IMG/VR virus record: IMGVR_UViG_3300032038_000015
Coordinates: 67,992 to 131,991 of that record
From: a virus
Lineage: Duplodnaviria; Caudoviricetes
Strand: one strand, 5' to 3'
Length of the DNA: 64,000 nucleotides
Shown here: piece by piece, positions 1-64,000 of the stretch
How positions within the stretch are numbered: the stretch's first letter is position 1
How the letters are laid out: each line of letters starts with the position of its first letter
Translations under genes and position numbers: made by a program
Notes under the pieces: model-generated
Told to the model about the DNA's origin: nothing
The model's database searches: none
Seen by the model: the letters and a program-made list of their open reading frames with translations, nothing else

Positions 1-541
1 GGAATCGCTGTTCATGCAGCCAAGTATCCTAACGTATTCCGTAGACCATACGGTACTTGAGTCGAGGATAAAGGTTCAACGACTAGATTCATGTCGAGTT
101 ACCGACTTGAGAATAAGGGTGGAAATCCCGAATATCGGTAACAAAAATCGTAGGGCGCAATCGCAAATGGCGTGGGTGAAATCCCCTTAAATCGAAAAAG
201 TATACTCCTCTTCTATTTAATAGAAAGGATGAAGAAATAGTCTAAACGTTATACGAAAGTATAAGAAGTTATTGCTTAATAAAGATGGTGGATTGAATGG
301 AAAATTTTAAGTGTAAATCTATAAGACTATGTAGATATTTATATAGTTTAGGTTTTGATAAACAATCAAAGTTTGATAAAAACAATAATGAATATTGGTT
401 ATTTAAGAAATCTGATGAATTACAAAAAGCATTAGATTTCTTTTTTATTTGATAGTTTGGTAAAGTATAAAGCAATCGAAAAAATAAAATAAATATTTAA
501 GCAATAACTTTCTATGTTTTGCGAGCATAGATAATAAATTG
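1..541 (+). ncRNA. Group I intron 1 in tape-measure gene (5' part lies before the window)
   Basis: Core motifs in order: Q-like ATGCAGCCAAG (~14), R-like GGTTCAACGACTAG (~73), S-like AAGAAATAGTCTA (~232). Then a P9 GAAA hairpin TTATAC-GAAA-GTATAA, a long stem AAGTTATTGCTTAA (266-279) / TTAAGCAATAACTT (497-510), a terminal hairpin and G541, followed by in-frame tape-measure-like codons. Confidence 0.85.
297..452 (+). CDS. Small intron-encoded protein (51 aa, resembles DUF5659-type small phage proteins)
   Basis: MENFKCKSIRLCRYLYSLGFDKQSKFDKNNNEYWLFKKSDELQKALDFFFI, looped out by the 266-279/497-510 stem. Family call is from pattern memory only. Confidence 0.5.
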   Translation: MENFKCKSIRLCRYLYSLGFDKQSKFDKNNNEYWLFKKSDELQKALDFFFI

Positions 542-775
542 AGTTCAGATAAAGAAATGGAAGCCGTAGAATCCTCTCTTTCCTATAAAATCAACGCACT
601 CAAGGAAACTTGGGTTGGTTGTGTACAGGATATGATAGATCGAGGAGGCTTGGGTACAATTGTAACTGGTCTTACAAAGGTTTCAGAAGGAATCACTTTT
701 GTAATTGATAAATTGGGTATTCTTGGATCTATTGGATTAGGAGCAGGGATATTTGCAGGAATTAAAAATGTCGGT
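542..775 (+). CDS. Tape measure protein, internal exon (78 codons, SSDKEM...GIKNVG)
   Basis: Tape-measure-like amphipathic and Gly-rich hydrophobic sequence bounded by predicted splice sites. Joins in frame to 1799 (KNVG|IFKT). Confidence 0.8.
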
Positions 776-1247
776 AGGGATAAAATGTATTCCCTTAGTT
801 TTTGAATATGCCGACAACATGCATAATTTACTCTGGATACAGAGGTTTAAAGTATGTTATCCGTGAGATACACGGTGATAAATAAATAATTGGAACAATA
901 ATCGGGAACTGCGTACAACGGTCTGGTAATGCAGACGTATCACCACTCTCCTATTATGGCGACATAATTAGGTTCGTAAAAGCGTGACGCTCAAGGAATC
1001 CGATGGGACAGATCTCTCTGAGATAAGCCCTCACTGTAGCGACAACTTCCACATCAAGTTATATGCAACGATGCTTGATGAATATGCGCTCGATACTACC
1101 TGACACAACAGGACAATCTGTGATGGATTGTAAAATGCAGAAACTTATCTTCTGTTGTTTGAACATATCGTTCCTATGTGTATTGATAAGATGGAACAAA
1201 ACCAAGAAATCTCGATTTTCTGTCGAATAAACAGAGAATAATAAAAT

Positions 1248-1271
1248 AGAGAGTAGAATACTCTACTCTCT
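1248..1271 (-). terminator. Intrinsic terminator for the antisense peptide gene
   Basis: Perfect 10-bp stem AGAGAGTAGA/TCTACTCTCT followed by a T-rich tail on the - strand. Confidence 0.65.
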
Positions 1272-1310
1272 TATATATGAAAATGATATAATATTCCCTC
1301 ACTAGACTCA

Positions 1311-1394
1311 CTACATAAATTTGAGAACAATAACGAAAATTGTGACTGCAATCACAAATCCGCTAGTACCATTAAACTTAATAGTAAACTTCAT
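1311..1394 (-). CDS. 27-aa hydrophobic peptide (type I toxin-like), antisense within intron 2
   Basis: MKFTIKFNGTSGFVIAVTIFVIVLKFM with strong RBS AGGAGGG, an upstream promoter and a downstream terminator. Confidence 0.6.
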   Translation of the reverse strand: MKFTIKFNGTSGFVIAVTIFVIVLKFM

Positions 1395-1529
1395 AAAAAT
1401 CCCTCCTAACATACATTACATATATAAGGAGAAGTAAAGCTTTGTTCTTAAGCCTCAGTAAAGACAGCCGTGTAGATATTGTCTAGCTCCACATATCGCA
1501 CTGTTTTCAGTGCATCCACCTCAATGAAT

Positions 1530-1557
1530 ATTATATCACGAGTAAAGTTTCTGTAAA
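1530..1557 (-). promoter_or_regulatory. Sigma-A-type promoter driving the peptide transcript
   Basis: TTTACA-N16-TATAAT with an extended -10 (TGaTATAAT) on the - strand. Confidence 0.6.
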
Positions 1558-1619
1558 GTCTAAACGTTTGTTTTACTTTATGGAGAATAATAAAATAGAG
1601 GACAGTCGTGATGACACTA

Positions 1620-1665
1620 AAATAGCCACGCAAGCCCACTCCTTTAGGGGTGGGATGGATAGCAC
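1620..1665 (+). mobile_element. Solo IS200/IS605-family end remnant
   Basis: AATAGCCACGCAAGCCCACTCCTTTAGGGGTGGG has the same layout (AATAG..CGCAA-hairpin with CTTTAG loop) as the left end of the TnpB element at 28136-28185. Confidence 0.55.
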
Positions 1666-1672
1666 ATTTATT

Positions 1673-1723
1673 TTATTTTATATTATATATCCTACCACAA
1701 TTCGGACATTTATATGATACCAT
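1673..1723 (-). pseudogene. Truncated zinc-ribbon gene stub (MVSYKCPNCGRIYNIK)
   Basis: RBS AAAGGAGG and a TGaTATAAT promoter overlapping the 3' splice site. The ORF stops next to the IS end. Confidence 0.45.
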
Positions 1724-1798
1724 TTTGTATGCCTCCTTTTATATAAATCTACAATTACATTATTATTGTGTATCCACAACACATTATATCATAGTATG

Positions 1799-4700
1799 AT
1801 ATTCAAAACAATAACAGATGAATTAGGAAATACAAAATTATCAATCAATAACAGATTTAAAGGATTATTTAGCGGAGATTTTTTTAAGAAAAAAAGTATA
1901 TTAAGCGATGACGATATTTCTGCGATACAAGCGTATAATGCAGAAATAAACAGGGGGGTTACATCTCAAACTGCATTTTATAGAACAATGCAAAATGCTT
2001 CTGTAGAAGCACAAAATATGGCGGCATCTGCCAATGGAATGGTTGTTAATTTAGAACAAATTCCAAAAGTTTCTAAAGCGGGACAAGTAGCACTTAGAGG
2101 TCTTGCTATGGCTGGCAATATAGTTGCTGAAATTCTAGTAGGATTTGTAATATCTAAAGCTGTTGAAGGATTGGATAACTATATTCATCGAGTAGAAAAT
2201 GCCAAAAATGCTCTTGATGAATTTAATTCTTCGGTAAAAGAACAACAGAAAGATATTTCGTCACAGGAGTCATGGATTTCTGAAAATGGAAAACAATTTG
2301 AGGAATTATCAAAAGGTGTAGACAAATATGGTCATAATATATCATTGACATCTGACGAGTTTTCGGAATATAAAAATCTAACAAGTCAAATTGCTGAAAT
2401 GTTCCCTACTATGATTACTGGATATAATGAACAAGGCAGGGCAATATTAAAAAATAAAGGTAGTATTGAAGAACTTACAAAAGCATATCAAGAAAATCAA
2501 GATGCTTATTATGCTAATATCCGTTCTAAATCTACTAAAACTTTTGAGGATTATAAGACAGAAACTAAAGGTGATGTTAAGAAGAAAAATACTATTGAAG
2601 AGTTAATGAGTGGGAATTTATCTTCCAGGTCAATTAGGAACATACTTGGCAAAGAGGAAGGACAACTCATAGACATTGATAACAACAAAGGTATATCTTC
2701 TGCTGAAATACAAAATGCTTTAGGTAAAGACTTATACAATAAACTTTATGAAGAATTGAAGAAAATGCCAATAGGTAAATTTGATGCTTCATTTGAAGAT
2801 TTATCACCAGAACTCCAACAAAAAATCAAAGATATATATTCAAAATTAAATGATACAATAGATACAGAATCGGAAAAAGTGCGTCCTATTCTACAAGCAT
2901 ATTTACAAGGTGATACATCTGGATATGATGAATTAGACGCTGAAGCCCAAACTGCTGTCCAATCATTCATTCAAAACGTAGATAATTCTTTCTTCGAGAA
3001 TTTTAAAACTGATAACGACATGGAAACATGGATACGCCAGAATGTCGTTGAGCCTTTAAAAAATGGTGTAAATAGTGATGAATTAGCTGTAAAAATTCAA
3101 ACACTATTCTCTCTCGATCAAAAGGATTATAAAAGTTATCAGGATTATGTAAATGCTGTATTAGCTATTATAAATTCTTTGAGTAAGATGAAGGATAAAA
3201 ATGGCAATGTAATCTATAACGATAAACAAATAAATACGATGAAAACACAATTTGGCGTTGGCGATGTAGATTCGGATGGTAATGTATCTGGAAATAAATA
3301 TATAAGTTCCGTACAGGATAAGTTTAAAAATGTAAAAGGTGCAAAAGATTATATTACAGGATTAAATAAAGAAGAATTAGACACAGTTATGCACTATAAG
3401 CTTGAACCAGATAAAGATACATCTGTAAAAGATTTAAAAGATTTCATTAAAAACGAATTACAGCCAGAGGCAAATAAAAAAGAGGAGAAAGTAAAATTCT
3501 CTGTAGCATTTAATGATGGTGACTTTAAAGATGTAAAAGAAAAGCTTCTTGAACTTGCTAAGGCAGGACAACTAACACCGTATACAATATCTTCTACAAA
3601 AGAATATAATGCTTTATTAGAAGATACTGGATTATCTGCTGAAAAGGCATATAAAAAGATAATGAAAATTGCACAATCAGATATGAGTGAAGCTGATTGG
3701 AAAACTACACTTACAAATGCACGTTCTCAAATTGCTGAAATTAAAAATCTAAAAAAGGAATTAAAAAAGAACGGTGAGAGTTCTGATTTTATGGATACTA
3801 TTCTTGAAAAATTCCCACAGTTAATTGGTTATCTTGGTGATCAAAAGGGAATGCAAGAACAGTTAAATGAATTACAAAAGGAACAAGAAGATGTTGCCAA
3901 CAATGCATATATGCATATGGTTGAAAATAGTGAATCTTATTATTCGACATTAAAACGGAAAGAAGCAGAAAGATTAAAAACAACAAGCAATACAATAAAC
4001 AAAATAGTTAATGGTAACGCTGGTCTTGTGAAAGCTTTAGGTGGTTACTATAAAGTCGATTTAAGCAACTACGCTTCAATTGCTAAGGCGAAAGCTACAT
4101 TAGAAAAGAATTTAATAACAAATCTTGCTAGTGCGTGGAGCAAATTTTACAAAGTACAGGTAAATGCACAAACTGGATTAGCAGAAGTCCATAACGATAG
4201 CAAAACTGTCCCAAGTGAATATTTAGAAAAAGCCAACGGGGATTATGGTAAAGCTGTCAGTATGATGGTAAAGGAACAAAATAAACAAAAGAACTCTGCT
4301 TTGAAAGCAGCGAAAGCATACAATGAAGCGATAAAGGGTTTTAACTCAATTATAAAGAATCCAGGTGTATCTACAAATGTTAGCAGTAGTGGAGGAAATA
4401 ATAAATCTAAGAAAGCAAAAGCTACCTATCAAAAATTCTCTCAAACAATCGACTGGTGCGCTCAAACATTAAAGAAACTGTCTGCACAGATAGACAATGT
4501 ACAAGCAAAATTAAATAACACTTCTGCCCTATCGAAGCAGATTTCTTATTATAAAAAACTTGTAAAATCTCAAAACGAACTTGCTCAAAGTTATGAAAAA
4601 ACAGAAAATAAATACAACAAAGTGTATAAAAATGCTTTGAAAAAGTTGTCAAAATCAGACCAGAAAAAAGTTAGAGATGGTTCTTATACAATTGAACATT

Positions 4701-7369
4701 TTAAAGGTAAGGCTAAATCTGGTAAGAAATCTGGTGCTGAAAAAAGATACAATAATATTCAAAAAGCTTTGACCGCAAGGGATAATTATTTAGAAGCATC
4801 TACAAGCAGCGAGAATGAAAAGCAAAAGTTGGCTGAATATAGAGAGTCTTTAGCTTCTCTCAGATGGGAAAATGTAACTACAAAGGTTGAAAAGTTAAAT
4901 AATCAAATTAGCATTTTAGATACTCGTATGTCTAATGTAAGTGGATATGTTGCAAAAAATAAGGTGTTAAATGAACAATTATCATTGCAGAAAAAGATTG
5001 TGGATAAACAACAAGAAGCATATAAAGCAAATCAAAAGGATGCTAATTCTTATTATAAGAAAATTTCTGCCAAAAATAAAAAGAATAAAAATTCTGATGG
5101 CACAATTAAGACAACTGGTGTTACAAACAAAAAGCAATTATCTTATATTAAGACATATAACGCTTATTTAAAACAACAGAAAACTAATCTTGTTGAATTA
5201 AAACAGGCGCAAGAGGATTATTATAATACTATTATTAACGCCAAACAAACCGCTGCGGAAAATATTAAAACAGATTATGATAACAGAATATCTTTGGTTG
5301 ATGCGAAACGACAGGAATTAGAAAGTAAAGCATCATTAGCTGAGGCAAATGGACAAGTTGTTTCAGGCTCATATTATAAGTTAATTGCCAATAATTCTAA
5401 TCAGAAGTTGAAAATATTAAATGCCGAAAAAGATAAGCTTGAAGCACAAATGCAGGGAGTTAGAAAATATTCTGATTTATGGTACACTTTACAGGCGAAT
5501 ATTATTTCTGTAGATCAGTCAATTGCAGATGAAACTAAAAATGCTGTTGATAATATCAATAAGCAAGCAGAAGCATTGAAAAATTTGGCTGATGCAAAAA
5601 ATGATTATCTGAATTCAACATACGACACTTTGGATTGGATAAATAGTTTTGCCGATGAAGATGATTACTATGATGACGATGGTAATTATACGGATAAGGG
5701 TTATGCTGTAATGCATAATAAGCTTGCTCAAATTGAGATAAAGAAACAAGAAAGTGAAAATTATGAGAAATCCATAAGTGATTTAGATAAATTATACTAT
5801 TCAAAAAATAGTAAATTATCTGAAGCAGAATGGTTAAAACAGCGTAATGAATTAAATAAGAGTTATCAGCAGACACAAACTGATATTTACAATCAGGAAA
5901 AAGAATTAGCTGATATTAGAAATAAACAACTTGAACAACAGTCTGATAAGCTTAAAGACATCATAGACTTGAAGAAAAAGAGTTTGGATGCTGATAAATC
6001 TGAATATGACTATCAAAAGAGTGTTGCTGAAAAGACAAAGAATATTGCCAACTTGCAAAAACAACTTGCTATGTTAGAAGGAAACAATAGTGAGGAAGCT
6101 ATGGCTGAACGTCAGAAATTACAAAAAGAATTATCTGATGCAAAGGATGATTTAAAGGATACTCAATATGATAAATATCTAGACCGACTTGAAGATGCTT
6201 TTTCTGATTTAGAAGACAGATTCGATAAGCTTATTGAAGAAATGAAAAAGGAAGATGTGTCAACTACTACTGAAAATATTAAGACAGATGTTGAGGATAA
6301 TAATTCTAGTCGTGCTGAAAGTGGTAATAAGGAAATATTAGGTGAGAACGGATTACAGGTATTTGACAAGACAGCCAATTCTCTTATTACAGCAGGAACA
6401 AACATTGAGACAAAGGTAGATGATGTTAATACAAAATTAGATAAAATTGTAGAAGCTGTAATCAAAGATAGTAAAGAGGATGTTGGAAACGGCAACGGTA
6501 CTGTAAAAACTACAACTGATTTAGATAAAGTTCTTGGTAAATATGATGCGAAAAACAAATCACAAGACACAAAAGGTAAAAGTTCTATTACTAAATATTT
6601 AGCGAGCCAAGGTTATAAAACAAAGAGTTATGAAGGAATGTTGGATTTAGTTAATGGTATTCTAAATTCTGATTATGTTAGTGGTATGAATGGCGATGAT
6701 CGTACTGCACTGAGCAAAATTACAACAAAAGACCAACTTGACGGAAATAAGGATAAGAATGCTACTGCAAACAAAGACCTGATTACAAAATCCTTAAAAT
6801 ATGTTAAAGCAAATGAATTCATATCTAAAAACGCTATTGTTGGTAAGAAAAAGAGAGATGAATATAGTAAGGCAAACAGACACATATATGATAAGACTGG
6901 TGGTAAGATATTAAGTGAGAAGAATTTAAAGAAGCTTGCAGGTATTTTAAATGTATCTTATGATTCCAAGAAAATATATGATGCTTTGAAAGCTTGTGGA
7001 TACTCTCAAGGTGGTATTGTAGGAAAGGCTATTCGTGTAAATGGAGACGATGGTATAGCAACTCTTAAAACGGGTGAAGCTGTATTGACTCCTGCACAAA
7101 CAGATGCTTTAGTCGCATTGAGAAAGAATTTAGTACCATTAAATAATTTCATGAGTGCAATTAAAACAAATGTTCCAAATATACAAAGAGCTACTACTGC
7201 TACTACCACTATTGGTGACGTTAGTTTTGAGTTTAACTTGCCTAATGTTGTGGATAGTGAAACTCTTATTAAAACAATTCAAAGGGACACGAGAGTGCAG
7301 AAAACATTGCAAAATGCTACCGTAGGTCAGTTGAATGGTTCTAGTAGATTTAAAGTAAACAGATTATAA
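1799..7369 (+). CDS. Tape measure protein, 3' exon
   Basis: Very long coiled-coil ORF directly upstream of Dit and tail tip genes. No RBS at its nominal start. C-terminal GGIV...GEAVLT motif typical of tape measure ends. Confidence 0.88.
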   Translation: MFKTITDELGNTKLSINNRFKGLFSGDFFKKKSILSDDDISAIQAYNAEINRGVTSQTAFYRTMQNASVEAQNMAASANGMVVNLEQIPKVSKAGQVALRGLAMAGNIVAEILVGFVISKAVEGLDNYIHRVENAKNALDEFNSSVKEQQKDISSQESWISENGKQFEELSKGVDKYGHNISLTSDEFSEYKNLTSQIAEMFPTMITGYNEQGRAILKNKGSIEELTKAYQENQDAYYANIRSKSTKTFEDYKTETKGDVKKKNTIEELMSGNLSSRSIRNILGKEEGQLIDIDNNKGISSAEIQNALGKDLYNKLYEELKKMPIGKFDASFEDLSPELQQKIKDIYSKLNDTIDTESEKVRPILQAYLQGDTSGYDELDAEAQTAVQSFIQNVDNSFFENFKTDNDMETWIRQNVVEPLKNGVNSDELAVKIQTLFSLDQKDYKSYQDYVNAVLAIINSLSKMKDKNGNVIYNDKQINTMKTQFGVGDVDSDGNVSGNKYISSVQDKFKNVKGAKDYITGLNKEELDTVMHYKLEPDKDTSVKDLKDFIKNELQPEANKKEEKVKFSVAFNDGDFKDVKEKLLELAKAGQLTPYTISSTKEYNALLEDTGLSAEKAYKKIMKIAQSDMSEADWKTTLTNARSQIAEIKNLKKELKKNGESSDFMDTILEKFPQLIGYLGDQKGMQEQLNELQKEQEDVANNAYMHMVENSESYYSTLKRKEAERLKTTSNTINKIVNGNAGLVKALGGYYKVDLSNYASIAKAKATLEKNLITNLASAWSKFYKVQVNAQTGLAEVHNDSKTVPSEYLEKANGDYGKAVSMMVKEQNKQKNSALKAAKAYNEAIKGFNSIIKNPGVSTNVSSSGGNNKSKKAKATYQKFSQTIDWCAQTLKKLSAQIDNVQAKLNNTSALSKQISYYKKLVKSQNELAQSYEKTENKYNKVYKNALKKLSKSDQKKVRDGSYTIEHFKGKAKSGKKSGAEKRYNNIQKALTARDNYLEASTSSENEKQKLAEYRESLASLRWENVTTKVEKLNNQISILDTRMSNVSGYVAKNKVLNEQLSLQKKIVDKQQEAYKANQKDANSYYKKISAKNKKNKNSDGTIKTTGVTNKKQLSYIKTYNAYLKQQKTNLVELKQAQEDYYNTIINAKQTAAENIKTDYDNRISLVDAKRQELESKASLAEANGQVVSGSYYKLIANNSNQKLKILNAEKDKLEAQMQGVRKYSDLWYTLQANIISVDQSIADETKNAVDNINKQAEALKNLADAKNDYLNSTYDTLDWINSFADEDDYYDDDGNYTDKGYAVMHNKLAQIEIKKQESENYEKSISDLDKLYYSKNSKLSEAEWLKQRNELNKSYQQTQTDIYNQEKELADIRNKQLEQQSDKLKDIIDLKKKSLDADKSEYDYQKSVAEKTKNIANLQKQLAMLEGNNSEEAMAERQKLQKELSDAKDDLKDTQYDKYLDRLEDAFSDLEDRFDKLIEEMKKEDVSTTTENIKTDVEDNNSSRAESGNKEILGENGLQVFDKTANSLITAGTNIETKVDDVNTKLDKIVEAVIKDSKEDVGNGNGTVKTTTDLDKVLGKYDAKNKSQDTKGKSSITKYLASQGYKTKSYEGMLDLVNGILNSDYVSGMNGDDRTALSKITTKDQLDGNKDKNATANKDLITKSLKYVKANEFISKNAIVGKKKRDEYSKANRHIYDKTGGKILSEKNLKKLAGILNVSYDSKKIYDALKACGYSQGGIVGKAIRVNGDDGIATLKTGEAVLTPAQTDALVALRKNLVPLNNFMSAIKTNVPNIQRATTATTTIGDVSFEFNLPNVVDSETLIKTIQRDTRVQKTLQNATVGQLNGSSRFKVNRL

Positions 7370-7382
7370 AAATATATAAGGC

Positions 7383-7664
7383 GTGTGGACAAAACCATAC
7401 GTCTTATTTTTGTATAAGGATGTGAACAATTTGAAGAAAAGTGAAAAGATTGAAATATTAGAAAAAGAAAATGAAAGGCTTCAAAGTGAGTTGGATGAAG
7501 CAAAAAAATATTCACAAAAAATTGAAAGTTTATATGAAGAATTGAAAGAAAATTCTGATTCAGTGCGTGAATGTAAGGAAAGGTATAAACAGCTTATTCG
7601 TGAAGTTGAAGATATTAAAAAGAAATTAGTACAAGACATATTAGATAGAGGCATTCAGTTGTAA
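7383..7664 (+). CDS. Small coiled-coil protein (true start likely ~40 nt downstream)
   Basis: ORF between tape measure and Dit. Confidence 0.6.
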   Translation: MWTKPYVLFLYKDVNNLKKSEKIEILEKENERLQSELDEAKKYSQKIESLYEELKENSDSVRECKERYKQLIREVEDIKKKLVQDILDRGIQL

Positions 7665-7706
7665 AAGGCTGAGTGCTTATTTTTTTAGAAAGGAATGTGA
7701 GATGGA

Positions 7707-8504
7707 ATGGTTATAAATGCTACAGATTTTGAATTTTGTGGTGAAAAGTTATCTGAAAAAGGATACATAATTGCCACTATTGAGAATAATAGCACAGAAA
7801 CAATAACAGGGAACAACATAGAAATACTGTCAAATAGAAATCCATCTTCTATAAAAGATATTCAATATGGAATTAAATATGGAGATGCATTGGAAATAAA
7901 GTTACAAATCTTTAAATTTAACTGTAGCACTCAGGATACATCTCCAATTTCTTTTGTAGAGGAAGAAACAATTAAAAGATGGTTGGTAAGACCAACATAC
8001 AATTATATAAATTTTAATAATGACACAGATTTATATTTCAATGTTGCGATTACAGTAAACAACATAACAATCGGTGATGATTTGGTAGGGTTTGACATAA
8101 CGATGAAAAACGATAGTGCTTTTGGATATTCTAGTTTACGAAAAACTATCATTGAACCAAAAGAGGAATTAACGAATATATTAGACAATTCTAGTCTTGT
8201 TGGACGTATATATCCAAAATTTACAATTCAAATAACCGATACTAACGAATTTCAGTTTTTAAACACAAGTACAGGCGAAAGAATGAGAATAAATAATTGC
8301 ACTGCTAATGAGAAGATAACTGTAGATTGTGAGAACAAAATAATCACTACGAGTTACACAAATCATCAAGCAACATTGGCAAAGGATTTCAATTATGTAT
8401 ATCCTACTTTGGCTAATGATTATACAAGTAGGGACAACTATGTGAGGGCTATTCACGGAGAAGTAACTTTAGAATACAGATTTAGAAGGATGGTGTCAGT
8501 TTAA
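7707..8504 (+). CDS. Distal tail (Dit-like) protein
   Basis: Position after tape measure. N-terminal DFEFCGEKLSEKG, IKRWL and C-terminal FNYVYPTL motifs typical of siphovirus Dit. Confidence 0.75.
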   Translation: MVINATDFEFCGEKLSEKGYIIATIENNSTETITGNNIEILSNRNPSSIKDIQYGIKYGDALEIKLQIFKFNCSTQDTSPISFVEEETIKRWLVRPTYNYINFNNDTDLYFNVAITVNNITIGDDLVGFDITMKNDSAFGYSSLRKTIIEPKEELTNILDNSSLVGRIYPKFTIQITDTNEFQFLNTSTGERMRINNCTANEKITVDCENKIITTSYTNHQATLAKDFNYVYPTLANDYTSRDNYVRAIHGEVTLEYRFRRMVSV

Positions 8505-11500
8505 ATGAAAAATAATTTTGACAATTTTACAAATACTATTACTCAACCAGATATATTCTTATGTCATAGAAATTATGATGTCATTTGTCCTTTGACACCA
8601 ATTACAGATTTAAAAATATATGAAGCCGCAAATAGCTATGATGAGATTACCTTTTCATTTAATAAAGTGAACAATGGTGTTGAGTTTGAATATTGGGATA
8701 AATTAAAATCCTTGAAAGTTGTAAAGGTAAAGAATGCAGATGAAGAAAAATATTTTGAAATTGCTGTTGATGTTTCAGATGAAGAAAGCACTGTAAAAAA
8801 TATTACAGGTATTTCAATGGAGGGCGAATTGGCACAAATCTCTATAGGTACACTTTCTGTAAATGGTGAAACGGATAGAGATAATGATAGTAATTGGGAA
8901 AATAATACATATATTTCTACAGTTGTATATAAAGCAAGCGATACAAAACACAGTTTATTACATAGAATTTTAAGTTATGCTCCACATTGGAAAATTGGAC
9001 ACGTAGATAGCCACGTAACAGATTCAAACACAAATCAATTAGTTGAGACTTCTAGCGTTGTTAGAACTTTTGAATTTTCGAATACAAATGTATATGATGC
9101 ATTACAGGAAGTTGCCAAAGAATTAGATGTTGTGTTTACATTTGATTCAAAAACAAGAAGTGTTAATATGTATGATCTCAATACAGTTGGTGAAGATACT
9201 ACTGTTTTTGTGAACAAGGAAAATTTAGCAAATAGCTTTACATGTTCTAGTAATAAAGACAGCATTAAAAACTGTTTTAAGGTAACAGGTGGAGATGATT
9301 TAATCAACTCCTATGTACGTTCTGTAAATCCAAATGGTTCAGAATATATTTATTATATTTCAAAAGATCAGCGTGAGGATATGTCCGATGAACTAGTTGC
9401 CAAATTGGATGCATATGACACATTATACGAAAGCAAAAAAACAGGATATGAAAATGCCTGTGCAGAAATGTTTGCTGCGATTGATAATATTCAAAAATAC
9501 ACAAACACCCTTGCGCCTCAAAGAACAGATGCTGATACCACTGCTCTCGATGAATACAATAAATTAAAAAACATTACAAGCGTATATGTTCAGTCTAAGA
9601 AAAATTTGTTGCAAAAAGGTGTAGAAAAGGCAATCCTTACTCTTGCACAGATTACAGTAGATTACAGATATACAGTTACAATTCAGGACGAAGATACTTA
9701 TGATGAAGTTAATTCTGTATGGACAGGTAAATTTAAGGTTGTTAATGAAAGCAATAGTGAAGACGTTGTTGTGGGAACAGATGACGTTACTATTTCAATT
9801 CTTGAGGACGAAAAAACATCTTTGCAAAATCAGATTGACAAGTTGATTGGTGATGGTGATTTTGAAGATGCTACTGTTGATGAATTAAAGGAAAAATATA
9901 TAGACAAAGATCCGAAAGATTATGATTATTGTCAAGAACGATTACAAGAAATGTGGAAAGTTTATGCTGAATGTGCAAACGTTCTACTAGAAAAGGGATA
10001 TGCAGTTAAAAAAGATGATAATAAGTTTTATTCATTATATAGTGAATATCATCAAAAAGAACAGATTTTGTCTACAGCTTATTTGAATATGACAAATTAT
10101 ATAGAAAGCCTTGAAAAGGTAAAGGAAGAAAAGGCAAAGCAAGTAAATGCATATCATAACGAATTGGATTTTGTAAAATATTTGGGTGATAAATTATACA
10201 AAGAGTTTTGCTGTTATCGTAGAGAAGATGTGTATGAAAATAGCAATTACATTTCAGATGGGTTATCTGATAAGGAAGCTATAGAAAAGGCTAAAACACT
10301 TGTTGAAGTGGCTACAAAGGAGTTATATAAAGCGAGTTTATTCCAATACACTTATACCGCTAATCTTAATAATTTATTCAATAATAGCATATTTAAGCCT
10401 TTCTGGGAACACTTTGCACTCTTTAATTGGATAAGAGCCGAAGTCGATGAAAGAGTGATTTCATTGCGTTTAATTGGCATAACTTACGACTATGCAAATC
10501 CAGACAAGATTGAAGTTGAGTTTTCGGAACAGGTTAGAAACGCAAACGGAATTACAGATTTGGAGAGTATTCTAAATCAAGCTAAGTCAATGGCTACAAG
10601 CTACTCTTCTACTGCTAAACAAGCCAGCCAAGGTGCTGAAAGCTACTCTGATTTCAAAACATTAAAAGAAGAAGGTCTAAACTCTGCTCTAATGAACATT
10701 AAAAACTCTAACAACGAAGAGGTAACAGTTGATGGGCGTGGAATTAACTGTAGAAGTAAGGACATAAATGATGATTATGACCAATGCCAGCTAAGAATTA
10801 CAGGAAAAAATATTGTCATGACGGATGATGATTGGAATAGTGCTAGACTTGCTATTGGAAGAGGATTGTTTAATGGACAGGAAAAATATGGAGTATGGTG
10901 CGACGTTCTCGTGGGGGATATTGTTGCGTCTGAAACACTAATGATTTCCAATGGCTCGAAAACTTTTATTGTGGACAAAGATGGCATTATTGTAAATAAC
11001 ATGAAGTTAGATATGTATAGTGCAGATAAAAAACACAGACTTCTAATTGATCCAAATTTAAAATCCATGTTTAATATTTACAACGAGGACAAGCAGGTAT
11101 TCTTTATTGATGCGAATGGCAATGTCACTATGAAGGGGAATCTCTATATAAACAATGGGAACACTTATCTTAAAGCTGATTTGGATGATGAAAACATTAT
11201 TGAAGTTGGTTATGGAGAAATTGAGGATACAGGCAATGATGGTGAGATTGACAAACCTGACATAGAATATGTAACACAAGAATGGTATAGAAGCTCCGAT
11301 GCTTTGAATATGCTGAATTATGCATGGGATAGCGGTGGAAATTATTCAAGCGCAAGTGATTTCGATTATTATAATTATTACAAGAATATGTATTTTGGAA
11401 ACAACAACGTAACAATAAAGAATGGCGTAGTATACATGATACATGATGGTACAATTAGAAAATTTGATAAGGATAAAAATACATGGAATTTTATAGATGA

Positions 11501-14500
11501 AGTTGACAATGACGGAAGTTTTACTCCAATTTTTGTTGAAAATGATAGAGATGATAATTGTTTGTATATTTTTAAGCACAATGGAAGTGCTTTATGTTAT
11601 TCATTATATGCTTATAATTTAGAAAGCAATAAGTTATATGAAATATGGAAAAATCACACTAATTCTACAGCTACCCGTTCTAAAATTTCCTCAGCTATTA
11701 TAATAAACAATACATTCTATACTTTTTCTAATTCAAAAACTACTGATACTGCTCCGATAAAAGTAGCTATCCCTTATTCACAAGATGGTATATACACAGA
11801 TGTTTCTACTGAAGCCGTAAAAAGCAATTATATCAGTAGCACCTATACCCTTAGTAACTTTGTATTTTATAATAATGAGATATATTGTATGAGATTTAAT
11901 TTTTCATCATATATGGCAGATTTGTGTAAGGTTATAGACATAGAAACACAAAAGGTAAAAATTTTAGTAAGTGACATATGTTCAATAAGAAACCCGTATA
12001 CTGATAGGAATTATTGGTATTTTAATAATTTTTCTTGTTTTATACATAAAGAGAAATTATTTATTATACCTTTTGTAAAAAATAAAAATAAAAACTATTA
12101 TATATATGATTTTTCAAAAAACGAAATAATTACAAAAACAAACCTACCTCCTTTAGAGTGTGGAGATTATCACAATAGTAGCAGTTATAGGGTGTCGTTT
12201 AATGGATGTCTTGCATTCTCAGATGGTGAAAATATCCATCTGTATAATGATACTAACGTTTATTTTTACGAAAGTGGAATAAATGAAAATAGATACTGTC
12301 TATTTCATTATGTTTATAATGAAAATAATAAAGCTTCTGTAGCCAAAAGTTTTAAAGAAGAAACGAATGGTAAAAATTTCATAAATACTCTGCAATGTGG
12401 ATATATTACAATTGGAGATAAAATATATTCATGTAATTCAACAAACTGTTTCAATGTTTATGGTAATACCACAAATAAAATTTTATGTTTAGATACTTCA
12501 AAAGAAAATGCAGAATGGGAAACTGTCTATGAAAATTCAAGTTCTAAAATCAATTATCTTATTCAATCTAATGCTAAGGATAAGGTTTATTTCTGTTATA
12601 ACCCACAAAGTAATCATGATCTTGTTTATTTAGCTTATTATGACGTTAACACAAATAAAATAATGTATTTAAAAGAAGATGGTACATATATTGATGATAA
12701 AAGTCAGGCGTATACACCTAATGATATAAGCTGGTGGGGGGGCTTCGGATATATAGACGATGATGAACAAATGGTATATGGTATATCCAAAGGTTCTTAT
12801 TATAGAGCATATAAAATTGTAAATGGATGCGTGTCTGATAAATTTGTTTACCAAAAACAACTCAACTACAACGTTGTTTCTAACGTAGTTTTCAAGAATA
12901 ATGCTTTCTATTATTTAGCAGAGGTGAATTCAGAACAATACTCATTATATAAATTAGACTTAGACGGTACAGAACAAAAGCTTACAGAAGTTATAGTTGG
13001 AAATGATTATAATAAAGAGTTTGGTTTTAGTATCTTTTTGTATAATGACAAAATACAAGTATTTCACTCATATCGAGGTGTTTTATCTAAAGATAGATAT
13101 GTTTATAATCTAGTAACTAGTAAACTAGATAAATATTCAGATGTATTTCAAGATTTTGGTTTGTATATTATTGATACATCATATAACATTTCCTCTGGTA
13201 TCTCATCTGGTAAGCGTACAATTTTCTTGCCTATGATACCTACGGAAAATAATGGCGTTCACATTTTCGTTGGTTATCCATTTTTTCTTGGTGATGAATA
13301 TAACAACGGTGGTTACAAACATTATGTCTATACAGAAAAAACTACTGAACCTGATAATCCAGATTTACCAAACATTCCTAATCCTACAGACAAAATATTC
13401 TACATAACAAATAAGGGTGACGCATATTTGTACGGAAATGTATATGCTAAAGATGGAATATTCAGAGGTGATATATATGCTAGAAGCCTTACATTAGGTT
13501 CTGATGTATCAATAGATACATCTAAAATTACAGGTCTTGATGATAAATTAAATGACATTAAGAGTGATTTCAATGGTGTCACAGATGATTTAAAAAACGT
13601 CGTATACAAGGGTGACATTGTTACTACGACAGAAAAATTAGATAATGGTGTAATCAAAACAACAAGTCGTGTACCTACTGGCGTTGATGCAGATGGCAAT
13701 GTAACGTATGAGGATAGTGTAACTTATACAAGTGCAGACGGTAACTACGTTTTGACTGATGTTGGTCTGGGTGATAAGGAAAAGGAAAACGGAAGTTATA
13801 CAATCATTAGCAAAGATGGGTTACTTGAAGCTTTAAATGCTAAAATTAGTGGTACAGTTTATGCCAACGCAGGTAAATTCGGTGGTTGGGATATTGGTAA
13901 AAATGGTCTAAAATCGGAACTGTTTGATGACGCTTCTAATACGAATGGTATTAGGTTAGATTCAAACGGAGAAATTCGTTCAAAGGGTTCATTGTACTCT
14001 TCTCTCGACAATGATGGTTCGGAAGGATGGTTTGCTAGGTTACTTAGTGGTAAATGGATATTTGGCTATTATGACAGTACACAATCTGATCCATTTATTC
14101 CTCCTTCTGAAACTCCTTATTCTGATATTTCTGTAAATGGCATTTATATGTGCTCAAAAGAAGCAATCCAAAATAAAGATACACGTTATCTGTTCGAGGT
14201 GAACACATTAAACGATACGGTTAATATTACAAACAGTTCTAAGACAAGCCCAGCTCTTACGATTACAAATAGCTATTATGATAGCGTGGGTGGATATGAT
14301 GCACCTGCTTTAGTCCTGCATAGTCCAAAGCAAGGATATAGAAACAGACCTTTGGATGTAAGGTTAAAGGTTACAGGTAAATTACTTGGAACAGATCAAA
14401 CAGTTAATGCACAATATTCTGTCGCATTGTTTGGAGAGGAACAGTTAGGACGTATTATTTTCAGAAGTAATACTTTTGATACTACTTCTTCTCCTGTCGG

Positions 14501-15041
14501 AAACACTGTTTCTGACACTTCTTCTAACCCTACCGTACCTAGCATTTTAGGTTCTGATACGTTTAGATGGTATCAAGGATATTTCATGGAATTGTACTCA
14601 AAGAATGGTGTAAATACATCCTCTGATAAAAAGATTAAAAATCATATTGGATATATGAACACAGATAAATCTTTAGAATTCGTAAATGATTTAAAGCCTG
14701 TGGAATATACCTTAAAGGATAATGCTAACGGAAGGAAACATATGGGATTTTATGCACAGGATGTAAAACAAACTGCCGATAACTTAGAATTAGGTAATAT
14801 GTCTTTGTATTCTGCTGTATGGAATAAGGATGGAAATGAGAAATATTATTCCGCTGAAGCCCCTGACAAGGAGTTGAATTGGAGTTTAAAATACGAGGAA
14901 TTTATCGCTCCACTTGTTGGTGCTGTGCAGGAATTAACTAAACGTGACAAAGAAAACAAAGAAAGAATTAGTAAGCTTGAAGATACGGTTCAGGATTTAG
15001 TGAGTGAACTGAAATCACTGAAAGAACAATTGAATAAATAA
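8505..15041 (+). CDS. Tail tip/fibre protein with internal beta-propeller-like domains and C-terminal intramolecular chaperone (peptidase S74-like)
   Basis: N-terminal Tal-like region. C-terminal SSDKKIKN..LKPVEY..HMGFYAQDV..YEEFIAPLVGAVQEL followed by a coiled coil. Confidence 0.85.
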   Translation: MKNNFDNFTNTITQPDIFLCHRNYDVICPLTPITDLKIYEAANSYDEITFSFNKVNNGVEFEYWDKLKSLKVVKVKNADEEKYFEIAVDVSDEESTVKNITGISMEGELAQISIGTLSVNGETDRDNDSNWENNTYISTVVYKASDTKHSLLHRILSYAPHWKIGHVDSHVTDSNTNQLVETSSVVRTFEFSNTNVYDALQEVAKELDVVFTFDSKTRSVNMYDLNTVGEDTTVFVNKENLANSFTCSSNKDSIKNCFKVTGGDDLINSYVRSVNPNGSEYIYYISKDQREDMSDELVAKLDAYDTLYESKKTGYENACAEMFAAIDNIQKYTNTLAPQRTDADTTALDEYNKLKNITSVYVQSKKNLLQKGVEKAILTLAQITVDYRYTVTIQDEDTYDEVNSVWTGKFKVVNESNSEDVVVGTDDVTISILEDEKTSLQNQIDKLIGDGDFEDATVDELKEKYIDKDPKDYDYCQERLQEMWKVYAECANVLLEKGYAVKKDDNKFYSLYSEYHQKEQILSTAYLNMTNYIESLEKVKEEKAKQVNAYHNELDFVKYLGDKLYKEFCCYRREDVYENSNYISDGLSDKEAIEKAKTLVEVATKELYKASLFQYTYTANLNNLFNNSIFKPFWEHFALFNWIRAEVDERVISLRLIGITYDYANPDKIEVEFSEQVRNANGITDLESILNQAKSMATSYSSTAKQASQGAESYSDFKTLKEEGLNSALMNIKNSNNEEVTVDGRGINCRSKDINDDYDQCQLRITGKNIVMTDDDWNSARLAIGRGLFNGQEKYGVWCDVLVGDIVASETLMISNGSKTFIVDKDGIIVNNMKLDMYSADKKHRLLIDPNLKSMFNIYNEDKQVFFIDANGNVTMKGNLYINNGNTYLKADLDDENIIEVGYGEIEDTGNDGEIDKPDIEYVTQEWYRSSDALNMLNYAWDSGGNYSSASDFDYYNYYKNMYFGNNNVTIKNGVVYMIHDGTIRKFDKDKNTWNFIDEVDNDGSFTPIFVENDRDDNCLYIFKHNGSALCYSLYAYNLESNKLYEIWKNHTNSTATRSKISSAIIINNTFYTFSNSKTTDTAPIKVAIPYSQDGIYTDVSTEAVKSNYISSTYTLSNFVFYNNEIYCMRFNFSSYMADLCKVIDIETQKVKILVSDICSIRNPYTDRNYWYFNNFSCFIHKEKLFIIPFVKNKNKNYYIYDFSKNEIITKTNLPPLECGDYHNSSSYRVSFNGCLAFSDGENIHLYNDTNVYFYESGINENRYCLFHYVYNENNKASVAKSFKEETNGKNFINTLQCGYITIGDKIYSCNSTNCFNVYGNTTNKILCLDTSKENAEWETVYENSSSKINYLIQSNAKDKVYFCYNPQSNHDLVYLAYYDVNTNKIMYLKEDGTYIDDKSQAYTPNDISWWGGFGYIDDDEQMVYGISKGSYYRAYKIVNGCVSDKFVYQKQLNYNVVSNVVFKNNAFYYLAEVNSEQYSLYKLDLDGTEQKLTEVIVGNDYNKEFGFSIFLYNDKIQVFHSYRGVLSKDRYVYNLVTSKLDKYSDVFQDFGLYIIDTSYNISSGISSGKRTIFLPMIPTENNGVHIFVGYPFFLGDEYNNGGYKHYVYTEKTTEPDNPDLPNIPNPTDKIFYITNKGDAYLYGNVYAKDGIFRGDIYARSLTLGSDVSIDTSKITGLDDKLNDIKSDFNGVTDDLKNVVYKGDIVTTTEKLDNGVIKTTSRVPTGVDADGNVTYEDSVTYTSADGNYVLTDVGLGDKEKENGSYTIISKDGLLEALNAKISGTVYANAGKFGGWDIGKNGLKSELFDDASNTNGIRLDSNGEIRSKGSLYSSLDNDGSEGWFARLLSGKWIFGYYDSTQSDPFIPPSETPYSDISVNGIYMCSKEAIQNKDTRYLFEVNTLNDTVNITNSSKTSPALTITNSYYDSVGGYDAPALVLHSPKQGYRNRPLDVRLKVTGKLLGTDQTVNAQYSVALFGEEQLGRIIFRSNTFDTTSSPVGNTVSDTSSNPTVPSILGSDTFRWYQGYFMELYSKNGVNTSSDKKIKNHIGYMNTDKSLEFVNDLKPVEYTLKDNANGRKHMGFYAQDVKQTADNLELGNMSLYSAVWNKDGNEKYYSAEAPDKELNWSLKYEEFIAPLVGAVQELTKRDKENKERISKLEDTVQDLVSELKSLKEQLNK

Positions 15042-15078
15042 ATGTACAAATAACCTAATAAACAATAAAGAATATATT

Positions 15079-15121
15079 ATAGGGATAGTTGAGTTTAATT
15101 ACTCTTCTATCCCTATTTTTT
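15079..15121 (+). terminator. Terminator between convergent tail and integrase genes
   Basis: ATAGGGATAG...CTATCCCTAT followed by a T run. Confidence 0.75.
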
Positions 15122-15129
15122 ACGATTTT

Positions 15130-15357
15130 TTATTTATTGAGATTATTGAATATATTTACTGTATTTGCTTTATTCTTTTCGAACACATGAATATATCTCT
15201 TCCATGTTACGTCTGAAGATGAATGCCCCAAAAGTTTAGAGACAGTGTATAAATTTTGCTCATCTTCGTTCACTAACACAGATGCAAATGAATGTCTTAA
15301 TTCGTGTGATGTTACATGTGGTAATCCTGCTCTTCTGCACATGTAATCAAGAGTTGC
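15130..15357 (-). pseudogene. Tyrosine integrase, C-terminal fragment only
   Basis: HELRHSFAS, LLGHSS and catalytic Tyr (RYIH). No N-terminal portion and no RBS. Confidence 0.85.
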
Positions 15358-15363
15358 AAATGG

Positions 15364-15426
15364 TTTACTACAGTTTACTACAATTTGAATAAATGTTATA
15401 AAAACTTACTACAATTTTACTACAAT
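15364..15426. repeat. Two pairs of tandem TTACTACA repeats (putative integrase arm-type sites)
   Basis: TTTACTACAG-TTTACTACAA and CTTACTACAAT-TTTACTACAAT between xis and the int stub. Confidence 0.6.
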
Positions 15427-15434
15427 ATAAAATA

Positions 15435-15478
15435 AAAGAGATTACCATAAGTAATAATGACTTTATGGCAATCTCTTT
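15435..15478 (-). terminator. Terminator downstream of excisionase
   Basis: AAAGAGATTACCATAA...TTATGGCAATCTCTTT stem with T-rich tail on the - strand. Confidence 0.65.
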
Positions 15479-15482
15479 CTTA

Positions 15483-15659
15483 TTATAAATATATTTCAGA
15501 ATTTGTTACATTTTTAATCCATTTGTTGTAGGCAGATAAGGGTACAATATATTTTCTACCTATTTTAATAGAAGGAAAACTTTCTAATTTGAATAGTTTA
15601 TATGCAGTCGTCTTACTCTCTATGTGTAAATTTTCCATAACATCTTCTACTGTTAGCAT
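15483..15659 (-). CDS. Excisionase-like HTH protein (start uncertain)
   Basis: MLTVEDV..TAYKL..FPSIKIGRKYIVP..YNKW, an HTH_17 pattern. Confidence 0.75.
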   Translation of the reverse strand: MLTVEDVMENLHIESKTTAYKLFKLESFPSIKIGRKYIVPLSAYNKWIKNVTNSEIYL

Positions 15660-15684
15660 TGTTTCGAGATTATTTGTTTTATTT

Positions 15685-16113
15685 TTATATCCCTGTACTT
15701 CCAATTCCACCACGACTTTCTTCATCCAAATGTTCCACCTCTACGAATTCAATATCTGGCTGAATTTTTTGAATTTCAAACTGACAAATTCTATCATTCT
15801 TATGAACGACTGTGTCTTTTAATGCTATTGCAGGGAACATCCACTGATCTGAATCACCACTGTACGAATTGTCTACCTGACCAACTGAGTTCGCCATAAT
15901 GATACCAAAGTTCTTATATGTGCTGCTACGTGGATATACATTAGCTTTATATCCATCTGGTAACTTCATTCCAACTCCCAACGGAATTAAATGAAATTCA
16001 CCTTTCTTCAGTTCTACTGTTTCGGCACTTCTAAGGTCAATTAAATCTCCCTGGGTGAATTTTTCTACTTTATCAATCTCATTGTCAAAATATTTAATTT
16101 TAATTGTCTTCAT
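15685..16113 (-). CDS. dut: Trimeric dUTPase
   Basis: Motifs [34 protein letters not shown] before ATG at 16113. Confidence 0.92.
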
Positions 16114-16335
16114 TTTTATATTCTCCAATCTATTTTTATAATTGTTCATCTGTATTTTACGCAAATCACCCATTTAGCAATCTTCCTTCTTGTTTTTATA
16201 TTGATTTGCTATATCCGCAAGAATAATCTTTATCTGAAATTCACGCAAACAGATTTCATGATAATTCTCACATCTTTTCATGACTTCTTCTATCTCTTTT
16301 TCTAGCTGCAAAAAACTTACATCGCCCATAATGTA

Positions 16336-16972
16336 TCATCCTTTCTCAATCTCTTTGTGTAAATAGTTAATGTATTCGTTCCATTTACCAATCGAGTGAA
16401 TATACTCTTTTGATTTCAGACATTTCTTTTTCATATCTGCTTTAATATTCTCTATTGGGTTCTTCTTAGTTGCTAATAATTTGATAAAATTGTTTGTGCT
16501 ATGTGTTAGGGTTAAAATGCGTTCCTGTGGAATTTTAGCGACTATTTGTTTATACATATCTAAATCTTTGTCTGGAATAATATAAGTGCATTTTGGTAGG
16601 TTTTTAGATGAAAAAGGACTAATGCCAGCACCAGATGTTTTTGGTTTTAATAGTGGAATAATCTTGCTTGAATTACCATACTTGAATTTGAATAAAACTT
16701 CTGTATCAGTTTCTTCTATATTAAATATGGTTGACGGATTAGTTTGTTGAATTGCTTTTAGAACATTATGACCTCTTCCAAGTGAAGGAATATAAGCTTG
16801 TAGAATATCTCGACCATAATGGAATATTTTATTTCCGTATTGGCAGTCTATATAAACATCTACATCTTCTAATGTACCATTTAGTTTTCTAGGAAAATCG
16901 TTTGTAGTTAGGTCGTAAGGTGCTTTCAAGCGATATTTCCCTTTAAATTTATCTACTAAATAACTCGTTCAT
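16336..16972 (-). CDS. Hypothetical protein with apparent +1 frameshift right after the start
   Basis: RBS GAGGTG + ATG at 16972 is one base out of frame with the 197-aa ORF. Confidence 0.55.
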
Positions 16973-16981
16973 ATCACCTCT

Positions 16982-17263
16982 TTAATATTCTTCATAATAG
17001 GTTTCTTGGCTCACATTTTTCTTTTTATGTTTTTCAGCTTCTTTTACTTTGGCAAGACATTCTTTCCTATCTTTAAAGACAGTTCCTTTGTCGAAACTTT
17101 TATAAGAAAACAGGTGTGCTCGTTTTGTTTTGTCCTCTAATCCAACGTAATAATCATCTTCTACTGTGCGAATTTTTAATTCACATACTTCATATAAGCC
17201 AAGATTAGGCATTATACGTGCATAATATACTTTATCTCCTTTATGTAAATCATCTTTAGTCAC
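16982..17263 (-). CDS. Hypothetical protein
   Basis: ORF overlapping the nrdG stop, in operon orientation. Confidence 0.7.
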   Translation of the reverse strand: MTKDDLHKGDKVYYARIMPNLGLYEVCELKIRTVEDDYYVGLEDKTKRAHLFSYKSFDKGTVFKDRKECLAKVKEAEKHKKKNVSQETYYEEY

Positions 17264-17801
17264 AATATAAGACCACCTTTCCTTGTTTGAGAGTTTCTGG
17301 AATCGAAATAACTCGTTGATTCTTGCTGCCCCGCCACTTCAATGTTACATCTCTTTGCTCATCTATATATCTTCCATCTACAACTACATCACATGATTTA
17401 ATAATTTCTCTACGCTTGAAATTGTCCATTCCATCTTGTGATATAGTTGATGCTTGTCCTCGAAAGATTTCTGAAAAAGAATATCCTGTATATAGCCAGA
17501 TTGTTTTTTCAGGAAAAGAAATACGGATTTCTTTAATTAGAGACAAGACTTCATCGAGGTTTCGTTCCGCTAAAGGTTCGCCCCCTAGAATAGAAATTCG
17601 ATTAATATATGGTCTATCAATAAGCGTTATAAATTTATTTTTTGTTTCTTCTGTCCATTCTTTACCACCATTAAAATCCCATGTTTCTGTATTAAAGCAG
17701 TTTTTACAGTGTGGATTTCTGTCACATCCTTGAACAAACAGGGCGACTCCAATATTCGCCCCGTTGCTAATATCAAGGTTACGTATACTCGCATACCTCA
17801 T
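17256..17801 (-). CDS. nrdG: Anaerobic ribonucleotide reductase activase
   Basis: LFVQGC..HCKNCFN radical SAM motif, LGGEP, DGRY, WRGSKNQR. Adjacent to nrdD. Confidence 0.95.
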   Translation of the reverse strand: MRYASIRNLDISNGANIGVALFVQGCDRNPHCKNCFNTETWDFNGGKEWTEETKNKFITLIDRPYINRISILGGEPLAERNLDEVLSLIKEIRISFPEKTIWLYTGYSFSEIFRGQASTISQDGMDNFKRREIIKSCDVVVDGRYIDEQRDVTLKWRGSKNQRVISIPETLKQGKVVLYCD

Positions 17802-17803
17802 AT

Positions 17804-20800
17804 TTAATCCTCCATATATTCCATGTCGTCCAAATGATAAACACGATCATGAATATCACCATACCTACCCTGATTACCACCATTTTTTGCAGTACCAATA
17901 TAACCACAAACTCTAAATGCTATATCCATTGTTGTATTGTCAGTATTCCCACAGCTAGGACATTCCCATTTAAGTCTATTGTTTTCATCTGATACAAGAG
18001 GAATATCACCATCAAAGCCACATTTTTCACAATAACAACTCTTTGTGTTAATCTCTGCATACATGATGTTGTTATAAATAAATTTAATAACTTCTAATAT
18101 AGCAGGAATATTATGACTCATACTTGGTACTTCGATATATGAAATTGCTCCTCCTGGACTTAATTTCTGGAATTTTGATTCGATTCTTAACTTTTCAAAT
18201 GCCGTGATATGTTCAAAGACAGGAATATGGTAAGAATTAGTAATATAATTTCTATCAAAACCATCTAATTTTTCAAAGATGTCGCTACCGAAACGAGATT
18301 TTAGACACTTTGCAAATTTGTAAGTTGTGGACTCTAATGGTGTTCCGTACAAACTATAGTCAATGTTTTCAGCTTGTTTCCACTGATTACATTTATCATT
18401 TAACGCCTGCATAACCTTTAATCCAAATTCTTCGCCAATCCCTTCATCGGAATGAGAATGACCAGTCATAAATTTTACACATTCATATAAACCAGCATAA
18501 CCAAGCGAGATTGTAGAATAACCATCATAAAGAAGTCTGTCAATTTTTTCATGTTTCTTTAATCTTGCATATGCTCCATGTTGCCATAAAATAGGTGCTA
18601 CATCAGAAGATGTACCAAGCAATCTCTCGTGTCTTGCCCTAAGTGCTTTATGACACAACTCAGTTCTTTCCTTAAAGATTTCCCAAAACTTATCAAAATC
18701 TCCGTCAGATGAGAAAGCAATATCTGGAAGTGAAATCGTTACAACACCCTGATTGAATCGTCCATAATATTTATGTTTATTCGGATCAAAGTTCTTTGCA
18801 TTTGCAATATTTCCCACTTTATCCGTAAATCTATCTACAGTAAGGAAACTTCGGCAATTGTGGCTATAAATACCACTAACTTCAAAATGTTCACTAGATG
18901 TTGTCACATCATAACTATACATTTCTTTGTGAATCGGATTAATCTTGATAACCTCTGATTCAATAGCATATCCTGATACATTTGATTCAATATAGTTATC
19001 ACATTTCTTTTTGCATACAATGTAATTAACTAATTCATCAGTTGGGTAAAATTCAACCCTATATCTAATCAATTCTGGATTTTTCTTTGTGTAATGATTA
19101 TGATAAATTTTAGCTGGGATTCCAATAGATTGTGCTAACGCCATTTGCTGAAGTGCCAATTCTTTATTAGTAGAACCGATTTGAACAGTAGAAAAGTTAT
19201 TTTCATTTTGATGTGAATTGATATATCCGTCAGCATCAATCATTCCTGCAAAAAAGGCAAGCTTCGCTTCATAATTCCATGAGAATACTTCATTCGGAAT
19301 TTGTCTATTTACTTTATTGATACCACCAAATTTTGATGTAAAATAATTTGTCACATATTGAATTCCACCGTTATTATCTGAAATTGCACATAAATCTTTG
19401 TATGTTCCTTTTTTACCACGTTCTTGTAGAACTGTTTTAACATTCAGTCCGAAATACTTAGTAAATGTATTGCTAAATTTTTCTTCAATTTCATCTTCTC
19501 CTGTTGCAGCAATAGACGCAAATACATGATTATTTTGATAACATCCATCACATAACATAAATCCCAATAGCCATGCTTTATCAGCATTGAACAGAATTGA
19601 TTCTTCCTTATATTGATTTGAGTTGATTAAGATTTTGTCTCCAAGTTTCAATTCTGATGCGTGTACATTTCTGCCATCTCTTAATGTTAATGGATGATCC
19701 GTTGTACATAATAATCTTCTACCATTAGAAAAGTCCACATCCAACCATTCACTTGATACATTACGAATAATTCTTTTTGTATCAACAAATCCTTTTTTTG
19801 TATCATAAATCGTTACTTCTGATAAATCCATATATAAATTAGGATTATCTTCGGAATACTGGTGTTTGATTTCAAATGAATCAGACAACCTCCTCCACAT
19901 TCTTTCGAATGATTCTACATATAAATTATTCTTAATCTTATATGTAATAAGTTCTTTTCCGTCAACGCATCCCATACATGTATAAACATCACCCTTTAAT
20001 TCAAGCATCATTTTTTCGGATATGTAATCAGGGACAAGTCTCTTAGATGAACATTCAGCAGCTAATTCTGTAAGATACCAATATTTAGAATCTTCTGTAA
20101 TGTTATCTTCTTCTAATACATAAATAAGCTTTGGAAATGCAGGAGCAATATAAACACCTTTTTCATTCTTCACCCCTTGAATTCTCTGGTGAAGCATTTC
20201 TTCAATTAACATTGCCAAGTCAGCTTTCTCACATTCATTTTTTGCTTCGTTTAAATACATAAAAATTGTGATAAAAGGTGCTTGTCCATTTGTTGTCATA
20301 AGCGTGACCAACTGATACTGGATTGTTTGAACACCTTTTTCTATTTCTTCTTTTAATCGTTTATTGGTGATATGAACAACTTCTGCGAGTTCTTCATTAT
20401 ACTCACTAATCAATCCATTATTAAATAACTCTTCTGTTACTTTTTTTCTAATTGATTTTCTACTTACATCAACAAATGGGGCTAAGTGTGCTAGAGAAAT
20501 ACTCTGCCCACCATACTGATTACTGGCAATCTGAGCAATAGCCTGCGTTTCGATATTGCAAGCAGTTGAAAAACTATGTGGCGTTTCAATAAGAGTTTCG
20601 CTAATTACAGTATTATTTTGAAGCATATCTTCAGAATTGACCAACCCACAGTTATGCATGTGCTGCAAGAAATAATCAGCATCATGAAAATGAATTAGTC
20701 CATCATTATGAGCCTGAATAATTTCAGGAGATAATAAATATCTTTTTGTTATATCTGTGCTAACAGATCCAGCAATATAATCTCTTTTGGTAGGATTTAA

Positions 20801-21166
20801 TACTGGATTTTTATTTGCATTTTCATCCTTCCAATATTCGTCTTTATCTTCTACAAGATCATGGATCTCTATGTCTGTTGTATTCTCGTTATCTCTCTGA
20901 AACTCACGAATACTTCTATACCCCTCGTATGCTTTTGCTGTAAGTCTCTGCTTCTTAGTAATCAATTTATCATAAACCATTGATTCAATATCAGAGATGC
21001 TTACTTCTTCTTTATCCTTACATTCATTTTCGATTTCATCTGCAATGTCTTCAGCAATCTTTGGTTTTACAATACCTGAACCATTTTTCATAGCTTTAAG
21101 AATTGCAGTTGAGATTTTTGATTTGTCAAAATCAACTTCTGAACAATCTCTCTTAATTATCGTCAT
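17804..21166 (-). CDS. nrdD: Class III ribonucleotide reductase with ATP cone and intein
   Basis: IHFHD, QYGGQS, MG|CRSFL, YITNSYH, zinc-finger CxxC pairs and glycyl-radical motif RVCGYIG. Confidence 0.96.
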   Translation of the reverse strand: MTIIKRDCSEVDFDKSKISTAILKAMKNGSGIVKPKIAEDIADEIENECKDKEEVSISDIESMVYDKLITKKQRLTAKAYEGYRSIREFQRDNENTTDIEIHDLVEDKDEYWKDENANKNPVLNPTKRDYIAGSVSTDITKRYLLSPEIIQAHNDGLIHFHDADYFLQHMHNCGLVNSEDMLQNNTVISETLIETPHSFSTACNIETQAIAQIASNQYGGQSISLAHLAPFVDVSRKSIRKKVTEELFNNGLISEYNEELAEVVHITNKRLKEEIEKGVQTIQYQLVTLMTTNGQAPFITIFMYLNEAKNECEKADLAMLIEEMLHQRIQGVKNEKGVYIAPAFPKLIYVLEEDNITEDSKYWYLTELAAECSSKRLVPDYISEKMMLELKGDVYTCMGCVDGKELITYKIKNNLYVESFERMWRRLSDSFEIKHQYSEDNPNLYMDLSEVTIYDTKKGFVDTKRIIRNVSSEWLDVDFSNGRRLLCTTDHPLTLRDGRNVHASELKLGDKILINSNQYKEESILFNADKAWLLGFMLCDGCYQNNHVFASIAATGEDEIEEKFSNTFTKYFGLNVKTVLQERGKKGTYKDLCAISDNNGGIQYVTNYFTSKFGGINKVNRQIPNEVFSWNYEAKLAFFAGMIDADGYINSHQNENNFSTVQIGSTNKELALQQMALAQSIGIPAKIYHNHYTKKNPELIRYRVEFYPTDELVNYIVCKKKCDNYIESNVSGYAIESEVIKINPIHKEMYSYDVTTSSEHFEVSGIYSHNCRSFLTVDRFTDKVGNIANAKNFDPNKHKYYGRFNQGVVTISLPDIAFSSDGDFDKFWEIFKERTELCHKALRARHERLLGTSSDVAPILWQHGAYARLKKHEKIDRLLYDGYSTISLGYAGLYECVKFMTGHSHSDEGIGEEFGLKVMQALNDKCNQWKQAENIDYSLYGTPLESTTYKFAKCLKSRFGSDIFEKLDGFDRNYITNSYHIPVFEHITAFEKLRIESKFQKLSPGGAISYIEVPSMSHNIPAILEVIKFIYNNIMYAEINTKSCYCEKCGFDGDIPLVSDENNRLKWECPSCGNTDNTTMDIAFRVCGYIGTAKNGGNQGRYGDIHDRVYHLDDMEYMED
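18857..19969 (-). mobile_element. Intein with LAGLIDADG homing endonuclease (371 aa)
   Basis: Begins CVDG, block B TTDHPL, LGFMLCDG and FAGMIDADG motifs, ends SHN before Cys. Confidence 0.93.
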
Positions 21167-21489
21167 TAATTTTCCTCCTGTGAAATAAATGTCCTTCTAT
21201 ACCATCTATCAGCTTTATACGAATGCCATTTTTCAATGACATTTTCAACTGTAGTATCACTTAATTCTTTGTTAAATAAGTATTTAATCTGCTCAATGTT
21301 CATTATAACATCAGATAATTCTTCAAAAAGATTTTCTCTAACTTCTTCTTCTGATTTTGGAGTTAAACCTTTTGTTGTTCTACGGTATTTTAAACATGAC
21401 TGTATAAGTTCTGCACATTCTTCTGATAACTGGCATAGAATCTCTTCTTTTCCAAGTTTGTCTGCGATTTCAAATACTTTTTTATCCAC
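21166..21489 (-). CDS. MazG-like NTP pyrophosphohydrolase
   Basis: EECAELIQ...EELSDV motif. GTG start after AAGGAG. Confidence 0.7.
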   Translation of the reverse strand: MDKKVFEIADKLGKEEILCQLSEECAELIQSCLKYRRTTKGLTPKSEEEVRENLFEELSDVIMNIEQIKYLFNKELSDTTVENVIEKWHSYKADRWYRRTFISQEEN

Positions 21490-21841
21490 TTTTATCTCCT
21501 TCCTTAATTCCACAAGAAATCAACCTTTCATCATGGCTTCTTTTTATTATTCTTATTCTTGTGTTGCCAAATCATATCATCCAATTCTTCTATCATATAA
21601 TAGATAGGTACAAAAATAATAAGGCACACAAGAAATACACTAACTACAACAATATCACTCATATTTATTCTGTCTCCAAATCTTTTATCTTTACTTTTAA
21701 CGATTCTAGTTTCTTGTACTTTTCAGAGTCATATTTGGTATGATCTTTTATGATCATATGTGTTTGCTCATTACAAATAAGTTCTATAAGCATCTTCTTT
21801 TCATCCTTACTAACACCAGACACATTTTTTTCACCACCCAT

Positions 21842-22027
21842 CTATCTTAACGTATTGATTCCTTTATTTTCACGAATATTCAAATTTATTTTAGGGGTTG
21901 GATAACCATTAACTTGAATACTCTCAACTATATATTCTCTATCTTCTTTCTTGTCGTGAACAATAATGAAATCATCCTCTAATTTACTTAACTCCCTTAT
22001 CAACATTCTACTTGTGCTAATCACCCT
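21842..22027 (-). CDS. Hypothetical protein (start approximate)
   Basis: 3' part of ORF 21842..22102 downstream of gmk. Confidence 0.45.
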   Translation of the reverse strand, partial: RVISTSRMLIRELSKLEDDFIIVHDKKEDREYIVESIQVNGYPTPKINLNIRENKGINTLR

Positions 22028-22610
22028 ATGCTTCCACCACACTTTCTTTGCAAAATTTAATAATGTTACTTGTGTGTTCAGCGATAGAAGTATCATTATC
22101 ATTTACAATTGTTAAATCAGCAATCTGCTTCATTCCCATAAACATACCAAAATCTCTTTCAACCCTAGATGCTAATTCATCCTTGTCAGAAAATGTAAAA
22201 TCTTTATCTCCAATTCTATCTATGTAACGTTTCATTCTTACGCCTAATGGGCAGGTTATATAAATAACTTTATACTGAATGTTATTAACATCTAATGTTT
22301 TTTTGGCTTGTCTCACTCCATTAGGTGTAAGAATAACAACCTTGTCATTTGCTGGATTGGTTATGTAATCTGCTGTTAATGTACCATATAATCTATCTTG
22401 AGAATATTCTTCATTTTCAGCCATCAACCCGTTATTTTTCATAAATTCAAAGCAACTATTTGAGATAAAATGATAATCAACGCCATCTTTTTCACCTTCT
22501 CTTGGAAAACGAGTTGTATATGAAACGATGTTCTCATATCCATTTTTAACTAACCAATCCTTTATTGTATCTTTCCCACTACCAGATTCTCCACATAAAA
22601 TGATAACCAT
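22026..22610 (-). CDS. gmk: Guanylate kinase-like protein
   Basis: P-loop GESGSGKDT, SYTTRFPREGEKDGVDYHF, YGT. Confidence 0.9.
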   Translation of the reverse strand: MVIILCGESGSGKDTIKDWLVKNGYENIVSYTTRFPREGEKDGVDYHFISNSCFEFMKNNGLMAENEEYSQDRLYGTLTADYITNPANDKVVILTPNGVRQAKKTLDVNNIQYKVIYITCPLGVRMKRYIDRIGDKDFTFSDKDELASRVERDFGMFMGMKQIADLTIVNDNDTSIAEHTSNIIKFCKESVVEA

Positions 22611-22757
22611 TTATTTTTCCTCCTCTAAAATTAAATTGATAATTTTTCCATCGTTGATTTCTAAATGATAACCTTCATTATATAAAGCATCGCAATCATA
22701 AATGGTTATCATATCCAGTTCTGCAATTTTATTATAATCCATAATACAAACTCCTTC

Positions 22758-23552
22758 CTATTTATATACTCTTATTTTTACAATCTTACCAGCAAAAGCA
22801 CTTGAAGCATAACTCACATCACCCATTCTTCTTGCTTGTCTTGGTAAATATGATGTATTTACTACAAATTCTGTTATAGAACCATCACTATGTATTCGAT
22901 GATTGCTTACTGTGTCTTTATCAGCCTTACAGTCGGCTAGAATACATTTTAATACGTGTGTTTTACCATTTTTGCTCAACACAAGGTCAATTTTTGTACC
23001 AATTTTCGTAGTGTAATAGCTACCAACTGCTACGCAATATCTATCTCCCACCATGTATACGCCAGTATTATAATCAAGTCGCCAACTACGCTTCAAACGA
23101 CCTTGTGGAATGCTTGTACTATTTGTTATACAAGAACCACTTTCATAGCTTTTAAACGAATTGTTACTAGGTGATGGATATTCTATATATCTTTTTCTCT
23201 TATTTTTCTTTTTGCTTGTGTATTTTTTACACACATATCGTTTTTTACCTTTATACATAATTGACAGCCATTTCTTATTATCACTGATTACCTTAATTTT
23301 GTTGTTAAAATGTAATTTTGCAACAGCCTTCGATTTTGTAGTTGGTCTTACACGCACATTAAGTACATCTGCTTTTACATATCTTATTTTAAATTTCTTT
23401 TTCTTTGTTGGTTGTTGTGGTTGTACAGTAATTAAATCGTTTTTGTCAGTTATTGCACTTCCAGTTGTTGTCATATTCCCTGCCACTACTGGCAAGGGCT
23501 GTTGAATAGCTAACGCTATAGCCATAGTTAAGAATAATTTTCTTTTAATCAT
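22758..23552 (-). CDS. Secreted SH3b-domain cell-wall-associated protein
   Basis: Signal peptide, VLNVRVRPTTKS SH3b pattern, C-terminal domain with YCVAVGSYY and LADCKAD. Confidence 0.7.
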   Translation of the reverse strand: MIKRKLFLTMAIALAIQQPLPVVAGNMTTTGSAITDKNDLITVQPQQPTKKKKFKIRYVKADVLNVRVRPTTKSKAVAKLHFNNKIKVISDNKKWLSIMYKGKKRYVCKKYTSKKKNKRKRYIEYPSPSNNSFKSYESGSCITNSTSIPQGRLKRSWRLDYNTGVYMVGDRYCVAVGSYYTTKIGTKIDLVLSKNGKTHVLKCILADCKADKDTVSNHRIHSDGSITEFVVNTSYLPRQARRMGDVSYASSAFAGKIVKIRVYK

Positions 23553-23603
23553 ACATGCCTCCTAATTGAGTGTTGTCATTAGTTACAATTATTTATTCTC
23601 TCT

Positions 23604-24197
23604 TTATATCCAGCTAAAAGTTGGCTTGTCATTATATTGCTTATTCCAAATAACCCAAACAAACATTTTTGTACCACCATTTTTTGGTTTTTCCTCTCCA
23701 TAAGGAAACATAGTTACTCTATCAGAATGAATATACATATGCTGTATATGACTGTTTTCTAACAATTCCTTTCTATCCTTACTAGATAGGAAGAAAATAT
23801 TTACAAGCAATATAACCTTTTGTCTTGAAATCCTCAGAAATTCTTTTAAAAGACTGCCACCTTTACATTCTTTTAAGGTCATTAAATTGTATGGTGGATT
23901 TGTGACTATAACGTCACATGAATTATCTTCTATGTCATATACATTTATTCCCTTTTCTCCTCTTACAAAATCAGCAGTTTGAATGTCAGAATTCTTTACA
24001 TTTTCAAACCCATATTTTTCAAGAACGTTTGATATAGCACCTGCTCCACTACAAGGCTCAAGAATATCATCTTGTTTAGTTATGTATCCATCTCTCAACA
24101 TTGCGTCTAAAGCTTTTTCTGTAGCCCATGTTGGAGTTTCATAAAAATCATATACATCATTTTTCTTTCTTCCTGTTATTGAAAGACCATTACTCAT
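23604..24197 (-). CDS. DNA amino-methyltransferase
   Basis: DFYETP, LEPCSGAG (SAM binding), TNPPY. Confidence 0.85.
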   Translation of the reverse strand: MSNGLSITGRKKNDVYDFYETPTWATEKALDAMLRDGYITKQDDILEPCSGAGAISNVLEKYGFENVKNSDIQTADFVRGEKGINVYDIEDNSCDVIVTNPPYNLMTLKECKGGSLLKEFLRISRQKVILLVNIFFLSSKDRKELLENSHIQHMYIHSDRVTMFPYGEEKPKNGGTKMFVWVIWNKQYNDKPTFSWI

Positions 24198-24199
24198 AT

Positions 24200-25489
24200 T
24201 TATTTATTCTCCTTCTCTTCATCATCTGGAATTGATTTGTCAAAACGAACACCAAGATAGATTGGGAATTGTAAAGATTTTAGATTTGTTTTCTTATCTG
24301 TTGTGACTTCCTTGTATTTAACATCTACGATGTGATTTAGAATTTCATCTTTATGTGACCAATAATAAACTCTCTGTTCATCTGTGAATCCGCTACCTAC
24401 ATTAACTGTATTATCATAATATTTACAAACAATTGCACCTAATCGACCTTTGTTACGACCAGTTCCTTCTTCAATACCAACAACTCTAAGTGAAGTATCA
24501 AAAAATTTCTTGACCTTGATAAGTGTTTTTACTCGTTTGCATTCATATGGTGTATCAAGATTTATCATACAACCTTCCCAATCATTCTCTTCGGCATAAT
24601 CTAACCACTTCCAAATTTGAGAATGATCAGTTCCTTCATATACCATTGTCACAAGTTCAAGATTTTCTGTTGGATTATTTTTGAGATTTTCAGCGAATTG
24701 CTTTAGATATGTATTTTTTCTGTCAGAATAAGATAATTTAGATTTTCCTTGCCGAAATTCTTCTAATGGGAAAATATCAAATACCACAAGTTTGAGATTG
24801 GATTTGTCATCACTCTTACTCATTGCAATCCCAGTACCTTTTTGAAATGCTTCTGAATCAGATAGTCCTTCCTTATTCTTATATAGAAGTTCACCATCTA
24901 CGAACATGTTTTCATATCCCATATTCTTTAAATCAGAAATAATATGCTCAAGACCTGTGTACTCCTTTCCTTGTCGTGTCATACACTTGTTGCCAACAAA
25001 TGCTGTGCGTGTTCCATTTAATTTGCGACTAATTGAGATTGATTCATTTGGTTTTATTTTGCACTTCTCAATTGGTGTACCTAACATTACGTCAAATGTT
25101 GGTATAAGACCAGGAATTACTTTATTGACAACCTTTTTATCACAACCCAAACGGAACTTTTTTGTCACCATTTGTTTATAAAACTCTTGATATTCTTCGG
25201 GCTGATTTTCGATAAATCCTTGTACTGTTCCAATATCCATATCACTACCTGAATTAAACTCTAATAAGTATTTCATTACTTCTTCAAAAGAGTTCAATTC
25301 TGTTCCTGACATACCAACGAATTTATTTAATTTTTTATCACTAATGCCAGTTATAATGTTCGAATCGAGCAAGAACACTAAACATTTTTTGAATAATTCG
25401 TTATTTTTATTGGCTTCAATGATAGATTTTTTATCGTTTATGCTACTTGTATTTTGAATTTGTTTAAATATTTTAATTACTTTTTCCAT
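24200..25489 (-). CDS. ATP-dependent DNA ligase
   Basis: RKLNG adenylation motif, DGEL, VFDI, EGCM, KVK, VGSGF, LQFP. Confidence 0.93.
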   Translation of the reverse strand: MEKVIKIFKQIQNTSSINDKKSIIEANKNNELFKKCLVFLLDSNIITGISDKKLNKFVGMSGTELNSFEEVMKYLLEFNSGSDMDIGTVQGFIENQPEEYQEFYKQMVTKKFRLGCDKKVVNKVIPGLIPTFDVMLGTPIEKCKIKPNESISISRKLNGTRTAFVGNKCMTRQGKEYTGLEHIISDLKNMGYENMFVDGELLYKNKEGLSDSEAFQKGTGIAMSKSDDKSNLKLVVFDIFPLEEFRQGKSKLSYSDRKNTYLKQFAENLKNNPTENLELVTMVYEGTDHSQIWKWLDYAEENDWEGCMINLDTPYECKRVKTLIKVKKFFDTSLRVVGIEEGTGRNKGRLGAIVCKYYDNTVNVGSGFTDEQRVYYWSHKDEILNHIVDVKYKEVTTDKKTNLKSLQFPIYLGVRFDKSIPDDEEKENK

Positions 25490-25520
25490 TTATTTTCCTT
25501 TCCTAAGAAATGAACATTTA

Positions 25521-26243
25521 CTATCCTTCATACATAATCAGTTCTTTTGCATATGGAAGAGACTCTACCCATTTACAAAATGTATCCACCCACTCCTCTT
25601 TGAGTCTATGATGTCTACGCTGAAAATACATATTACGAATTTCCGCATAATTTGTGTCCCATGTTCTCATCTGTTCAAACCCTTCTGGTAACATACGCTT
25701 TGCCCTAACAAGAAGACGGTTCATTTTTTCATTATCTTTTGTTGTTTTCTGTATTTCCTTATATTCCAAACGAAGAGATTCAAGTTTGCTTACTGTATAA
25801 GTCCACCAATCAATATCTTCCTCACAGAAAACAAACATATCCAAAGTAATTGGATTATCATTATTAAGTAATTTGTGCATGGTTGAACAACTATTTTTTG
25901 TATTAAAATGATAAGTATCACCTTCAGACCACCAGTATCTAGGCATATCTACATCTACAGCAACATGAATCATTCTCATAAATTTGCAATGTTCTGAACC
26001 AGTTTTAATGAGAGTCTGTGCAAGTTTCATGTCATTATCACCTATAATAAAAGGTTCACCGCCATCATCTCCATACATATAACATTTATCTGTATCAAAA
26101 TTTTTACAAAATTCTGAACAGTGTTTGCCAGATGGTGTTTTTAGACAATTAAAACTATCACTCTTATGCCAGCTATTCTTCGGATTTCTCATCCCACGGA
26201 GACTATGTTCAAATCCCCAAACTTCTGTATTCTCAAACTTCAA
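25521..26243 (-). CDS. ThyX-related phage protein
   Basis: H.KFMR, PRYWWSE, NSCSTMH, LPEG, QRRHHRL.EW pattern of phage Thy1-like proteins. Confidence 0.55.
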   Translation of the reverse strand: MKFENTEVWGFEHSLRGMRNPKNSWHKSDSFNCLKTPSGKHCSEFCKNFDTDKCYMYGDDGGEPFIIGDNDMKLAQTLIKTGSEHCKFMRMIHVAVDVDMPRYWWSEGDTYHFNTKNSCSTMHKLLNNDNPITLDMFVFCEEDIDWWTYTVSKLESLRLEYKEIQKTTKDNEKMNRLLVRAKRMLPEGFEQMRTWDTNYAEIRNMYFQRRHHRLKEEWVDTFCKWVESLPYAKELIMYEG

Positions 26244-26318
26244 TTTTATTCCTCCTATTTTATAAACAAATGAAAATTCAATTTCTTTTTATTTATTCTA
26301 TTTAATTCCATAACTTTC

Positions 26319-26609
26319 TTACTTTAATAAATCTGATAATTTACTACCCATATATTCCTTTACTCTATCTTTCCATTCTACTTTTATTTCTTGAACGGCT
26401 TCTTCTATAATATTCTCTTGTAGAGTGTCGTTTATATCATCTGGTGAAATTAAATAATAATGTGAATTTCTCAAATCTGCCTCTACTTGCCTTACAATTA
26501 TATCTATAATTTTACTTTTTAATTCATCTATCCCATCTGCACCCAATAATGAATATAACGGAGTTTTACTTATTTCGTTTTCTATGTATCCTAATCTATC
26601 TTCTCTCAT
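26319..26609 (-). CDS. Hypothetical protein
   Basis: ORF with RBS in operon orientation. Confidence 0.65.
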   Translation of the reverse strand: MREDRLGYIENEISKTPLYSLLGADGIDELKSKIIDIIVRQVEADLRNSHYYLISPDDINDTLQENIIEEAVQEIKVEWKDRVKEYMGSKLSDLLK

Positions 26610-26631
26610 TATTTATCTTTCTCCAATCTTT

Positions 26632-26850
26632 TTATAAAAATTCTTCGTTAGCCAATGTTATTTGTATATAACAATCATCGCTCACAAAACCAATAATAAA
26701 TGCACCATTGTGTGAAAACGTAATAACTTCAGTATCATTATTTTGAGCTTTCATAATTTCTATCGCAAACTTTCTAACTGCTATACGCTGCAACATTTTG
26801 AATTTTTTACGAATTCTATTACTAGCCCACAACCAACCATATCCAATACC
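26632..26850 (-). pseudogene. 3' part of gene interrupted by the TnpB element
   Basis: Open frame GIGYGWLWASNR... starts exactly at the IS right end. Confidence 0.5.
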
Positions 26851-26972
26851 GTGAACTACCCACGAGCTAAAGCTCGTTGGCTTCTTGCTTCATCGTCCTC
26901 GTATCTTTTACAAATGTAAAAGCATTTCCTACTAACTCCACAAGCGTAAATTCCGACAGTTCCTGCCGTACT
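26851..26972 (-). ncRNA. omegaRNA (reRNA) of TnpB-1
   Basis: Structured right-end region GTACGGCAGGAACTGTCGGAATTTACGCTTGTGGAG...GAAGCAAGAAGCC...TTCAC after the tnpB stop. Confidence 0.7.
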
Positions 26973-26993
26973 AAATATTATTTATGCCGATTC

Positions 26994-28094
26994 TTACAAT
27001 ATTCTTAAACCTTCATTGAGAATATTCTTTGCAGCATTAACATCTCTGTCATGAACAGTACCACATTGAGGACAAATCCATTCTCTTACGGATAAATCCT
27101 TTGTGCCTGAATTAACATAACCACAACAGTTACAAGTCTGAGATGAAGCATAGAATCTATCAACTTTAATATATTGACGATTATTCCATTCTGCTTTATA
27201 ACTTAATTGTCTTGTTAATTCATACCATCCACAATCTGAAATTGCCTTGGCAAGATTATGATTCTTTACCATATTAGATACTGCCAAATCCTCACTTACG
27301 ATTACTTGGTTTTCGCTAATCAACTTATGAGAGATTTTATGTAGATTATCAATTCTGGTATTATGAATCTTTTCATGTATTCTTGCTACTTTTATTCTCT
27401 GTTTATTCCAATTCTTACTACCTTTTACTTTATGAAACAATTTTCGTTGTTCCTTTGCTAATTTATCTTGATATTTCTTGGTAGTATGTATATTGTCAAA
27501 CTTTTCTCCATCAGAGGTGATAAGTAAATCTTTAATGCCTAAATCAATACCAACCATTCTGCCAGTAGATTCCATTGAAATATGTTCTATTTCTACTAAA
27601 ACAGATACAAAATATTTTCCAGATGGAACTTGTGAGATAGTAGCAGATTTAATCTTACCTATGAACTCACGATGTATTTTTGCTTTAACCCATTTGAGTT
27701 TTGGTAATTTAATTTCATTATTCTCAAAAGATATTTCGATGTTTCCATTTGTAAAATTAGTTGAGTATGACTTTTTATTATTATGTTTACTTTTAAATTT
27801 GGGATATCCAGAATGTTCTTTGAAGAACTTCTGATATGCAGAATCCATATTGTAAATTGCATTCGTGAGAGCAAATTTATCTACTTCTTTTAACCATTCG
27901 TACTCCTTTTTGAGAATTTGATTACAATAATTATTACAAGAAGTTTTATTCATAGATTCTTTTTGTGTTTCATACATTTCTTTTCTATGAGATAGCGTTT
28001 GATTATATACAAACCTACAACATCCAAATGTTTTCTGAATTTGTTCTTCTTGCTGTTTATTTGGATATAATCTGTATTTATAGGCTTTTAACAT
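26994..28094 (-). CDS. tnpB: TnpB RNA-guided nuclease
   Basis: KAYKYRLYP HTH, RuvC GIDLG / SEDL / DRDVNAA intact, zinc finger. Confidence 0.95.
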   Translation of the reverse strand: MLKAYKYRLYPNKQQEEQIQKTFGCCRFVYNQTLSHRKEMYETQKESMNKTSCNNYCNQILKKEYEWLKEVDKFALTNAIYNMDSAYQKFFKEHSGYPKFKSKHNNKKSYSTNFTNGNIEISFENNEIKLPKLKWVKAKIHREFIGKIKSATISQVPSGKYFVSVLVEIEHISMESTGRMVGIDLGIKDLLITSDGEKFDNIHTTKKYQDKLAKEQRKLFHKVKGSKNWNKQRIKVARIHEKIHNTRIDNLHKISHKLISENQVIVSEDLAVSNMVKNHNLAKAISDCGWYELTRQLSYKAEWNNRQYIKVDRFYASSQTCNCCGYVNSGTKDLSVREWICPQCGTVHDRDVNAAKNILNEGLRIL

Positions 28095-28288
28095 TTACTT
28101 ATCACCTCCTCTAATGTATATTCTATGTTTTGTACGGCTCTTTACCCATCAGCTAAAGCTAATGGGATTGCGAGCCTATTTTATTTTCAATTTTTTTCTA
28201 TACAAACACCATTTACCGATGAACCACACATAAATTCATTGCATTCTTTTCCTGGTCTTGGACAACTCATATAACGATCCTCCTCTTG

Positions 28289-28723
28289 TTACTTCAATAA
28301 CATGTAAATCGCCCACGGATAATAGATATAATCTAACACCACATTAAAAAGCAATTGGAATCTGTGGAACTTAAAATCTTCAATATTGTAACTAAAAGCT
28401 GTTTTTACTTCTGATAAGCTTACACCAAATGACCATAAGCAAGTGAATACCTGTAATGCAGACATTACAATAAATTCAGTTGTTCCAATTTTGTTTCCTA
28501 ACACTATGTAAAAGATGATTAAGAATAGTTCCATGAAGAATACAATCAATATTGTACCACCTTGCATTGCATCGCTTAATGGTTTTCCATTATTATTCTC
28601 TTTACTTTTTGCGAGCTGTTTAATCATTCTCTTTCGCCATAGTGTTTTACTTAATGCACTTGGCGTACCTTTAATTCTAAAAAACATCAAAATAAATAAA
28701 ATTGTTAAAGCTAAAATCTTCAT
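28289..28723 (-). CDS. Membrane protein
   Basis: Several hydrophobic segments. Confidence 0.7.
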   Translation of the reverse strand: MKILALTILFILMFFRIKGTPSALSKTLWRKRMIKQLAKSKENNNGKPLSDAMQGGTILIVFFMELFLIIFYIVLGNKIGTTEFIVMSALQVFTCLWSFGVSLSEVKTAFSYNIEDFKFHRFQLLFNVVLDYIYYPWAIYMLLK

Positions 28724-28738
28724 GCTATATTATTCTCC

Positions 28739-28936
28739 TTACTTGTATCCTAAAACACTTCTTCTCATTTTATTGATTCTGTCAATTTTCCTTCCTTGAC
28801 GATTAATAAATTTAGCAAGTTTCTTTACTTCTGAATTGTGTTTAATATCTTCTTTAGAAAATTCCATTCTAAATGCGTCTACACAATCTCTTTGATACAT
28901 CATTAAATCTACCATTTTATTCTCCCACTCTTCCAT
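28739..28936 (-). CDS. Hypothetical protein
   Basis: ORF in operon orientation. Confidence 0.55.
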   Translation of the reverse strand: MEEWENKMVDLMMYQRDCVDAFRMEFSKEDIKHNSEVKKLAKFINRQGRKIDRINKMRRSVLGYK

Positions 28937-29136
28937 GTTTTCTTTCTTGTCTTGTTGTCAATAATGGCGATAATTATCAACACAATAACCGTAAGTAAAA
29001 TATCAATCCATAATGGGCACAATACCCATAACCAAGACCAATTAATAACACCTACTAATTTGAGTACAACAAATACAATTGTTAACACTCCGCAAATTCC
29101 AATACCTGAACTACTACTATTTCTGTTTGAACTCAT
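28909..29136 (-). CDS. Small membrane protein
   Basis: GIG..LTIVFVVLKL.GVINWSWLWVL.PLWI, a common phage family. RBS AAGGAGG before ATG 29136. Confidence 0.75.
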   Translation of the reverse strand: MSSNRNSSSSGIGICGVLTIVFVVLKLVGVINWSWLWVLCPLWIDILLTVIVLIIIAIIDNKTRKKTWKSGRIKW

Positions 29137-29287
29137 TTGTACCTCCTTAATTTTCACAAGAAATCCGTCTTTCCTTGGCTTTTTGAGTCTCTGAAACGCC
29201 CTATTTATGGGCATTCCAGGAATCCTCTACCTATTCTCTACAGTTGAGCTAATAAACTCTTAATTGGCTCTCTATTCATATATTCTC

Positions 29288-31561
29288 CTATTCGGCTTTC
29301 ATAAACATCTGAAGCATTGTTTTTCTATCGAAATTTTCCTTCTTTTTAAGTGAATTATTTACTGTACGAATCTCTCCAAGGTGATAACATTTTTCTTTTG
29401 CTCTACTTTCTCCTACATATAACAAATTGGAATTAAGCATATAGCTATGAGCCTTGGGTGTAATTAAAACAACCACCTTGAACTGACCACCCTGAGATTT
29501 GTGTGTACTGATGGCATAAGCCAATCGAATATTTTTCATAGAACTTTTTGGGATATAGATAAGTGTTCCATCATAATCAACAACCATTGCATCTTTTAGA
29601 ATTTTTACAACTCTACCAGATTCACCATTAGCAATAAATGTTGTATTTTTATCATCAATATATTCCTCATTATAGATAATTGCTTTGTAATCATTAGCAT
29701 AGTTCATTACAATGTCATTCAATCTGAATTCTGTATCTCCAAATGTAATTTTCGCCTTTGGATTAGAATTAACTGCGTTTTGTATCTTCTTATTTAATGC
29801 TACTGTTCCATAATCGCCTACGTTATAGCAAGATAATACTGCGATATCATCAACAGAATATCCTTTTGATAATAATGTCTGATAAAGTTTTACAGTATAT
29901 CCAACAAGTTTATCTTGAAGAATCGGCATAAATATATATGACTGATCTTCGCCAAACACTTGCATACCTGTTTTGGTCTTATCTAAATATTCAGTACCAG
30001 TTCGTGTATCTGTAGCAACAGTAGATAAACCACCTTTACCATAACGAAATACCTTATCAAGCGTGATAGTAGGAATATCCTCGCATTTCAACAAATCATA
30101 AAGTACATTACCAGCACCAACAGAAGGAATCTGTGCATCATCACCAATAAGAAGTAATTTTGTTTTTTCAAAATCTATAGCTTCAAGCAATTTTCTGAAA
30201 AGAAAAATATCTACCATTGAAAACTCATCCACAATTACTACATCGTATGGTAATTTATTCTCTTCATTAAATCCCCAATCAGCAGGTGGCATATACATAA
30301 GACCTCTATGAATTGTCATAGCATTTTCATTTGTAAAACCTGACAGTACCTTTGCAGCTCTACCAGTTGGTGCTAAAAGTAAATGTCTTTTGTTATAAGC
30401 ATTTAACATATTTACAAATGCCTGTGTACTTGAAGATTTACCACTACCACCATATCCAACAAGAAGAACAATGTTATTTTCACACATATATTGTGATGTT
30501 TTACACTGATTCTCAGTTAGTTTAAAACCATCAAGTTCCTGAAACTTTGAACAATCATACTCCCATTTTGTATGTATCTGTAACCCTTCTTTTATTCTCT
30601 CTGCTATATATTTCTCTGTTTCATATGTTTCTTTCTTACATACACTTAATAATTCTCTATCGAATATTACATCATTATCACCTTTAAGAATAAGTGGCAA
30701 ATTGCTTTTTGCTTCTGGTACTAATACATCAAACTGTTTCTTTAAATCACCAACATGCATATATGTATTACCATTATTTTCATTCTCATCAAGTAGATAA
30801 TCTACACAAGCTTTTGCTCTCTGATATGATGTTATAAGATCAAATCCAAAGAATAAAACTGGCTTTTTCCCATTCTTTTGACATTCTTTACCATCCTTAT
30901 CCAATGTCAACAATAGGGAATCAGCAGTTTTAAAACCAATCCCTCCTAACCTACAAAGACACTGATATGGTTCTTCTCTAATAACTTCCTTGATTTTGTC
31001 AACAGAAGTATATTTGTCATATAGTTTTTTTACTGTTGAAAGATTAAATAATCCTCTGAATTCTTCTACAATTTCAGCCAATTTAAAATTCTCTATGACT
31101 TTATTCTTAATAACATTGAATGTATAATCTTTGATACCTTTTGTTCTTGATAAATCAATGTCATCTAATCTGTTATTCATTATTCTATCTACAATGTCTG
31201 GATATGCTTCTAATAACACATCTGTCTGATTTGGTGTAAGAATTTCATATAAGAAATTTCGTGTCGCAGCTAATGTAGTAGGTTTCTCTCTTTTAATATT
31301 GATTACATCGTATCCGACTCCATGAGAATCGGATACCTCCTTTGCTTTTACAATGTAATCAACTCCAAGATTGAGTTCTGAAATATTACCTTTAATAGTT
31401 ACATTATTGTATTTGTTGATTTTGACATCAGGATATTTAAAACTATTAATAGAACATCCATATATTTTAAATTCTGCTGAATTATACACAGGTTTTTCAG
31501 GTACACATGTAAATTCAAATACTTTGTCCAACTTTACATCTCCTTTTAATATACGTCCCAC
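29288..31561 (-). CDS. recD: RecD2-like SF1B helicase
   Basis: GIGFKTAD HhH, GYGGSGKS, APTGRAA, VDEFSMVD, GDDAQIPSVGAG, AYAISTHKSQG. Confidence 0.9.
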   Translation of the reverse strand: MGRILKGDVKLDKVFEFTCVPEKPVYNSAEFKIYGCSINSFKYPDVKINKYNNVTIKGNISELNLGVDYIVKAKEVSDSHGVGYDVINIKREKPTTLAATRNFLYEILTPNQTDVLLEAYPDIVDRIMNNRLDDIDLSRTKGIKDYTFNVIKNKVIENFKLAEIVEEFRGLFNLSTVKKLYDKYTSVDKIKEVIREEPYQCLCRLGGIGFKTADSLLLTLDKDGKECQKNGKKPVLFFGFDLITSYQRAKACVDYLLDENENNGNTYMHVGDLKKQFDVLVPEAKSNLPLILKGDNDVIFDRELLSVCKKETYETEKYIAERIKEGLQIHTKWEYDCSKFQELDGFKLTENQCKTSQYMCENNIVLLVGYGGSGKSSSTQAFVNMLNAYNKRHLLLAPTGRAAKVLSGFTNENAMTIHRGLMYMPPADWGFNEENKLPYDVVIVDEFSMVDIFLFRKLLEAIDFEKTKLLLIGDDAQIPSVGAGNVLYDLLKCEDIPTITLDKVFRYGKGGLSTVATDTRTGTEYLDKTKTGMQVFGEDQSYIFMPILQDKLVGYTVKLYQTLLSKGYSVDDIAVLSCYNVGDYGTVALNKKIQNAVNSNPKAKITFGDTEFRLNDIVMNYANDYKAIIYNEEYIDDKNTTFIANGESGRVVKILKDAMVVDYDGTLIYIPKSSMKNIRLAYAISTHKSQGGQFKVVVLITPKAHSYMLNSNLLYVGESRAKEKCYHLGEIRTVNNSLKKKENFDRKTMLQMFMKAE

Positions 31562-34500
31562 TTCTTTACTATTCTCTCTTTTTCATCTGTTTTAATCCAA
31601 TCGCCACCAACCTTCTTCATTTTATTTCTCTCACCAAATTCTTTTACATTGATGACATTACCTGCTATAAATGGAGATTCAATGAATGACTTTCCAGAAG
31701 TGATTTTTGTTTTAAGATACTCACCATCTCTCATGTTATAAAGCATAAGGTATGGTTTTGTTTTATCCTTATAGAATTTACATTCAAGCACATAATACAT
31801 ATCTTTTGGTGCTTTTGGATTTGAATATATAATGTATTCAAGATATTCTTGTTCATACTTAATCTGTTCCTTAATGGATAATGGCTTGTCTTCAATCTTC
31901 TTAGACATCTTTTCAACATACCTATCCATGTGTAAATCTTTATACATTTTTTGTGTTTCGTTATCATAACATCCTTCAAACTCATTCAAATCTATACCTA
32001 ATACTTCAACATCTGCTTTCTTGATTTGTTTTCTGTCATAGAACTTTTCAAACATTTCAATAATTTGAAGTAGTTTTTTGTTAGAACCATAATCTGAAAA
32101 GAAATTTAATATAGTAAGTATCTGTAACTGTCTTGAATTTACAGATGTTTTTGTTTTAATATCTTTGATAACATCTACGAAATTTTTATATGTATTGTTT
32201 TTACCCAATTCATACAGTTCATTCGCAATAACTTCATTACAATATTTAATAGAAGAAATTGACTTATAAATCGTGTTGGTATTTTTATCAAAGGTGTATT
32301 CACTCTTAGATTTACCAAACTTAATATTCTCTAAATGAATACCGAAATAATCTAACTCTGCAATAATACGACTTGTCTTTTCATTGTCAGACTGATATTC
32401 ATTCAAAACAGTTGTGAAGTATTCTAATGGATGATGCTCTTTTGCTTCTGCTCCATATATACTGTCATAAGCTACTGAAACGGCATGAGCTGCATTGAAA
32501 CTGTATCGTGCAGCGTCATCTACAACTTGCCATACTTCATCAAAGCCTTCTTCTGTACCAAGTTTTGCTTTATAACCTAGTAACAGTTCTTGTCTCAATT
32601 CTTCTTTAGCTTCAGGTGTAAACTTCTTTTTACTGATTTTCTTGATAATGTCATATGTATGATCTTCTTTCATACCACACCAAACTAAGAAAGCCATAAT
32701 AGATTCTTGATACAACATAAAGTGATAACTTGGTTGTAGAATCTCATCAATTTCTGTAACGCCTGTACTATAAGGTTCTCTATCAAGAAATGTATTTACC
32801 AAACTTGCAAATCCTGGTCTAATCGCAGCCACAAATGCACTCATCTCTGCATCCGTTTGTGGTTTATAACGCTTTAGCATTGATGTTGAAATATCTGTAT
32901 CTGCCTGATTTAATGTTGCTGTCATACCATCTTCGTATAATTTCCAAGTCCTATTATCTACCTTTTGCAGTAACTCTCGGATATTTGGAATAGGTTGACC
33001 AATCATCTTGTAGAAATCAGAAATTATCTTCCACACCTTTACAGTTAAGTAGTCATTCTTCAAAAACTTCCACACATCAGACGTATAACCATCAATACAA
33101 GCACACAGTTCATTACCTACTCGAATTAAGCCTAATTCTCTTGATAATGGCTTGTTGGAAAGAACAAAACTACAAGGTGATGGTGAAACACTTTCGATTG
33201 TTCCAATATATTTTTGTGCTTCATCAATAATAGGTTTCCATTTTTTATCTGTTCTAAATGCATCCAGATTTTTTCCAACTTCATTATATTCGTCCATTGG
33301 AATTTCATAAGCTCTACATAGATTTCTGAATGCAGATGATTCTTTCATAGTTCCAAGAGCATACATATAATAAATACCATCTTCACCTAACAATTCTTTT
33401 GAAGCTGCAATTGGTGCGGAAACATCAGCCCAGTTTTGGTCAATATCTGGTAATGATCGTGTTTCAAGAATTCTTGCCGTACTCATAAATCGTGTTGGAT
33501 ATAATGGAACAGGTGCTTCAAATCTATCTATTTCGGTAAAACCAAGCAACTTATTAATATAGAAGGAAACTGCTGAACCTCTACCTGTTCTTGATAAAAC
33601 ACCACCGTATTTTTCTTTTGCTAACTCAACCATTTTCTCATTAAACAAGAAGTAATCTGCCATCTGAGTATCTTTTACAATCTTATATTCAAAAGCAATA
33701 CCATTCTGATACTCTTGCCAACGTGACTTATCTACGTTTACTTTCTCCTTGTTCCATTTTTCTGATAAGTGTTTTGCAAGTTCTTTATCCTTTTCTTCTT
33801 GCGTATAATTAGGATAGATTGTTGGCATTTTAATCTCTTTATTAAAATGTAATTCCTCACATTCATCAAAGATTAATGTGTTATCCATTGCTTCTTTGAT
33901 TTGCCAATCGGATAATAACCCTTGTTTTTTATATCTTTCAACGACAGTATCATAATCAGGAAAATCAAGAACAAAACTGTCTTCATCACCATAGTTAATG
34001 CCTTTACCCTTTAAGAATTTCACTCTATCCTTTGCTTGTTCTGGATAAATATAATGACTATCGTTTGCATGAATAATCTGCATATTATAGTGTTGTTTTA
34101 ACATCAACATATTTCTGTTATGATTTATCTGAATATCAAATGGATGATTCTGTACTTCTAAATAAAAGTTGTTACCAAAATGACTATATACTGCTTCAAA
34201 TAATGTTTTCATATCATCGCTTGGTCTTAAAATTCCACCAACACAAGCAGATGTAATAAAGAAATTATTTGGGTTTAATCTCTTAATCAATTCAATATCA
34301 ATTCTTGGCTTATAATAGAAACCACTTCTATTACTTTCAGACATAATCTCATTTAATTCGTAAAAACCATCTTGATTTTTTGCAATAATTACAATATGAT
34401 AATTTGAATTATCTTTAAGAGTTCTATCTTTTACCATATATAATTCGGCACCATATATCATTTTTAATCCATTTTTTTTACATAAATCATATGCTTCAAG

Positions 34501-34653
34501 GAACTTTCCAGTCCATCCGTGTTGGGTTGTAAAATAATTCTTACAACCCAATTCAAGACTTCTTGCAATATAATCTGTATTTTTAACTACACAATCCAAT
34601 GTCATAATATTTGATTCGTGATCGTGTTTATGATAATTTTCATATCTCTTCAT
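31546..34653 (-). CDS. dnaE: DNA polymerase III alpha subunit
   Basis: PHP domain (HKH, NDSHY), GRGSA, LPDID, YQE, YSFNAAHA. Confidence 0.95.
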   Translation of the reverse strand: MKRYENYHKHDHESNIMTLDCVVKNTDYIARSLELGCKNYFTTQHGWTGKFLEAYDLCKKNGLKMIYGAELYMVKDRTLKDNSNYHIVIIAKNQDGFYELNEIMSESNRSGFYYKPRIDIELIKRLNPNNFFITSACVGGILRPSDDMKTLFEAVYSHFGNNFYLEVQNHPFDIQINHNRNMLMLKQHYNMQIIHANDSHYIYPEQAKDRVKFLKGKGINYGDEDSFVLDFPDYDTVVERYKKQGLLSDWQIKEAMDNTLIFDECEELHFNKEIKMPTIYPNYTQEEKDKELAKHLSEKWNKEKVNVDKSRWQEYQNGIAFEYKIVKDTQMADYFLFNEKMVELAKEKYGGVLSRTGRGSAVSFYINKLLGFTEIDRFEAPVPLYPTRFMSTARILETRSLPDIDQNWADVSAPIAASKELLGEDGIYYMYALGTMKESSAFRNLCRAYEIPMDEYNEVGKNLDAFRTDKKWKPIIDEAQKYIGTIESVSPSPCSFVLSNKPLSRELGLIRVGNELCACIDGYTSDVWKFLKNDYLTVKVWKIISDFYKMIGQPIPNIRELLQKVDNRTWKLYEDGMTATLNQADTDISTSMLKRYKPQTDAEMSAFVAAIRPGFASLVNTFLDREPYSTGVTEIDEILQPSYHFMLYQESIMAFLVWCGMKEDHTYDIIKKISKKKFTPEAKEELRQELLLGYKAKLGTEEGFDEVWQVVDDAARYSFNAAHAVSVAYDSIYGAEAKEHHPLEYFTTVLNEYQSDNEKTSRIIAELDYFGIHLENIKFGKSKSEYTFDKNTNTIYKSISSIKYCNEVIANELYELGKNNTYKNFVDVIKDIKTKTSVNSRQLQILTILNFFSDYGSNKKLLQIIEMFEKFYDRKQIKKADVEVLGIDLNEFEGCYDNETQKMYKDLHMDRYVEKMSKKIEDKPLSIKEQIKYEQEYLEYIIYSNPKAPKDMYYVLECKFYKDKTKPYLMLYNMRDGEYLKTKITSGKSFIESPFIAGNVINVKEFGERNKMKKVGGDWIKTDEKERIVKKWDVY

Positions 34654-34736
34654 ATTTTTTATACCTTTTCAATATTTTATCTATTATCAATCCATTATGC
34701 TTCTATGATATTATTCTCTTATCGGAGGTGATATCT

Positions 34737-34889
34737 ATGGCAGTTGGTGAAGATAAAGTAAGAACTAGCATTACTTTTCCAAAAGAACTTAAATCAGAAT
34801 TGGAAGAGATTGCTAAGAAAGATGGTAGGTCATTCAATAACCTTGTAATTAAAGTCTTAAATGATTTTGTTGAGAGTCAGGAAAAATAA
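34737..34889 (+). CDS. Ribbon-helix-helix (Arc/CopG-like) regulator
   Basis: RTSITFPKELKSELEEIAKKDGRSFNNLV. RBS GGAGGTG and a hairpin overlapping the stop. Confidence 0.8.
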   Translation: MAVGEDKVRTSITFPKELKSELEEIAKKDGRSFNNLVIKVLNDFVESQEK

Positions 34890-34903
34890 TTCCTGGCTCT
34901 TTT

Positions 34904-36067
34904 TTATAAGCTATTCACGAATGCTAATAAATCATCATCATCATTCTCATCTGCTTCTTGTTCTTTAAATAACTCTTTATCTTTTAAGAATTTATCTAAA
35001 GGTTTGTGTAATTTTCTTGAATACCCACATAAATTCTGTAATCTAAATTCATCGGCATCTGTTACTTCTTGCCAAAAGATATTTTCATCTTCACTATCCT
35101 TATATTCTCTCTCTTTAGAGTTAATTTCTTCGACTGTATTGATAATGTCTTTTTTTAAATCATTAATCTTTTCTTCTGTTAGAGACACTTGTACATAACA
35201 ATCATGGATTTCAAATTTTTCTCTAACCTCATCTGGTAAGCAATCAATATTGTTGTTTAACACCATCTCATCAACATATTTATCAATATCATCTTCATAT
35301 CCGAAATTTTTCAACCACATCTTTGCCGTATTAATAAGACTTTCGCCTATAGAATTTCTTTCTATATATCTATCTTTTTTCTTACCATTTTTCTGTTCAA
35401 TGGTAACTGTGACATATTTTAAGAAATTCCATTCGCATACAATATCTTCCAATGGAATATTTAATGCTTGTCTAATGCCTTCAGCATAAATAACCAACTG
35501 ACCACATTCAGCGTCAATTTTTGCGCCTTGATAACGTGTAGATGTCTTCCAATCTACAATATGTACACGTTTTTTCTCATTGCCATTTTCGTCTTTGTAT
35601 GACTCGACATAAAGCATATCAATATATCCTTGCATATAAATATCATCAGAAATTTTAATCGTAATAAAATGCTCAACTTTATGTGGAAAAGTAATCAGAT
35701 TATGATTTTTAAAGAAATGTCTAATGCAATTTTCATATTTATTTGCTATTGCATCATTTTTATCAGAATCACTGCGATTGTATTTGAGTTCTGCACAATT
35801 CATTGTAAATAAGCTATCTTCATACAAATCTGGCATATCCTCATATTTAATTTTTCCAGTATATAGCTGCTCAATAATATCATGTACATTACCACCAGAT
35901 ACACAATAAATACTATTTGTTCTATCTTCTTTCTTGTGTAGGATATATTTCAAAAAATATTCCCACCTATCTTGTTTGTAACAATGGTATCTACTCCATG
36001 ACCATAAAGTATCAATACCAAATTTGTTACAAATTTCTGTTAATTCTTTACTTGTCTTTCTTGCCAA
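34904..36067 (-). CDS. PD-(D/E)xK exonuclease (RecB/Cas4-like)
   Basis: SWSR, GGNVH, QGYID, IVDWKTS, QLVIY. Confidence 0.8.
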   Translation of the reverse strand: MARKTSKELTEICNKFGIDTLWSWSRYHCYKQDRWEYFLKYILHKKEDRTNSIYCVSGGNVHDIIEQLYTGKIKYEDMPDLYEDSLFTMNCAELKYNRSDSDKNDAIANKYENCIRHFFKNHNLITFPHKVEHFITIKISDDIYMQGYIDMLYVESYKDENGNEKKRVHIVDWKTSTRYQGAKIDAECGQLVIYAEGIRQALNIPLEDIVCEWNFLKYVTVTIEQKNGKKKDRYIERNSIGESLINTAKMWLKNFGYEDDIDKYVDEMVLNNNIDCLPDEVREKFEIHDCYVQVSLTEEKINDLKKDIINTVEEINSKEREYKDSEDENIFWQEVTDADEFRLQNLCGYSRKLHKPLDKFLKDKELFKEQEADENDDDDLLAFVNSL

Positions 36068-37116
36068 TCTCTTAACTTTCTCCTTTCTGACTCATCATAT
36101 AAAACACGATGCTTGAGAAGGAAGTTATATACTTTATTTGGCATATCAGCAGGACTATCTTTACTACCTTTCTTAATCAAATCCCAACGATCATATATGT
36201 AACTTACTTTTCTAATAGGATAAAATTTATCACATTCCTGTCTAATATGGTTTATATCAATTCCTTCATCTAAAGCCACTACAATTTCTACATTTAAACT
36301 AATCAGTATCCTAACTTGTTCTTCTGTAAGTTCACAATTTCCTATTGCAACAGCCGTACCATCTTTTCGTGAATACCTTTTAAGCACCGATTTCTGCGCT
36401 TCCAAAACGACTGCATAACCAGCCTCTTGAATTGTTTGATAATTCTCATTTAATCCATATACATTCATTCCTTTTGGATATGTTTTGGATAGTTTAAAAA
36501 ATTTAGGAATATCAAACATCTCATAATTCGGTACAGTAGTTCTTCCACTAATACCTATATATTCATTGTCATCCCCATCCCACTTACGTTCAGGAATAAC
36601 AATTCTTTTTCTATCATATGAATATCCAATATTAAATCTTTTACAAGCGAACGGAAGTACACCTTCTCGAATCCACCCAATATAAGGCAAATCAGTATAT
36701 TCTTTCATACATGAATCATCATACACTGGAATATCTTTATCAATTGTGTATCTTTGGCGTTTCACCTTTTTGAAGATTGCCAATGGATCTTTCTTATTAT
36801 CTTTGTTTTCACTCTTACTATATGAATATTTCAAACCTAAAATATTGTGGAGATATTTATTAGCTTTTCCAAAAGATATACCTTTTATTGTCATAACCAA
36901 TGTAAAAATATCTCCACGCTTATTTTCTTCCGAACTTCTAATCGCCACTGATAATGTATCTTTCTTTACACATATAGCAGTTTTATTATTGCCTTGTGGC
37001 AAGGCGGCTCTCCACTCATGAAGATATTCGTGTAGTCCATGACACTCCAACGATAATAAAATCTGTTCTATACAATTATTCTCTATAATGTATTCTTTTA
37101 GTTCATCTGCATTAAT
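36040..37116 (-). CDS. DNA primase (Toprim), probable ATT start
   Basis: GDIFTLV, RIVIP, GISGR, VLEA.KS, ALDEG. Downstream of the helicase. Frame open to ATT 37116 after an RBS. Confidence 0.8.
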   Translation of the reverse strand: MNADELKEYIIENNCIEQILLSLECHGLHEYLHEWRAALPQGNNKTAICVKKDTLSVAIRSSEENKRGDIFTLVMTIKGISFGKANKYLHNILGLKYSYSKSENKDNKKDPLAIFKKVKRQRYTIDKDIPVYDDSCMKEYTDLPYIGWIREGVLPFACKRFNIGYSYDRKRIVIPERKWDGDDNEYIGISGRTTVPNYEMFDIPKFFKLSKTYPKGMNVYGLNENYQTIQEAGYAVVLEAQKSVLKRYSRKDGTAVAIGNCELTEEQVRILISLNVEIVVALDEGIDINHIRQECDKFYPIRKVSYIYDRWDLIKKGSKDSPADMPNKVYNFLLKHRVLYDESERRKLRDWQERQVKN

Positions 37117-37142
37117 ACACGCTCACCGCCTCCATCACAAAT

Positions 37143-38651
37143 TTAAAAATCAACTGGGACAGAAGTAAAACCAACTTCTTTCAGTATGTTTCTACTCATA
37201 TCATGCTCACATACAATCTGTATACTACTTGCAGCACCCTCACGGTTTTTACAAATGAATATAAGCTGATAATGTTTGTCTTTGTCCAGTTTGACAGGTA
37301 TTTTTGATTTATTGTTTTTTCCATCAAATCTATATACCTTTAAAGCATTTTTCTCACCTGTGTACTCATCTTCAAATACATCTCTCAGCATTAAACATGT
37401 ACTTGCAGGGTCGACAATACTTTTTGCCATACCAATATTATCTTGACTATAAAATCTCTGACGTGCTGAAGATTTTGCCAACTGGAATGTAATAGTTACA
37501 TGAATTTCCAAGCCACCCTCTTCTTTACACTTCACAGTATCGTAAATATCAACCATATTCTGTTGCATATCTAACCACATCTTGTCGGAACGACTACCTG
37601 AATCGGCTTTATATGTATCAAGAATGAAATACTTAACACCAAGGTTTGCATATTTCTTTAGAACTTTTATGAATTTCTGAGTTTTGTATCTTTTGAATGG
37701 AACTATTATAAGCATGTTATTCTCAGCCTTTTCAGTAATCCAATCTGCACACTTTCTTAACAAATCTTTAACTTCGCTAGAATATTTACCATCTCTAACA
37801 ACGAATTTTTGCAAATCTTGTTTGTAAATATTATTCGCAGTCCACACCAACAATTCTCTCTGCCATTTCTTTTTCCCCTCTTCGTTGACACAAATAACAA
37901 GTCTTTCTTCATATTTTATTGTGCTTGGAATCAACATTGATCTTGTTAGTGTAGTTTTGCCCATATTAGATAATCCACCAATCAATGTAATATTACCAGG
38001 TAACTGACCACCAGTTTCTTTATTAAGAATATCCATATTATTGTATGGAAGTCCAACTGCTGCACCAGCATCTAATTCATCAATTAAATCATAAATGCCA
38101 TCAGCTAATGAATATGACTGTACATCATCATCTGCATTGATGAAAATATGATTTAACATTGCTTCATATTCTTCATATATTTCATCTAAAGACATATCAC
38201 AGAATTCATTGATACGATTATTTACAGGGAATCCATTTTTTAACATCTCCAAAACTGTTTTCCACTTGTATAGCTCTTTGACATACCCATCCATATTGTT
38301 GATGTTTACATACTCTTTGGCTTTATCAATCGTTTCATATCCACCATAATCCTCATATTCCTTTTTGAGTTTTTGATGCTTTTCAAGATATAAACCAACA
38401 GTCATATCATCCAATACTGATTTCTTTTCTACTACAATAATGTCATTTGCAATCTGCCAATAGACTCGCCATGTATTTTCACTAAAATCTTCAAGCTGCA
38501 ATGTATAATCAAAAATTAATTCTGGTTGTTTATATAAAATAGCAACTATATTAGCTTCTGCTATTATTTTGTATTCTCGAATCTGTTTTGCACATTTTAA
38601 TACTTCTTCCTGATAAGGAGTTAATTTTTTATTCTCTTTTTTCTCAGCCAA
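37143..38651 (-). CDS. DnaB-like replicative helicase
   Basis: Walker A GLSNMGKTT, ILDT, TFQL, KNREG. Confidence 0.85.
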   Translation of the reverse strand: MAEKKENKKLTPYQEEVLKCAKQIREYKIIAEANIVAILYKQPELIFDYTLQLEDFSENTWRVYWQIANDIIVVEKKSVLDDMTVGLYLEKHQKLKKEYEDYGGYETIDKAKEYVNINNMDGYVKELYKWKTVLEMLKNGFPVNNRINEFCDMSLDEIYEEYEAMLNHIFINADDDVQSYSLADGIYDLIDELDAGAAVGLPYNNMDILNKETGGQLPGNITLIGGLSNMGKTTLTRSMLIPSTIKYEERLVICVNEEGKKKWQRELLVWTANNIYKQDLQKFVVRDGKYSSEVKDLLRKCADWITEKAENNMLIIVPFKRYKTQKFIKVLKKYANLGVKYFILDTYKADSGSRSDKMWLDMQQNMVDIYDTVKCKEEGGLEIHVTITFQLAKSSARQRFYSQDNIGMAKSIVDPASTCLMLRDVFEDEYTGEKNALKVYRFDGKNNKSKIPVKLDKDKHYQLIFICKNREGAASSIQIVCEHDMSRNILKEVGFTSVPVDF

Positions 38652-38662
38652 TTAGTACCTCC

Positions 38663-39121
38663 TCAAAACAGTTTCTTCATTCTGTCACTTGTCTCTTTAG
38701 TCTTTTTTACATATCCAGCATTCTCATTACTCTGATTATTAAAGTCTTTAGATTTAACTCTCTCCTCAGTCTTTTTAACATCCTGCAATCTCAAATATAC
38801 ATCGTTTATTTCAGGTTCAATCATTTTCATAATAAGATTGATTTTATGTTTTTCATCTTTGATTTTCTTTTCATTTTCATGTAAATATGTAACAATTTTT
38901 TTCTTACATAACTTAAAAGTACATAAAATGGTGTAATCATCATAATTAGCTTTTGCTTCATGATTATTATTCGCTATATGTTCGCCACGTTTAATACCTT
39001 GTAGCTTTAATGCGAGATACTGTGGAAATTTCATATTATCATCGTATTCAAGAATCTCTTTCTTTACATACTCACATAGTTCAATCCACTGCTCGTTATC
39101 TTTCTTTTTTATATTTCTCAT
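38663..39121 (-). CDS. Replication-module hypothetical protein
   Basis: Between AAA ATPase and helicase, as in SPbeta-like modules. Confidence 0.7.
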   Translation of the reverse strand: MRNIKKKDNEQWIELCEYVKKEILEYDDNMKFPQYLALKLQGIKRGEHIANNNHEAKANYDDYTILCTFKLCKKKIVTYLHENEKKIKDEKHKINLIMKMIEPEINDVYLRLQDVKKTEERVKSKDFNNQSNENAGYVKKTKETSDRMKKLF

Positions 39122-39184
39122 TTACCAAATCATCCTTTCTTAAAAACTCCAACAGGCAATTAACCTGTCGGAGCATAATTTTAA

Positions 39185-40162
39185 TTAGGCTAACTGTAAC
39201 TTGGCAAAATCAATTAACTCTGTAAGAGTATCTGGTGACTGCATTTCAAGATTCTTTAATGAAACATCCTTATCCTTCATCTGCTTGTTTACTTTGGGCA
39301 AAGCATCTTTATTATCCTTGAGTGACTTTAATACATCTTTAAATTCAGCAGCTAACTCTTCTGCCTTCTCAGCCTTGTCAACCATAGAATCTGTAGAAGT
39401 CTTTAAGTCATTCTTGTATGATGTCTCATTTGTCTCAAGATCATGCATTGACTCAAAATAATCCTTCCAAATATCATAAGATGGATTCTCAATAATCTGT
39501 CCAACCTTAGTTACATTTGTTCTATCCTTTTTAACCTTTGCAAAGTAACGAACATCCTCACCGTTCTCTTCCTTATAGAACTCAAGGATTGTATCATAAT
39601 CAAATTTAACTGACTTGTGCATATCAGGCTTAATGCCAACTAACTTACGGTTATCACCTGTTCCTTCATATACTTCTGTTGCCTGTGCAACTGACACAAC
39701 ATGCTTACCCTTTGCAGAAAGATCAATCTTAGCCTGCTGAAGCTTCATGTTAATAATCTTGATACGTCCCCACTGTCTCTGAGAAACTACTGTATCATCA
39801 ACATCTCCACCCTTTCTACGAGCTTTCTTCTCTTCAACTTCTGTAGCTCCAACCTGCATTGTTGCATAGAACTTAGTCTCTGAGTCGATGTCAAGTGTCT
39901 GAATCTCATCCGAATCTACTGCTTCGTCAATATCATCCTCTAAATCATCAAGATCTGATGTATCGTCTACTAAAATAAGATTGTTGTAAGTCTTGCCATT
40001 TGCCAATGTAATATCCTTACCCTCATAGTGAGCAATACCTGTCTCTGAGTCGATACATGCAACCTTTGGGAATGTAAGAGCAAACCATGACTTACCAGAA
40101 CCCTCATAACCATATGCTAAAAACTTTCCACCAATCTTTGCTTCTCTTGCTTTTCTAAACAT
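39185..40162 (-). CDS. AAA (Sak4-like) ATPase / recombination protein
   Basis: YGYEGSGKS, IDSETG, DIDS, KDRT. Confidence 0.8.
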   Translation of the reverse strand: MFRKAREAKIGGKFLAYGYEGSGKSWFALTFPKVACIDSETGIAHYEGKDITLANGKTYNNLILVDDTSDLDDLEDDIDEAVDSDEIQTLDIDSETKFYATMQVGATEVEEKKARRKGGDVDDTVVSQRQWGRIKIINMKLQQAKIDLSAKGKHVVSVAQATEVYEGTGDNRKLVGIKPDMHKSVKFDYDTILEFYKEENGEDVRYFAKVKKDRTNVTKVGQIIENPSYDIWKDYFESMHDLETNETSYKNDLKTSTDSMVDKAEKAEELAAEFKDVLKSLKDNKDALPKVNKQMKDKDVSLKNLEMQSPDTLTELIDFAKLQLA

Positions 40163-40244
40163 TTAGTGTCCTCCTTAAATTTCATAAATTATATTCTTTT
40201 GATAAAATGCTCACCCTGTATTAAACAGGGCAAGCGTATTTTTT

Positions 40245-41438
40245 TTAGTTCATGCCTTCAAGCATTGCAAGAAGGTCATCATCTTCTGACGAAGTTTCCT
40301 CATTCTCTAAATCTGTATCATCATCTGAACTTGGTTCTGCACCAGCATCAAGTAATGCTTGCTCGTAGAAATAAAGGTCGTCTTCATCATATTTGCCATC
40401 TTCAAATGCTACAGTAGGCTTTCTATCGTCACCAGTTCCCACATATGTAATGTCAGGCTTTACAATAATCATTCTTCTCTCACGATTGCCATTACCTACT
40501 GCAATCTTCTTCTCTGCTTCTTCTTCTGAATACAGTCCCATTTCAATAAGTTCCTTGATATCATCAGGAATATCATCTTCTGTAATATTCACAGTAGATC
40601 CACCTTCTACTAAATTACCTGTAACTGTAATCTCAGTAATTTTACCCTTCTTAGGTTTAAAAAATCTCTGAAGCATCTTAGCTGTAATCTCTGGATTCTC
40701 ATTGATAGCGACTTCAAATGTCTTAGGGTATGTAACATTCTTCTTAACTTCAATCTTCTCTCCGTCAATCTTAGGCTTTCCAACATAGTCAACAACATAT
40801 GCTGCCAGTTCCATAGTACCCTTATCATCATTTTTCTTTCCGATACTCTTTGAATCAACAAGAATTGTCTGTGAGAATGTAGCCTTGAAATCTGCCTCAT
40901 CGTCAATTTTTGAAAGTACAATAGATGTAATCTCTTTCTTTGTAGAAACATTACCTTCATACTCACTGTAACCGATTGTACCCTTTACATTTACAATCAT
41001 TCCGTCCTCAAGATGCTCATTCAGATACTCTACTGCATCATAAGCTGTGAGGAACTTCTTATATACAGTCTTATCCTTTACATCTTTCTCAACACCAACT
41101 GTTAAGAATGAAGAATCTGAAATGCTATCATACAGAGATTCATCAAGACGATCCTCCCACGCAATCTCTACTGACTTACTCTTTCCTGTATCGTCCTTCT
41201 CATCCTTGCTGTAAGCACGAATTACATTATCCTTATCAGGGAAGAAACCACTTCTCATCTCTGCATATACTGTGTTGCCATTCCCACAATCAACACCTAC
41301 ATACATACTGTTATCTGTCCAACCAGAATCATAACTATTGTCAAGATTAAATGTCTTGTCTGTTACTTTTACACGACCAATAAGATTGAATACTGCCTTA
41401 CCTTTTTTTAATGCTTTTCTTTCTTTTGTCTTTGCCAA
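40245..41438 (-). CDS. Putative single-stranded DNA-binding protein
   Basis: Beta-rich OB-like pattern, very acidic C-terminal tail, head of the replication operon. Confidence 0.55.
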   Translation of the reverse strand: MAKTKERKALKKGKAVFNLIGRVKVTDKTFNLDNSYDSGWTDNSMYVGVDCGNGNTVYAEMRSGFFPDKDNVIRAYSKDEKDDTGKSKSVEIAWEDRLDESLYDSISDSSFLTVGVEKDVKDKTVYKKFLTAYDAVEYLNEHLEDGMIVNVKGTIGYSEYEGNVSTKKEITSIVLSKIDDEADFKATFSQTILVDSKSIGKKNDDKGTMELAAYVVDYVGKPKIDGEKIEVKKNVTYPKTFEVAINENPEITAKMLQRFFKPKKGKITEITVTGNLVEGGSTVNITEDDIPDDIKELIEMGLYSEEEAEKKIAVGNGNRERRMIIVKPDITYVGTGDDRKPTVAFEDGKYDEDDLYFYEQALLDAGAEPSSDDDTDLENEETSSEDDDLLAMLEGMN

Positions 41439-41709
41439 ATTACTTGTCCTCCTTAAAATTAAAAAAATATATAAATATTGTTAATAAAACAATCTATCTA
41501 AACGCCCAAAAAGGACGGAACACAGAAAATAAATTTATGTAAAAATCTATCTTCAACAGTGATTTTTGAGTATAAAAACCCAAGGGTATGCTGTTCTTCC
41601 ACCCATACAAATGCTTTCCACATTTATTTATTCTCTTGTTTGTCACGGATTTTATATATTATTCGTGACATTTTGTTTTGGAATTTTTGAACTGATTTGT
41701 TCTTAGTAT

Positions 41710-42033
41710 TTATTTCACTCTGTTAATTTTAATCCAATGTAATCTTCGATGACTTAACACGCTTAAAGCATCATCAAGACCTTCGCAATAAGCTGATTGA
41801 CAATCGTAGTTAGAATAATTTTTCATATTACCAATTAGTTTATTAACATATTCCTGCTCATCCTTCTTGTCTATTGAAAGCAACCGAATTTTTTCCATAC
41901 ATTTGTTACAAATATCTAATTTGTTAAATAATCTATTCCAGATTCTATATCCATTTGTAAAACCACGACATCGGATATCTGTTTTAAGAATGTCGCCACA
42001 AATATCGCAAGTTCTGTAATTTACTTTTGCCAC
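41710..42033 (-). CDS. Zinc-finger hypothetical protein
   Basis: CDIC...CNKC. Confidence 0.6.
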   Translation of the reverse strand: MAKVNYRTCDICGDILKTDIRCRGFTNGYRIWNRLFNKLDICNKCMEKIRLLSIDKKDEQEYVNKLIGNMKNYSNYDCQSAYCEGLDDALSVLSHRRLHWIKINRVK

Positions 42034-42060
42034 TTTCTTACCTCACTTATATATTCTCTC

Positions 42061-42276
42061 TTACCATCTTGGGAATTTTCCATTATGTTCTAATCTGATT
42101 TTATTAAGCATGTCGGCTAATCCAAGCATAAGTGTTTCAATTTCTTCTACACTATCGAATTCATAAAATTCCTTTGTGCAAAAGCCTCGTTTTGTGCCAG
42201 TTGATAATCCATATTTAGAACCATCCATTAGCTTATATGTTAAAATCATTTCCACATCTCTGCCATCTTTTTTCAT
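42061..42276 (-). CDS. Hypothetical protein
   Basis: ORF with RBS GAGGAGG. Confidence 0.6.
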   Translation of the reverse strand: MKKDGRDVEMILTYKLMDGSKYGLSTGTKRGFCTKEFYEFDSVEEIETLMLGLADMLNKIRLEHNGKFPRW

Positions 42277-42495
42277 CTCATTTTACCTCCTCAAAATCCA
42301 CAGGAAACAGTGATTTACAATCAACTTTCTGTTTTTCTATGATAATAAGCCACATCTCTTATGTGTGTATTTTTAGATACAGACCAATAACTGATTCCAT
42401 CTAATATAATGAGAAATTCATTATGTGTTAGCTTACATAATAATCTTGTAATCTTTACAATAATTTTCTTACTCATATATTTTCCTTTCACTTGC

Positions 42496-42959
42496 TTATT
42501 CTCTCCCATTATAATGCCTCCTTCCATACTCTGCAATCAACAATGCCTCTGCAATTCCGTCGTGTCTTTTCTGCATCGTTCTGTAGCCTTCAAATTTACA
42601 GAAGGAAATAGTCTCTTGCATACTTCGATAGATGTATTTTTATCACTTGTTACACTAAATTCTTTTTTCCACTTTTGAGGTGTAACAAGTTCATAAGGTA
42701 TTCCATATGCTTTTAATACACCTTGAATAAATCCAAAATTCATTCCAAAATTGAAAGTGCTAGACACCCCTTGCTTAGGCATTGCATGAACGTGTTCAAG
42801 ATAACAGATTACACTACCTTGCCAACCTTGTGTATATACAAATCCAAGATAATTTATTAAAACATCATCAGAATATGGAAATGCTTCACAACTATTCTTA
42901 TCATCACTTATGCAAGCTATTCCACCATTCTTTCCTGGATCCACTCCAATATAAATCAT
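42496..42959 (-). pseudogene. ruvC: RuvC-like Holliday junction resolvase, frameshifted near 42563
   Basis: IGVDPG, YLEHV, STFNFG, PQKWKK. The expected HDGIAEALLIAEYG continues in another frame to stop 42496. Confidence 0.75.
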
Positions 42960-42991
42960 TATTTCACTCTCACCTCCAACTATATATTCTC

Positions 42992-43363
42992 TTATCTCAA
43001 TCCTACATTATCTACAAATTCAACTGTACCTTTTGGAACAAACACTGTAATTTCGTCACCATAATTTATATGTGGCTTAGCAGTTATTTCAATATAAGGT
43101 TTATCATTTGTCTGTTGAATATTTACCGTTCCTTGAAACATATGAATCTGATCATTATAACAAACAGTAATCACATCATAATTATGAGATGGTACATTAG
43201 ACGATACTGAGTGATAAATTGCATAAGTGCCATCTTTTATTTCCTGTAATCCATACGAATATTTTTCTGTATATTCTCCATAAGATACAATTTTATATAC
43301 TCCGAAGAATATTGCTGCAATTATCACTACAACAAATATCGTATTTTTTATATAAGCTTTAAT
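42992..43363 (-). CDS. Membrane-anchored hypothetical protein (probable ATT start)
   Basis: N-terminal transmembrane segment. GGAGGTG followed by in-frame ATT. Confidence 0.6.
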   Translation of the reverse strand: MKAYIKNTIFVVVIIAAIFFGVYKIVSYGEYTEKYSYGLQEIKDGTYAIYHSVSSNVPSHNYDVITVCYNDQIHMFQGTVNIQQTNDKPYIEITAKPHINYGDEITVFVPKGTVEFVDNVGLR

Positions 43364-43398
43364 AATCTCACCTCCAACTATATATTCTCTGTTTTATC

Positions 43399-43800
43399 TC
43401 AATTCTGTCTTTTGTCCTTTTTGTCCTTATCCATTACATCTTTCATAAAATATGGCTTAGTAACAATATCAAAAATTATGTAGTAGAGATGGTTACAGAA
43501 AGCAAAGAATTTTATATTTTTGCAATCCAAATCATCACCACCAAGATCTTCTGCTATATTTTCAATAATAAAAGTGACAATGGCATTTCTATTGATAGGA
43601 ACATTGTGATGAATATGAGATTTTACTAAATAGACCAATCTATCTTCCACCTCTTCAAGTTCAAATTTGTATACATTTTTATATAATTCATTATCTTCGT
43701 CTTTTGATTCACCAAAAACTGCCTCAAACATAAAGTTCTGAAAATCTTCCTGACGAAATGCTTCTCTAATTTTATTCTCTGTCTCTTTTTCAAATCTCAT
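43399..43800 (-). CDS. Hypothetical protein
   Basis: ORF with RBS GGAGG before ATG 43800. Confidence 0.65.
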   Translation of the reverse strand: MRFEKETENKIREAFRQEDFQNFMFEAVFGESKDEDNELYKNVYKFELEEVEDRLVYLVKSHIHHNVPINRNAIVTFIIENIAEDLGGDDLDCKNIKFFAFCNHLYYIIFDIVTKPYFMKDVMDKDKKDKRQN

Positions 43801-43843
43801 ATTCTTTACCTCCACAACCAAGAAATGTCAGTTTCCTTCGACT

Positions 43844-44065
43844 CTATTTCTTCACTGTTACATTGAAAACTGACCTTAAAATGCAGATAATCAACCAAAT
43901 ACCAGTCGCAATAGACCATTTAAATGTCAAACCAAAGCACATTGTAATAAGCTTGATTATTCCACATGTAACAATCCAACTAAGTCCATAACATAATGCC
44001 AAAATTGTAATGACAATAACTGCTGTTGCGCCACCTTTTGTTAATTTTTGCTTTAAATTACTCAT
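43844..44065 (-). CDS. Small membrane protein
   Basis: Two hydrophobic segments and RBS AAGGAG. Confidence 0.7.
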   Translation of the reverse strand: MSNLKQKLTKGGATAVIVITILALCYGLSWIVTCGIIKLITMCFGLTFKWSIATGIWLIICILRSVFNVTVKK

Positions 44066-44085
44066 ATGTATATTCTCCTTTATAT

Positions 44086-44928
44086 TTACTCTTCACCAAT
44101 AAACACCAACCTATCAATATATTCTCTACCTTCGCCCTTGAAAATAGGAATATCTGTATCAATAATCCACTCATTTTCTGATTTAGAAGAATCTCTTAAC
44201 TGTGCAGTTGCCATAACACTATCAGTTTCAATAACAATCTTATTTCTTACACAGCAACTTCCTCTCTTCTGATAAGTAGGTAAATCATTCCAGTTGATAC
44301 CTTTCTGAGTCATAAGCATATCTTGAATATCATTACACGACTTATTCTGTAATTCCTTGTGTGAAAAATTGGCTTGACCTACCATCTGAATTGAGTTACG
44401 AGAAGCATCAAGTTGTCGCCAATATACGAGATTTGTTACTTCTTCTTTTGGAATATTGAAACAACGAGCATCAAACATTGCACCTTTGTCAACTGCATTC
44501 TGTAAAATTTTAATATAATCAGCTAAATACTGATCGTCATAATTCTCATATAAATAGTCACCAACATTATCTCTGAAGAATTTATTAAAAGCCATCGTAG
44601 CCATACTTGCCGCAATACTACATAACTTATCAACTCTATAATCAAAGAAACAATCTGTATTTAACTTATCATAATCAATGAGAAGTAATGTGATTTCATC
44701 GCTCTGTTGATAAGATAATTTGCAATTCTGAATATTTTCGCATAAATATTTAGTGGTATCCTGCATTGATTTTATAAATACTTCATCAAATGGTCTTTCA
44801 AATCCTCTTGTGAAGCTATGCCCAGCTCTCATGTCTAGCCTCAAAATCACTGGCATTCTTCGCTGAAGATAATATCTATTCCTTTTTTCATAACCTTTCA
44901 TTCTTTCTGCTAAGTCCGATATGTCCAT
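44086..44928 (-). CDS. Thg1-like 3'-5' nucleotidyltransferase (tRNA-His guanylyltransferase family)
   Basis: RMK.YE, RLD...HSFT, QSDEI, FDAR, WRQ.DA.RNS. Confidence 0.9.
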   Translation of the reverse strand: MDISDLAERMKGYEKRNRYYLQRRMPVILRLDMRAGHSFTRGFERPFDEVFIKSMQDTTKYLCENIQNCKLSYQQSDEITLLLIDYDKLNTDCFFDYRVDKLCSIAASMATMAFNKFFRDNVGDYLYENYDDQYLADYIKILQNAVDKGAMFDARCFNIPKEEVTNLVYWRQLDASRNSIQMVGQANFSHKELQNKSCNDIQDMLMTQKGINWNDLPTYQKRGSCCVRNKIVIETDSVMATAQLRDSSKSENEWIIDTDIPIFKGEGREYIDRLVFIGEE

Positions 44929-44940
44929 GATTTATACCTC

Positions 44941-45135
44941 CTAATCTGTAATCTCAACATTGTAACTCATCATTGCTTCATAACATTTTTTTATTATTGC
45001 CCCATTTTTATATTCTTGTTCTGCTATTTTCTTAATCAAATCTTCCTTATAGTCTTTATATGCATAAAAAGCATCATTCGGATTATTATAAGTTCCAGTG
45101 AACACTCACACCACTAAATCATCATGTACTGGCAT
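44941..45135 (-). pseudogene. Remnant: orphan start MPVHDDL plus C-terminal tail of a homing-endonuclease-like gene
   Basis: RBS+ATG at 45135, stop after 9 codons, then GTYNNPNDAFYAYKDYKEDLIKKIA...VEITD (AP2/HNH-type tail by pattern). Confidence 0.45.
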
Positions 45136-45169
45136 ATATGTACCTCTCTTTCAATATGTATATTCTCCT

Positions 45170-45430
45170 TTACGCTTCAAAATTGAACTCATCAGATGAA
45201 ATCTTATTGTTAATAATCTTCTGATAAATGTCTATATACATCTCATCTTTATCTCTGTTATAAGTAACTTCTGCATATTTGTTGCCCATTGGCTGTCCCC
45301 AAATAGTACACTTCTTATAACCTAATTCATGTGCAAACCACACAAGATCCAACTGGTCAATACTGATATTTTCACTCAATGTCTGAATTACTGCATTCTT
45401 TGCAGCTTTTTCAAATTCGTAACTTGTCAT
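45170..45430 (-). CDS. Conserved small phage protein (DUF6275-like)
   Basis: LVWF..LG..K...Y.EVTYN.DK.E.Y.D.Y.K..N pattern. Confidence 0.7.
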   Translation of the reverse strand: MTSYEFEKAAKNAVIQTLSENISIDQLDLVWFAHELGYKKCTIWGQPMGNKYAEVTYNRDKDEMYIDIYQKIINNKISSDEFNFEA

Positions 45431-45468
45431 TATAATTACCTCCACTTTAATATTCTCTTAATCAGTTA

Positions 45469-45858
45469 CTACTTCTGTTTCATTGCTTTATATAAACTTT
45501 TTTCTAAAGTTCCAATTTCTTTCTTTAAGTTCCTTACTTCTTCTTTTTTATTCCTTAATAAATTTACTAATTCAGTAACATTGTTTTTAACTTTTTCAAT
45601 ATCAATGATGCAATGAGGGAATTTATAATTTGAATAAATAAGAAGCTGCATAGGATAAAATTCTTCATCTGTAAGCTCTTTTACAAGTTTAAAGTCGTTA
45701 ATTTGAGAATCATCAAGACCATAATTTCTGTAAGAATTCCTATTTATTATTATATTATCAATTTTGAATCTTAAATCCGTATGACCTTGATCCATATAAG
45801 CATCTAAATAACTTGGTTTTTCTATGTCTCCATATCTTCCGTAAACCATATCAGACAC
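45469..45858 (-). CDS. Hypothetical protein
   Basis: ORF with C-terminal coiled coil. Frame extends upstream. Confidence 0.6.
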   Translation of the reverse strand: MSDMVYGRYGDIEKPSYLDAYMDQGHTDLRFKIDNIIINRNSYRNYGLDDSQINDFKLVKELTDEEFYPMQLLIYSNYKFPHCIIDIEKVKNNVTELVNLLRNKKEEVRNLKKEIGTLEKSLYKAMKQK

Positions 45859-45989
45859 AGATAAAACTAAATAAAAAGCATCTTTTGCAGGATTATAGTA
45901 TATACATTTTTCTTTTAAAATAATTCATTTCTCCTTTATATTTTATATTTTCTCTCCTTCTGTTCGCAAGAAATCGAAATTTTATGTGG

Positions 45990-46070
45990 TTTTTACAAAC
46001 CTTCCTGCTTCACAGATCTCGTAGCCTACTATCTCCACAGGCTTAACATCCGACACATACTGCCGTACAT
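45990..46070 (-). ncRNA. omegaRNA-like scaffold of TnpB-2, lacking the IS right-end hairpin
   Basis: GTACGGCAG...TGTCGGA...GCCTGTGGAG.TAGTAGG...TGAAGCAGGAAG aligns with the TnpB-1 omegaRNA up to the terminal hairpin. Confidence 0.65.
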
Positions 46071-46077
46071 TTTATAT

Positions 46078-47193
46078 TTAAGATGCTTCTCGCAATCTCA
46101 AACCTTCTATTAATATATTCTCTGCTGCGTTAATATCTCTATCGTGTTTTGATCCGCATTGAGGACAAATCCATTCTCTAACTGATAAATCCTTAACACC
46201 TTTATTCTGATAACCACAACAACTACATATTTGAGAACTTGCAAAAAATCTATCTACTTTTATATATTCTCTGCCATACCATTCGGCTTTATAAGATAAT
46301 TGTCTGGTTAATTCATACCAACTACAATCAGATACCGATTTTGCAAGATTATGATTTTGCCGCATACCTTCTATATTCAAATTCTCACTCACTATCACTT
46401 GGTTTTCGTTTATAAGTTTGTGAGAAATCTGATGTAAATTATAAAGTCTGATATTACGAATTTTCTCATATACCTTTGCTACTTTTATTCTCTGTTTTTC
46501 ATAGTTAGCACTACCTTTTTGTTTCTTAGCAAGTCTTCTTTGCTCTTTTGCTAACTTATCTTCGTATCTTTTAGTAGTGAGAATATTATTAAATTTTTCA
46601 CCATCAGAAGTGATAAGTAAATCTTTAATGCCTAAATCAATACCAATTGAATTATCACTCTTTGGTAGATATTCGTATTCTGTTTCAAATAATATTGAAG
46701 CATAATATTTGCCAGATGGATCTTGTGAAATTGTTGCAGAACTAATTCTTCCAATGATCTTGCGGCTATATGCCATTTTCAGCATCCCTACTTTAGGAAC
46801 TCTTAATTTATTGCCTTCAATACGAACTGTATGGCTACCATTATTTACACTATTGTTAGTTTTGTACGATTTTCTACAATTTTTCTTATTCTTAAATTTG
46901 GGATATCCTCTATTTTCAGTAAAAAATTTTTTATAAGCATTATCCATATTAAAAACAGAATTTGTTAGAGCATATTTATCCACCTCTTTTAACCATTCGT
47001 ACTCTTTTTTAAGAACACGATTTACATAATTGTTGCAATCAGTTTTGCTCATTGATACGTTTTCTGATTTATATTTGTCTTTTTTATAAGATAAACATTG
47101 GTTGTATACAAATCTTACACATCCAAAGGTTTTCTGAATCAGTTCTTCTTGCTCTTTGCTTGGATAAATTCTATATTTATAAGCCTTAAACAT
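46078..47193 (-). CDS. tnpB: TnpB RNA-guided nuclease (second copy, no recognisable IS ends)
   Basis: [14 protein letters not shown] / SENL / DRDINAA intact, zinc finger. Confidence 0.95.
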
Positions 47194-47220
47194 TTGCTAT
47201 CACCTCTCTTTCTAATAAGA

Positions 47221-47280
47221 TTATATAACCGTTATATAACCTTTGTCAAGTAAAAGTTATATAACTTGACTATAACCGTT
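47221..47280. promoter_or_regulatory. Divergent promoter region with repeated TTATATAAC boxes (putative RHH operators)
   Basis: TTATATAACC, GTTATATAACC, GTTATATAACT and CTATAACC. TTGACA on the - strand and TTGACT on the + strand. Confidence 0.6.
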
Positions 47281-47317
47281 CTATATGTTATTATTCTCTC
47301 AAACGGAGGTGATTATA

Positions 47318-47467
47318 ATGGCAGTTGGGAAAGATAAAACTGGTGTACTTATCAATATGAACAAAGATATAAAAGCCAAATTAGAAGAACTTGCTAGAAA
47401 AGATGGACGTTCCTTAACTAATCTCATCAATAAAATACTTACTGAATATGTGGAGAGTCAGAAATAA
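47318..47467 (+). CDS. Ribbon-helix-helix regulator, paralog of 34737..34889
   Basis: MAVGKDK...LEELARKDGRSLTNLI with the same RBS context and terminal hairpin. Confidence 0.8.
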   Translation: MAVGKDKTGVLINMNKDIKAKLEELARKDGRSLTNLINKILTEYVESQK

Positions 47468-47645
47468 TCTGACTCTCCTTCTCTTCACTCAGCAATCTCT
47501 TACAGTTCTCATACTGAATATCATTCGTCTTATAAGCGTTTCTGAGATTACTTTCTAAGCAGCGAATAATTCTTATTAGCTCATCCTTTGTCATATGTTT
47601 TAAAGAGCTGTCTGCCAAAGTATGTTTCCCATCGCCTATCGCCAT
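47439..47645 (-). CDS. Hypothetical protein
   Basis: ORF whose end overlaps the RHH cassette. Confidence 0.55.
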   Translation of the reverse strand: MAIGDGKHTLADSSLKHMTKDELIRIIRCLESNLRNAYKTNDIQYENCKRLLSEEKESQIISDSPHIQ

Positions 47646-47666
47646 ATAGTTATCCTTCTAATCGTT

Positions 47667-48020
47667 TTATTCAACAACATATTCACCATCTGCATCATAA
47701 AGAGTCTGTATAATATCATACAATTTTTTAGCATCTTCTTTATAAATCCAACCGTATCTTGGGGAAGTACCGTAATCACCGTATCGTAAAACTAACCATG
47801 ACCAAAAAATTCCACCAAATTCGTCAACTTTATCTCTACCACATTTAACTTTCCAGTCAGGTCGTTTTGCACTATCAAACTTGTCTGTAGATTCAAACAT
47901 CTTATGTAATTCATTCATTATATCAGTTATATCTTCTTCATATCCGTTGTAACACGCAAGGGATAAAAAAGAATTAATTGCATCTACATCTCCTTGCGCA
48001 AATTTATTATTATTTTCCAT
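47667..48020 (-). CDS. Hypothetical protein
   Basis: ORF with RBS GGAGGTG and GDYGTSPRYGWI motif. Confidence 0.7.
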   Translation of the reverse strand: MENNNKFAQGDVDAINSFLSLACYNGYEEDITDIMNELHKMFESTDKFDSAKRPDWKVKCGRDKVDEFGGIFWSWLVLRYGDYGTSPRYGWIYKEDAKKLYDIIQTLYDADGEYVVE

Positions 48021-48063
48021 TATTCACACCTCCAATCTGTCCAAACGAAAGAAAAATTTCTTG

Positions 48064-48825
48064 CTAATCTAACCACCTGTTATCCAAATAGTAGAACCCA
48101 AATACCATTCCACCAATTAAAATAACCCAAAAGATCCAGAAAATAATAATTGGAAAGTCAGATTCTAGCCTTTCTATCGTCTCATCAATAGTCAAATTAT
48201 TATAAAATGATGTGTTATCAGAAATGGTTTTATTTCTCAAATCTGTAAAAATTGTTCCTTTATATTCAGTGCCAACACCATAATATTTGTACCTCACATG
48301 ACTCGATTCTTTGATTGTGTCAATATAATCAGTACCAGGTAAATCAATCTTATTACTTGCGAAATTCACTCCACAAAATGATACTTCTTTGCACTTAATA
48401 TCTTCACTTCCAACTCTATCCCAAGTCCAATATGTTTCTATTGTAGTATACGAATGTCCTTTGCCATCAGTATGAGTAACAATTCTTGTATGCATCGTAT
48501 ATCGCTCTTTAACTTTTTCTACATACATATATTCTCCACCGATTTCAGGATATGTAACTGTATCTACTGCTTTCAAATCGCCATATACAAACGCATTACC
48601 AACATTTGTATCCATTCCATATTGGAACATTTCTTGACTTTCTATCTTAACAGCTTTGTTATAAATTTCATTTTTATCCATTTGATATTCTGAAATCTTG
48701 GAAGAAATCAGAATACCAAACAGAATCATAACTGCAATGATAGAAATACTAGCCAAAATTTCACGTTTTGTTATTTCAAAATCGCCAAAATCAAAACCTT
48801 TTCTACCATATCTGTATTTACTCAT
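48064..48825 (-). CDS. Membrane protein with N- and C-terminal transmembrane segments (LemA-associated)
   Basis: Hydrophobic termini; lies downstream of lemA. Confidence 0.75.
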   Translation of the reverse strand: MSKYRYGRKGFDFGDFEITKREILASISIIAVMILFGILISSKISEYQMDKNEIYNKAVKIESQEMFQYGMDTNVGNAFVYGDLKAVDTVTYPEIGGEYMYVEKVKERYTMHTRIVTHTDGKGHSYTTIETYWTWDRVGSEDIKCKEVSFCGVNFASNKIDLPGTDYIDTIKESSHVRYKYYGVGTEYKGTIFTDLRNKTISDNTSFYNNLTIDETIERLESDFPIIIFWIFWVILIGGMVFGFYYLDNRWLD

Positions 48826-49757
48826 ATATAATCTCCTTTATATCTCCATATATACCCACCAGCTTTTTTGGTATAATTGTTACAACATGAAATTATGTTA
48901 CTCGAAGAAACATTAGTACAACCTGAAGCCTCATGTATAGTTTTAAATTCTGCAATAAAGTTATCATTTAAATCAAATTGACATACGGGAGAATACTTTT
49001 CATTATACACATTGTATTTATCAAAATCGTCATCCAAATACCTCCATACATAACCTTTAACAGTCTTTCTTCCCTTTTTACCTTTACAACAACTAATAAT
49101 TGAAGATGTTGATGTATTTATAGATAATGATGCCGCCGATACGCTTTCCCAAATCCGAAGTAGTTCTCCGCTTGTTGTAAATTGTTTTACCTTAACTCTC
49201 CGTTTAGGTTGTTGATATTTTTTTAAATTATACTTATCAAAGGTATCTCCAATATATCTCCAAACATAGTTTTTTGATGTTTTATAAAATCCTTTACAGC
49301 ATTTTGCAATTGAACTTGAATCAATATCAAGTATTCTTCCTGCTTCTCGTATAGAATTCCATGATTTGATTAACTTTCCATTTAGGTCATATTGATTTAC
49401 TGGATCTGAAAATCTTTCTGCAATTTTTCGTTTGGCTTGTTCGGTATGATGAAGTCCTAAAAATGTCGCCTCGCCTCCATTTGAAATATTATAGCCATAC
49501 TTAGAATCATTACTTTTTAATTGCTCTATAAGTAATTTTTCAAGGTTGGAAGCATCTTTCTGAGTCAAATTATTTCTAACAACAATATGAATAAAATTCT
49601 CCCATCCATATTTGTCAATCGCTCTCCTAAAATATTGAGTTTTATATCCATTACCATTTTTGCCCCAACGATTTTTAACATTTTTTGCTGATGTTAATCC
49701 AACATAATATTTCCAACTAGGAGATATATGTATGTATACAGTGAATAACTTATTCAT
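48822..49757 (-). CDS. Free-standing GIY-YIG homing endonuclease with NUMOD1 repeats
   Basis: VYIH...YYVGLT, GYN, three V.Q.....I..W.S..EA....I..CC.G....GYVWRY repeats. Confidence 0.88.
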   Translation of the reverse strand: MNKLFTVYIHISPSWKYYVGLTSAKNVKNRWGKNGNGYKTQYFRRAIDKYGWENFIHIVVRNNLTQKDASNLEKLLIEQLKSNDSKYGYNISNGGEATFLGLHHTEQAKRKIAERFSDPVNQYDLNGKLIKSWNSIREAGRILDIDSSSIAKCCKGFYKTSKNYVWRYIGDTFDKYNLKKYQQPKRRVKVKQFTTSGELLRIWESVSAASLSINTSTSSIISCCKGKKGRKTVKGYVWRYLDDDFDKYNVYNEKYSPVCQFDLNDNFIAEFKTIHEASGCTNVSSSNIISCCNNYTKKAGGYIWRYKGDYI

Positions 49758-50295
49758 TCCATAATCTCGGAGCGTCAACTGGCGCATTGTAATCCAAATA
49801 CTCATATTCCTGTACTTCATATCCAAGCAATCCAAGAAACTGTCTTGTAGGGAACTTTCTCACATATCGCTTATATTCCTTAATCTGCTTATTGTAATTG
49901 CTGCGATACTCTGCAATCATATTCTCTGTCATAGATAACTCATTCATAAGAGTCTTATAGTTCTCATTGGACTTCAGCTCAGGATATGCTTCTGCAACTG
50001 CTGTAATAGCTGTTGTTACATTCTCAATATCTCCTGTTGATCCACGACCATCGGCAACTGCTGTCAATGTATCAGCTTCATGTTTGTCATACTGTTTTAC
50101 GCAATCAGCAAGGTTATACACAAGGTCAACTCTTCGCTTTTCCTGTACCTTAATATCTGATGACGCTGTATTTACCTGTTCCTCAAGTGCAATAGCTTTA
50201 TTCTGCGAACTCTGTACACCAAATACAATCATCAAAATAACTGCTAATACTCCTACACCAATAATTACTGGCACTTTCCAATTTGTGTTCTTCAT
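49750..50295 (-). CDS. lemA: LemA family protein
   Basis: N-terminal transmembrane segment, KRR.DL..NL, AEAYPELKSNENY, YN..VRKFP. Confidence 0.88.
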   Translation of the reverse strand: MKNTNWKVPVIIGVGVLAVILMIVFGVQSSQNKAIALEEQVNTASSDIKVQEKRRVDLVYNLADCVKQYDKHEADTLTAVADGRGSTGDIENVTTAITAVAEAYPELKSNENYKTLMNELSMTENMIAEYRSNYNKQIKEYKRYVRKFPTRQFLGLLGYEVQEYEYLDYNAPVDAPRLWNE

Positions 50296-50381
50296 TTAAA
50301 ATCTCCTTTATATGTAATATTTTTTGAAGTTCTAAAAGCCTTATTTTTTAATGCTTTCGTAACCTCTCAATTTGTTATTCT

Positions 50382-51395
50382 CTACTTTTTATTCATTTTC
50401 TTTACAAATTCACGATACTTCCTTGTATATTCGTAAGAATCTCCAAAAATATTATTAACAGCCTTATAAAGTTTTGGTTCATATTTTTGAATAATTTCAA
50501 GCTCATTCTCAAAATCTCTTCCAAATGGACAACCTGCACAACCTGTTCTTGGTAAGGCATAAACAACATAACAATCTGAATGCTCAACATTATAAGCGTT
50601 TTCATAATCAATTTTGTCAGAATCTTTATACCAAAATAGAGGTCTATAATTATCGCATCCATCATCGCCTTCACTAAAACACGACTTATAGGATGTGGCT
50701 CTAACACCACCTTCTGCTCTTCGCACACCAACTATATTTAATTCATATGTATTTTCTTTTATTAATTTATGAGAAACGTCCTTTTTTGCATACTGACAAC
50801 ATTTTGATGAAATTTTAAATGTTGGTGGATTTTCAATAATAAACTCTTTAAGCCATTTATTATTTGCAATATTAAAAGCATTCGATTTCTTTAAATTACA
50901 CCACCACAGCAAAGCAGCTTTACACTTAGGATATTCCTTATATAATTCATCAAACGATTTATCTTCCCATTTAAAATCATGTCTTTGAAGTCTATCTATA
51001 TATTCAGCAGCTTGTTTGTTTATAAACGGTTGACCATATTGCTTACATGATAACGGAATAGGCTTAATTGCCTTATATGGTTTTATCATTATATTATATT
51101 TATTTTCCAAATACTTTAAATGTTCTTTAGTCGCTTGATATTCAAGACCAGTATCAAACCAAACATAATCAACTTTATTATCTTTGTCACATCGCCACAC
51201 AATATCAAGCATCACATCGCTATCCGATCCACCTGAAATGGAACATACAATTTTCTTATATTTTGGGCTGTTAATTTTTGACCATGCTCTAACCAAATTA
51301 TCACCAATAATTTGATTACGTGGGCATGTATTTAATAATTCATCAAGCGTTTTTGCTTTTCGTAATGAATTAGTATTTTTATTGTTTGTAGTCAT
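50382..51395 (-). CDS. PAPS-reductase-family (PP-loop, Fe-S) protein
   Basis: SISGGSDS, FDTGLE, KCC..KK, GVRRAE, RTGCAGCPF. Confidence 0.85.
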   Translation of the reverse strand: MTTNNKNTNSLRKAKTLDELLNTCPRNQIIGDNLVRAWSKINSPKYKKIVCSISGGSDSDVMLDIVWRCDKDNKVDYVWFDTGLEYQATKEHLKYLENKYNIMIKPYKAIKPIPLSCKQYGQPFINKQAAEYIDRLQRHDFKWEDKSFDELYKEYPKCKAALLWWCNLKKSNAFNIANNKWLKEFIIENPPTFKISSKCCQYAKKDVSHKLIKENTYELNIVGVRRAEGGVRATSYKSCFSEGDDGCDNYRPLFWYKDSDKIDYENAYNVEHSDCYVVYALPRTGCAGCPFGRDFENELEIIQKYEPKLYKAVNNIFGDSYEYTRKYREFVKKMNKK

Positions 51396-51595
51396 AATCT
51401 CTTATTTTTCATAGAGATTGCGCAATCTAAATTACCTATAGGTTTACTATTTTTACCTTTCTGTATTATAAAATCATTGATTTTCCTAGTGTTTGCAACC
51501 ACTATAAGAAAATACTATTTCTTCTTGTTACTGGGATTCCCATAGCCGAATGGCTTAGATATGATTAAAAATTTTTCCAATGAAAGATTGGATTC

Positions 51596-52069
51596 TTATG
51601 ATGATACAATCTCATAAATAATATCATCGTGATATTTACCATTCTTATCCTTAATTGAATCTTTTAGAATATGTTTCGTTCCATTGTGTTTCTTGATAAA
51701 GCTATCATATCCTCTACAAGCAGGATTACCACTTACAGCGCTCCATTCAACTCTATGTAATGTTTTAATCAGTTCTTCTAATTTATCGAATACATCTCTT
51801 CCAACTAAGACATTTCCTCTGTCAAATGAGAACAATCCAAAGTCATATGCTTTAGATGCATACCAATTAACGGAATATCCTAAGTAACCAATGAGTTTTT
51901 CGTTCTTATCAATTATTGCATATTGAAATTGACTCTCATTTGAACATTCTGCAATTTCAGGACTCCAATTGCACATGCAACCTGTTTCATACATCATATC
52001 TGTTGTATAGTAATATTTCTGAAATTCTTTCTTAATTTGTTCTTTATATAAAATTGCAGGTACTAACAC
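51596..52069 (-). CDS. GNAT-like acetyltransferase-fold protein
   Basis: LIGY, HRVEWSAVSGNPA..Y..F, G.YHD..YEI (RimJ-like pattern). Confidence 0.6.
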   Translation of the reverse strand: MLVPAILYKEQIKKEFQKYYYTTDMMYETGCMCNWSPEIAECSNESQFQYAIIDKNEKLIGYLGYSVNWYASKAYDFGLFSFDRGNVLVGRDVFDKLEELIKTLHRVEWSAVSGNPACRGYDSFIKKHNGTKHILKDSIKDKNGKYHDDIIYEIVSS

Positions 52070-52747
52070 TTAATCACCTCCTCTTTTCAATAATTCAAGG
52101 ATATGTTGCTTTTCTGTGAAGTTACTACAATATTTCTCAATGCCTTGTGCCATAATATCTTTTAATTCATCTTCCTCATATGTAGAGCCAAATTGCGACC
52201 AACTACAACTATGTTCTATATCATTGTGTACTAACGCAAGTTTAAATACACTGCCACCATAATTCTTATATGCATTTAATTTGATAGCTTTAATGTGAGG
52301 AATTTCTAAACGCCAATTATGCTCTTTATATTCAAACTGAATATTAGTAGCTTGACCAAAATTAAAATCAATGAATTTAACATCATTCATGTACTCAATA
52401 TCAAGAAGTTTTTTAATATAATCAACATACCAATCATATGCTTCCTTTTCTTTATATTTCTTTCTTTTATCAAGCTTATTACCATCAGCATCCTGATTAT
52501 TTGATAACATATTTAACCATTCTCTACACGTTTTAATAGTAGATGGCTGATCAAGTAGCATATACTGAATGTTCTCTTTGTAAGTGCGAAATGTCTGTTG
52601 TTCAATAAGGTCATATTCATTCTTCATGTCATCTAATGCTTGTTTCTTTGCAGACAATCTTCTTTCTGCTTGTGCAAACTTATTTAATGAATCCATTTCA
52701 TATTCGCCATTATAGTTGTATGTGCCATTTTTATATACTAAAGACAT
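52070..52747 (-). CDS. Hypothetical protein
   Basis: ORF with RBS GAGGTG. Confidence 0.7.
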   Translation of the reverse strand: MSLVYKNGTYNYNGEYEMDSLNKFAQAERRLSAKKQALDDMKNEYDLIEQQTFRTYKENIQYMLLDQPSTIKTCREWLNMLSNNQDADGNKLDKRKKYKEKEAYDWYVDYIKKLLDIEYMNDVKFIDFNFGQATNIQFEYKEHNWRLEIPHIKAIKLNAYKNYGGSVFKLALVHNDIEHSCSWSQFGSTYEEDELKDIMAQGIEKYCSNFTEKQHILELLKRGGD

Positions 52748-52812
52748 TAATCATTCACCTCACTTTAATATTCTCTCTTTGTGACCAAATGAATCCTGAA
52801 TTTACTGTTGCT

Positions 52813-53001
52813 CTACTTAACAAACTTTAAACATAGATTAATTAAATTTATAACAAGTGCCATACAACAAAGAACCAATGCATAACATGAACTCCATAAA
52901 GGCTCTTTCTTAATACATTTTTTATAAATTGGAAATCCAATCAACCATAATAGCCACGCCACAGCTACAATCACAAATAAAATAATCATAAATGTCTTCA
53001 T
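52813..53001 (-). CDS. Small membrane protein
   Basis: Two hydrophobic segments and RBS GAGGAG. Confidence 0.6.
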   Translation of the reverse strand: MKTFMIILFVIVAVAWLLWLIGFPIYKKCIKKEPLWSSCYALVLCCMALVINLINLCLKFVK

Positions 53002-53013
53002 AAACAATCTCCT

Positions 53014-53181
53014 CTATTTACAATTCCCAAGTCCAACTTTATAGTCATCCTTTACATCAATAGTTACTTCTCTCTGAAATTTTCCTTCTTTATCATACAA
53101 AGACAAGTAATATCTGTTTCCACGCTGCTCTAATACAACATCTTCATTTTCGAATAACTGAACTCGTTTCTGTTTCTGTAC
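53014..53181 (-). pseudogene. Headless gene fragment abutting the downstream guide scaffold
   Basis: Open frame VQKQKRVQLFENEDVVLEQRGNRYYLSLYDK...CK* with no start codon or RBS. Confidence 0.55.
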
Positions 53182-53263
53182 TTTTTGTATTATTTAAAAT
53201 TCTGATGAGTGATTATATCCTCACCATTCAGATGCAAAATCACCTGCAATCTTTCGATTGATT
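53182..53263 (-). ncRNA. Fused omegaRNA-like guide scaffold downstream of cas12f-like gene (scaffold C)
   Basis: CAATC-GAAA-GATTG, CAGGTG-ATTTTG-CATCTG, AAT, GTGAG-GAT-ATA-ATC-ACTCAT, then terminal CAAAA complementary to the ATTTTG loop. Homologous to both upstream tracrRNA-like elements. Confidence 0.75.
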
Positions 53264-53272
53264 AAGTAGCTC

Positions 53273-54661
53273 TTAGTCGACTTTATTATTCTCTGAACCA
53301 TTCTTGTTCTGTTCATACTTTTCAGAGATATCATAATATTTTCTTGCTTCCTGTTTACTCTTTTCAGTAACTTGTCCACTTTCCATCCAAAGAGTTGACT
53401 TTGCAATATTTCTAGCAGCATTAAAATCAGCATTAAAACCAGTTTTCTCATATTTCTTATGACTATCACAATTCTCATTCGCACATTCAAATACTGACTG
53501 TGATTTTCTCTGACCAAATTCCCAATTACCACATACACTGCAAATCTGTGATGTATAACAAGGATTGATTTTTCTTACTTCTATTCCGTATTTAGCTGCT
53601 TTATATGTAATATAATCTTGAAGCTTATAATAACTCCAATTTCTCAGGATAAAATCGCTTGTATCATATCCTGTTAAATTCTCAATATTTATGTATTTAG
53701 CATTATGCTTTAAAGCAAAATCAACAACTCTCTTACTTATCATGTGACAATATGTTTCAACAAAATGTGCTTCTGCTTTCTGTAATCTTTCCAATGCTTT
53801 CAATTTCTTTGCTCTACCATGACCGCCAGAAGTATTTCTCAATGACTTCTGTAATCTTCTTCTCTGAGCTTGCATTTTAGTTCTTATTCTTAGAAAGTCA
53901 TCTGCATTTCCAATTGCCAATCTCTCGTAAAGATTATTATTTAAAGCACACATCGCAGGAACAGCAATACCTAAATCAACACCTACTACTGTATTTTCGT
54001 CTAACTCTCTAAGTTGTTTTGGAATAGATATTGAAAGATTCAAAATGATTGATTTACCATCAATTTCAATACTGCTTCCTTGCACTTTATAATTCTCTTC
54101 TAATATATTTTGTACAACAGATCTTAACTCTAATGACCTATGCGGATTACCAAATACAACCTTGAATACAATTTTATTAACCCACTTGACATATACAGCT
54201 AAATCAGAATCGTTAATTTTATCTAAGAAATCCTGATAAGTTTCATATTCGTGATAAAAAGTTAAGTTTCTACCTCTTGTAATAAGTGGATTGGTTCTCT
54301 TATAATTAGTTACTGTTCGTTCACCTTTAGCCAATCCATTCTTTAAAGCTGTGCTGAAATCCTGCTTGACTTTTTGCGTAACAGCTGATGGTGTATCTAC
54401 GCCTGTTGCAAAATCAATATCTTTTAATATAATATTAGAATTTGTCATTATTTCTTTCTGTCTTGCCTTAAATTCTTCATTCTTAATATCACGATTATAT
54501 TTGTAATATTCACTCATAAGCTGTCCCATAAGTAAATTACACGCTTGATACTGAGCATACTGACCATTTCTAATAAAGTCATATACTCTATTGATTTCCT
54601 CCTTATCTCCTACTGGAAATAATTTAATTTTTCTACAAATTGTCATTCTATCGTTTCCCAT
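53273..54661 (-). CDS. cas12f: Cas12f-like (type V-F / TnpB-derived) compact RNA-guided nuclease, 462 aa
   Basis: RuvC I VGVDLG, bridge helix, GGHGR.KKL motif, RuvC II NIENL, NWSYY.LQ..I.YKA, TSQ.CS.CG zinc finger, RuvC III NADFNAARNIA. Adjacent mini-arrays. Confidence 0.8.
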   Translation of the reverse strand: MGNDRMTICRKIKLFPVGDKEEINRVYDFIRNGQYAQYQACNLLMGQLMSEYYKYNRDIKNEEFKARQKEIMTNSNIILKDIDFATGVDTPSAVTQKVKQDFSTALKNGLAKGERTVTNYKRTNPLITRGRNLTFYHEYETYQDFLDKINDSDLAVYVKWVNKIVFKVVFGNPHRSLELRSVVQNILEENYKVQGSSIEIDGKSIILNLSISIPKQLRELDENTVVGVDLGIAVPAMCALNNNLYERLAIGNADDFLRIRTKMQAQRRRLQKSLRNTSGGHGRAKKLKALERLQKAEAHFVETYCHMISKRVVDFALKHNAKYINIENLTGYDTSDFILRNWSYYKLQDYITYKAAKYGIEVRKINPCYTSQICSVCGNWEFGQRKSQSVFECANENCDSHKKYEKTGFNADFNAARNIAKSTLWMESGQVTEKSKQEARKYYDISEKYEQNKNGSENNKVD

Positions 54662-54674
54662 AATTTGTAAATCT

Positions 54675-54834
54675 CCTTTATATTTTCATAATTTTAAATA
54701 TGTCTAAAACTAAAAACAAAGAATATCAGACATTTAAAGTTTTATATCTATGTAATTTTATATACATCTAAAACAATTGAATCAAATTTATCTTTATCAC
54801 TTAAGTTTTATACCTATGTATATGCATCTAAAAC
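54675..54834 (-). CRISPR. Mini-array A: 3 repeats (GTTTTAGATGTATATAAAATTACATAGATATAAAAC type), 2 spacers
   Basis: Repeats at 54805-54834 (6-nt deletion), 54739-54774 and degenerate 54675-54710. Spacers 54775-54804 (30 nt) and 54711-54738 (28 nt). Confidence 0.8.
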
Positions 54835-54916
54835 CTCAAACTTATTACATAGATTTTCAATGAGTCGCATTGCGCTCACGATTCGGCAGTAAAATCTACC
54901 GCAATAGAATTGATTT
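54835..54916 (-). ncRNA. tracrRNA-like scaffold A
   Basis: CGGTAG-ATTTTA-CTGCCG, AAT, GTGAG-CGC-AAT-GCG-ACTCAT, anti-repeat ATCTATGTAAT complementary to repeat A. Confidence 0.78.
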
Positions 54917-54934
54917 TAATTTCATTTATATATT

Positions 54935-55102
54935 CTCTTAATAAGATGTAATTTTATGTGCTCTCAAAACTGTTGCTCATAACAATAGATTCAAGTGACG
55001 CATTTTGTTAATATGTAATTTCATATACTTCCAAAACAAGATGGTTCATTTCAATGAGTTCCTGAAATTTTGTTAATATGTAATTTCATATACTTCCAAA
55101 AC
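54935..55102 (-). CRISPR. Mini-array B: 3 repeats (GTTTTGGAAGTATATGAAATTACATATTAACAAAAT), 2 spacers
   Basis: Identical 36-mers at 55067-55102 and 55002-55037, degenerate copy 54935-54970. Spacers 55038-55066 (29 nt) and 54971-55001 (31 nt). Confidence 0.85.
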
Positions 55103-55195
55103 CCCAAATTACATACAAATTACATACTTTTCAGTGAGTGGAATTACCCTCACTATTCGGACTCAAAATAGCCCGTAGTCAAAAGACTAATGATT
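55103..55195 (-). ncRNA. tracrRNA-like scaffold B
   Basis: TAGTC-TTTT-GACTA, CGGGCT-ATTTTG-AGTCCG, AAT, GTGAG-GG-TAATT-CC-ACTCAC, anti-repeat TATGTAATTT (tandemly duplicated) complementary to repeat B. Confidence 0.78.
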
Positions 55196-55415
55196 ATAGG
55201 ATAAACTGGCTTGAATTAGCCAAATAGATTTGTTACAATAGAACAAATATAGTTTATCCTATATTTTATTCTCTGTAGAACAGATTGTTAGGTCGCCAAA
55301 CTTGTGCAATCTGTTCTACTGTTTTTTGTTTCAATATCTAAATAATATTCATTCGTTAATGGATTTACATATATTCGATTATCAGGTGAGTCATAATCAC
55401 AACGGTTACACATCT

Positions 55416-55982
55416 TTATTCTCCACTCTTAATGATTTCTTCTAATGTTCTTGGCGTGTAATTCATATAATTCTTCATACATCCGACATTCCACATATTA
55501 CATGGCTTATCATATAAAGCTGTCATCTGATATTTTACTTGCTGTATTATATTATCTTCAAAACCTGTATGTACATGACCGTAGAGATGGTAGCTTCTGT
55601 AGTAGTGATTCTTAAAGCAAGGAATTGGATAATGGCACAGAACTACAATTTTACCATCACCAATATCGAGTTCCTTGTAATCGGTAATTTCACAGAATCT
55701 ACTCTGTAATTCCCTATTTTTTAATAACTTGCCATCATGATTGCCCTTAATTAGATGTATATTCCCATTCAAATTGTTAAAAATTTCAATAGTTTTTGTT
55801 GTGTTGTACCACGAAATATCTCCAAGCAAATATACGTCATCATCAATTCCGACTGTATTGTTCCAATTTTTAATAATCGTTTCGTCATTCTCTTCAATTG
55901 ATTTAAAAGGTCTGTTGTCAAATGCCATGCAGTTTTTATGTCCAAAATGTAAATCTGATATAAAATAATTCATACTTTTCAC
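55416..55982 (-). CDS. Calcineurin-like metallophosphoesterase
   Basis: SDLHFGH, LGD, GNHD, CHYP, GHVH. Confidence 0.9.
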   Translation of the reverse strand: MKSMNYFISDLHFGHKNCMAFDNRPFKSIEENDETIIKNWNNTVGIDDDVYLLGDISWYNTTKTIEIFNNLNGNIHLIKGNHDGKLLKNRELQSRFCEITDYKELDIGDGKIVVLCHYPIPCFKNHYYRSYHLYGHVHTGFEDNIIQQVKYQMTALYDKPCNMWNVGCMKNYMNYTPRTLEEIIKSGE

Positions 55983-57068
55983 CTACTCATTATTCTTCAA
56001 TAAGAATTCAGGACTAACCGCTTTAAATGACTGCTTTCCATCTTCGCTTCTGAATACAATTCCTTCTCTGAGAGTATCGTATAACTGACTCTTACCTGTT
56101 GCATATTCAAGAACTTCTGGTACGGTCATTCCTTTAATAGGTGCATCTTCAGATAAAATAGGAACGAACTTTAACCCTAAATCATTTACAATTTTCTTTG
56201 CTTCTACAGATCCGACTCGTCCACTTGGATAAATCAGATTGAAAATATATAAATCTGGTTCTGTAACATGATATTTATTACTCTGAACATTGGATGCAAC
56301 ACATTCTCCTTGAATTGCTACCCACTCATTATCTCCAATCAGCTTATGAAGAACCTCTTCAATGTTGTATTTCTCAGCAACACTCCAAAATGAAGATGTA
56401 TCTTTTTTCCACTTTCTGAGATTTCTTGAACATACTGCAAAATCATATGTATCCTTGTTCCAAAAATGTTTACCTTTTACTCGCTGTAATGTAAATGAAC
56501 CACTCTGCCCATCAACCTTTTCAGTTGCAATCCACTTACAGTCCATATTCAGATAGAAAGGTGCATTCTGAATTCTTGTTTCGTCAGTCTTACTAATAAA
56601 ACTTGGAAAGCCTTTGGCTTGTTTCTTTGGTAATACAAGCTTTCTAAACCAAGCCATTCTCATTAAAAATTCAGGATATTTCTTCGCAGGTGTCTTAGTA
56701 TTTTCTGTATCTACCTCTTCCTTATCCATTGTTGGCTCATATTGTGTAATACCAAGAATCTCTGTTACATCATCTCCAATGTTATATTCTCCTTCTGGAA
56801 GAATTGATAATGGGAATACAATTCCCTGGCTGATCACACCTGCCATCTTCATTGTCTTAATGCGGAATTTCTTACTTCTTAAAAATTCAAACTCAGGCTT
56901 TTCAGGGAATACAGAATCAATCTCTGCAAATACAACCTTATCTCCTACCTTAAAATGCTTCTGAACAATTACTGTCCAACCTAATACTGTTGCTAATACG
57001 ATTCTATCCTTACCCTCAATCGGGATAATAGAATTAATTTCTTCAATATGCGCTAATGCTCTTGCCAT
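55983..57068 (-). CDS. RNA ligase (Rnl2/DRB0094-like, N-terminal OB fold)
   Basis: EIDS, SQG, KTDETRIQN, TEKVDG, QGE, EGIVFR, SFKAVS. Confidence 0.88.
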   Translation of the reverse strand: MARALAHIEEINSIIPIEGKDRIVLATVLGWTVIVQKHFKVGDKVVFAEIDSVFPEKPEFEFLRSKKFRIKTMKMAGVISQGIVFPLSILPEGEYNIGDDVTEILGITQYEPTMDKEEVDTENTKTPAKKYPEFLMRMAWFRKLVLPKKQAKGFPSFISKTDETRIQNAPFYLNMDCKWIATEKVDGQSGSFTLQRVKGKHFWNKDTYDFAVCSRNLRKWKKDTSSFWSVAEKYNIEEVLHKLIGDNEWVAIQGECVASNVQSNKYHVTEPDLYIFNLIYPSGRVGSVEAKKIVNDLGLKFVPILSEDAPIKGMTVPEVLEYATGKSQLYDTLREGIVFRSEDGKQSFKAVSPEFLLKNNE

Positions 57069-57108
57069 TTTCAGTACCTCTCTTTCTATTTTCTATGTAT
57101 TTATTCTC

Positions 57109-57381
57109 TTATCTCAACTCAATCTCACCGAATTTTAATGTGTCATCTTCGAATACTTTATTGCCAAGATAATATCCAACTAAACCACCTGATATTTTTG
57201 CATTTTCAAATACAGATACCTTACACTGGTCTGCTAACCTATTAATAGTATCTTTATTAGCGAATATATACGGATAATAGTTTTCATCGCCCGTATTATT
57301 TCTTACGGTTTCTTGCTGTTCGTACATATTCTTTCTTAATACATTTTCATCTATTTCTTTAACTATTGAAAATTTACTCAT
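57109..57381 (-). CDS. Hypothetical protein
   Basis: ORF with RBS AAGGAG. Confidence 0.65.
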   Translation of the reverse strand: MSKFSIVKEIDENVLRKNMYEQQETVRNNTGDENYYPYIFANKDTINRLADQCKVSVFENAKISGGLVGYYLGNKVFEDDTLKFGEIELR

Positions 57382-57655
57382 TTATCTCCTTTCAGAAGGA
57401 AATGCTTTTTTATTAAGATTGTTTCTTAGTAGCTTCCTTCAAAAATTTTTCCATATTATCAGCGTCTTTATCTGTGAATTTTCTTAGTTTTTCATAACAC
57501 TTTCCTGTCATCATAAGTGTATTATTCACTAGCAGTATTTTCGTGTTATCTGGTACAATTTTTATGCCGTATCTTTTCAACCACTTCTTATTAATACGTT
57601 TTTTCTTATGGGTTCTTCTTTGAATATCTTTAGTGATATACTCAGTTATGAGGTT

Positions 57656-57958
57656 TTATAACGTGAAATACTGATACATGCACTCATTTCTATATTTTTG
57701 TATAAGACTCTGTTCAATCATCTTTTTATCAAATTCATCCAATGAATTATATATATCCATAATATGTTTACTTGGATTATTAAGACAGTCAGCATACTCT
57801 TTGTCGTTTTCTGCTTGCAATTTTATATAATCAAATGCATCACACTCGTTGCTAAATCCAACATCAAGCTCATTACCATTTTCATCTTTTATAAATATTA
57901 CTTCACCAGATGCGTGAGTTTCTGGATTAGGACTTCTAGTTAATTTGTATCTTTTCAT
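57656..57958 (-). CDS. Hypothetical protein
   Basis: ORF with RBS. Confidence 0.65.
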   Translation of the reverse strand: MKRYKLTRSPNPETHASGEVIFIKDENGNELDVGFSNECDAFDYIKLQAENDKEYADCLNNPSKHIMDIYNSLDEFDKKMIEQSLIQKYRNECMYQYFTL

Positions 57959-57962
57959 ATTG

Positions 57963-58208
57963 TTATTCTCCTATTTCTATCTGGTCATCATCCAATAATC
58001 CAAATTTTCGTAAATAATACTGTTTGGTTTTATCATCGACTCTACAATAAAAATTATGTCTTCCTGATTTCTGTAAAGATAACGTATTTATATTAAATTC
58101 TGCGTTCATAATAATAAGCAATTCATTTAATGTAATATCATAACAATGAAATGTTTCGCCTATCAGAAGCTTGTAGTAATTCTTCTCTAATTCTGTTATT
58201 ATTTTCAC
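57963..58208 (-). CDS. Hypothetical protein
   Basis: ORF in operon orientation. Confidence 0.6.
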   Translation of the reverse strand: MKIITELEKNYYKLLIGETFHCYDITLNELLIIMNAEFNINTLSLQKSGRHNFYCRVDDKTKQYYLRKFGLLDDDQIEIGE

Positions 58209-58272
58209 CTACTTTCATCTCCGAAAGAAACGTGGTTTTTATGTGGTTTTTCAACCTCTGAAAGCCTTAATT

Positions 58273-58590
58273 TTAGGGCATTTCAGATTGTGTTCTAAAC
58301 CTATAACAGAGATTACTTACAAATCCTTCTATCTCGTTATGAATATTTGCTGTATCATCTTCCATATACTCAACGTACAAATAAGACAATGTATCTTCTT
58401 TATCCAGTAAGAACTCTTCAAAGTCATCTGATATAATATTCTCTGAAAAATAATTAATAATCTCTTCTTTGATACAATACTCATATGAGTATCGTTTTAA
58501 TAGTTTCTCGCTTGATAAGTCGGAATTGGTGACTAAATCACCAATCCAACTACTCATCTCCTCGTTTAATCTTTGTATTAATTTATCCAT
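58273..58590 (-). CDS. Hypothetical acidic protein
   Basis: ORF in operon orientation. Confidence 0.65.
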   Translation of the reverse strand: MDKLIQRLNEEMSSWIGDLVTNSDLSSEKLLKRYSYEYCIKEEIINYFSENIISDDFEEFLLDKEDTLSYLYVEYMEDDTANIHNEIEGFVSNLCYRFRTQSEMP

Positions 58591-58591
58591 T

Positions 58592-59183
58592 TTAATTTAC
58601 TTTCCTATTATTTTTTATTTCTTTAATTGCTTCCCCAATAATTTTAAATTCTTCAATAGTAAACCGATTTCCACGTACCATATTACAAAGACTACAACAA
58701 GGTACAACATTATTTTTACAATGCCCCTTACTATTGTTTATTCTATCTAATCCAATATTCTCTGTATCTCCACAATAAAAACAAGATTGGTTTAAGATAT
58801 TCTTGAGTTCTTCATCGGTTAGATTATATCTTGAATTAATAGGATATTTCTTGTCTCTGTATTTGCATTCCCTTTTAATTCTCTTCCAACTCGGTTCATT
58901 AGAAGCATTCCTTATTTTAGGGAGTTTAGGTTCTTTTCCTTTTCTTATATATCTCTATTTTGTTATCCTTATAGTATTTGATAATACTTTTTCTGATATT
59001 TTCTTTATGCTTTTCTGACATCTCACCCTTGTTTCCACAAGACCTACATAATCTTTCTTCACAGCCTTTATATGGTTTTATATATCCTCTTGATACACCA
59101 CAATTATTACAATAGATATTGTATTTAGGATAAATATAGCCATCTTTATCTTCTATTAAAATAAAATCCTTATAATCTATCAT
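58592..59183 (-). pseudogene. HNH homing endonuclease, frameshifted near 58950
   Basis: N-terminal CxxC pairs in ORF 58926..59183. CFYCG..GLDRINNSKGH..NNVVPCCSLCN continues in another frame to stop 58592. Confidence 0.75.
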
Positions 59184-59184
59184 A

Positions 59185-59805
59185 TTAATTTATCCATTTT
59201 ATCAAAGTGTTTCCCATGTATCCTTTTTCAAAGCAAAATCACGCATAAGCAACTGCACTACCACCACCTGCTCTCATTTCATCAAAAAGAGCGTTCTTCG
59301 CACATAAGATACGACTGCTTGAAACATAAACACATTTTGGTGGGTACTTTTTAAATAATTCCTTACGAGCTTTTCCTTCAAGAAACTGAACTTTAAGAAA
59401 CATAAATACTCTGCAACCATCAGGAATTAATGTCATTGCATGTTCAATAAATTCTTTTGCATATTTGTATGGGGGATTTGTTAAGATATCGCCATTCCAA
59501 GGCTGATTATATGTAAGAAAATCAATTCCACCTTCACCATAACCTCTGTCGATCAGGTCGGTGGATCGAACTTCATAACCGAAACTCTTTAATCTTTCAG
59601 ATAAATGTCCTTCGCCACAGGAACATTCCCAGATAGGTTTGTCAAATGTAACACCACCATCTTTTAATAAGACATCAATTGCAATAGGATCTGTCGCATA
59701 ATAATCCTCATTCTGTCTCTCCTTGTCGGTGTGATTACTTGCACCCAAAGTCTTAAAAATACTATTCTTATTACCTGTCCAATCTTTTTCTGTATTATTT
59801 TTCAA
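59185..59805 (-). pseudogene. DNA amino-methyltransferase with in-frame TGA at a Trp position
   Basis: DYYAT, WECSCGEG, TNPPY. AYA*FCFEKGY...KWIN aligns with paralog MFVWVIWNK...SWI (23604). Confidence 0.8.
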
Positions 59806-59894
59806 ATTTGTTCACCAATAGTAGCTGCGCAGCTTTACTCACATGTGAACGTTTTTCCTTTCCTTGTTTTGTAATTACATTATTATATTCTCTG

Positions 59895-60185
59895 TTATTT
59901 ATAAATCTTTGGTAGTTTTTTAAAAGCAACTACATCATCTCTGAAGCAAACATTGTCCTTATAAATCCTTTTATCATTTAAATGAGTTTCATCGTTATAT
60001 CCATATACTTCATATGTATTGTAAACATCTAATCGTCTATTATCTTTCCATCTTAGTGTATTTTCGTCCCAAAATAAATCCATAACATATGCTTGTCCTG
60101 GTTCTTCACCATATCTAATTGAGCATATATACCAACCACGCTTTTTAGGTATGTGTTTAGGATATGCTTTCCATCTATTGAACAT
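59895..60185 (-). CDS. Hypothetical protein
   Basis: ORF with RBS GGAGG before ATG 60185. Confidence 0.65.
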   Translation of the reverse strand: MFNRWKAYPKHIPKKRGWYICSIRYGEEPGQAYVMDLFWDENTLRWKDNRRLDVYNTYEVYGYNDETHLNDKRIYKDNVCFRDDVVAFKKLPKIYK

Positions 60186-60218
60186 ATTTTTACCTCCATA
60201 GGAAACCAAAATTTCTTG

Positions 60219-60791
60219 CTAGTTTTTATCCAAAATTCCTACTTGATTACCCCAAGTATCCCATCCATCTCGTTCAATACGAGCAAACATTTCTAGTTTC
60301 TTAGCATTTGGAAACATATTTTCTAACATTTCATAAGCACACACTGGCTTTTTGCTATGTTTGGCAGATGGTTCTCTCAAAACTGTCGTATATTTTCCTC
60401 TCATATCTTCACATGGCATTAAAATATTACCCTTTTTATAGAACCATAAAAGATATTCATGTGAAAATCTCACGGTAAAAGCAGGTGCAACACCATTCTC
60501 TTTATCCCAAATGAATCTTGCGTGAAGTTCATATCCTAGTTCCTTCATCATCTGCTCTGTTTCATGAAGATATTTATCTATCGTCCACATAAATACATTG
60601 TGTTTTTCATTACACAAACTCAATGCTTGTCTATGTATTTCCTTAATTTCGTCCATAGTACATGTCTGATAATCAAGCTCTTTTCCTTGTTTTGGTCTAC
60701 ATTTACGTTTATTACCTTTTGTCTGTTTCCACGCAGGATCTGTGTAAATCAAATCATATTTATTATCTGTATTGTAAATATCAATCTGCAT
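60219..60791 (-). CDS. MT-A70-family adenine methyltransferase
   Basis: YDLIYTDPAW, FMWT, WDK, HEYLL, HSKKP, LEMFAR..GWD.WGNQ. Confidence 0.88.
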   Translation of the reverse strand: MQIDIYNTDNKYDLIYTDPAWKQTKGNKRKCRPKQGKELDYQTCTMDEIKEIHRQALSLCNEKHNVFMWTIDKYLHETEQMMKELGYELHARFIWDKENGVAPAFTVRFSHEYLLWFYKKGNILMPCEDMRGKYTTVLREPSAKHSKKPVCAYEMLENMFPNAKKLEMFARIERDGWDTWGNQVGILDKN

Positions 60792-60999
60792 TTAATTACT
60801 TGGAGTAAGGAATTCCTTCTTGTGTACACGAACCTCGTCTCCTTTCTTTTTTTTTGTTGTAAAATCCTATGGAATTAGCACGTCTGCTAAAACCATATAA
60901 AAAAAATATTTCATTGTTATATTTTTGTTTTTTGGAAATACTTGAACGAATGTCCAAGTTAAGAAAATTTTCTATGCTATATTATTCTCTAATCTGTTA

Positions 61000-61521
61000 T
61001 TAAAGATATTTTAAATCTATATCTCCATGAATTACTTCTTCCAAAGTCTGTTTCTTGCGAAGAAGTTTTGTCTCTAATGATTTGATTTCATCATTCAACC
61101 TACTTATTACTTTGTCTTTATTCTTTTTAGCATCCTTTTTAACAAACCACTTGCTACCAAATTGAGTACCACCACTTCCTATAGCAACATAGAATCTATC
61201 CGTTTCATCATAATCCCAAATATTGTTGCCATAATTCATAGTAACTTCTTCTTTATCAAATATCAGTTCAAACTCATCAATATTATCATCTGTAAGTTCA
61301 ATCCTAAGACCACTACCATCGCTCCAAAAGTTATCAACCATTTGATATGTATCTTCGTATTCGTTATATTTGATCTCGAACACCCAGTTACAGCAATGGA
61401 ATAATTGATTTTCGTATATAGAACCTCGATATTTAACATCTGGTTCATGTCTATATAGTCCAGTCATGCACAGTTTGTTAATATTTTCCTGTGATAGCAC
61501 AATTCTCACCTCTCTTCTCAT
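61000..61521 (-). CDS. Hypothetical protein
   Basis: ORF in operon orientation. Confidence 0.65.
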   Translation of the reverse strand: MRREVRIVLSQENINKLCMTGLYRHEPDVKYRGSIYENQLFHCCNWVFEIKYNEYEDTYQMVDNFWSDGSGLRIELTDDNIDEFELIFDKEEVTMNYGNNIWDYDETDRFYVAIGSGGTQFGSKWFVKKDAKKNKDKVISRLNDEIKSLETKLLRKKQTLEEVIHGDIDLKYL

Positions 61522-61579
61522 GAAAATTTGACCGAATCGCCTTTGAATAGAATTGCTTCTATATTAGATTATTCTCTGT

Positions 61580-61807
61580 TTATGACTCAACTTCTACAAA
61601 CCTATATTCAAATTCAAGCCATCTCATTTTGTCATGTGTTATTTTAAACATCTCTTCGCCAGTCCATTTTTCTTTTAACTGATTTTCAATCTGTTCTTCG
61701 CTATCTTCAATATCAATCCAATCGCTTAATGGTGTTGATTCTGGATTAAATCCTTGCCATGCTCCACCTTGAGCAATAGGTCTGATTTGCTTTTTATATA
61801 ATTTCAC
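61580..61807 (-). CDS. Hypothetical protein
   Basis: ORF in operon orientation. Confidence 0.55.
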   Translation of the reverse strand: MKLYKKQIRPIAQGGAWQGFNPESTPLSDWIDIEDSEEQIENQLKEKWTGEEMFKITHDKMRWLEFEYRFVEVES

Positions 61808-61988
61808 TCTCTCACATCGCTTGTTACTTTTACTTTACATTCAATCTCTACAACTTCTAACTGCATTCTCAGCAGTTTTTCTTGTTTCCCAATATTTGTG
61901 TCGAGGGTTTGTAATATTACTTACTAATTTTCCTGTTGATTTATCCATTACACCATATAAGGTAAATTCATTTGTCATTCATTTCACC

Positions 61989-62919
61989 TCATTCTACGAA
62001 GATTTTCTCAATAACTTTCAACTTAATATTCTGACTAAATTTAAATTCTGAACCAGCAGCTTTTGGATGACCACCGCCACCAAATAAACTTGCTACATCT
62101 TTACCAAGATCAATATCTTCTTTAACGGTTCTATAAGATACCGTACAACCATCAATATCAATCATAGCCACAAAATCAATTTCAGGATGCATTTTACAAA
62201 GTCTATTACCTAATTCACTAACAAACCTATCTGCAAATACAAAACCACAAACCTTACCACACATAGGACTGGTAAACATAGTTTCATTCTTCTCTTCGAT
62301 ATATCTATCAATTTCATCCTGCTTAATCTTCAGAATAACCTCATCTTTAGCATATAATCTTGGGAATACCTCATCATGGATTTCTGAAATGCACCAATGA
62401 ATAAAATCATCTCGACCGTAAAGATATAATAAATCATTTACCTGCTTACAAATAACACCATCTTCACCAAGTTCTGACCATCTCCAAGTGTCGTAATCTC
62501 TCACAAGTTCAGCAAATCTCTCTAACGCTTTATTATTCTCTAATTCTTCATTAAAACACCCTCTTAATGCCAACCAGTGATAAAATAACATTGTTCCTGA
62601 TGTTTTAATTCCATCTGAATCATCAATAGAAACTCTACACCAATCATATTTATTAAGTCCAAGAGCTGTTAGATGGTGATCTAATAAATAGAAATTATCA
62701 AATCTTTCATCAATAATCTTTGCCGTATCTTCGTTTACTCTGATATCTGTAATAATACACATATCAAATTCTGTTTCACTATCAATAAATTCTCTGACAC
62801 TTGAATCAATATTATCATAATCACAATATGAAATATCTACATCATCTCCGAATGCAAGTTTTGCCAAAATACCACAACCGATTCCATCAAAGATCGGTAT
62901 GAGTAAATAACTTAATCAT
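61989..62919 (-). pseudogene. DHH-family phosphoesterase (NrnB-like), +1 frameshift in the first motif
   Basis: MIKLFTHTDL|DG split by an extra T near 62890. ITD, LDHH, DYDTW, SYR, GGGHPKAAG. Confidence 0.8.
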
Positions 62920-62984
62920 ACCTTACATATCTCCCTTCTCTTGAATATATTGAATCATATCAATATATCTGCTATATTTTCTTT

Positions 62985-63176
62985 CTAAAATAAATTTCCC
63001 TGACTATCTACCATACCTTTGTACCCACACCATTTACATTTGCAATGCATGGAAGCACCATCAAAATTCTCAGTAATATAATCCTTTTGGTGACAATGCC
63101 ATCCTATTTTACAAAAGAACTTTTGTAATGGTTTAATATAATCTGCTAACATGTATGGTACAAATAGCAAGAATAA
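62985..63176 (-). pseudogene. Small zinc-binding membrane-anchored gene, 5' end displaced by the IS
   Basis: FCKIGWH...CKWCG. Frame closes at ~63177 with no RBS. Confidence 0.45.
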
Positions 63177-63373
63177 TCAGCATTGAAAGGTAAATTCATT
63201 TATAGTTTGCCATTTTCATAAAAATCATGTTATCCCAAATCATTATAAAATTTCAAAAAGTTATCCACATCTCATTTTTACACTTTCCCTCTATAATGAT
63301 TTTTTTGGGTTAAAAAGTTATGAAATTTTATGTTTTTCTCTTGGCAAACATCACTTCCTTTGCTACAATTAAT

Positions 63374-64000
63374 TCAGTCTAGTGCTGATCTATTCAGTTG
63401 ACTTTGTATATCTTCTGTTTCTGTTAGTTGCCGTCCAAAGCTGGCTAACAGTTCAGAAGATATATTTTTTTGTGCTTTTTTTATCTCATTTTTCTTCAAA
63501 AAGAAATACTCATAAAGCTGTTTTATAAAATCTGATATCTGATCCAAGAGATAATGGTTCTTCTGGGCTTTTTCGTTCCAGCTACAGGCATGCTCAATAT
63601 CTCCCTGCCATCTTTTCTGACGGTTAAATCCCTGATTTTCTATTTTCCAACGGCTTCGACCTGCATTTACCAGTTTCATCGCATTTGTTTTTGTAATCTT
63701 TATACTAGTTATCCATGCAAAATCTGTTTTTACTTCTTTTCCCTTTTTTATCTTTGTCTCTGAAAACTTTAACATATTTACATCATGTTTTCCGAAAATG
63801 ATCCCATTTACGTATTCACTTTCTTCTGCGGTAATCTTTTCTGGAATATCCTGATATTCTCTTTCAATGGATGGGGCACTTCCTTCTTTATAACGGATAA
63901 TATAGTCCCAATGATTATCTTTGCATATTTGAATTACCGGGTCACTTACATATAATCCATCCGCTACAATACAGATTGGCAGACGAGGAAACTTCTTTTT
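63374..64000 (-). mobile_element. DDE transposase (IS4/ISAs1-like superfamily), runs off the window; element end approximately 63177
   Basis: Frame open to 64000: ICIVADGLY, WDYIIRYK, FAWITS, GRSRWKIENQGFN.QK. Confidence 0.8.

Follow-up and report, generated by a model that had tools for sequence, protein, structure and literature searches.

Phage group I introns are normally seen as small selfish elements with at most one endonuclease gene, and IA is their usual subgroup. In phage T4 nrdD (sunY) and other ORF-bearing phage introns, the coding sequence comes after the catalytic core, so that the 3' splice site lies far away and is found via P9.0 and P10. The tape-measure (TMP) genes of Bacillus cereus-group prophages hold the group I introns TMP-IVS1, IVS2 and IVS3 (Tourasse and Kolsto 2008, PMC2504315). 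Several features of these elements recur at the locus described here: they are of the self-splicing type, several insertion sites per TMP are possible, one site can hold different introns with a near-identical P1/guide, some introns are without a complete endonuclease gene, and intron-less alleles are known (PMC2504315). The IStrons (CdISt1, BcISt1, CboIStron) resemble it in having a 5' core, kilobases of coding cargo and a far 3' splice site, with splicing rendering the insertion harmless to the interrupted gene. Their introns are of subtype IA2 and are matched by Rfam, their cargo is a transposon (tnpA/tnpB, omega RNA), and their copies are dispersed at short target motifs (PMC4227781, PMC10690162).

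Within the 64,000-nt stretch of phage DNA that was analysed (the window), positions 776-1798 are very probably, judging from comparative sequence analysis, a group I intron in the TMP gene of a cattle-gut phage. We estimate a probability of about 0.86 that this element is a self-splicing group I intron, inserted in phase 0 between the codons for KNVG and IFKT, whose tail has decayed to antisense cargo. The first-pass annotation had proposed a group I intron here, and every feature open to sequence comparison agrees with that proposal. The B. cereus TMP introns are small and belong to IA1/IA2, whereas the window intron shows no P7.1/P7.2, has a P4-P6 domain extended by P5a/P5b and goes unrecognised by Rfam; in its family, furthermore, the core is separated from the 3' splice site by 1-6 kb of multi-gene cargo encoded on both strands. 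Unlike the IStrons, this family contains no transposase and occupies a single homing site, and its cargo consists of accessory genes, of which many are antisense and separately promoted. T4 nrdD (sunY)-type introns have one sense-strand endonuclease ORF, whereas in this family the number of ORFs reaches about eight, spread over the two strands, and the window intron contains no endonuclease. The coordinates of all features are collected in Table 1.

Table 1. Predicted features of the TMP intron and its surroundings (window positions).
Feature	Position	Strand	Details
TMP exon 2	542-775	+	78 codons, last residues KNVG; exon end is a complete GGT codon
P1, extension and guide	770-815	+	P1 770-775/810-815; extension hairpin 776-780/791-795; P10 guide 800-809
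Group I intron 2	776-1798	+	1,023 nt, phase 0; 5' splice site 775/776; omega-G 1798
P2 region	817-875	+	P2 817-822/852-857; P2a hairpin 831-844, conserved GGAUAC loop; P2.1 861-875
P3 enclosing P4-P6	891-1051	+	P3 891-895/1047-1051; P4 901-906/999-1004; P5 909-914/987-996
P4-P6 extras	919-1030	+	P5a 919-937; P5b 950-972, GNRA loop; P6 1005-1030
P7 and P8	1034-1092	+	P7 encloses P3', P8 (1052-1080) and J8/7 GAAUAU (1081-1086)
P9 region	1093-1200	+	P9.0 5' strand 1093-1098; P9 1099-1112; P9.1 1113-1131; P9.2 1138-1154
P9 region, 3' part	1157-1197	+	Conserved GUUUGAAC 1157-1164; P9.3 1170-1197, contains GAUAAG
18-nt direct repeat, left copy	1234-1251	.	T-tract of terminator on minus strand
Small-peptide cassette	1238-1557	-	Promoter 1557-1530; leader ~1523-1395; 27-aa ORF 1394-1311 (MKFTIKFNGTSGFVIAVTIFVIVLKFM); terminator 1271-1238
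18-nt direct repeat, right copy	1583-1600	.	Exactly equals 1234-1251
Truncated zinc-ribbon gene	1673-1811	-	-35 1811-1806; TG and -10 1791-1783; RBS 1739-1732; ORF 1723-1673 (MVSYKCPNCGRIYNIK)
3' splice-site region	1792-1808	+	P9.0 3' strand 1792-1797; omega-G 1798; P10 exon strand 1799-1808
TMP exon 3	1799-7369	+	1,856 codons, first residues IFKT

The whole TMP gene comprises about 2,980 codons. Upstream of exon 2 lies another intron (intron 1), whose omega-G is base 541, and exons 1 and 2 are joined in one frame in most relatives. For intron 2, the break falls exactly after KNVG in nearly all close relatives, and the distant TMP homologs L032, L035 and L039 are intron-less alleles that read KNVGIFKT uninterrupted, which fixes the exon junction. 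The in-frame KNVG-IFKT product proposed earlier is therefore borne out, with a phase 0 insertion and a predicted ligated exon 2-exon 3 joint of AAAAAUGUCGGU|AUAUUCAAAACA. At the 3' end, G1798 is the last intron base; all ten introns compared end in G, and each of them closes with AGUAUG or AGUACG.

Located 25 nt inside the intron, a 16-nt guide (800-815) is complementary to the ligated junction, a match that we estimate to be far beyond chance (about 1000 positions x 4^-16). In P1, exon GUCGGU pairs with GCCGAC, placing the wobble U775·G810 at the splice site. The directly adjoining P10 comprises 10 bp, between UUUUGAAUAU (800-809) and AUAUUCAAAA (1799-1808). Among the related introns, 98.5% of P1 cells are paired, and the exon sequence GUUGGU of L018 and L019 is matched by the guide GCCAAC. 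The splice-site pair itself varies naturally, being U·G in the window, U-A in type B relatives and C·A in L011 and L024. P10 ranges from 7 to 11 bp among 10 introns and covaries in L013 (exon UUU, guide AAA). P9.0 has 6 bp in the window and 5-10 bp over the introns compared, with covariation at the pair adjoining omega-G (G-C in L022, A-U in L008). The first-pass annotation had listed P1 with its U-G wobble, the 10-bp P10 and P9.0, and all three proved to be paired in the window and to covary in relatives.

A UCAAAC motif was observed 20-35 nt upstream of the 3' splice site in nine of nine relatives, where it can pair with a conserved GUUUGA in the core. The window copy has degraded to ACAAC, leaving about 5 bp with GUUUGA, so that capture of the 3' splice site may be weaker there. 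Per-sequence shuffles in the nine relatives give no significance for this pairing, since both strands are invariant and the sequence is AT-rich; we nevertheless infer a long-range GUUUGA/UCAAAC closure of the cargo loop. In the window, the P2a loop GGAUAC (835-840) can also pair with a GUAUCC located close to the 3' splice site (1770-1775). This pairing was rejected as a family feature, being missing from every relative, and is either a chance match or a window-specific substitute for the lost UCAAAC.

The ribozyme core was evaluated by counting a hand-built structure over 11 related introns from IMG/VR, with slid partners and 500 shuffles as controls. With the P3/P7 pseudoknot included, 85.8% of the cells are paired, against 31-45% with the partners slid, and compensatory (double) changes occur in 57 of 102 pairs, against 10-21. 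None of the 500 shuffles reached the values of the real structure. RNAalifold independently recovers P1, P2, P6, P7, P8 and P9.2, and all modelled pairs in the window are standard pairs. The elements follow the order P1, P2, P2.1, P3, P4-P6, P7, P3', P8, P7', P9.0 and P9-P9.3, and the core P3-P8 and P4-P6 topology with the P3/P7 pseudoknot is present. The P2, P2a and P2.1 helices are 90-100% paired with double changes at most pairs, P3 shows double changes at four of its five pairs, and P6 is 93-100% paired. Furthermore, the L5b loop is GNRA in every sequence (five variants) and the P9.2 loop ACUUAUC is invariant. The pairing of P3, P4 and P8 that had been read from the window alone is likewise upheld, these helices being kept with compensatory changes in the relatives.

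P7 had been described as non-canonical by reference to GACUA/UAGUC, which is the P7 sequence of just one group I subgroup. In the window, P7 consists of C1034-G1092, a bulged U1035, G1036-C1091, a bulged U1037 and the stretch 1038-1041/1087-1090, beginning with A1038-U1090. On this sequence evidence, P7 keeps the predicted G-binding frame (C-G, bulge, G-C, A-U) and is only mildly atypical. The earlier description holds for the extra bulged U, which lies between the predicted G-binding pair and the next pair and is found in 9 of the 11 sequences (not in L011 and L024), but not for the remainder, since P7 retains the closing C-G and the bulge as well as the invariant G-C and the A-U. The comparison of P7 covariation among homologs that had been suggested supports the helix: it is 100% paired in the 11 sequences, three of its six pairs show compensatory changes, and G1036-C1091 is invariant in all 11. 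The natural variants of P1 (U·G, U-A, C·A) and of P7 (with and without the extra bulge) offer a ready-made series for ribozyme work.

The subgroup IA helices P7.1/P7.2 were not found between P3' (1047-1051) and J8/7, where a single hairpin (1052-1080) is located; the layout is therefore like that of IB/IC1 and unlike IA. Searches of the window, and of a 1.1-kb stretch at E <= 10, gave no match to Rfam RF00028 or other Rfam families at the intron site, and the 11 related loci gave no Rfam group I match at that site either. Intron 1 scores 36.5 bits against RF00028, under the gathering score of 50, so that this model is weak on these phage introns. In blastn and tblastn comparisons of the region and exon 2 with annotated phage records, no match was obtained for the intron; the only similarity was between the 3' part of intron 1 and DNA of Staphylococcus myophages, either intergenic or from introns. 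A covariance model built on 1003-1165 (R1) finds the element in 20 contigs, with 98-179 bits and only at this TMP site; it found no further ribozyme copies in the genome.

In contrast to the 1.0-kb intron of the window, the cargo of relatives at this position varies and amounts to 3.4-5.6 kb; it includes an NsnA/GmrSD_N-like gene, DUF3800, homing endonucleases and zinc-ribbon genes. All nine relatives whose 3' end is known have a zinc-ribbon ORF of 118-190 aa at the place of the truncated zinc-ribbon gene, the introns of L005 and L009 include endonuclease genes, and some cargo modules are common to otherwise different intron backbones. This variation supports the earlier idea of swappable cargo: compared across homologs, the P9 content is not invariant, and modules and lengths differ greatly. 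The window core is 94-97% identical to the cores of L005 and L009. The exon 1 sequences of L005, L006-8 and L011 are 96% identical, yet these genomes have three different intron types; conversely, the window and L009 share a core that is 96.7% identical, although exon 1 is only 62% identical. Intron type does not follow the host gene, a pattern that fits homing. Selective neutrality of the site and cargo expression in lysogeny, which the first-pass annotation put forward, are both hypothetical. The genome contains a tyrosine recombinase gene.

The 3' part of the window intron, about 600 nt, contains no homing endonuclease, as initially reported; no ORF exceeds 63 aa, and 776-1798 shows no remnants of the endonucleases or the other proteins that form the cargo of relatives. 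Both antisense promoter-RBS-ORF units described in the first-pass annotation exist, but one of them is only a truncated gene start. The complete unit, a small-peptide cassette, has a promoter with an extended TG and matches at 11 of 12 positions, a leader predicted to sequester the Shine-Dalgarno sequence (fold z = -3.75), and, on the minus strand, the terminator seen earlier (predicted at 1271-1248). It is bounded by the 18-nt direct repeat, of which L013, L021 and L023 have one copy, with the cassette absent. The 27-aa peptide combines a basic N-terminus with a single hydrophobic helix, and it matched no Pfam family. In cassette copies that are only about 72% alike, the peptide is still hydrophobic and the leader hairpin covaries. 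Fst/par and TxpA/RatA are type I toxin-antitoxin loci of Firmicutes, and the cassette shares with them a strong promoter, a long structured leader hiding the Shine-Dalgarno sequence, a strong terminator and a peptide of this composition; by analogy, it can be described as type I toxin-like. No dedicated antisense RNA gene or separate antitoxin promoter was found for the cassette, and, unlike at Fst/par and TxpA/RatA, the only antisense transcript would be the TMP pre-mRNA or the intron itself.

The signals of the second antisense unit were read from the sequence by eye (extended -10 hexamer, 1783-1788). Its promoter straddles the 3' splice site, with the -35 element inside exon 3, and its zinc-ribbon ORF has 16 codons in the window, the gene being cut after about 14 codons. 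One RNA-run contig is identical over 1682-1753, after which the frame continues differently, and no full-length version of this gene was found in IMG/VR with exact and degenerate DNA patterns. With the second unit truncated, the window shows decayed cargo and not a working pair. Two further elements assigned to the tail were not retained: the putative IS end is not similar to the IS607/TnpB elements of the genome and has no Rfam RNA there, and the junction motif (1206) is undefined, the sole nearby repeat being the 18-nt direct repeat.

In the mechanism we propose, the first ~425 nt (776-1200) would constitute the ribozyme, and the 16-nt guide would bind both exon ends through P1 and P10. The 6-bp P9.0 would set omega-G at the predicted G-binding pair G1036-C1091 despite the 600 nt beyond the core, and splicing, a step we infer, would proceed by the usual two guanosine-initiated transesterifications. 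The stretch from the core to the 3' splice site would act as a tolerated loop that collects independently promoted genes in this phage lineage; in the window, it has probably decayed to one complete antisense small-peptide cassette and an antisense zinc-ribbon stump. The window intron, without an endonuclease of its own, is probably immobile unless the endonuclease of a related intron acts in trans.

Other explanations were weighed against this reading. The element could be an intron by descent that now splices poorly, a copy in decay carried by a phage that is defective or of low fitness and makes little or no TMP. Its rearranged tail, cut zinc-ribbon gene, degraded UCAAAC closure motif and missing endonuclease would suit such a history, as would a record that is an incomplete metagenome assembly (~79% complete). 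We consider it improbable, because P1, P10, P9.0, omega-G and every helix of the core are preserved in the window with only standard pairs, the core remains close to those of L005 and L009, and near-identical sequence is present in 17 public runs from several studies, which indicates that the phage circulates. Still less probable is an absence of splicing, with two TMP polypeptides (539-805 and from ATG 1796), an ordinary accessory-gene island between them and helices that serve otherwise. In 8 of 10 genomes an in-frame ATG coincides exactly with the junction, and the region contains independently promoted genes; however, no Shine-Dalgarno sequence precedes this ATG (1796-1798), L022 and L025 have ACG there, the guide can pair with both exon ends and changes in step with them, and uninterrupted homologs join the halves at exactly the same codon. 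The two separate TMP halves that the first-pass annotation had named as the opposing outcome are thus disfavoured. Such halves would be expected as TMP chains ending in KNVGRDKMYSLSF and starting with MIFKT.

An IStron origin, in which a group I intron fused to IS200/IS605 or IS607 was left with an IS end after loss of the transposase, appears very remote. The layout is IStron-like, with a 5' ribozyme followed by cargo and a distant 3' splice site (PMC4227781, PMC10690162), and other parts of the genome contain two TnpB-like genes and an IS607-like element that includes a RAGATH-18 RNA. Nevertheless, in about 20 relatives the intron contains no tnpA/tnpB, every copy occupies the same homologous site instead of being dispersed over target motifs, and 776-1798 is not similar to the IS elements of the genome and gives no omega-RNA-type Rfam match. 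Moreover, the window intron is neither IA2 nor matched by Rfam, unlike the IStron introns (PMC4227781, PMC10690162).

Beyond the self-splicing intron that we favour, a broader interpretation is speculative and, in our view, rather unlikely: the intron family may form a sheltered accessory-gene island in a homing-protected TMP gene, with antisense cargo exchanged among phages and the pre-mRNA or intron possibly acting as an antitoxin. The exchanged genes would be of defence type (NsnA/GmrSD_N-like, DUF3800), zinc-ribbon genes and type I toxin-like cassettes. These genes would be transcribed antisense, each under its own promoter, either ahead of late TMP transcription or uncoupled from it. The toxin mRNA is fully complementary to the TMP pre-mRNA and to the excised intron, either of which may serve as its antitoxin; in that case toxin production would be linked to the onset of late transcription. 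The family departs from the usual phage introns in its invisibility to a curated RNA library, its non-IA architecture and its use of the tail for kilobases of genes with their own promoters, of which many lie on the opposite strand and some belong to the defence or toxin type. If splicing occurs as predicted, an essential virion gene would double as a protected exchange site for accessory genes, and pipelines that call TMP as two genes plus "hypothetical" ORFs would miss such cargo.

In the RNA-run contigs, no exon 2-exon 3 joint was found; contigs cannot show absence, so this result is neutral on splicing. Contigs from three bovine-gut metatranscriptome runs cover the intron core (784-1029, 800-1112), and these have a higher word depth than the few exon contigs.

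The tape-measure protein (TMP) gene of this phage is split into three pieces, listed in the table below. From the sequence, the segment between exons 2 and 3 (intron 2, 776-1798, 1,023 nt) very probably represents a real group I intron (probability roughly 0.86). Exon 2 closes with GUCGGU (770-775), six bases that pair in P1 with GCCGAC (810-815), U775 lying opposite G810. Immediately 5' of this guide, ten bases, UUUUGAAUAU (800-809), are perfectly complementary to the opening ten of exon 3 (1799-1808) and form P10. The intron ends in G1798, both flanking codons are complete, and ligation joins KNVG to IFKT. The first-pass annotation had described the U-G wobble of P1, the 10-bp P10 and this in-frame junction, all of which are present.

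A search of IMG/VR with exon 2 returned 27 related loci. Nearly all close relatives are broken right after KNVG, and exon 3 restarts 3.4-5.6 kb further on at IF(K/T)T. By searching for the ligated junction with a degenerate DNA pattern, we located three distant TMP genes (L032, L035 and L039, about 28% identical) in which KNVGIFKT runs uninterrupted after homologs of exons 1 and 2; the predicted ligation product therefore corresponds to a naturally uninterrupted allele. P1, P10 and P9.0 are each maintained by compensatory change, as exon GUUGGU accompanies guide GCCAAC in L018 and L019, L013 uses UUU for the first Phe of exon 3 and has guide A where others have G, and the intron ends ...AGUACG in L022 and ...AGUAUG in L008 go with G and A in J7/9, respectively. 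The terminal G is found in all 10 introns with a known 3' end. Type B introns (L006-L008, L020-L023, about 6229-6310) have U-A at the 5' splice-site pair and a bulged U in P1, and L011 and L024 (about 6229-6300) place exon C opposite guide A instead of U·G, where a C·A wobble is possible.

The first 450 nt of eleven introns, representing five sequence types, were aligned, and a full group I structure was written onto the window sequence and then counted on the alignment. The modelled helices are P1, P1 extension, P2, P2a, P2.1, P3, P4, P5, P5a, P5b, P6, P7, P8 and P9-P9.3; P3 and P7 cross, a feature of all group I introns. Standard pairs occupy 85.8% of 1,056 cells across the 11 introns, compared with 31-45% when the 3' partners are slid by 1-3 columns, and both-side changes are seen in 57 of 102 pairs versus 10-21 when slid; none of 500 shuffles reached the observed pairing values. 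RNAalifold, blind to the hand model, recovered P1, P2, P2a, P2.1, P5b, P6, P7, P8 and P9.2; compensatory change was seen in 36 of 65 pairs. Five versions of the L5b loop occur, all of them GNRA. A single hairpin lies between P3' and J8/7, so the P7.1/P7.2 of subgroup IA is absent; the layout, with P2/P2.1 and a P5a/P5b extension, presumably resembles that of IB/IC1 introns. Rfam gave no match at intron 2, even with 1.1 kb searched alone at E <= 10, and nothing at this site in the related loci.

P7, previously labelled non-canonical, is the best-supported helix, being 100% paired in the eleven sequences with 3 of 6 pairs compensatory. The GCG/CGC of type A is replaced by AUG/CAU in types B, D and E, and in L011 the outer C-G is a G-C. 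The classical site features are kept (closing C-G, a bulged U or A, an invariant G-C, and an A-U). The described pairing and extra bulged base are borne out, but the label overstates the case, because the extra bulged U1037 between G-C and A-U (present in 9 of 11 sequences, absent in L011 and its near-twin L024) is the one unusual feature.

Towards the distant 3' splice site, P9.0 (6 bp in the window, 5-10 bp in relatives) and P10 are both backed by covariation. In all relatives, UCAAAC occurs 20-35 nt before the 3' splice site and complements GUUUGA (1157-1162), an invariant sequence of the core. This pairing would close the cargo into the loop of a P9-type helix, as had been proposed; we can only infer such closure, since neither side varies and the sequence is rich in A and T. 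The window copy of UCAAAC is degraded, with about 5 bp left. Only the window carries GUAUCC (1770-1775), placed 23 nt before the 3' splice site and complementary to the conserved P2a loop GGAUAC (835-840), or over 8 nt if flanks are included, which may reflect either chance or compensation.

Contigs at the locus from three metatranscriptome runs of bovine gut (two studies) lie mainly on the intron 2 core (784-1112), and their word depth is above that of exon contigs. This hints at a stable intron RNA, strain mixing being an alternative explanation of the contig depth.

A covariance model built on 1003-1165 identified the element in 20 loci, all at this TMP site (98-179 bits), with no other copy in the phage genome. 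Host gene and intron type are uncoupled: three different intron types occur among L005, L006-8 and L011, whose exon 1 is 96% identical, and the cores of the window and L009 are 96.7% identical with just 62% identity in exon 1. Endonuclease genes were observed inside the introns of L005 and L009 (a PHROG HNH/homing endonuclease with DUF4379 and a DUF559/Vsr-like protein), and together with the uncoupling these fit a homing pattern. The window intron encodes no endonuclease, as initially reported, and no remnant of one was found.

The gene sets that separate the core from the 3' splice site differ among relatives. They include a 332-aa GmrSD_N/DUF262 protein (PADLOC NsnA match, 1e-31), DUF3800 proteins, a coiled-coil ORF of 72-85 aa, endonucleases, minus-strand ORFs of 64 and 110-117 aa, and a terminal zinc-ribbon gene. 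Compared with the 1,023 nt of the window intron, those of relatives measure 3,429, 3,483, 3,892, 4,150, 4,557, 4,809, 5,130, 5,136 and 5,633 nt. Cargo content is thus not invariant, and the earlier idea of variable cargo stands. Within this family of cargo-carrying introns, the copy in the window is the smallest and the most decayed.

Its tail (about 1200-1798) contains one complete minus-strand promoter-RBS-ORF unit with a terminator at 1557-1248, in agreement with the annotation. The leader folds (z = -3.75) in such a way that CUCCUUA, further upstream, pairs with the SD. Copies in L005, L007 and L008 (DNA about 72% identical) still encode a peptide with a short basic N-terminus and one hydrophobic helix, and a leader hairpin covaries among them. 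This anatomy is that of a type I toxin gene, and the product is a putative toxin. The cassette is flanked by an exact 18-nt direct repeat (1234-1251 = 1583-1600) that coincides with the terminator T-tract; in L013, L021 and L023 a single repeat copy is present and the cassette is missing. Introns of other core types (L011, L022, L024) carry it at 93-95% identity, and the cassette therefore moves between intron backbones.

The second antisense unit proposed does have a promoter, RBS and ORF, but the ORF is the stump of a longer gene. Each of the nine relatives whose 3' end is known encodes a protein of 118-190 aa with N- and C-terminal zinc ribbons, starting at the equivalent minus-strand place, and an RNA-run contig is identical over 1682-1753 before its frame continues differently; the window therefore carries just the stump of a zinc-ribbon gene. 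Nothing supported the claimed IS end. Apart from this, the first-pass observation is confirmed, and its interpretation is partly supported.

Features of the TMP gene and of the intron 2 tail (window coordinates unless L002, the locus reaching upstream of the window in the same record, is named)
Feature	Position	Strand	Remarks
TMP exon 1	L002 8685-11810, upstream of window		1,042 codons; Pfam PhageMin_Tail
Intron 1, conventional group I, between exons 1 and 2	L002 11811-12533 = window -181..541		RF00028
TMP exon 2	542-775
TMP exon 3	1799-7369
Predicted cassette promoter	1557-1530	minus	TTTACA-16-TATAAT, extended TG
Cassette leader		minus	about 130 nt
Cassette ribosome-binding site		minus	AGGAGG
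Cassette ORF	1394-1311	minus	27 codons
Cassette terminator	1271-1248	minus	10-bp
Stump gene extended -10	TG 1791-1790, TATAAT 1788-1783	minus	weak -35 inside exon 3
Stump gene ribosome-binding site	1739-1732	minus	AAAGGAGG
Stump gene ORF	1723-1673	minus	16 codons, MVSYKCPNCGRIYNIK

TMP genes of B. cereus-group prophages are described as containing group I introns, several in one gene and with different introns sharing a site (PMC2504315); unlike intron 2, those are small and of subgroups IA1/IA2. IStrons resemble intron 2 in combining a ribozyme, cargo and a distant 3' splice site, but they carry transposons and are dispersed (PMC4227781, PMC10690162). Related introns with "uncharacterized accessory" genes are mentioned in PMC10690162. 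Our literature search found no paper on phage group I introns with multi-gene antisense cargo.

Intron 1 sits 234 nt upstream of intron 2 in the same gene and scores 36.5 bits against RF00028 (E 2.8e-6), under the gathering score. Most relatives lack it, and its boundaries are proven by the many in which exons 1 and 2 are contiguous. A 51-aa DUF5659 ORF lies in its 3' part (297-449). Exon 1 is also interrupted elsewhere in relatives (L015/L016 5189-5500; L020/L021 3736-5488; L022 3744-5926; L017 5483-6001; L026; L029), over 0.3 to 2.2 kb and in some cases with ORFs of 406-512 aa; no Rfam group I match was obtained in the five searched (L015, L017, L021, L022, L026). In this phage group, TMP appears to be a hotspot for introns.

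The virus record comprises 131,991 nt, of which the window is the right half, and near-identical sequence occurs in runs from 13 studies, labelled, where an organism is given, as bovine-gut or gut metagenome. Genes for a DNA polymerase, helicases, a ligase, NrdD and a tyrosine recombinase are present in the genome, along with TnpB-like genes. About 8 kb upstream of the window there is an IS607-like element (L002 3527-5507; 59526-61506 on the whole record) with a 220-aa TnpA of the serine-recombinase type and a 403-aa TnpB-like ORF, directly followed by a RAGATH-18 RNA (70.2 bits). Two more transposase/TnpB-like ORFs (PHROG 506) are on the minus strand within the replication-gene region (26994-28094 and 53273-54661). 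The match to the NrdD-like anaerobic ribonucleotide reductase is a 1,120-aa minus-strand ORF (17804-21166), in which the two best-scoring stretches reported are confined to residues 760-1114; an extension or an insertion may account for the first ~760. A Pfam Phage_integrase match was found in a 345-aa ORF upstream of the window (36695-37270 on the whole record), and a 91-aa minus-strand ORF in the window (15178-15360) has the same domain.

Follow-up and report, generated by a model that had tools for sequence, protein, structure and literature searches.

Several RNA-guided systems resemble the locus analysed here. Among the type V-F1 nucleases, RhCas12f1 recognizes the PAM NCCD, cuts 21-25 bp downstream and prefers 20-nt guides; it is inactivated by mutating D210 or D388, and the sgRNA of OsCas12f1 is impaired by stem truncation (PMC10090079). 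In nuclease-dead Cas12f proteins, which act in RNA-guided transcription, the dual tracr:crRNA is proposed to have "collapsed again" into one chimeric guide RNA (Hoffmann et al., PMC12259090). In the TnpB-omegaRNA systems of IS200/IS605 elements the guide RNA ends at the right boundary of the element and the flank is the guide. For the TranC transposon-CRISPR intermediates (Jin et al., Cell 2025, as cited in 10.64898/2026.03.27.714800 and PMC13565253), a single effector reportedly works with CRISPR RNAs as well as with an RNA from the right end.

We analysed a 64,000-nucleotide stretch of DNA (the window), which is part of a 132-kb IMG/VR virus record of a gut phage. It encodes a nuclease that shares with type V-F1 Cas12f1 (RhCas12f1, 8hr5 chain) effector homology along the whole protein, including the Asp pair of RuvC, a tracrRNA that contains an anti-repeat, 36-nt repeats and ~30-nt spacers, and a C-rich 5′ PAM, which is YCA here and NCCD for RhCas12f1. 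Effector and RNAs belong with the type V-F1 Cas12f1 of the C-rich-PAM group. The system differs in being phage-borne and without cas1/cas2 in its cassette, in having three tracr-plus-array modules with each tracr fused directly to the first repeat, and in that one of these modules is collapsed to a single guide with a genome-encoded, fixed guide sequence. With the natural sgRNAs of dCas12f it has in common a collapsed chimeric RNA with the guide at its 3′ end. The nuclease differs from dCas12f in that the catalytic residues are kept and a sigma-factor partner is lacking, and the predicted guide points at a gene of related phages, whereas theirs points at a host promoter. In addition, the collapse sits beside two intact dual-RNA modules, and uncollapsed orthologous modules exist next to nucleases that are 96-98% identical. 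Like a TnpB omegaRNA, the RNA ends at the right boundary with the flank as guide, and target and motif occur together only in the allele without element and deletion (25 phages with a YCA-flanked target); unlike it, the single guide arose secondarily out of a CRISPR module, and the cassette lacks TnpA and a TAM at its left flank and is not precisely inserted. As for TranC, the same dual use would be possible with this architecture, in which one gene is accompanied by two dual modules and a single-guide module, but the best solved relatives of the effector are Cas12f1 proteins.

Results

A Cas12f1-type nuclease in a cassette shared between phages

The nuclease ORF matches Pfam Cas12f1-like_TNB (4.7e-16) and OrfB_IS605 as well as NCBIfam guided_TnpB (168 bits), and the PDB chains 8hr5_A (8e-87) and 9nzp_A (3.3e-82) align with nearly the full-length protein. 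The 8hr5 chain (497 aa) is presumably CnCas12f1. The Asp pair of the nuclease aligns with D210 and D388 of the 415-aa chain (9nzp, RhCas12f1), and the conserved middle motif holds a Glu, which gives the RuvC triad. Because the catalytic Asp residues align with those of RhCas12f1, the nuclease looks catalytically competent. Genes in the vicinity encode a phosphoesterase, an RNA ligase and small proteins of no named function; no sigma-factor (rpoE) partner is found among the neighbours.

The locus has no relatives in the GenBank phage collection. Altogether, 28 related loci were found, 22 of them close (nuclease 96-98% identical) and six distant (50-61%); they are numbered L below, and genomes G. 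The conserved cassette extends from a hairpin (55319-55275) to the end of the third scaffold (53182) and occurs in four contexts. It contains the nuclease ORF and RNA modules only, and cas1, cas2 and cas4 are absent from it (55320-53182). A search for a Y1 transposase (TnpA, PF01797) gave no match across the 132-kb record. The DNA of the cassette is ~90% identical between phage groups whose other genes barely align, which means that it moves between lineages. The features of the locus are listed in Table 1.

Table 1. Features of the cassette and its surroundings (window coordinates unless a locus is named)
Feature	Position	Strand	Basis or remark
Gene X, 5′ 29 codons, cut off by cassette	55327-55413	-	PHROG 1494, 1.6e-7
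Hairpin with 13-bp stem, left end of conserved cassette	55275-55319	-	similarity among 23 loci in four contexts begins there
8-nt motif before tracr A	55267-55274	-	
Tracr A core	55127-55190	-	covariance-model match; mini-array A follows
Mini-array A	repeats 55067-55102, 55002-55037; degenerate repeat 54935-54970	-	after tracr A
8-nt motif before tracr B	54931-54938	-	
Tracr B core	54853-54913	-	covariance-model match; mini-array B follows
Mini-array B	full repeat 54739-54774; degenerate repeat 54675-54710	-	after tracr B
Cas12f1-type (TnpB-derived) RNA-guided nuclease, 462 aa	53273-54661	-	Pfam, NCBIfam and PDB-chain matches
8-nt motif (A-G-A-G-A-A-T-A) 5′ of scaffold C, inside 3′ end of nuclease gene	53287-53294	-	
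Scaffold C, collapsed single-guide form of tracr plus first-repeat module	53182-53272	-	fold, alignment, covariance-model match
Scaffold C hairpin 1	53260-53247	-	
Scaffold C stem 2, 6 bp with 6-nt U-rich loop	53246-53229	-	
Scaffold C stem 3, bulged	53226-53203	-	two-base spacer separates stem 2 from stem 3
Pseudoknot strand, kept 3′ end of CRISPR repeat	53182-53188	-	pairs with stem-2 loop 53240-53235
Predicted hard-wired guide (flanking DNA)	53161-53181	-	perfect 19-21-nt match in 36 IMG/VR phage loci
Beheaded small gene	53014-53181	-	open frame without start codon, starts on the base after scaffold C
Protospacers in G011 (IMGVR_UViG_3300045988_176920)	L049 7399-8494; L050 8043-8072		
Protospacers in G012 (..._174074)	L052/L053		

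In the window and in L007-type loci the cassette interrupts gene X. The intact gene encodes a 58-aa Cys-rich protein (L033, 1351-1527) and is present in G002, G005 and at least 10 other phages. In the L007-type loci, gene X supplies the right flank with its final eight codons. Relative to this type, the window has its left junction 45 nt deeper in gene X and its right junction ~650 bp further along, exactly where the conserved part of a small gene begins. The junctions of both types abut the cassette ends exactly, and one deletion cannot interconvert the two forms. The ~650 bp between gene X and this small gene, the targeted gene of the sections below, are missing from the window. In empty alleles the two flanks are separated by ~650 bp, so the cassette did not simply insert into the targeted gene. 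None of the left flanks in the four contexts ends in YCA, the PAM derived below; the L016-type flanks have no DNA counterpart in window-type genomes, and thus no empty site can be read there. As a separate observation, the left breakpoint of the cassette in L007-type loci maps inside a TCCA site of intact gene X (L007 ~3320-3340 compared with L033 1395-1410).

Three scaffolds with one covarying fold

Tracr A and tracr B lie upstream of the nuclease and each continue directly into a mini-array. An earlier reading of the sequence alone (the sequence-only reading) had placed a third scaffold of the same architecture, with compensatory changes, directly after the nuclease gene. Fold, alignment and a covariance model agree with this. 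Scaffolds A, B and C fold alike and can be aligned, and their common fold starts with a small 5′ hairpin, continues with a 6-bp stem closed by a 6-nt U-rich loop and ends, after two unpaired bases, in a stem from which one A bulges. The core covariance model (22 pairs) was built from eight scaffold copies and has exactly three matches in the 64-kb window, namely A, B and C, and 85 more in the 28 related loci.

Across 41 distinct sequences 92.9% of the cells pair, and double changes are found at 17 of the 22 pairs. The covariation score is 0.596 compared with 0.213 in shuffles (none of 500 reached 0.596) and at most 0.10 with slid partners, in an alignment that was fitted to the model and favours the structure somewhat. 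Four covarying combinations of stem-2 loop and repeat 3′ end occur (UUUUG/CAAAA, UUUUA/UAAAA, UUUCG/CGAAA and UUUCA/UGAAA), which supports a pseudoknot. Rfam (E up to 1) gave no matches in 52500-56000.

The same 8-nt motif precedes all three scaffolds (Table 1). It occurs 43 times in the window, where 6.2 copies are expected, and 42 of the copies are on the minus (coding) strand; its distance to start codons varies. The motif could serve as a phage promoter or as a signal at junctions. A scan for sigma-70 promoters and terminators yielded hits at chance level only.

Array spacers and the derived PAM

Spacer content differs between loci that are 97% identical, a sign of active arrays. Six independent spacers match two 42-kb phages. 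The 5′ flanks of the protospacers are CCCA, TCCA (three times) and TTCA, and the last spacer has TCCA in the second phage. From these six flanks a PAM of 5′-YCA, mostly TCCA, is derived, which fits the NCCD of RhCas12f1. The spacers of the window's own arrays have no match in five related genomes, and no protospacers of these arrays are found in the GenBank phage collection.

At least five spacers, found in different phages with the cassette, match the two 42-kb phages (G011 and G012, Table 1), and three of the protospacers cluster in 1.1 kb around the point where a 1992-aa ORF begins. The small phages appear to be the chief opponents against which the CRISPR cassettes of the big phages are directed. 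One 30-nt spacer is present in array B of L004 and L005 and in array C of L023; this widespread spacer has no protospacer in IMG/VR, where the arrays themselves are the sole matches. In L012 (3856-3885) and L013 (3811-3840) the spacers come from one target, where their positions overlap and their strands are opposite. Shared and overlapping spacers suggest that spacers move between arrays or are re-acquired from one hot spot.

Collapse of the third module

Scaffold C begins immediately after the end of the nuclease ORF at 53273 (minus strand); its covariance-model match (53198-53261) scores 83.6 bits. After stem 3 only ~21 nt are left (53202-53182), with the A-rich strand last. The sequence-only reading held that the repeat:anti-repeat duplex is collapsed and the pseudoknot strand kept, and this is what the comparison with full modules revealed: ~55 nt, comprising the anti-repeat and most of the repeat, are missing from the short form, the last bases of the repeat remain, and the duplex is down to a few bases, while the three covarying hairpins and the pseudoknot strand (53188-53182) are retained.

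In the full modules the anti-repeat pairs with the repeat; this is the case for modules A and B in the window and for module C in 17 relatives. A repeat follows 81 of the 88 scaffold modules, six are collapsed in one way, and module C of L014 is deleted differently. Among the 28 related loci the collapsed form is restricted to L007, L008, L011, L012 and L013, which share it with the window. In 17 of the 22 close loci the nuclease stop codon is followed by a full tracr with anti-repeat and a one- or two-repeat array, and in all six relatives at 50-61% identity the nuclease is flanked by full modules before and behind. The stem-3 sequence of the short form recurs in L002, where the repeat is full. 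Because the collapsed form is confined to one sub-lineage and the more distant relatives carry full tracr and array, it is derived by secondary collapse. We are confident that scaffold C is a derived natural single-guide scaffold.

This is where the sequence-only reading failed, which had taken scaffold C for an ancestral single guide: every more distant relative has a full tracr and array. A TnpB-type omegaRNA at the right end of a transposon, aimed at the empty site of an element that moves in the manner of IS200/IS605, would account for an RNA directly 3′ of the nuclease gene with the flank as its guide, for the guided_TnpB match and for the hairpin at the left end of the cassette. However, all outgroup loci carry a full tracr and array at this position, and the collapsed stem 3 is common to the full module of L002. 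The missing Y1 transposase, the four left contexts without YCA and the ~650 bp between the flanks in empty alleles also speak against such an element, and we consider this ancestry very improbable. The IS200/IS605 model was rejected for the cassette, as there is no TnpA in the 132-kb record, no PAM at the left flanks and no simple insertion. Thus, of the likeness to a TnpB omegaRNA that had been claimed, the position 3′ of the nuclease and the flank as guide stand; the RNA itself derives from a CRISPR module, and IS200/IS605 features were not found.

The window and the L007-type loci differ at 110 of the 1389 positions of the nuclease gene but at only one of the structured 79 nt of scaffold C, where a G-C pair has become G-U; the second variant of scaffold C (L008, L013) is likewise a G-U pair. 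This suggests purifying selection on scaffold C after the collapse (Poisson P about 0.01), in a comparison that mosaic recombination among cassettes possibly blurs. Since the duplex is almost gone and stem truncation impaired the OsCas12f1 sgRNA, the collapsed RNA may nevertheless be weak or dead.

Arrays and scaffolds at the cassette locus are frequently rearranged. In L014 (5401-5470; see also L018, 4555-4690) a deletion in module C begins halfway through stem 3 and ends halfway through the repeat, and this module is probably dead or crippled by it.

The predicted flanking guide and its matches in related phages

Scaffold C had been reported to run straight into a headless gene, with flanking DNA in the position of a guide. 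Both observations are correct: the 21 nt directly after the scaffold end (53181-53161) are the first bases of a frame without start codon (53181-53014). This frame is the 3′ part of a gene that is 112 aa long in L007-type relatives, or of a short form starting one codon upstream. The closest relatives have an ATG directly before the equivalent of base 53181, and other relatives have 58 extra codons there. Compared with the short-form allele the beheaded gene therefore lacks only the ribosome-binding site and the ATG, and compared with the long form it lacks the 58 codons. Because an ATG or 58 more codons precede the same base in relatives, the headless gene is real. Pfam and PHROG give no family for it.

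Bases 2-19 of the predicted guide were used as query for a scan of IMG/VR, which gave 36 loci. The 5′ flank of the target is CCA in 22 of them, TCA in three, ATG in eight and another triplet in two (CTA and GTA); one locus is cut at the edge. In the CCA and TCA loci the first base of the guide is present as well, between this triplet and the query match. Relatives with an intact allele thus exist, as the sequence-only reading had expected, and their 5′ flanks can be read: YCA, the PAM derived independently from CRISPR protospacers, directly precedes the perfect target inside the intact gene in 25 of the 36 phages. The CTA and GTA flanks are single-base variants of the PAM in two alleles. The window's own copy of the guide sequence is preceded by the A-run of the scaffold instead of a PAM, and it is therefore not a target.

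The nuclease is found in none of the 36 target loci and in none of the 25 target-bearing genomes searched (E 1e-10; 16 of them at least 90% complete), and the same search recovered it in four known carriers. The target phages are syntenic but mosaic relatives of the window, with a right flank that is 86-90% identical over ~180 nt and a gene X head that is ~89% identical over 87 nt; the homology of the flanks in PAM-bearing alleles appears thin for homing. The closest backbone relatives of the window have ATG and no PAM before the target, and alleles that could be cleaved are those of more distant relatives. The claim that the guide is aimed at the uninterrupted allele thus holds in one part, as PAM-flanked intact alleles are present, and has to be amended in another, as the cassette sits in gene X and not in the targeted gene, with ~650 bp missing.

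The window guide is found in one record only. In the five loci of the L007 type, CCT (TCT in one) precedes the match of the collapsed guide in every intact allele inspected. Since this guide has no YCA in intact alleles, a flank guide need not be functional.

Among the 36 loci (L076-L111), the DNA that separates gene X from the conserved part of the targeted gene is hypervariable. A 155-aa gene is present or absent and the target gene is long or short, and all variants join at the exact nucleotide at which the window guide starts (match to window 53180-53163).

PAM-adjacent junctions of other cassettes

Other cassettes of the family, in which the flank comes after the last repeat of module C, were compared with genomes that retain the DNA next to the junction. 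L015, L017 and L022 lack 1163 bp that are present in G002, and their flank is preceded there by TTCA. L023 lacks 444 bp, and ACCA precedes its flank in a relative that keeps this DNA. The flank of L002 is a gene tail, which in L107 is preceded by ACCA. Together with the window, four of five distinct right junctions are YCA-adjacent, the L007 type being the exception; for the L003-type flank, the commonest context, no cassette-free allele was found. With YCA making up 2.7-4.0% of trinucleotides, the chance of four in five is P about 4e-6 to 3e-5, a value that rests on five contexts with common cassette ancestry and on a PAM taken from six spacers.

This value bears on the possibility that the window junction arose by chance, through a microhomology or slippage deletion that ended at a recurrent mosaic boundary, with the PAM elsewhere being a coincidence. 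Short-form, long-form and other variants do join at the same nucleotide, and the short form itself resembles a deletion between two similar ribosome-binding-site-like motifs. The BLAST alignment with L088 reaches 13 nt into the end of the scaffold, and the DNA upstream of the short-form gene shows an AT-rich similarity to this end, which would allow a mundane slippage deletion. Against this, chance would have to place four of five independent right junctions next to a PAM (P about 1e-5), and the scaffold is complete to its last base at the junction. We therefore regard a chance junction as improbable. Simple microhomology between the scaffold end and the first bases of the target was rejected as the origin of the junction; the product that it predicts differs from the one seen.

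PAM-adjacent junctions are also expected if the flank is an inert scar of self-targeting. In that case a spacer recombined with its own or a relative's protospacer downstream of array C, the DNA between them was lost, autoimmunity was relieved and the leftovers are idle. The L015-type and L023 junctions fit this well, as they are plain deletions in cis (1163 and 444 bp) from the last repeat to a PAM-adjacent site. Arrays rearrange often, as seen in the other internal deletion of L014 and in a 6-nt spacer remnant in L002, and the L007-type flank guide, without PAM in intact alleles, would be such a leftover as well. An idle remnant, however, does not explain why conservation of the collapsed scaffold far exceeds that of the adjacent coding gene, why both variants keep their pairing and why the pseudoknot strand is kept exactly. 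Furthermore, no array spacer with the guide sequence was found in IMG/VR. Recombination of this kind would account for the formation of the junction and still leave a present function possible; that the flank is nothing but a scar seems to us rather unlikely.

Discussion

A probable natural single guide next to two dual-RNA modules

We hold with moderate confidence that scaffold C encodes a natural single-guide RNA for a nuclease-competent, V-F1-like Cas12f that is carried by the phage, and that this RNA is aimed at the intact allele of relatives. On genomic comparison, the chances are about even that the guide actually functions against the intact allele, while actual RNA-guided homing is doubtful.

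For this single-guide gene we propose the following course of events. An internal deletion of ~55 nt in a tracr plus mini-array module would have removed the anti-repeat and most of the first repeat. Scaffold C might then be transcribed together with the nuclease mRNA or from a signal of its own, and the transcript would fold, bind the nuclease and carry the adjacent ~20 nt as guide. Because the RNA reads straight into the adjacent DNA, this guide is fixed. It would correspond to the first ~20 bases of the beheaded small gene, and the phage's own genome would be spared. The ribonucleoprotein would cut the uninterrupted allele of co-infecting relatives and at least handicap them. Repair of the break from the cassette-bearing genome could copy in the cassette and the adjacent deletion, which would amount to homing.

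The exact junction most likely goes back to a former spacer that recombined with its protospacer, or to selection of junctions that give a working guide. Recombination between spacer and protospacer would also end self-targeting and would explain the two cis deletions of the other context. A broader proposal is that phage Cas12f cassettes repeatedly hard-wire an array-end or collapsed-scaffold guide to the undeleted allele by spacer-protospacer recombination and so act by homing or as a deletion drive; we put this forward as a tentative and, at present, unlikely generalization.

Implications

The path from a single omegaRNA to split tracrRNA and crRNA and on to a single guide has so far been inferred from distant lineages. 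Here the reverse step, the collapse, can be seen among cassettes with 96-98% identical nucleases and beside two uncollapsed modules. What is new is that the collapse has taken place in an apparently active phage nuclease with two intact dual-RNA modules at its side, and that uncollapsed orthologues of it exist. Likewise new is that the fixed guide and three other array-end flanks point at PAM-flanked sites in related genomes. Scaffold C also offers a natural minimal sgRNA design for Cas12f with a C-rich PAM.

The fixed guide, together with the three other flanks, suggests that phage CRISPR cassettes can act as homing elements or deletion drives in the competition between phages. If the reading as a drive is true, a CRISPR system would have returned to the selfish way of life of its TnpB-omegaRNA ancestor, the spacer taking the part of the right-hand homology arm.

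Follow-up and report, generated by a model that had tools for sequence, protein, structure and literature searches.

The Cas12f1 nucleases, TnpB-like effectors of 400-700 aa that have a zinc finger and the RuvC D-E-D triad, characteristically act as asymmetric homodimers on one guide RNA. The TnpB nucleases of the OMEGA systems of IS200/IS605 elements are carried by multicopy transposons that have a TnpA transposase (Y1 or serine) and LE/RE ends, and they use a single omegaRNA that lies at or beyond the gene's 3' end and draws its guide from flanking DNA. Among the Clostridia type V-F1 enzymes, CnCas12f1 and RhCas12f are represented by PDB entries 8HR5 and 9NZP, respectively (PMC13186708), and Cas12f enzymes are described as preferring a 5' T-rich or C-rich PAM, with CnCas12f1 given as a C-rich example by Su et al. 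2024, as cited in PMC13186708. Sigma-TnpB omegaRNA arrays are derived from Cas12f (Altae-Tran et al. 2023; PMC10691335). TranC clades are defined by an effector that works with a CRISPR crRNA as well as with a reRNA of transposon origin, and include the phage-borne CauTranC9, present in a Caudoviricetes genome and with spacers against phages (bioRxiv 10.64898/2026.03.27.714800).

Phages also direct CRISPR systems against competing mobile elements, as in the type I-F system of ICP1 against PLE and the systems of huge phages (reviewed in PMC11656645), and in Cas-lambda (PMC12141684). A phage-encoded miniature Cas12 has been described as Cas12p or 'Cas12 hacker' (bioRxiv 10.1101/2025.01.20.633832), and in type II-A systems the leader-repeat junction reads ATTTGAG/GTTT (PMC5382924, PMC4330368).

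The locus examined here lies on the minus strand of a 64-kb window, the whole stretch of gut-phage DNA that was analysed, and all positions refer to that window. It is best explained as a phage type V-F1 CRISPR system without an adaptation module, in which a single Cas12f1 would be served by several cassettes of tracrRNA and mini-array with guides against temperate phages, a reading given a probability of about 85%. An ordinary-to-large phage (~130-186 kb) would thereby be using an apparently functional Cas12f1 system on temperate competitors. The Cas12f1 enzyme type is itself already known; what is new beyond it is the cassette layout and the turnover of spacers without acquisition genes. A layout of several tracrRNA and mini-array cassettes around one nuclease, in which each tracr co-evolves with its own repeat (pseudoknot and anti-repeat) and acts as leader, was not found in the searchable literature.

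Locus anatomy and spacer targets

All of the elements listed in the first-pass annotation (tracr B with array B, tracr A with array A, the nuclease and scaffold C) are present on the minus strand, and a covariance model of the cassette finds exactly three copies within the 64-kb window, two of them intact and one decayed. TracrRNA B (55103..55179, 77 nt), recognised from sequence, covariation and a covariance-model match at 55067-55179 (114 bits), comprises a stem-1 loop ATTTTG, a stem 2 formed by GTGAGGG and CCACTCAC, the anti-repeat TATGTAATTT (duplicated, GTATGTAATTT) and the junction TTTGGG. Mini-array B (54935..55102), delimited by repeat-family detection and parsing, runs repeat-spacer-repeat-spacer-degenerate repeat, with two identical repeats of 36 nt (55102-55067 and 55037-55002), spacers B1 (55038..55066, 29 nt) and B2 (54971..55001, 31 nt), and a degenerate third repeat (54970-54935).

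TracrRNA A (54835..54905, 71 nt) was recognised in the same way, with a covariance-model match at 54805-54905 (88.5 bits), and has a stem-1 loop ATTTTA, a stem 2 formed by GTGAGCGC and GCGACTCA, the anti-repeat ATCTATGTAAT and the junction TTTGAG. Mini-array A (54675..54834) has the same order of units: a first repeat of 30 nt with an internal 6-nt deletion (54834-54805), spacer A1 (54775..54804, 30 nt), a second repeat of 36 nt (54774-54739), spacer A2 (54711..54738, 28 nt) and a degenerate third repeat (54710-54675) that overlaps into the ribosome-binding site of the nuclease. The complementary pairs of loop and repeat end pointed out earlier, ATTTTA with the repeat A end TAAAAC and ATTTTG with the repeat B end CAAAAT, are present.

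The nuclease gene P0001 (53273..54661, 462 aa) was assigned from its open reading frame and translation and from Pfam, NCBIfam and PDB matches. Directly 3' of its stop codon lies scaffold C, the decayed cassette (53182..53250; covariance-model match of 57 bits, E 6e-8), in which tracr stems 1 and 2 are joined to a half-repeat tail (...AATACAAAAA), the anti-repeat and array being gone. The window has defects in the arrayless cassette C, in the 6-nt deletion of array A and in spacer A2, which is without a known target. At the other end, the upstream edge of the conserved module (55180..55321) holds two hairpins from the inverted-repeat listing, one a perfect 13-bp hairpin (55319-55275) and the other also of 13 bp (55263-55195), and a weak promoter-like site upstream of tracr B (55291-55263) that is not above chance; promoter-like sites were no commoner in the promoter and terminator scan than in shuffled sequence. 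Homology with relatives begins at ~55317, and the module as a whole measures 2.1 kb (about 55321-53182). The neighbours of the module are genes of accessory or counter-defence type, encoding RNA ligase, metallophosphatase and PAPS reductase. A search of the region against Rfam, up to E 1, gave zero family matches, and INPHARED (GenBank phages) zero nucleotide matches to the locus.

Searches with the spacers found 12 distinct protospacers, all in temperate siphovirus-like phages; so far, no more than roughly one spacer in four has a target. The target genomes are G001 (28.6 kb), classed as a provirus, G006, a 100% complete genome of 41.9 kb that encodes a tape-measure protein, and G008-G010, whose contigs encode integrase, major head and scaffold protein. 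Each of the 12 protospacers is preceded on its 5' side by CC(A/T) in at least one target (background frequency 0.021, P ~7e-21). This flank agrees with the published C-rich Cas12f PAM, and both natural targets and PAM could be read straight from metagenomes.

Within the window, spacer B1 matches IMG/VR contigs without mismatch at L043:11778, L044:9834 and L045:11224, within an integrase gene and with the 5' flank CCA; spacer B2 matches L045:2150 with one mismatch (CCA) and spacer A1 matches L045:1131 with two (CCT). One 11.6-kb contig is matched by three of the four window spacers. Spacer A2 had no BLAST match in three contigs (E<=0.01), none with up to 5-6 mismatches in five target records and none in its own genome. 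No spacer matched its own phage genome outside the arrays, two array queries of INPHARED gave zero spacer targets, and IMG/VR scans with the sp7/27 core and with sp11 returned only the arrays themselves; the IMG/VR scan with spacer B2 returned nothing exact, its one-mismatch target having come from local comparison. PICI-like satellites were considered as targets, the contigs being 10-13 kb long and 56-69% complete by CheckV, and were set aside because these contigs share phrog_8308 with the complete 41.9-kb tailed phage matched by other spacers. The target phages probably share the low-GC host of this phage, and that host is probably Gram-positive.

The spacers are thus variable and have PAM-flanked targets, the opposite of the invariant spacers with zero protospacers that had been named as counting against a guide function. 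Of the earlier proposal of a multiplexed inter-phage or anti-host weapon, the inter-phage part is favoured, since the spacers vary between strains, match temperate phages and show a consistent PAM, which points to rival phages as the likely quarry. It is possible, if not the expected outcome, that the main purpose is instead anti-host or anti-defence, and not competition with free phages, the guides cutting prophages resident in the host chromosome. Such cuts would remove the superinfection exclusion or defence that the prophages encode, or break the chromosome while the phage takes over the cell, in a way analogous to the action of ICP1 against PLE. The integrases carried by the targets, the provirus status of G001, two independent protospacers within integrase genes and the position of the module among genes of accessory or counter-defence type are consistent with such a purpose, but protospacers also lie in structural genes (the tape measure gene and a region near head genes), the target records yielded zero defence genes, and the sp17/26 protospacer occurs in none of the searched species-representative genomes. 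This purpose is compatible with the phage Cas12f1 system described above, and narrows only the benefit that it would bring.

Nuclease and guide scaffolds

By sequence, the nuclease is a type V-F1 Cas12f1 of the C-rich-PAM clade, nearest to the validated CnCas12f1 and RhCas12f. The RuvC residues D229, E327 and D412, earlier described as an intact D-E-D triad, were checked in the alignment columns and are intact, as are four zinc-finger cysteines (CCCC). The protein matches Pfam Cas12f1-like_TNB (4.7e-16) and NCBIfam guided_TnpB (3.5e-49, 168 bits), and its best PDB matches are CnCas12f1 (8HR5; E 8e-87, 295 bits) and RhCas12f (9NZP; E 3e-82, 280 bits), followed by further Cas12f enzymes, whereas ISDra2 TnpB reached only 18 bits (E 0.009) in the same PDB sequence search. 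The closest GenBank phage protein in INPHARED is only 37% identical. Phage homologues of 417 aa (65% identity) have one scaffold downstream (3') of the gene and lack a clear array, and D229N is present in one subclade of homologues. The gene is single-copy in its genome, which holds one distant TnpB-like open reading frame besides (30% identity) and in which Y1_Tnp (Y1 TnpA) is absent. Cas12p was ruled out as the identity of the nuclease, Cas12p proteins having 500-700 aa and a GTN PAM, and PDB 9JFS matching P0001 at only E 0.003.

Folding of single sequences gave modest z-scores (-1.3 to -2.1) and misfolded tracr A, so covariation was used instead, in an alignment of 30 cassettes drawn from 29 loci. 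Covariation is seen in all four helices, one of which is the pseudoknot, and pairing is far above chance: 96.9% of cells are paired, whereas controls with partners shifted by 1-3 columns reach 28-47%, and the covariation score of 0.474 compares with 0.073 or less in these controls. Changes on both sides were found at 18 of the 30 pairs. Every cell of the pseudoknot is paired (100%), two of the five base pairs in it show compensatory changes (UA/CG and GC/AU alternatives), and the distant relative L026 adds another pairing, CTTTG/CAAAG. The junction TTTGAG/GTTT is almost invariant across the 30 cassettes.

Homology and covariation together support the first-pass description of a phage Cas12f-like nuclease with co-evolving tracrRNA and mini-array cassettes. 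The accompanying statement that each tracr matches its own repeat stands for the pseudoknot in most cassettes; for the anti-repeat duplex it stands only in part, since on energetic grounds a tracr could also pair with the repeat of another cassette. In locus L004 the duplex of tracr C is better with repeat A than with repeat C, and the duplex energies rule out cassettes that are strictly orthogonal. The phage scaffolds show homology to the 5' portion of the published RhCas12f guide RNA; both have the order stem 1, GAAGUC, stem 2 with a bulged A, and GAAA, and in the RhCas12f RNA the stem-1 loop AUUUA is complementary to the repeat end UAAAU.

The number of cassettes differs among relatives. 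Full tracr C and repeat C with 0-2 spacers are present in L003-7, L010-11 and L016-24, a third array follows scaffold C in most close relatives (nucleases 96-98% identical), and more distant relatives carry 4-7 cassettes in tandem (L026, L028 and L029). Because scaffold C heads its own array C in most close relatives, the copy in the window reads best as a deletion derivative of a full cassette, not as an ancestral omegaRNA.

This bears on the earlier view of the locus as a TnpB-to-CRISPR intermediate; on such a reading omegaRNA copies would have been recently split by repeats, and scaffold C would be the ancestral omegaRNA, guided by flanking DNA. The guided_TnpB match at 168 bits and the length of only 462 aa would fit such an origin, as would the omegaRNA-like place of scaffold C, the 417-aa homologues with a single 3' scaffold, and the existence of TnpB-derived CRISPR systems in the TranC clades, one of them in a Caudoviricetes genome (bioRxiv 10.64898/2026.03.27.714800). 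It is nevertheless very unlikely, as the nearest characterised proteins are Cas12f1 enzymes that score more than 270 bits above canonical TnpB, the tracr architecture is that of the RhCas12f guide RNA, the array C of relatives indicates a deletion in the window, an omegaRNA-like molecule is known to arise secondarily when a tracr and half-repeat fuse (PMC10691335), and the genome combines a single-copy nuclease gene with the absence of Y1 TnpA. Neither the intermediate nor the splitting of omegaRNA copies is therefore retained.

Under the preferred reading of a Cas12f1 system with several cassettes, transcription of the cassettes, RNA processing, DNA cleavage and the source of adaptation are all deduced from sequence. 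Each cassette would be transcribed from the tracr into the array, the tracr providing stems 1 and 2, its stem-1 loop pairing with the last 5 nt of the repeat to form the pseudoknot and its anti-repeat pairing with the repeat core, and the spacer 3' of the repeat would become the guide. The first unit of a cassette would be a natural single guide because tracr, repeat and spacer are contiguous, and later repeat-spacer units would require the tracr in trans. The complex of nuclease and RNA is predicted to cut DNA with a 5'-CC(A/T) PAM, and the system may be used in inter-phage competition or in attack on resident prophages, because the guides point at temperate siphovirus-like phages of the same host. 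A 462-aa Cas12f with a natural tracr of 71-77 nt and a CCN PAM would be among the most compact natural guide designs, and the natural scaffold variants form a ready-made data set of compensatory mutations for guide engineering.

Spacer turnover and its source

About 46 different spacers were found, comprising 37 unique spacers from arrays A and B of the window and 22 loci (the 22 nucleases being 96-98% identical), three from array C and six older ones added by hand. In the arrays of strains with nucleases 96-98% identical, shared spacers are gene-proximal and novel ones tracr-proximal. Independent overlapping acquisitions are seen in sp7 and sp27, offset by 4 nt, and in sp17 and sp26, on opposite strands. 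Spacer sp11 is identical in array A of two phages and array C of another, and recombination or shuffling is therefore indicated.

That the arrays are inert relics or decoys, unused by the nuclease and differing through inter-phage recombination alone, might be argued from the missing adaptation genes, the degenerate terminal repeats and lost array C of the window, the distribution of sp11 and the D229N subclade, but is highly improbable given that 12 of 12 protospacers carry the PAM expected from the nearest characterised enzymes, spacer additions are polarised, overlapping non-identical spacers come from one target site, four helices are kept paired by compensatory changes across 30 cassettes and the catalytic triad is intact in the window.

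Cas1, Cas2 and Cas4 (PF01867, PF09827 and PF01930) had no match in the phage genome of the window (G000) or in G002-G005, four relatives whose genomes are 98% complete or better. The reported absence of cas1 and cas2 is thus borne out in five phage genomes and extends to cas4, and because of this absence spacer acquisition would have to occur in trans; the integrase for new spacers would have to be supplied from outside, presumably by the host. Loss of adaptation genes is common in CRISPR systems borne by mobile elements, and the missing module is therefore treated as variation, not as exclusion from type V-F1. A degenerate repeat pattern found no array among 185,579 species-representative genomes and the sp17/26 protospacer core is absent from species-representative genomes, so that neither the host nor a donor array was identified.

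The locus had been described as having no leader, each tracr abutting its first repeat. The abutment is confirmed, but the tracr 3' end itself behaves as a leader, because new spacers come in at the tracr-repeat junction; this end of the tracr would double as the leader. A more specific proposal, tentative and rather doubtful, is that each tracr 3' end is a CRISPR leader with a type II-A-style anchor (TTTGAG/GTTT), through which a host Cas1-Cas2 would load spacers into a type V array, within a compact module that is exchanged among phages otherwise diverged from one another and that expands as whole cassettes are duplicated. If true, this would be cross-type piracy of adaptation. Strict type II-A adaptation was not adopted because the PAM is on the wrong side of the spacer; NGG was not found 3' of the protospacers. 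The testable question is sharpened to how PAM-correct spacers are still gained by an element that lacks cas1, cas2 and cas4.

Comparison with known systems

The phage system resembles the Clostridia type V-F1 systems of CnCas12f1 and RhCas12f in its homologous effector, its 5' C-rich PAM, the position of the guide 3' of the repeat, the same tracr stems 1 and 2 and the pseudoknot that the stem-1 loop forms with the repeat 3' end. It differs from them in being phage-borne and without cas1, cas2 and cas4, in having several cassettes, each with its own covarying tracr that adjoins the first repeat on the same strand, and in its repeat sequence (GTTTTAGA...AAAAC); its tracr, at 71-88 nt, is about half the length of that of RhCas12f, of which ~128 nt are present in the cryo-EM guide.

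Like other phage-encoded CRISPR systems, many of which are without adaptation genes, it has its own effector and arrays against rival elements. The effector here is a Cas12f1, however, the multi-cassette tracr layout is not described for those systems, and the genome, at ~130-186 kb, is under the 'huge phage' range of the usual reports. Cas12p or 'Cas12 hacker' is likewise a phage-encoded miniature type V nuclease with a tracrRNA.

Sigma-TnpB offers parallels both to cassette C of the window, in the fusion of a tracr with a half-repeat, and to the 4-7 cassettes of L026, L028 and L029, in the tandem duplication of whole guide units. The Sigma-TnpB proteins, which are associated with genes for RpoE, relaxase and integrase, are catalytically dead, whereas the phage nuclease is intact and most of its cassettes keep true repeat-spacer arrays with turnover. 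TranC systems, compared here by description only, share an ultra-compact TnpB-like CRISPR-associated nuclease without adaptation genes, but the phage protein is nearest to Cas12f1 and not to an ISDra2-like TnpB. With type II-A systems the locus shares the junction TTTGAG/GTTT, repeats of 36 nt that start with GTTTTAGA and end with AAAAC, and spacers of 30 nt, and it differs from them in its type V effector and in a PAM (5'-CCN) that is leader-proximal of the spacer, the opposite orientation.

Identity of the nuclease and organisation of its module

The 462-aa nuclease P0001 contains a Cas12f1-like TNB domain (Pfam) and falls into the guided_TnpB subfamily (NCBIfam). Among all solved structures its best match was 8HR5 (E 8e-87) and its second 9NZP (E 3e-82), which are CnCas12f1 and RhCas12f, respectively (PMC13186708), followed by further Cas12f enzymes, with ISDra2 TnpB reaching only E 0.009. 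The RuvC residues D229, E327 and D412 are intact, as the first-pass annotation had proposed, as are all four zinc-finger cysteines. Because of these matches, the published identities of both structures and the intact catalytic and zinc-finger residues, the effector is assigned to type V-F1 as a Cas12f1 and is no transposon TnpB. The same ranking speaks against the earlier description of the locus as a TnpB-to-CRISPR intermediate, as does the absence of Y1 TnpA from the phage genome. Cas12p, the 'hacker' nuclease, belongs to a different family and was ruled out.

A subclade of homologues with 66-74% identity (P0020, P0021, P0023, P0026 and P0038) has the substitution D229N within RuvC motif I (VVGVNLG), and in two of its members D412 is replaced as well, by E or N; the subclade probably consists of nuclease-dead derivatives, which may work by binding instead of cutting. 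A second, distant TnpB-like ORF in the window (~46108-46647, - strand; G000:C1:114099-114638, locus L002), a 372-aa open frame with 30% identity to P0001 residues 226-421, is unrelated to the CRISPR module.

The module lies in the final 64 kb of the 131,991-bp IMG/VR virus record (GC 32%, CheckV completeness 79%), and every element of the previously described - strand order was located. It begins with tracr B (55179-55103), followed by array B, which has a pair of identical 36-nt repeats and a third that is degenerate, with spacers of 29 and 31 nt, and then by tracr A (54905-54835) and array A, in which the first repeat, 30 nt long because of a 6-nt deletion, precedes one of 36 nt; its spacers measure 30 and 28 nt, and its third repeat, again degenerate, extends into the ribosome-binding site. 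The nuclease ORF (54661-53273) is followed, 23 nt past its stop codon, by scaffold C (53250-53182). A covariance model trained on related cassettes recovered exactly three copies in the window: B, A and C.

Comparison with the loci of 22 close relatives confined homology to ~55317-53182, with differing flanking genes, and only 17% of this phage genome aligned to the complete relative G004 (mean identity 82%), the module being the second-longest shared block (1.9 kb at 90%). Because homology is limited in this way, the 2.1-kb module of nuclease and cassettes is a conserved unit within otherwise mosaic phages, and it behaves like a cassette that is mobile or can be exchanged. A perfect 13-bp hairpin (55319-55275) marks its upstream edge. 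Neighbouring genes for a metallophosphatase, an RNA ligase (PHA02142 OB-fold and RNA_ligase) and a PAPS-reductase-domain protein (55416-57068 and 50382-51395) give a neighbourhood of repair, modification or counter-defence type.

Scaffold RNA covariation and cassette number

The tracr and first repeat of 30 cassettes, from the window, 22 loci with 96-98% identical nucleases and six loci at 50-61% identity, were aligned, and four helices were tested: stem 1, stem 2, anti-repeat:repeat and a pseudoknot joining the stem-1 loop to the final 5 nt of the repeat. Paired cells made up 96.9%, compared with 28-47% when partners were slid by 1-3 columns; both sides had changed in 18 of 30 pairs, and the covariation score was 0.474 versus at most 0.073. 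The pseudoknot was 100% paired, loop ATTTTG matching repeat end CAAAA, ATTTTA matching TAAAA, ATTTCG matching CGAAA and ATTTCA matching TGAAA, and one extra cassette outside the alignment combined CTTTG with CAAAG. This covariation and these compensatory pairs show that the pseudoknot put forward in the first-pass annotation exists; it is the one already known from Cas12f.

The claim that each tracr matches its own repeat held in the window, where pairing was best with the cognate repeat, but not in relative L004, where tracr C prefers repeat A; orthogonality of the cassettes is only partial. Anti-repeats are doubled in tracr B (55179-55103; GTATGTAATTT twice) and in tracr C of L004 (L004:4412-4499; ATCTATGTTAAT and ATCTGTGTGAT), and tracr A has a single copy. 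The doubled copies might provide alternative registers, or one might act in cis and the other in trans.

Scaffold C continues in most close relatives into an anti-repeat, the TTTGAG junction and a repeat C of its own, accompanied by 0-2 spacers. The copies in the window and five relatives lack anti-repeat and array, and a half-repeat tail (...AATACAAAAA) is followed by unrelated DNA. This form of scaffold C can be read as a deletion product, an omegaRNA-like fusion, and resembles the Cas12f-derived Sigma-TnpB loci, in which the same kind of event fused tracr and half-repeat into an omegaRNA-like RNA (PMC10691335).

More distant relatives carry 4-7 tandem cassettes per locus, cassettes flank the gene of a 533-aa homologue (233-kb contig) on both sides, and the 417-aa homologues of mouse-gut phages have one scaffold only, 3' of the gene. 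The possession of multiple private tracr-array cassettes is thus characteristic of this phage-borne family. Directly 3' of the 417-aa genes (L046-L048:7260-7340), the tracr-like scaffold leads into ...CAAAAAG and then a junction-like motif, TTATTGAGG/TTTTT, with no clear repeat array and a tRNA-like sequence next; it may represent a single-guide, omegaRNA-like version within this family.

Targets, PAM and spacer turnover

The arrays hold ~46 different spacers. Arrays A and B, taken over the window and its 22 close relatives, account for 37 unique ones, array C for three more, and six older ones were added by hand. Exact-match scans of IMG/VR and local comparison identified 12 distinct protospacers, including phage targets for three of the four window spacers. 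Spacer B1 perfectly matches three contigs within an integrase gene, and B2 and A1 match one of these (L045, 11.6 kb) with 1 and 2 mismatches, respectively. Relatives' spacers match the L045 contig family and a provirus of 28.6 kb, where an integrase-family gene is once more the site, as well as a complete 41.9-kb phage encoding a 1,992-aa tape-measure protein. Among the products of the target contigs are a major head protein with ~30% identity to its counterparts in Gram-positive siphophages, a scaffold protein and a shared phrog_8308 protein; GC is 31.7% in the 41.9-kb phage and 37% in L045, compared with 32% in the window's phage. No spacer matched the phage's own genome outside the arrays.

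For all 12 protospacers, one target or more has CC(A/T) directly 5' of the site, read on the spacer-sense strand (background frequency 0.021; P ~7e-21). This places the PAM on the repeat- and leader-proximal side of the spacer, as type V and type I systems require. Cas12f enzymes prefer 5' T-rich or C-rich PAMs (PMC13186708), and the flank fits the published C-rich PAM of CnCas12f1; this enzyme is one of the two closest, and the title of its structure paper gives 'C-rich PAM specificity' (Su et al. 2024, cited in PMC13186708). The sp31 protospacer combines a perfect match with TCA in place of CCA in the 41.9-kb phage (L063:8043-8072), and keeps CCA with three PAM-distal mismatches in G007 (L053:3174-3203); both look like escape variants.

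Spacers nearest the gene are common to several strains (ACTTGCG... at the end of array A, ATCTGGCAAC... in array B) and those nearest the tracr are novel, which is the polarity expected of true acquisition with the tracr end in the leader role. Spacers sp7 and sp27 overlap with a 4-nt offset and sp17 and sp26 overlap on opposite strands, each pair representing independent captures from one site. From sequence, the arrays appear to be alive. The 30-nt spacer sp11 occurs in array A of L005 and L006 (duplicated in L006) and in array C of L024 (L024:4536-4565); spacers therefore move or are copied between cassettes. As first suggested, cas1 and cas2 are missing: all five phage genomes, of which four are at least 98% complete, lack genes for Cas1, Cas2 and Cas4.

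Comparison with known systems

In 30/30 cassettes GTTT is immediately preceded by a tracr end that reads TTTGAG or, in rare cases, TTTGGG or TTTGAA. Type II-A leaders end in ATTTGAG/GTTT, and in S. thermophilus this end combined with the first repeat is required, and is enough, for adaptation (PMC5382924, PMC4330368). The phage arrays share the junction motif, 36-nt repeat and 30-nt spacer, but their PAM is not on the side of the spacer that type II-A would have it and the protospacers have no NGG after them, which speaks against the simple hijacking of a type II-A system. The motif may serve to anchor an integrase, or it may have a structural or processing role in the RNA.

Neither a nuclease with several tracr-array cassettes, each cassette having a co-evolving tracr to itself, nor a tracr adjoining the array and acting as its leader was found in the searchable literature. 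Phage Cas12f was not reported in a survey covering 741,692 phage genomes (PMC12676247), and GenBank phages yielded no close homologue of P0001. Phage CRISPR systems without adaptation genes are already known (PMC11656645), as are Cas12f with a C-rich PAM, the Cas12f pseudoknot and the tracr/half-repeat fusion. The 5' part of the RhCas12f cryo-EM guide RNA comprises an AUUUA-loop stem, GAAGUC, a UGAGGGC...GCCACUCG stem with a bulged A, and GAAA (PMC13186708 supplement), its repeat end UAAAU being complementary to the stem-1 loop (PMC13186708); the window scaffolds have the same layout, shortened to 71-77 nt.
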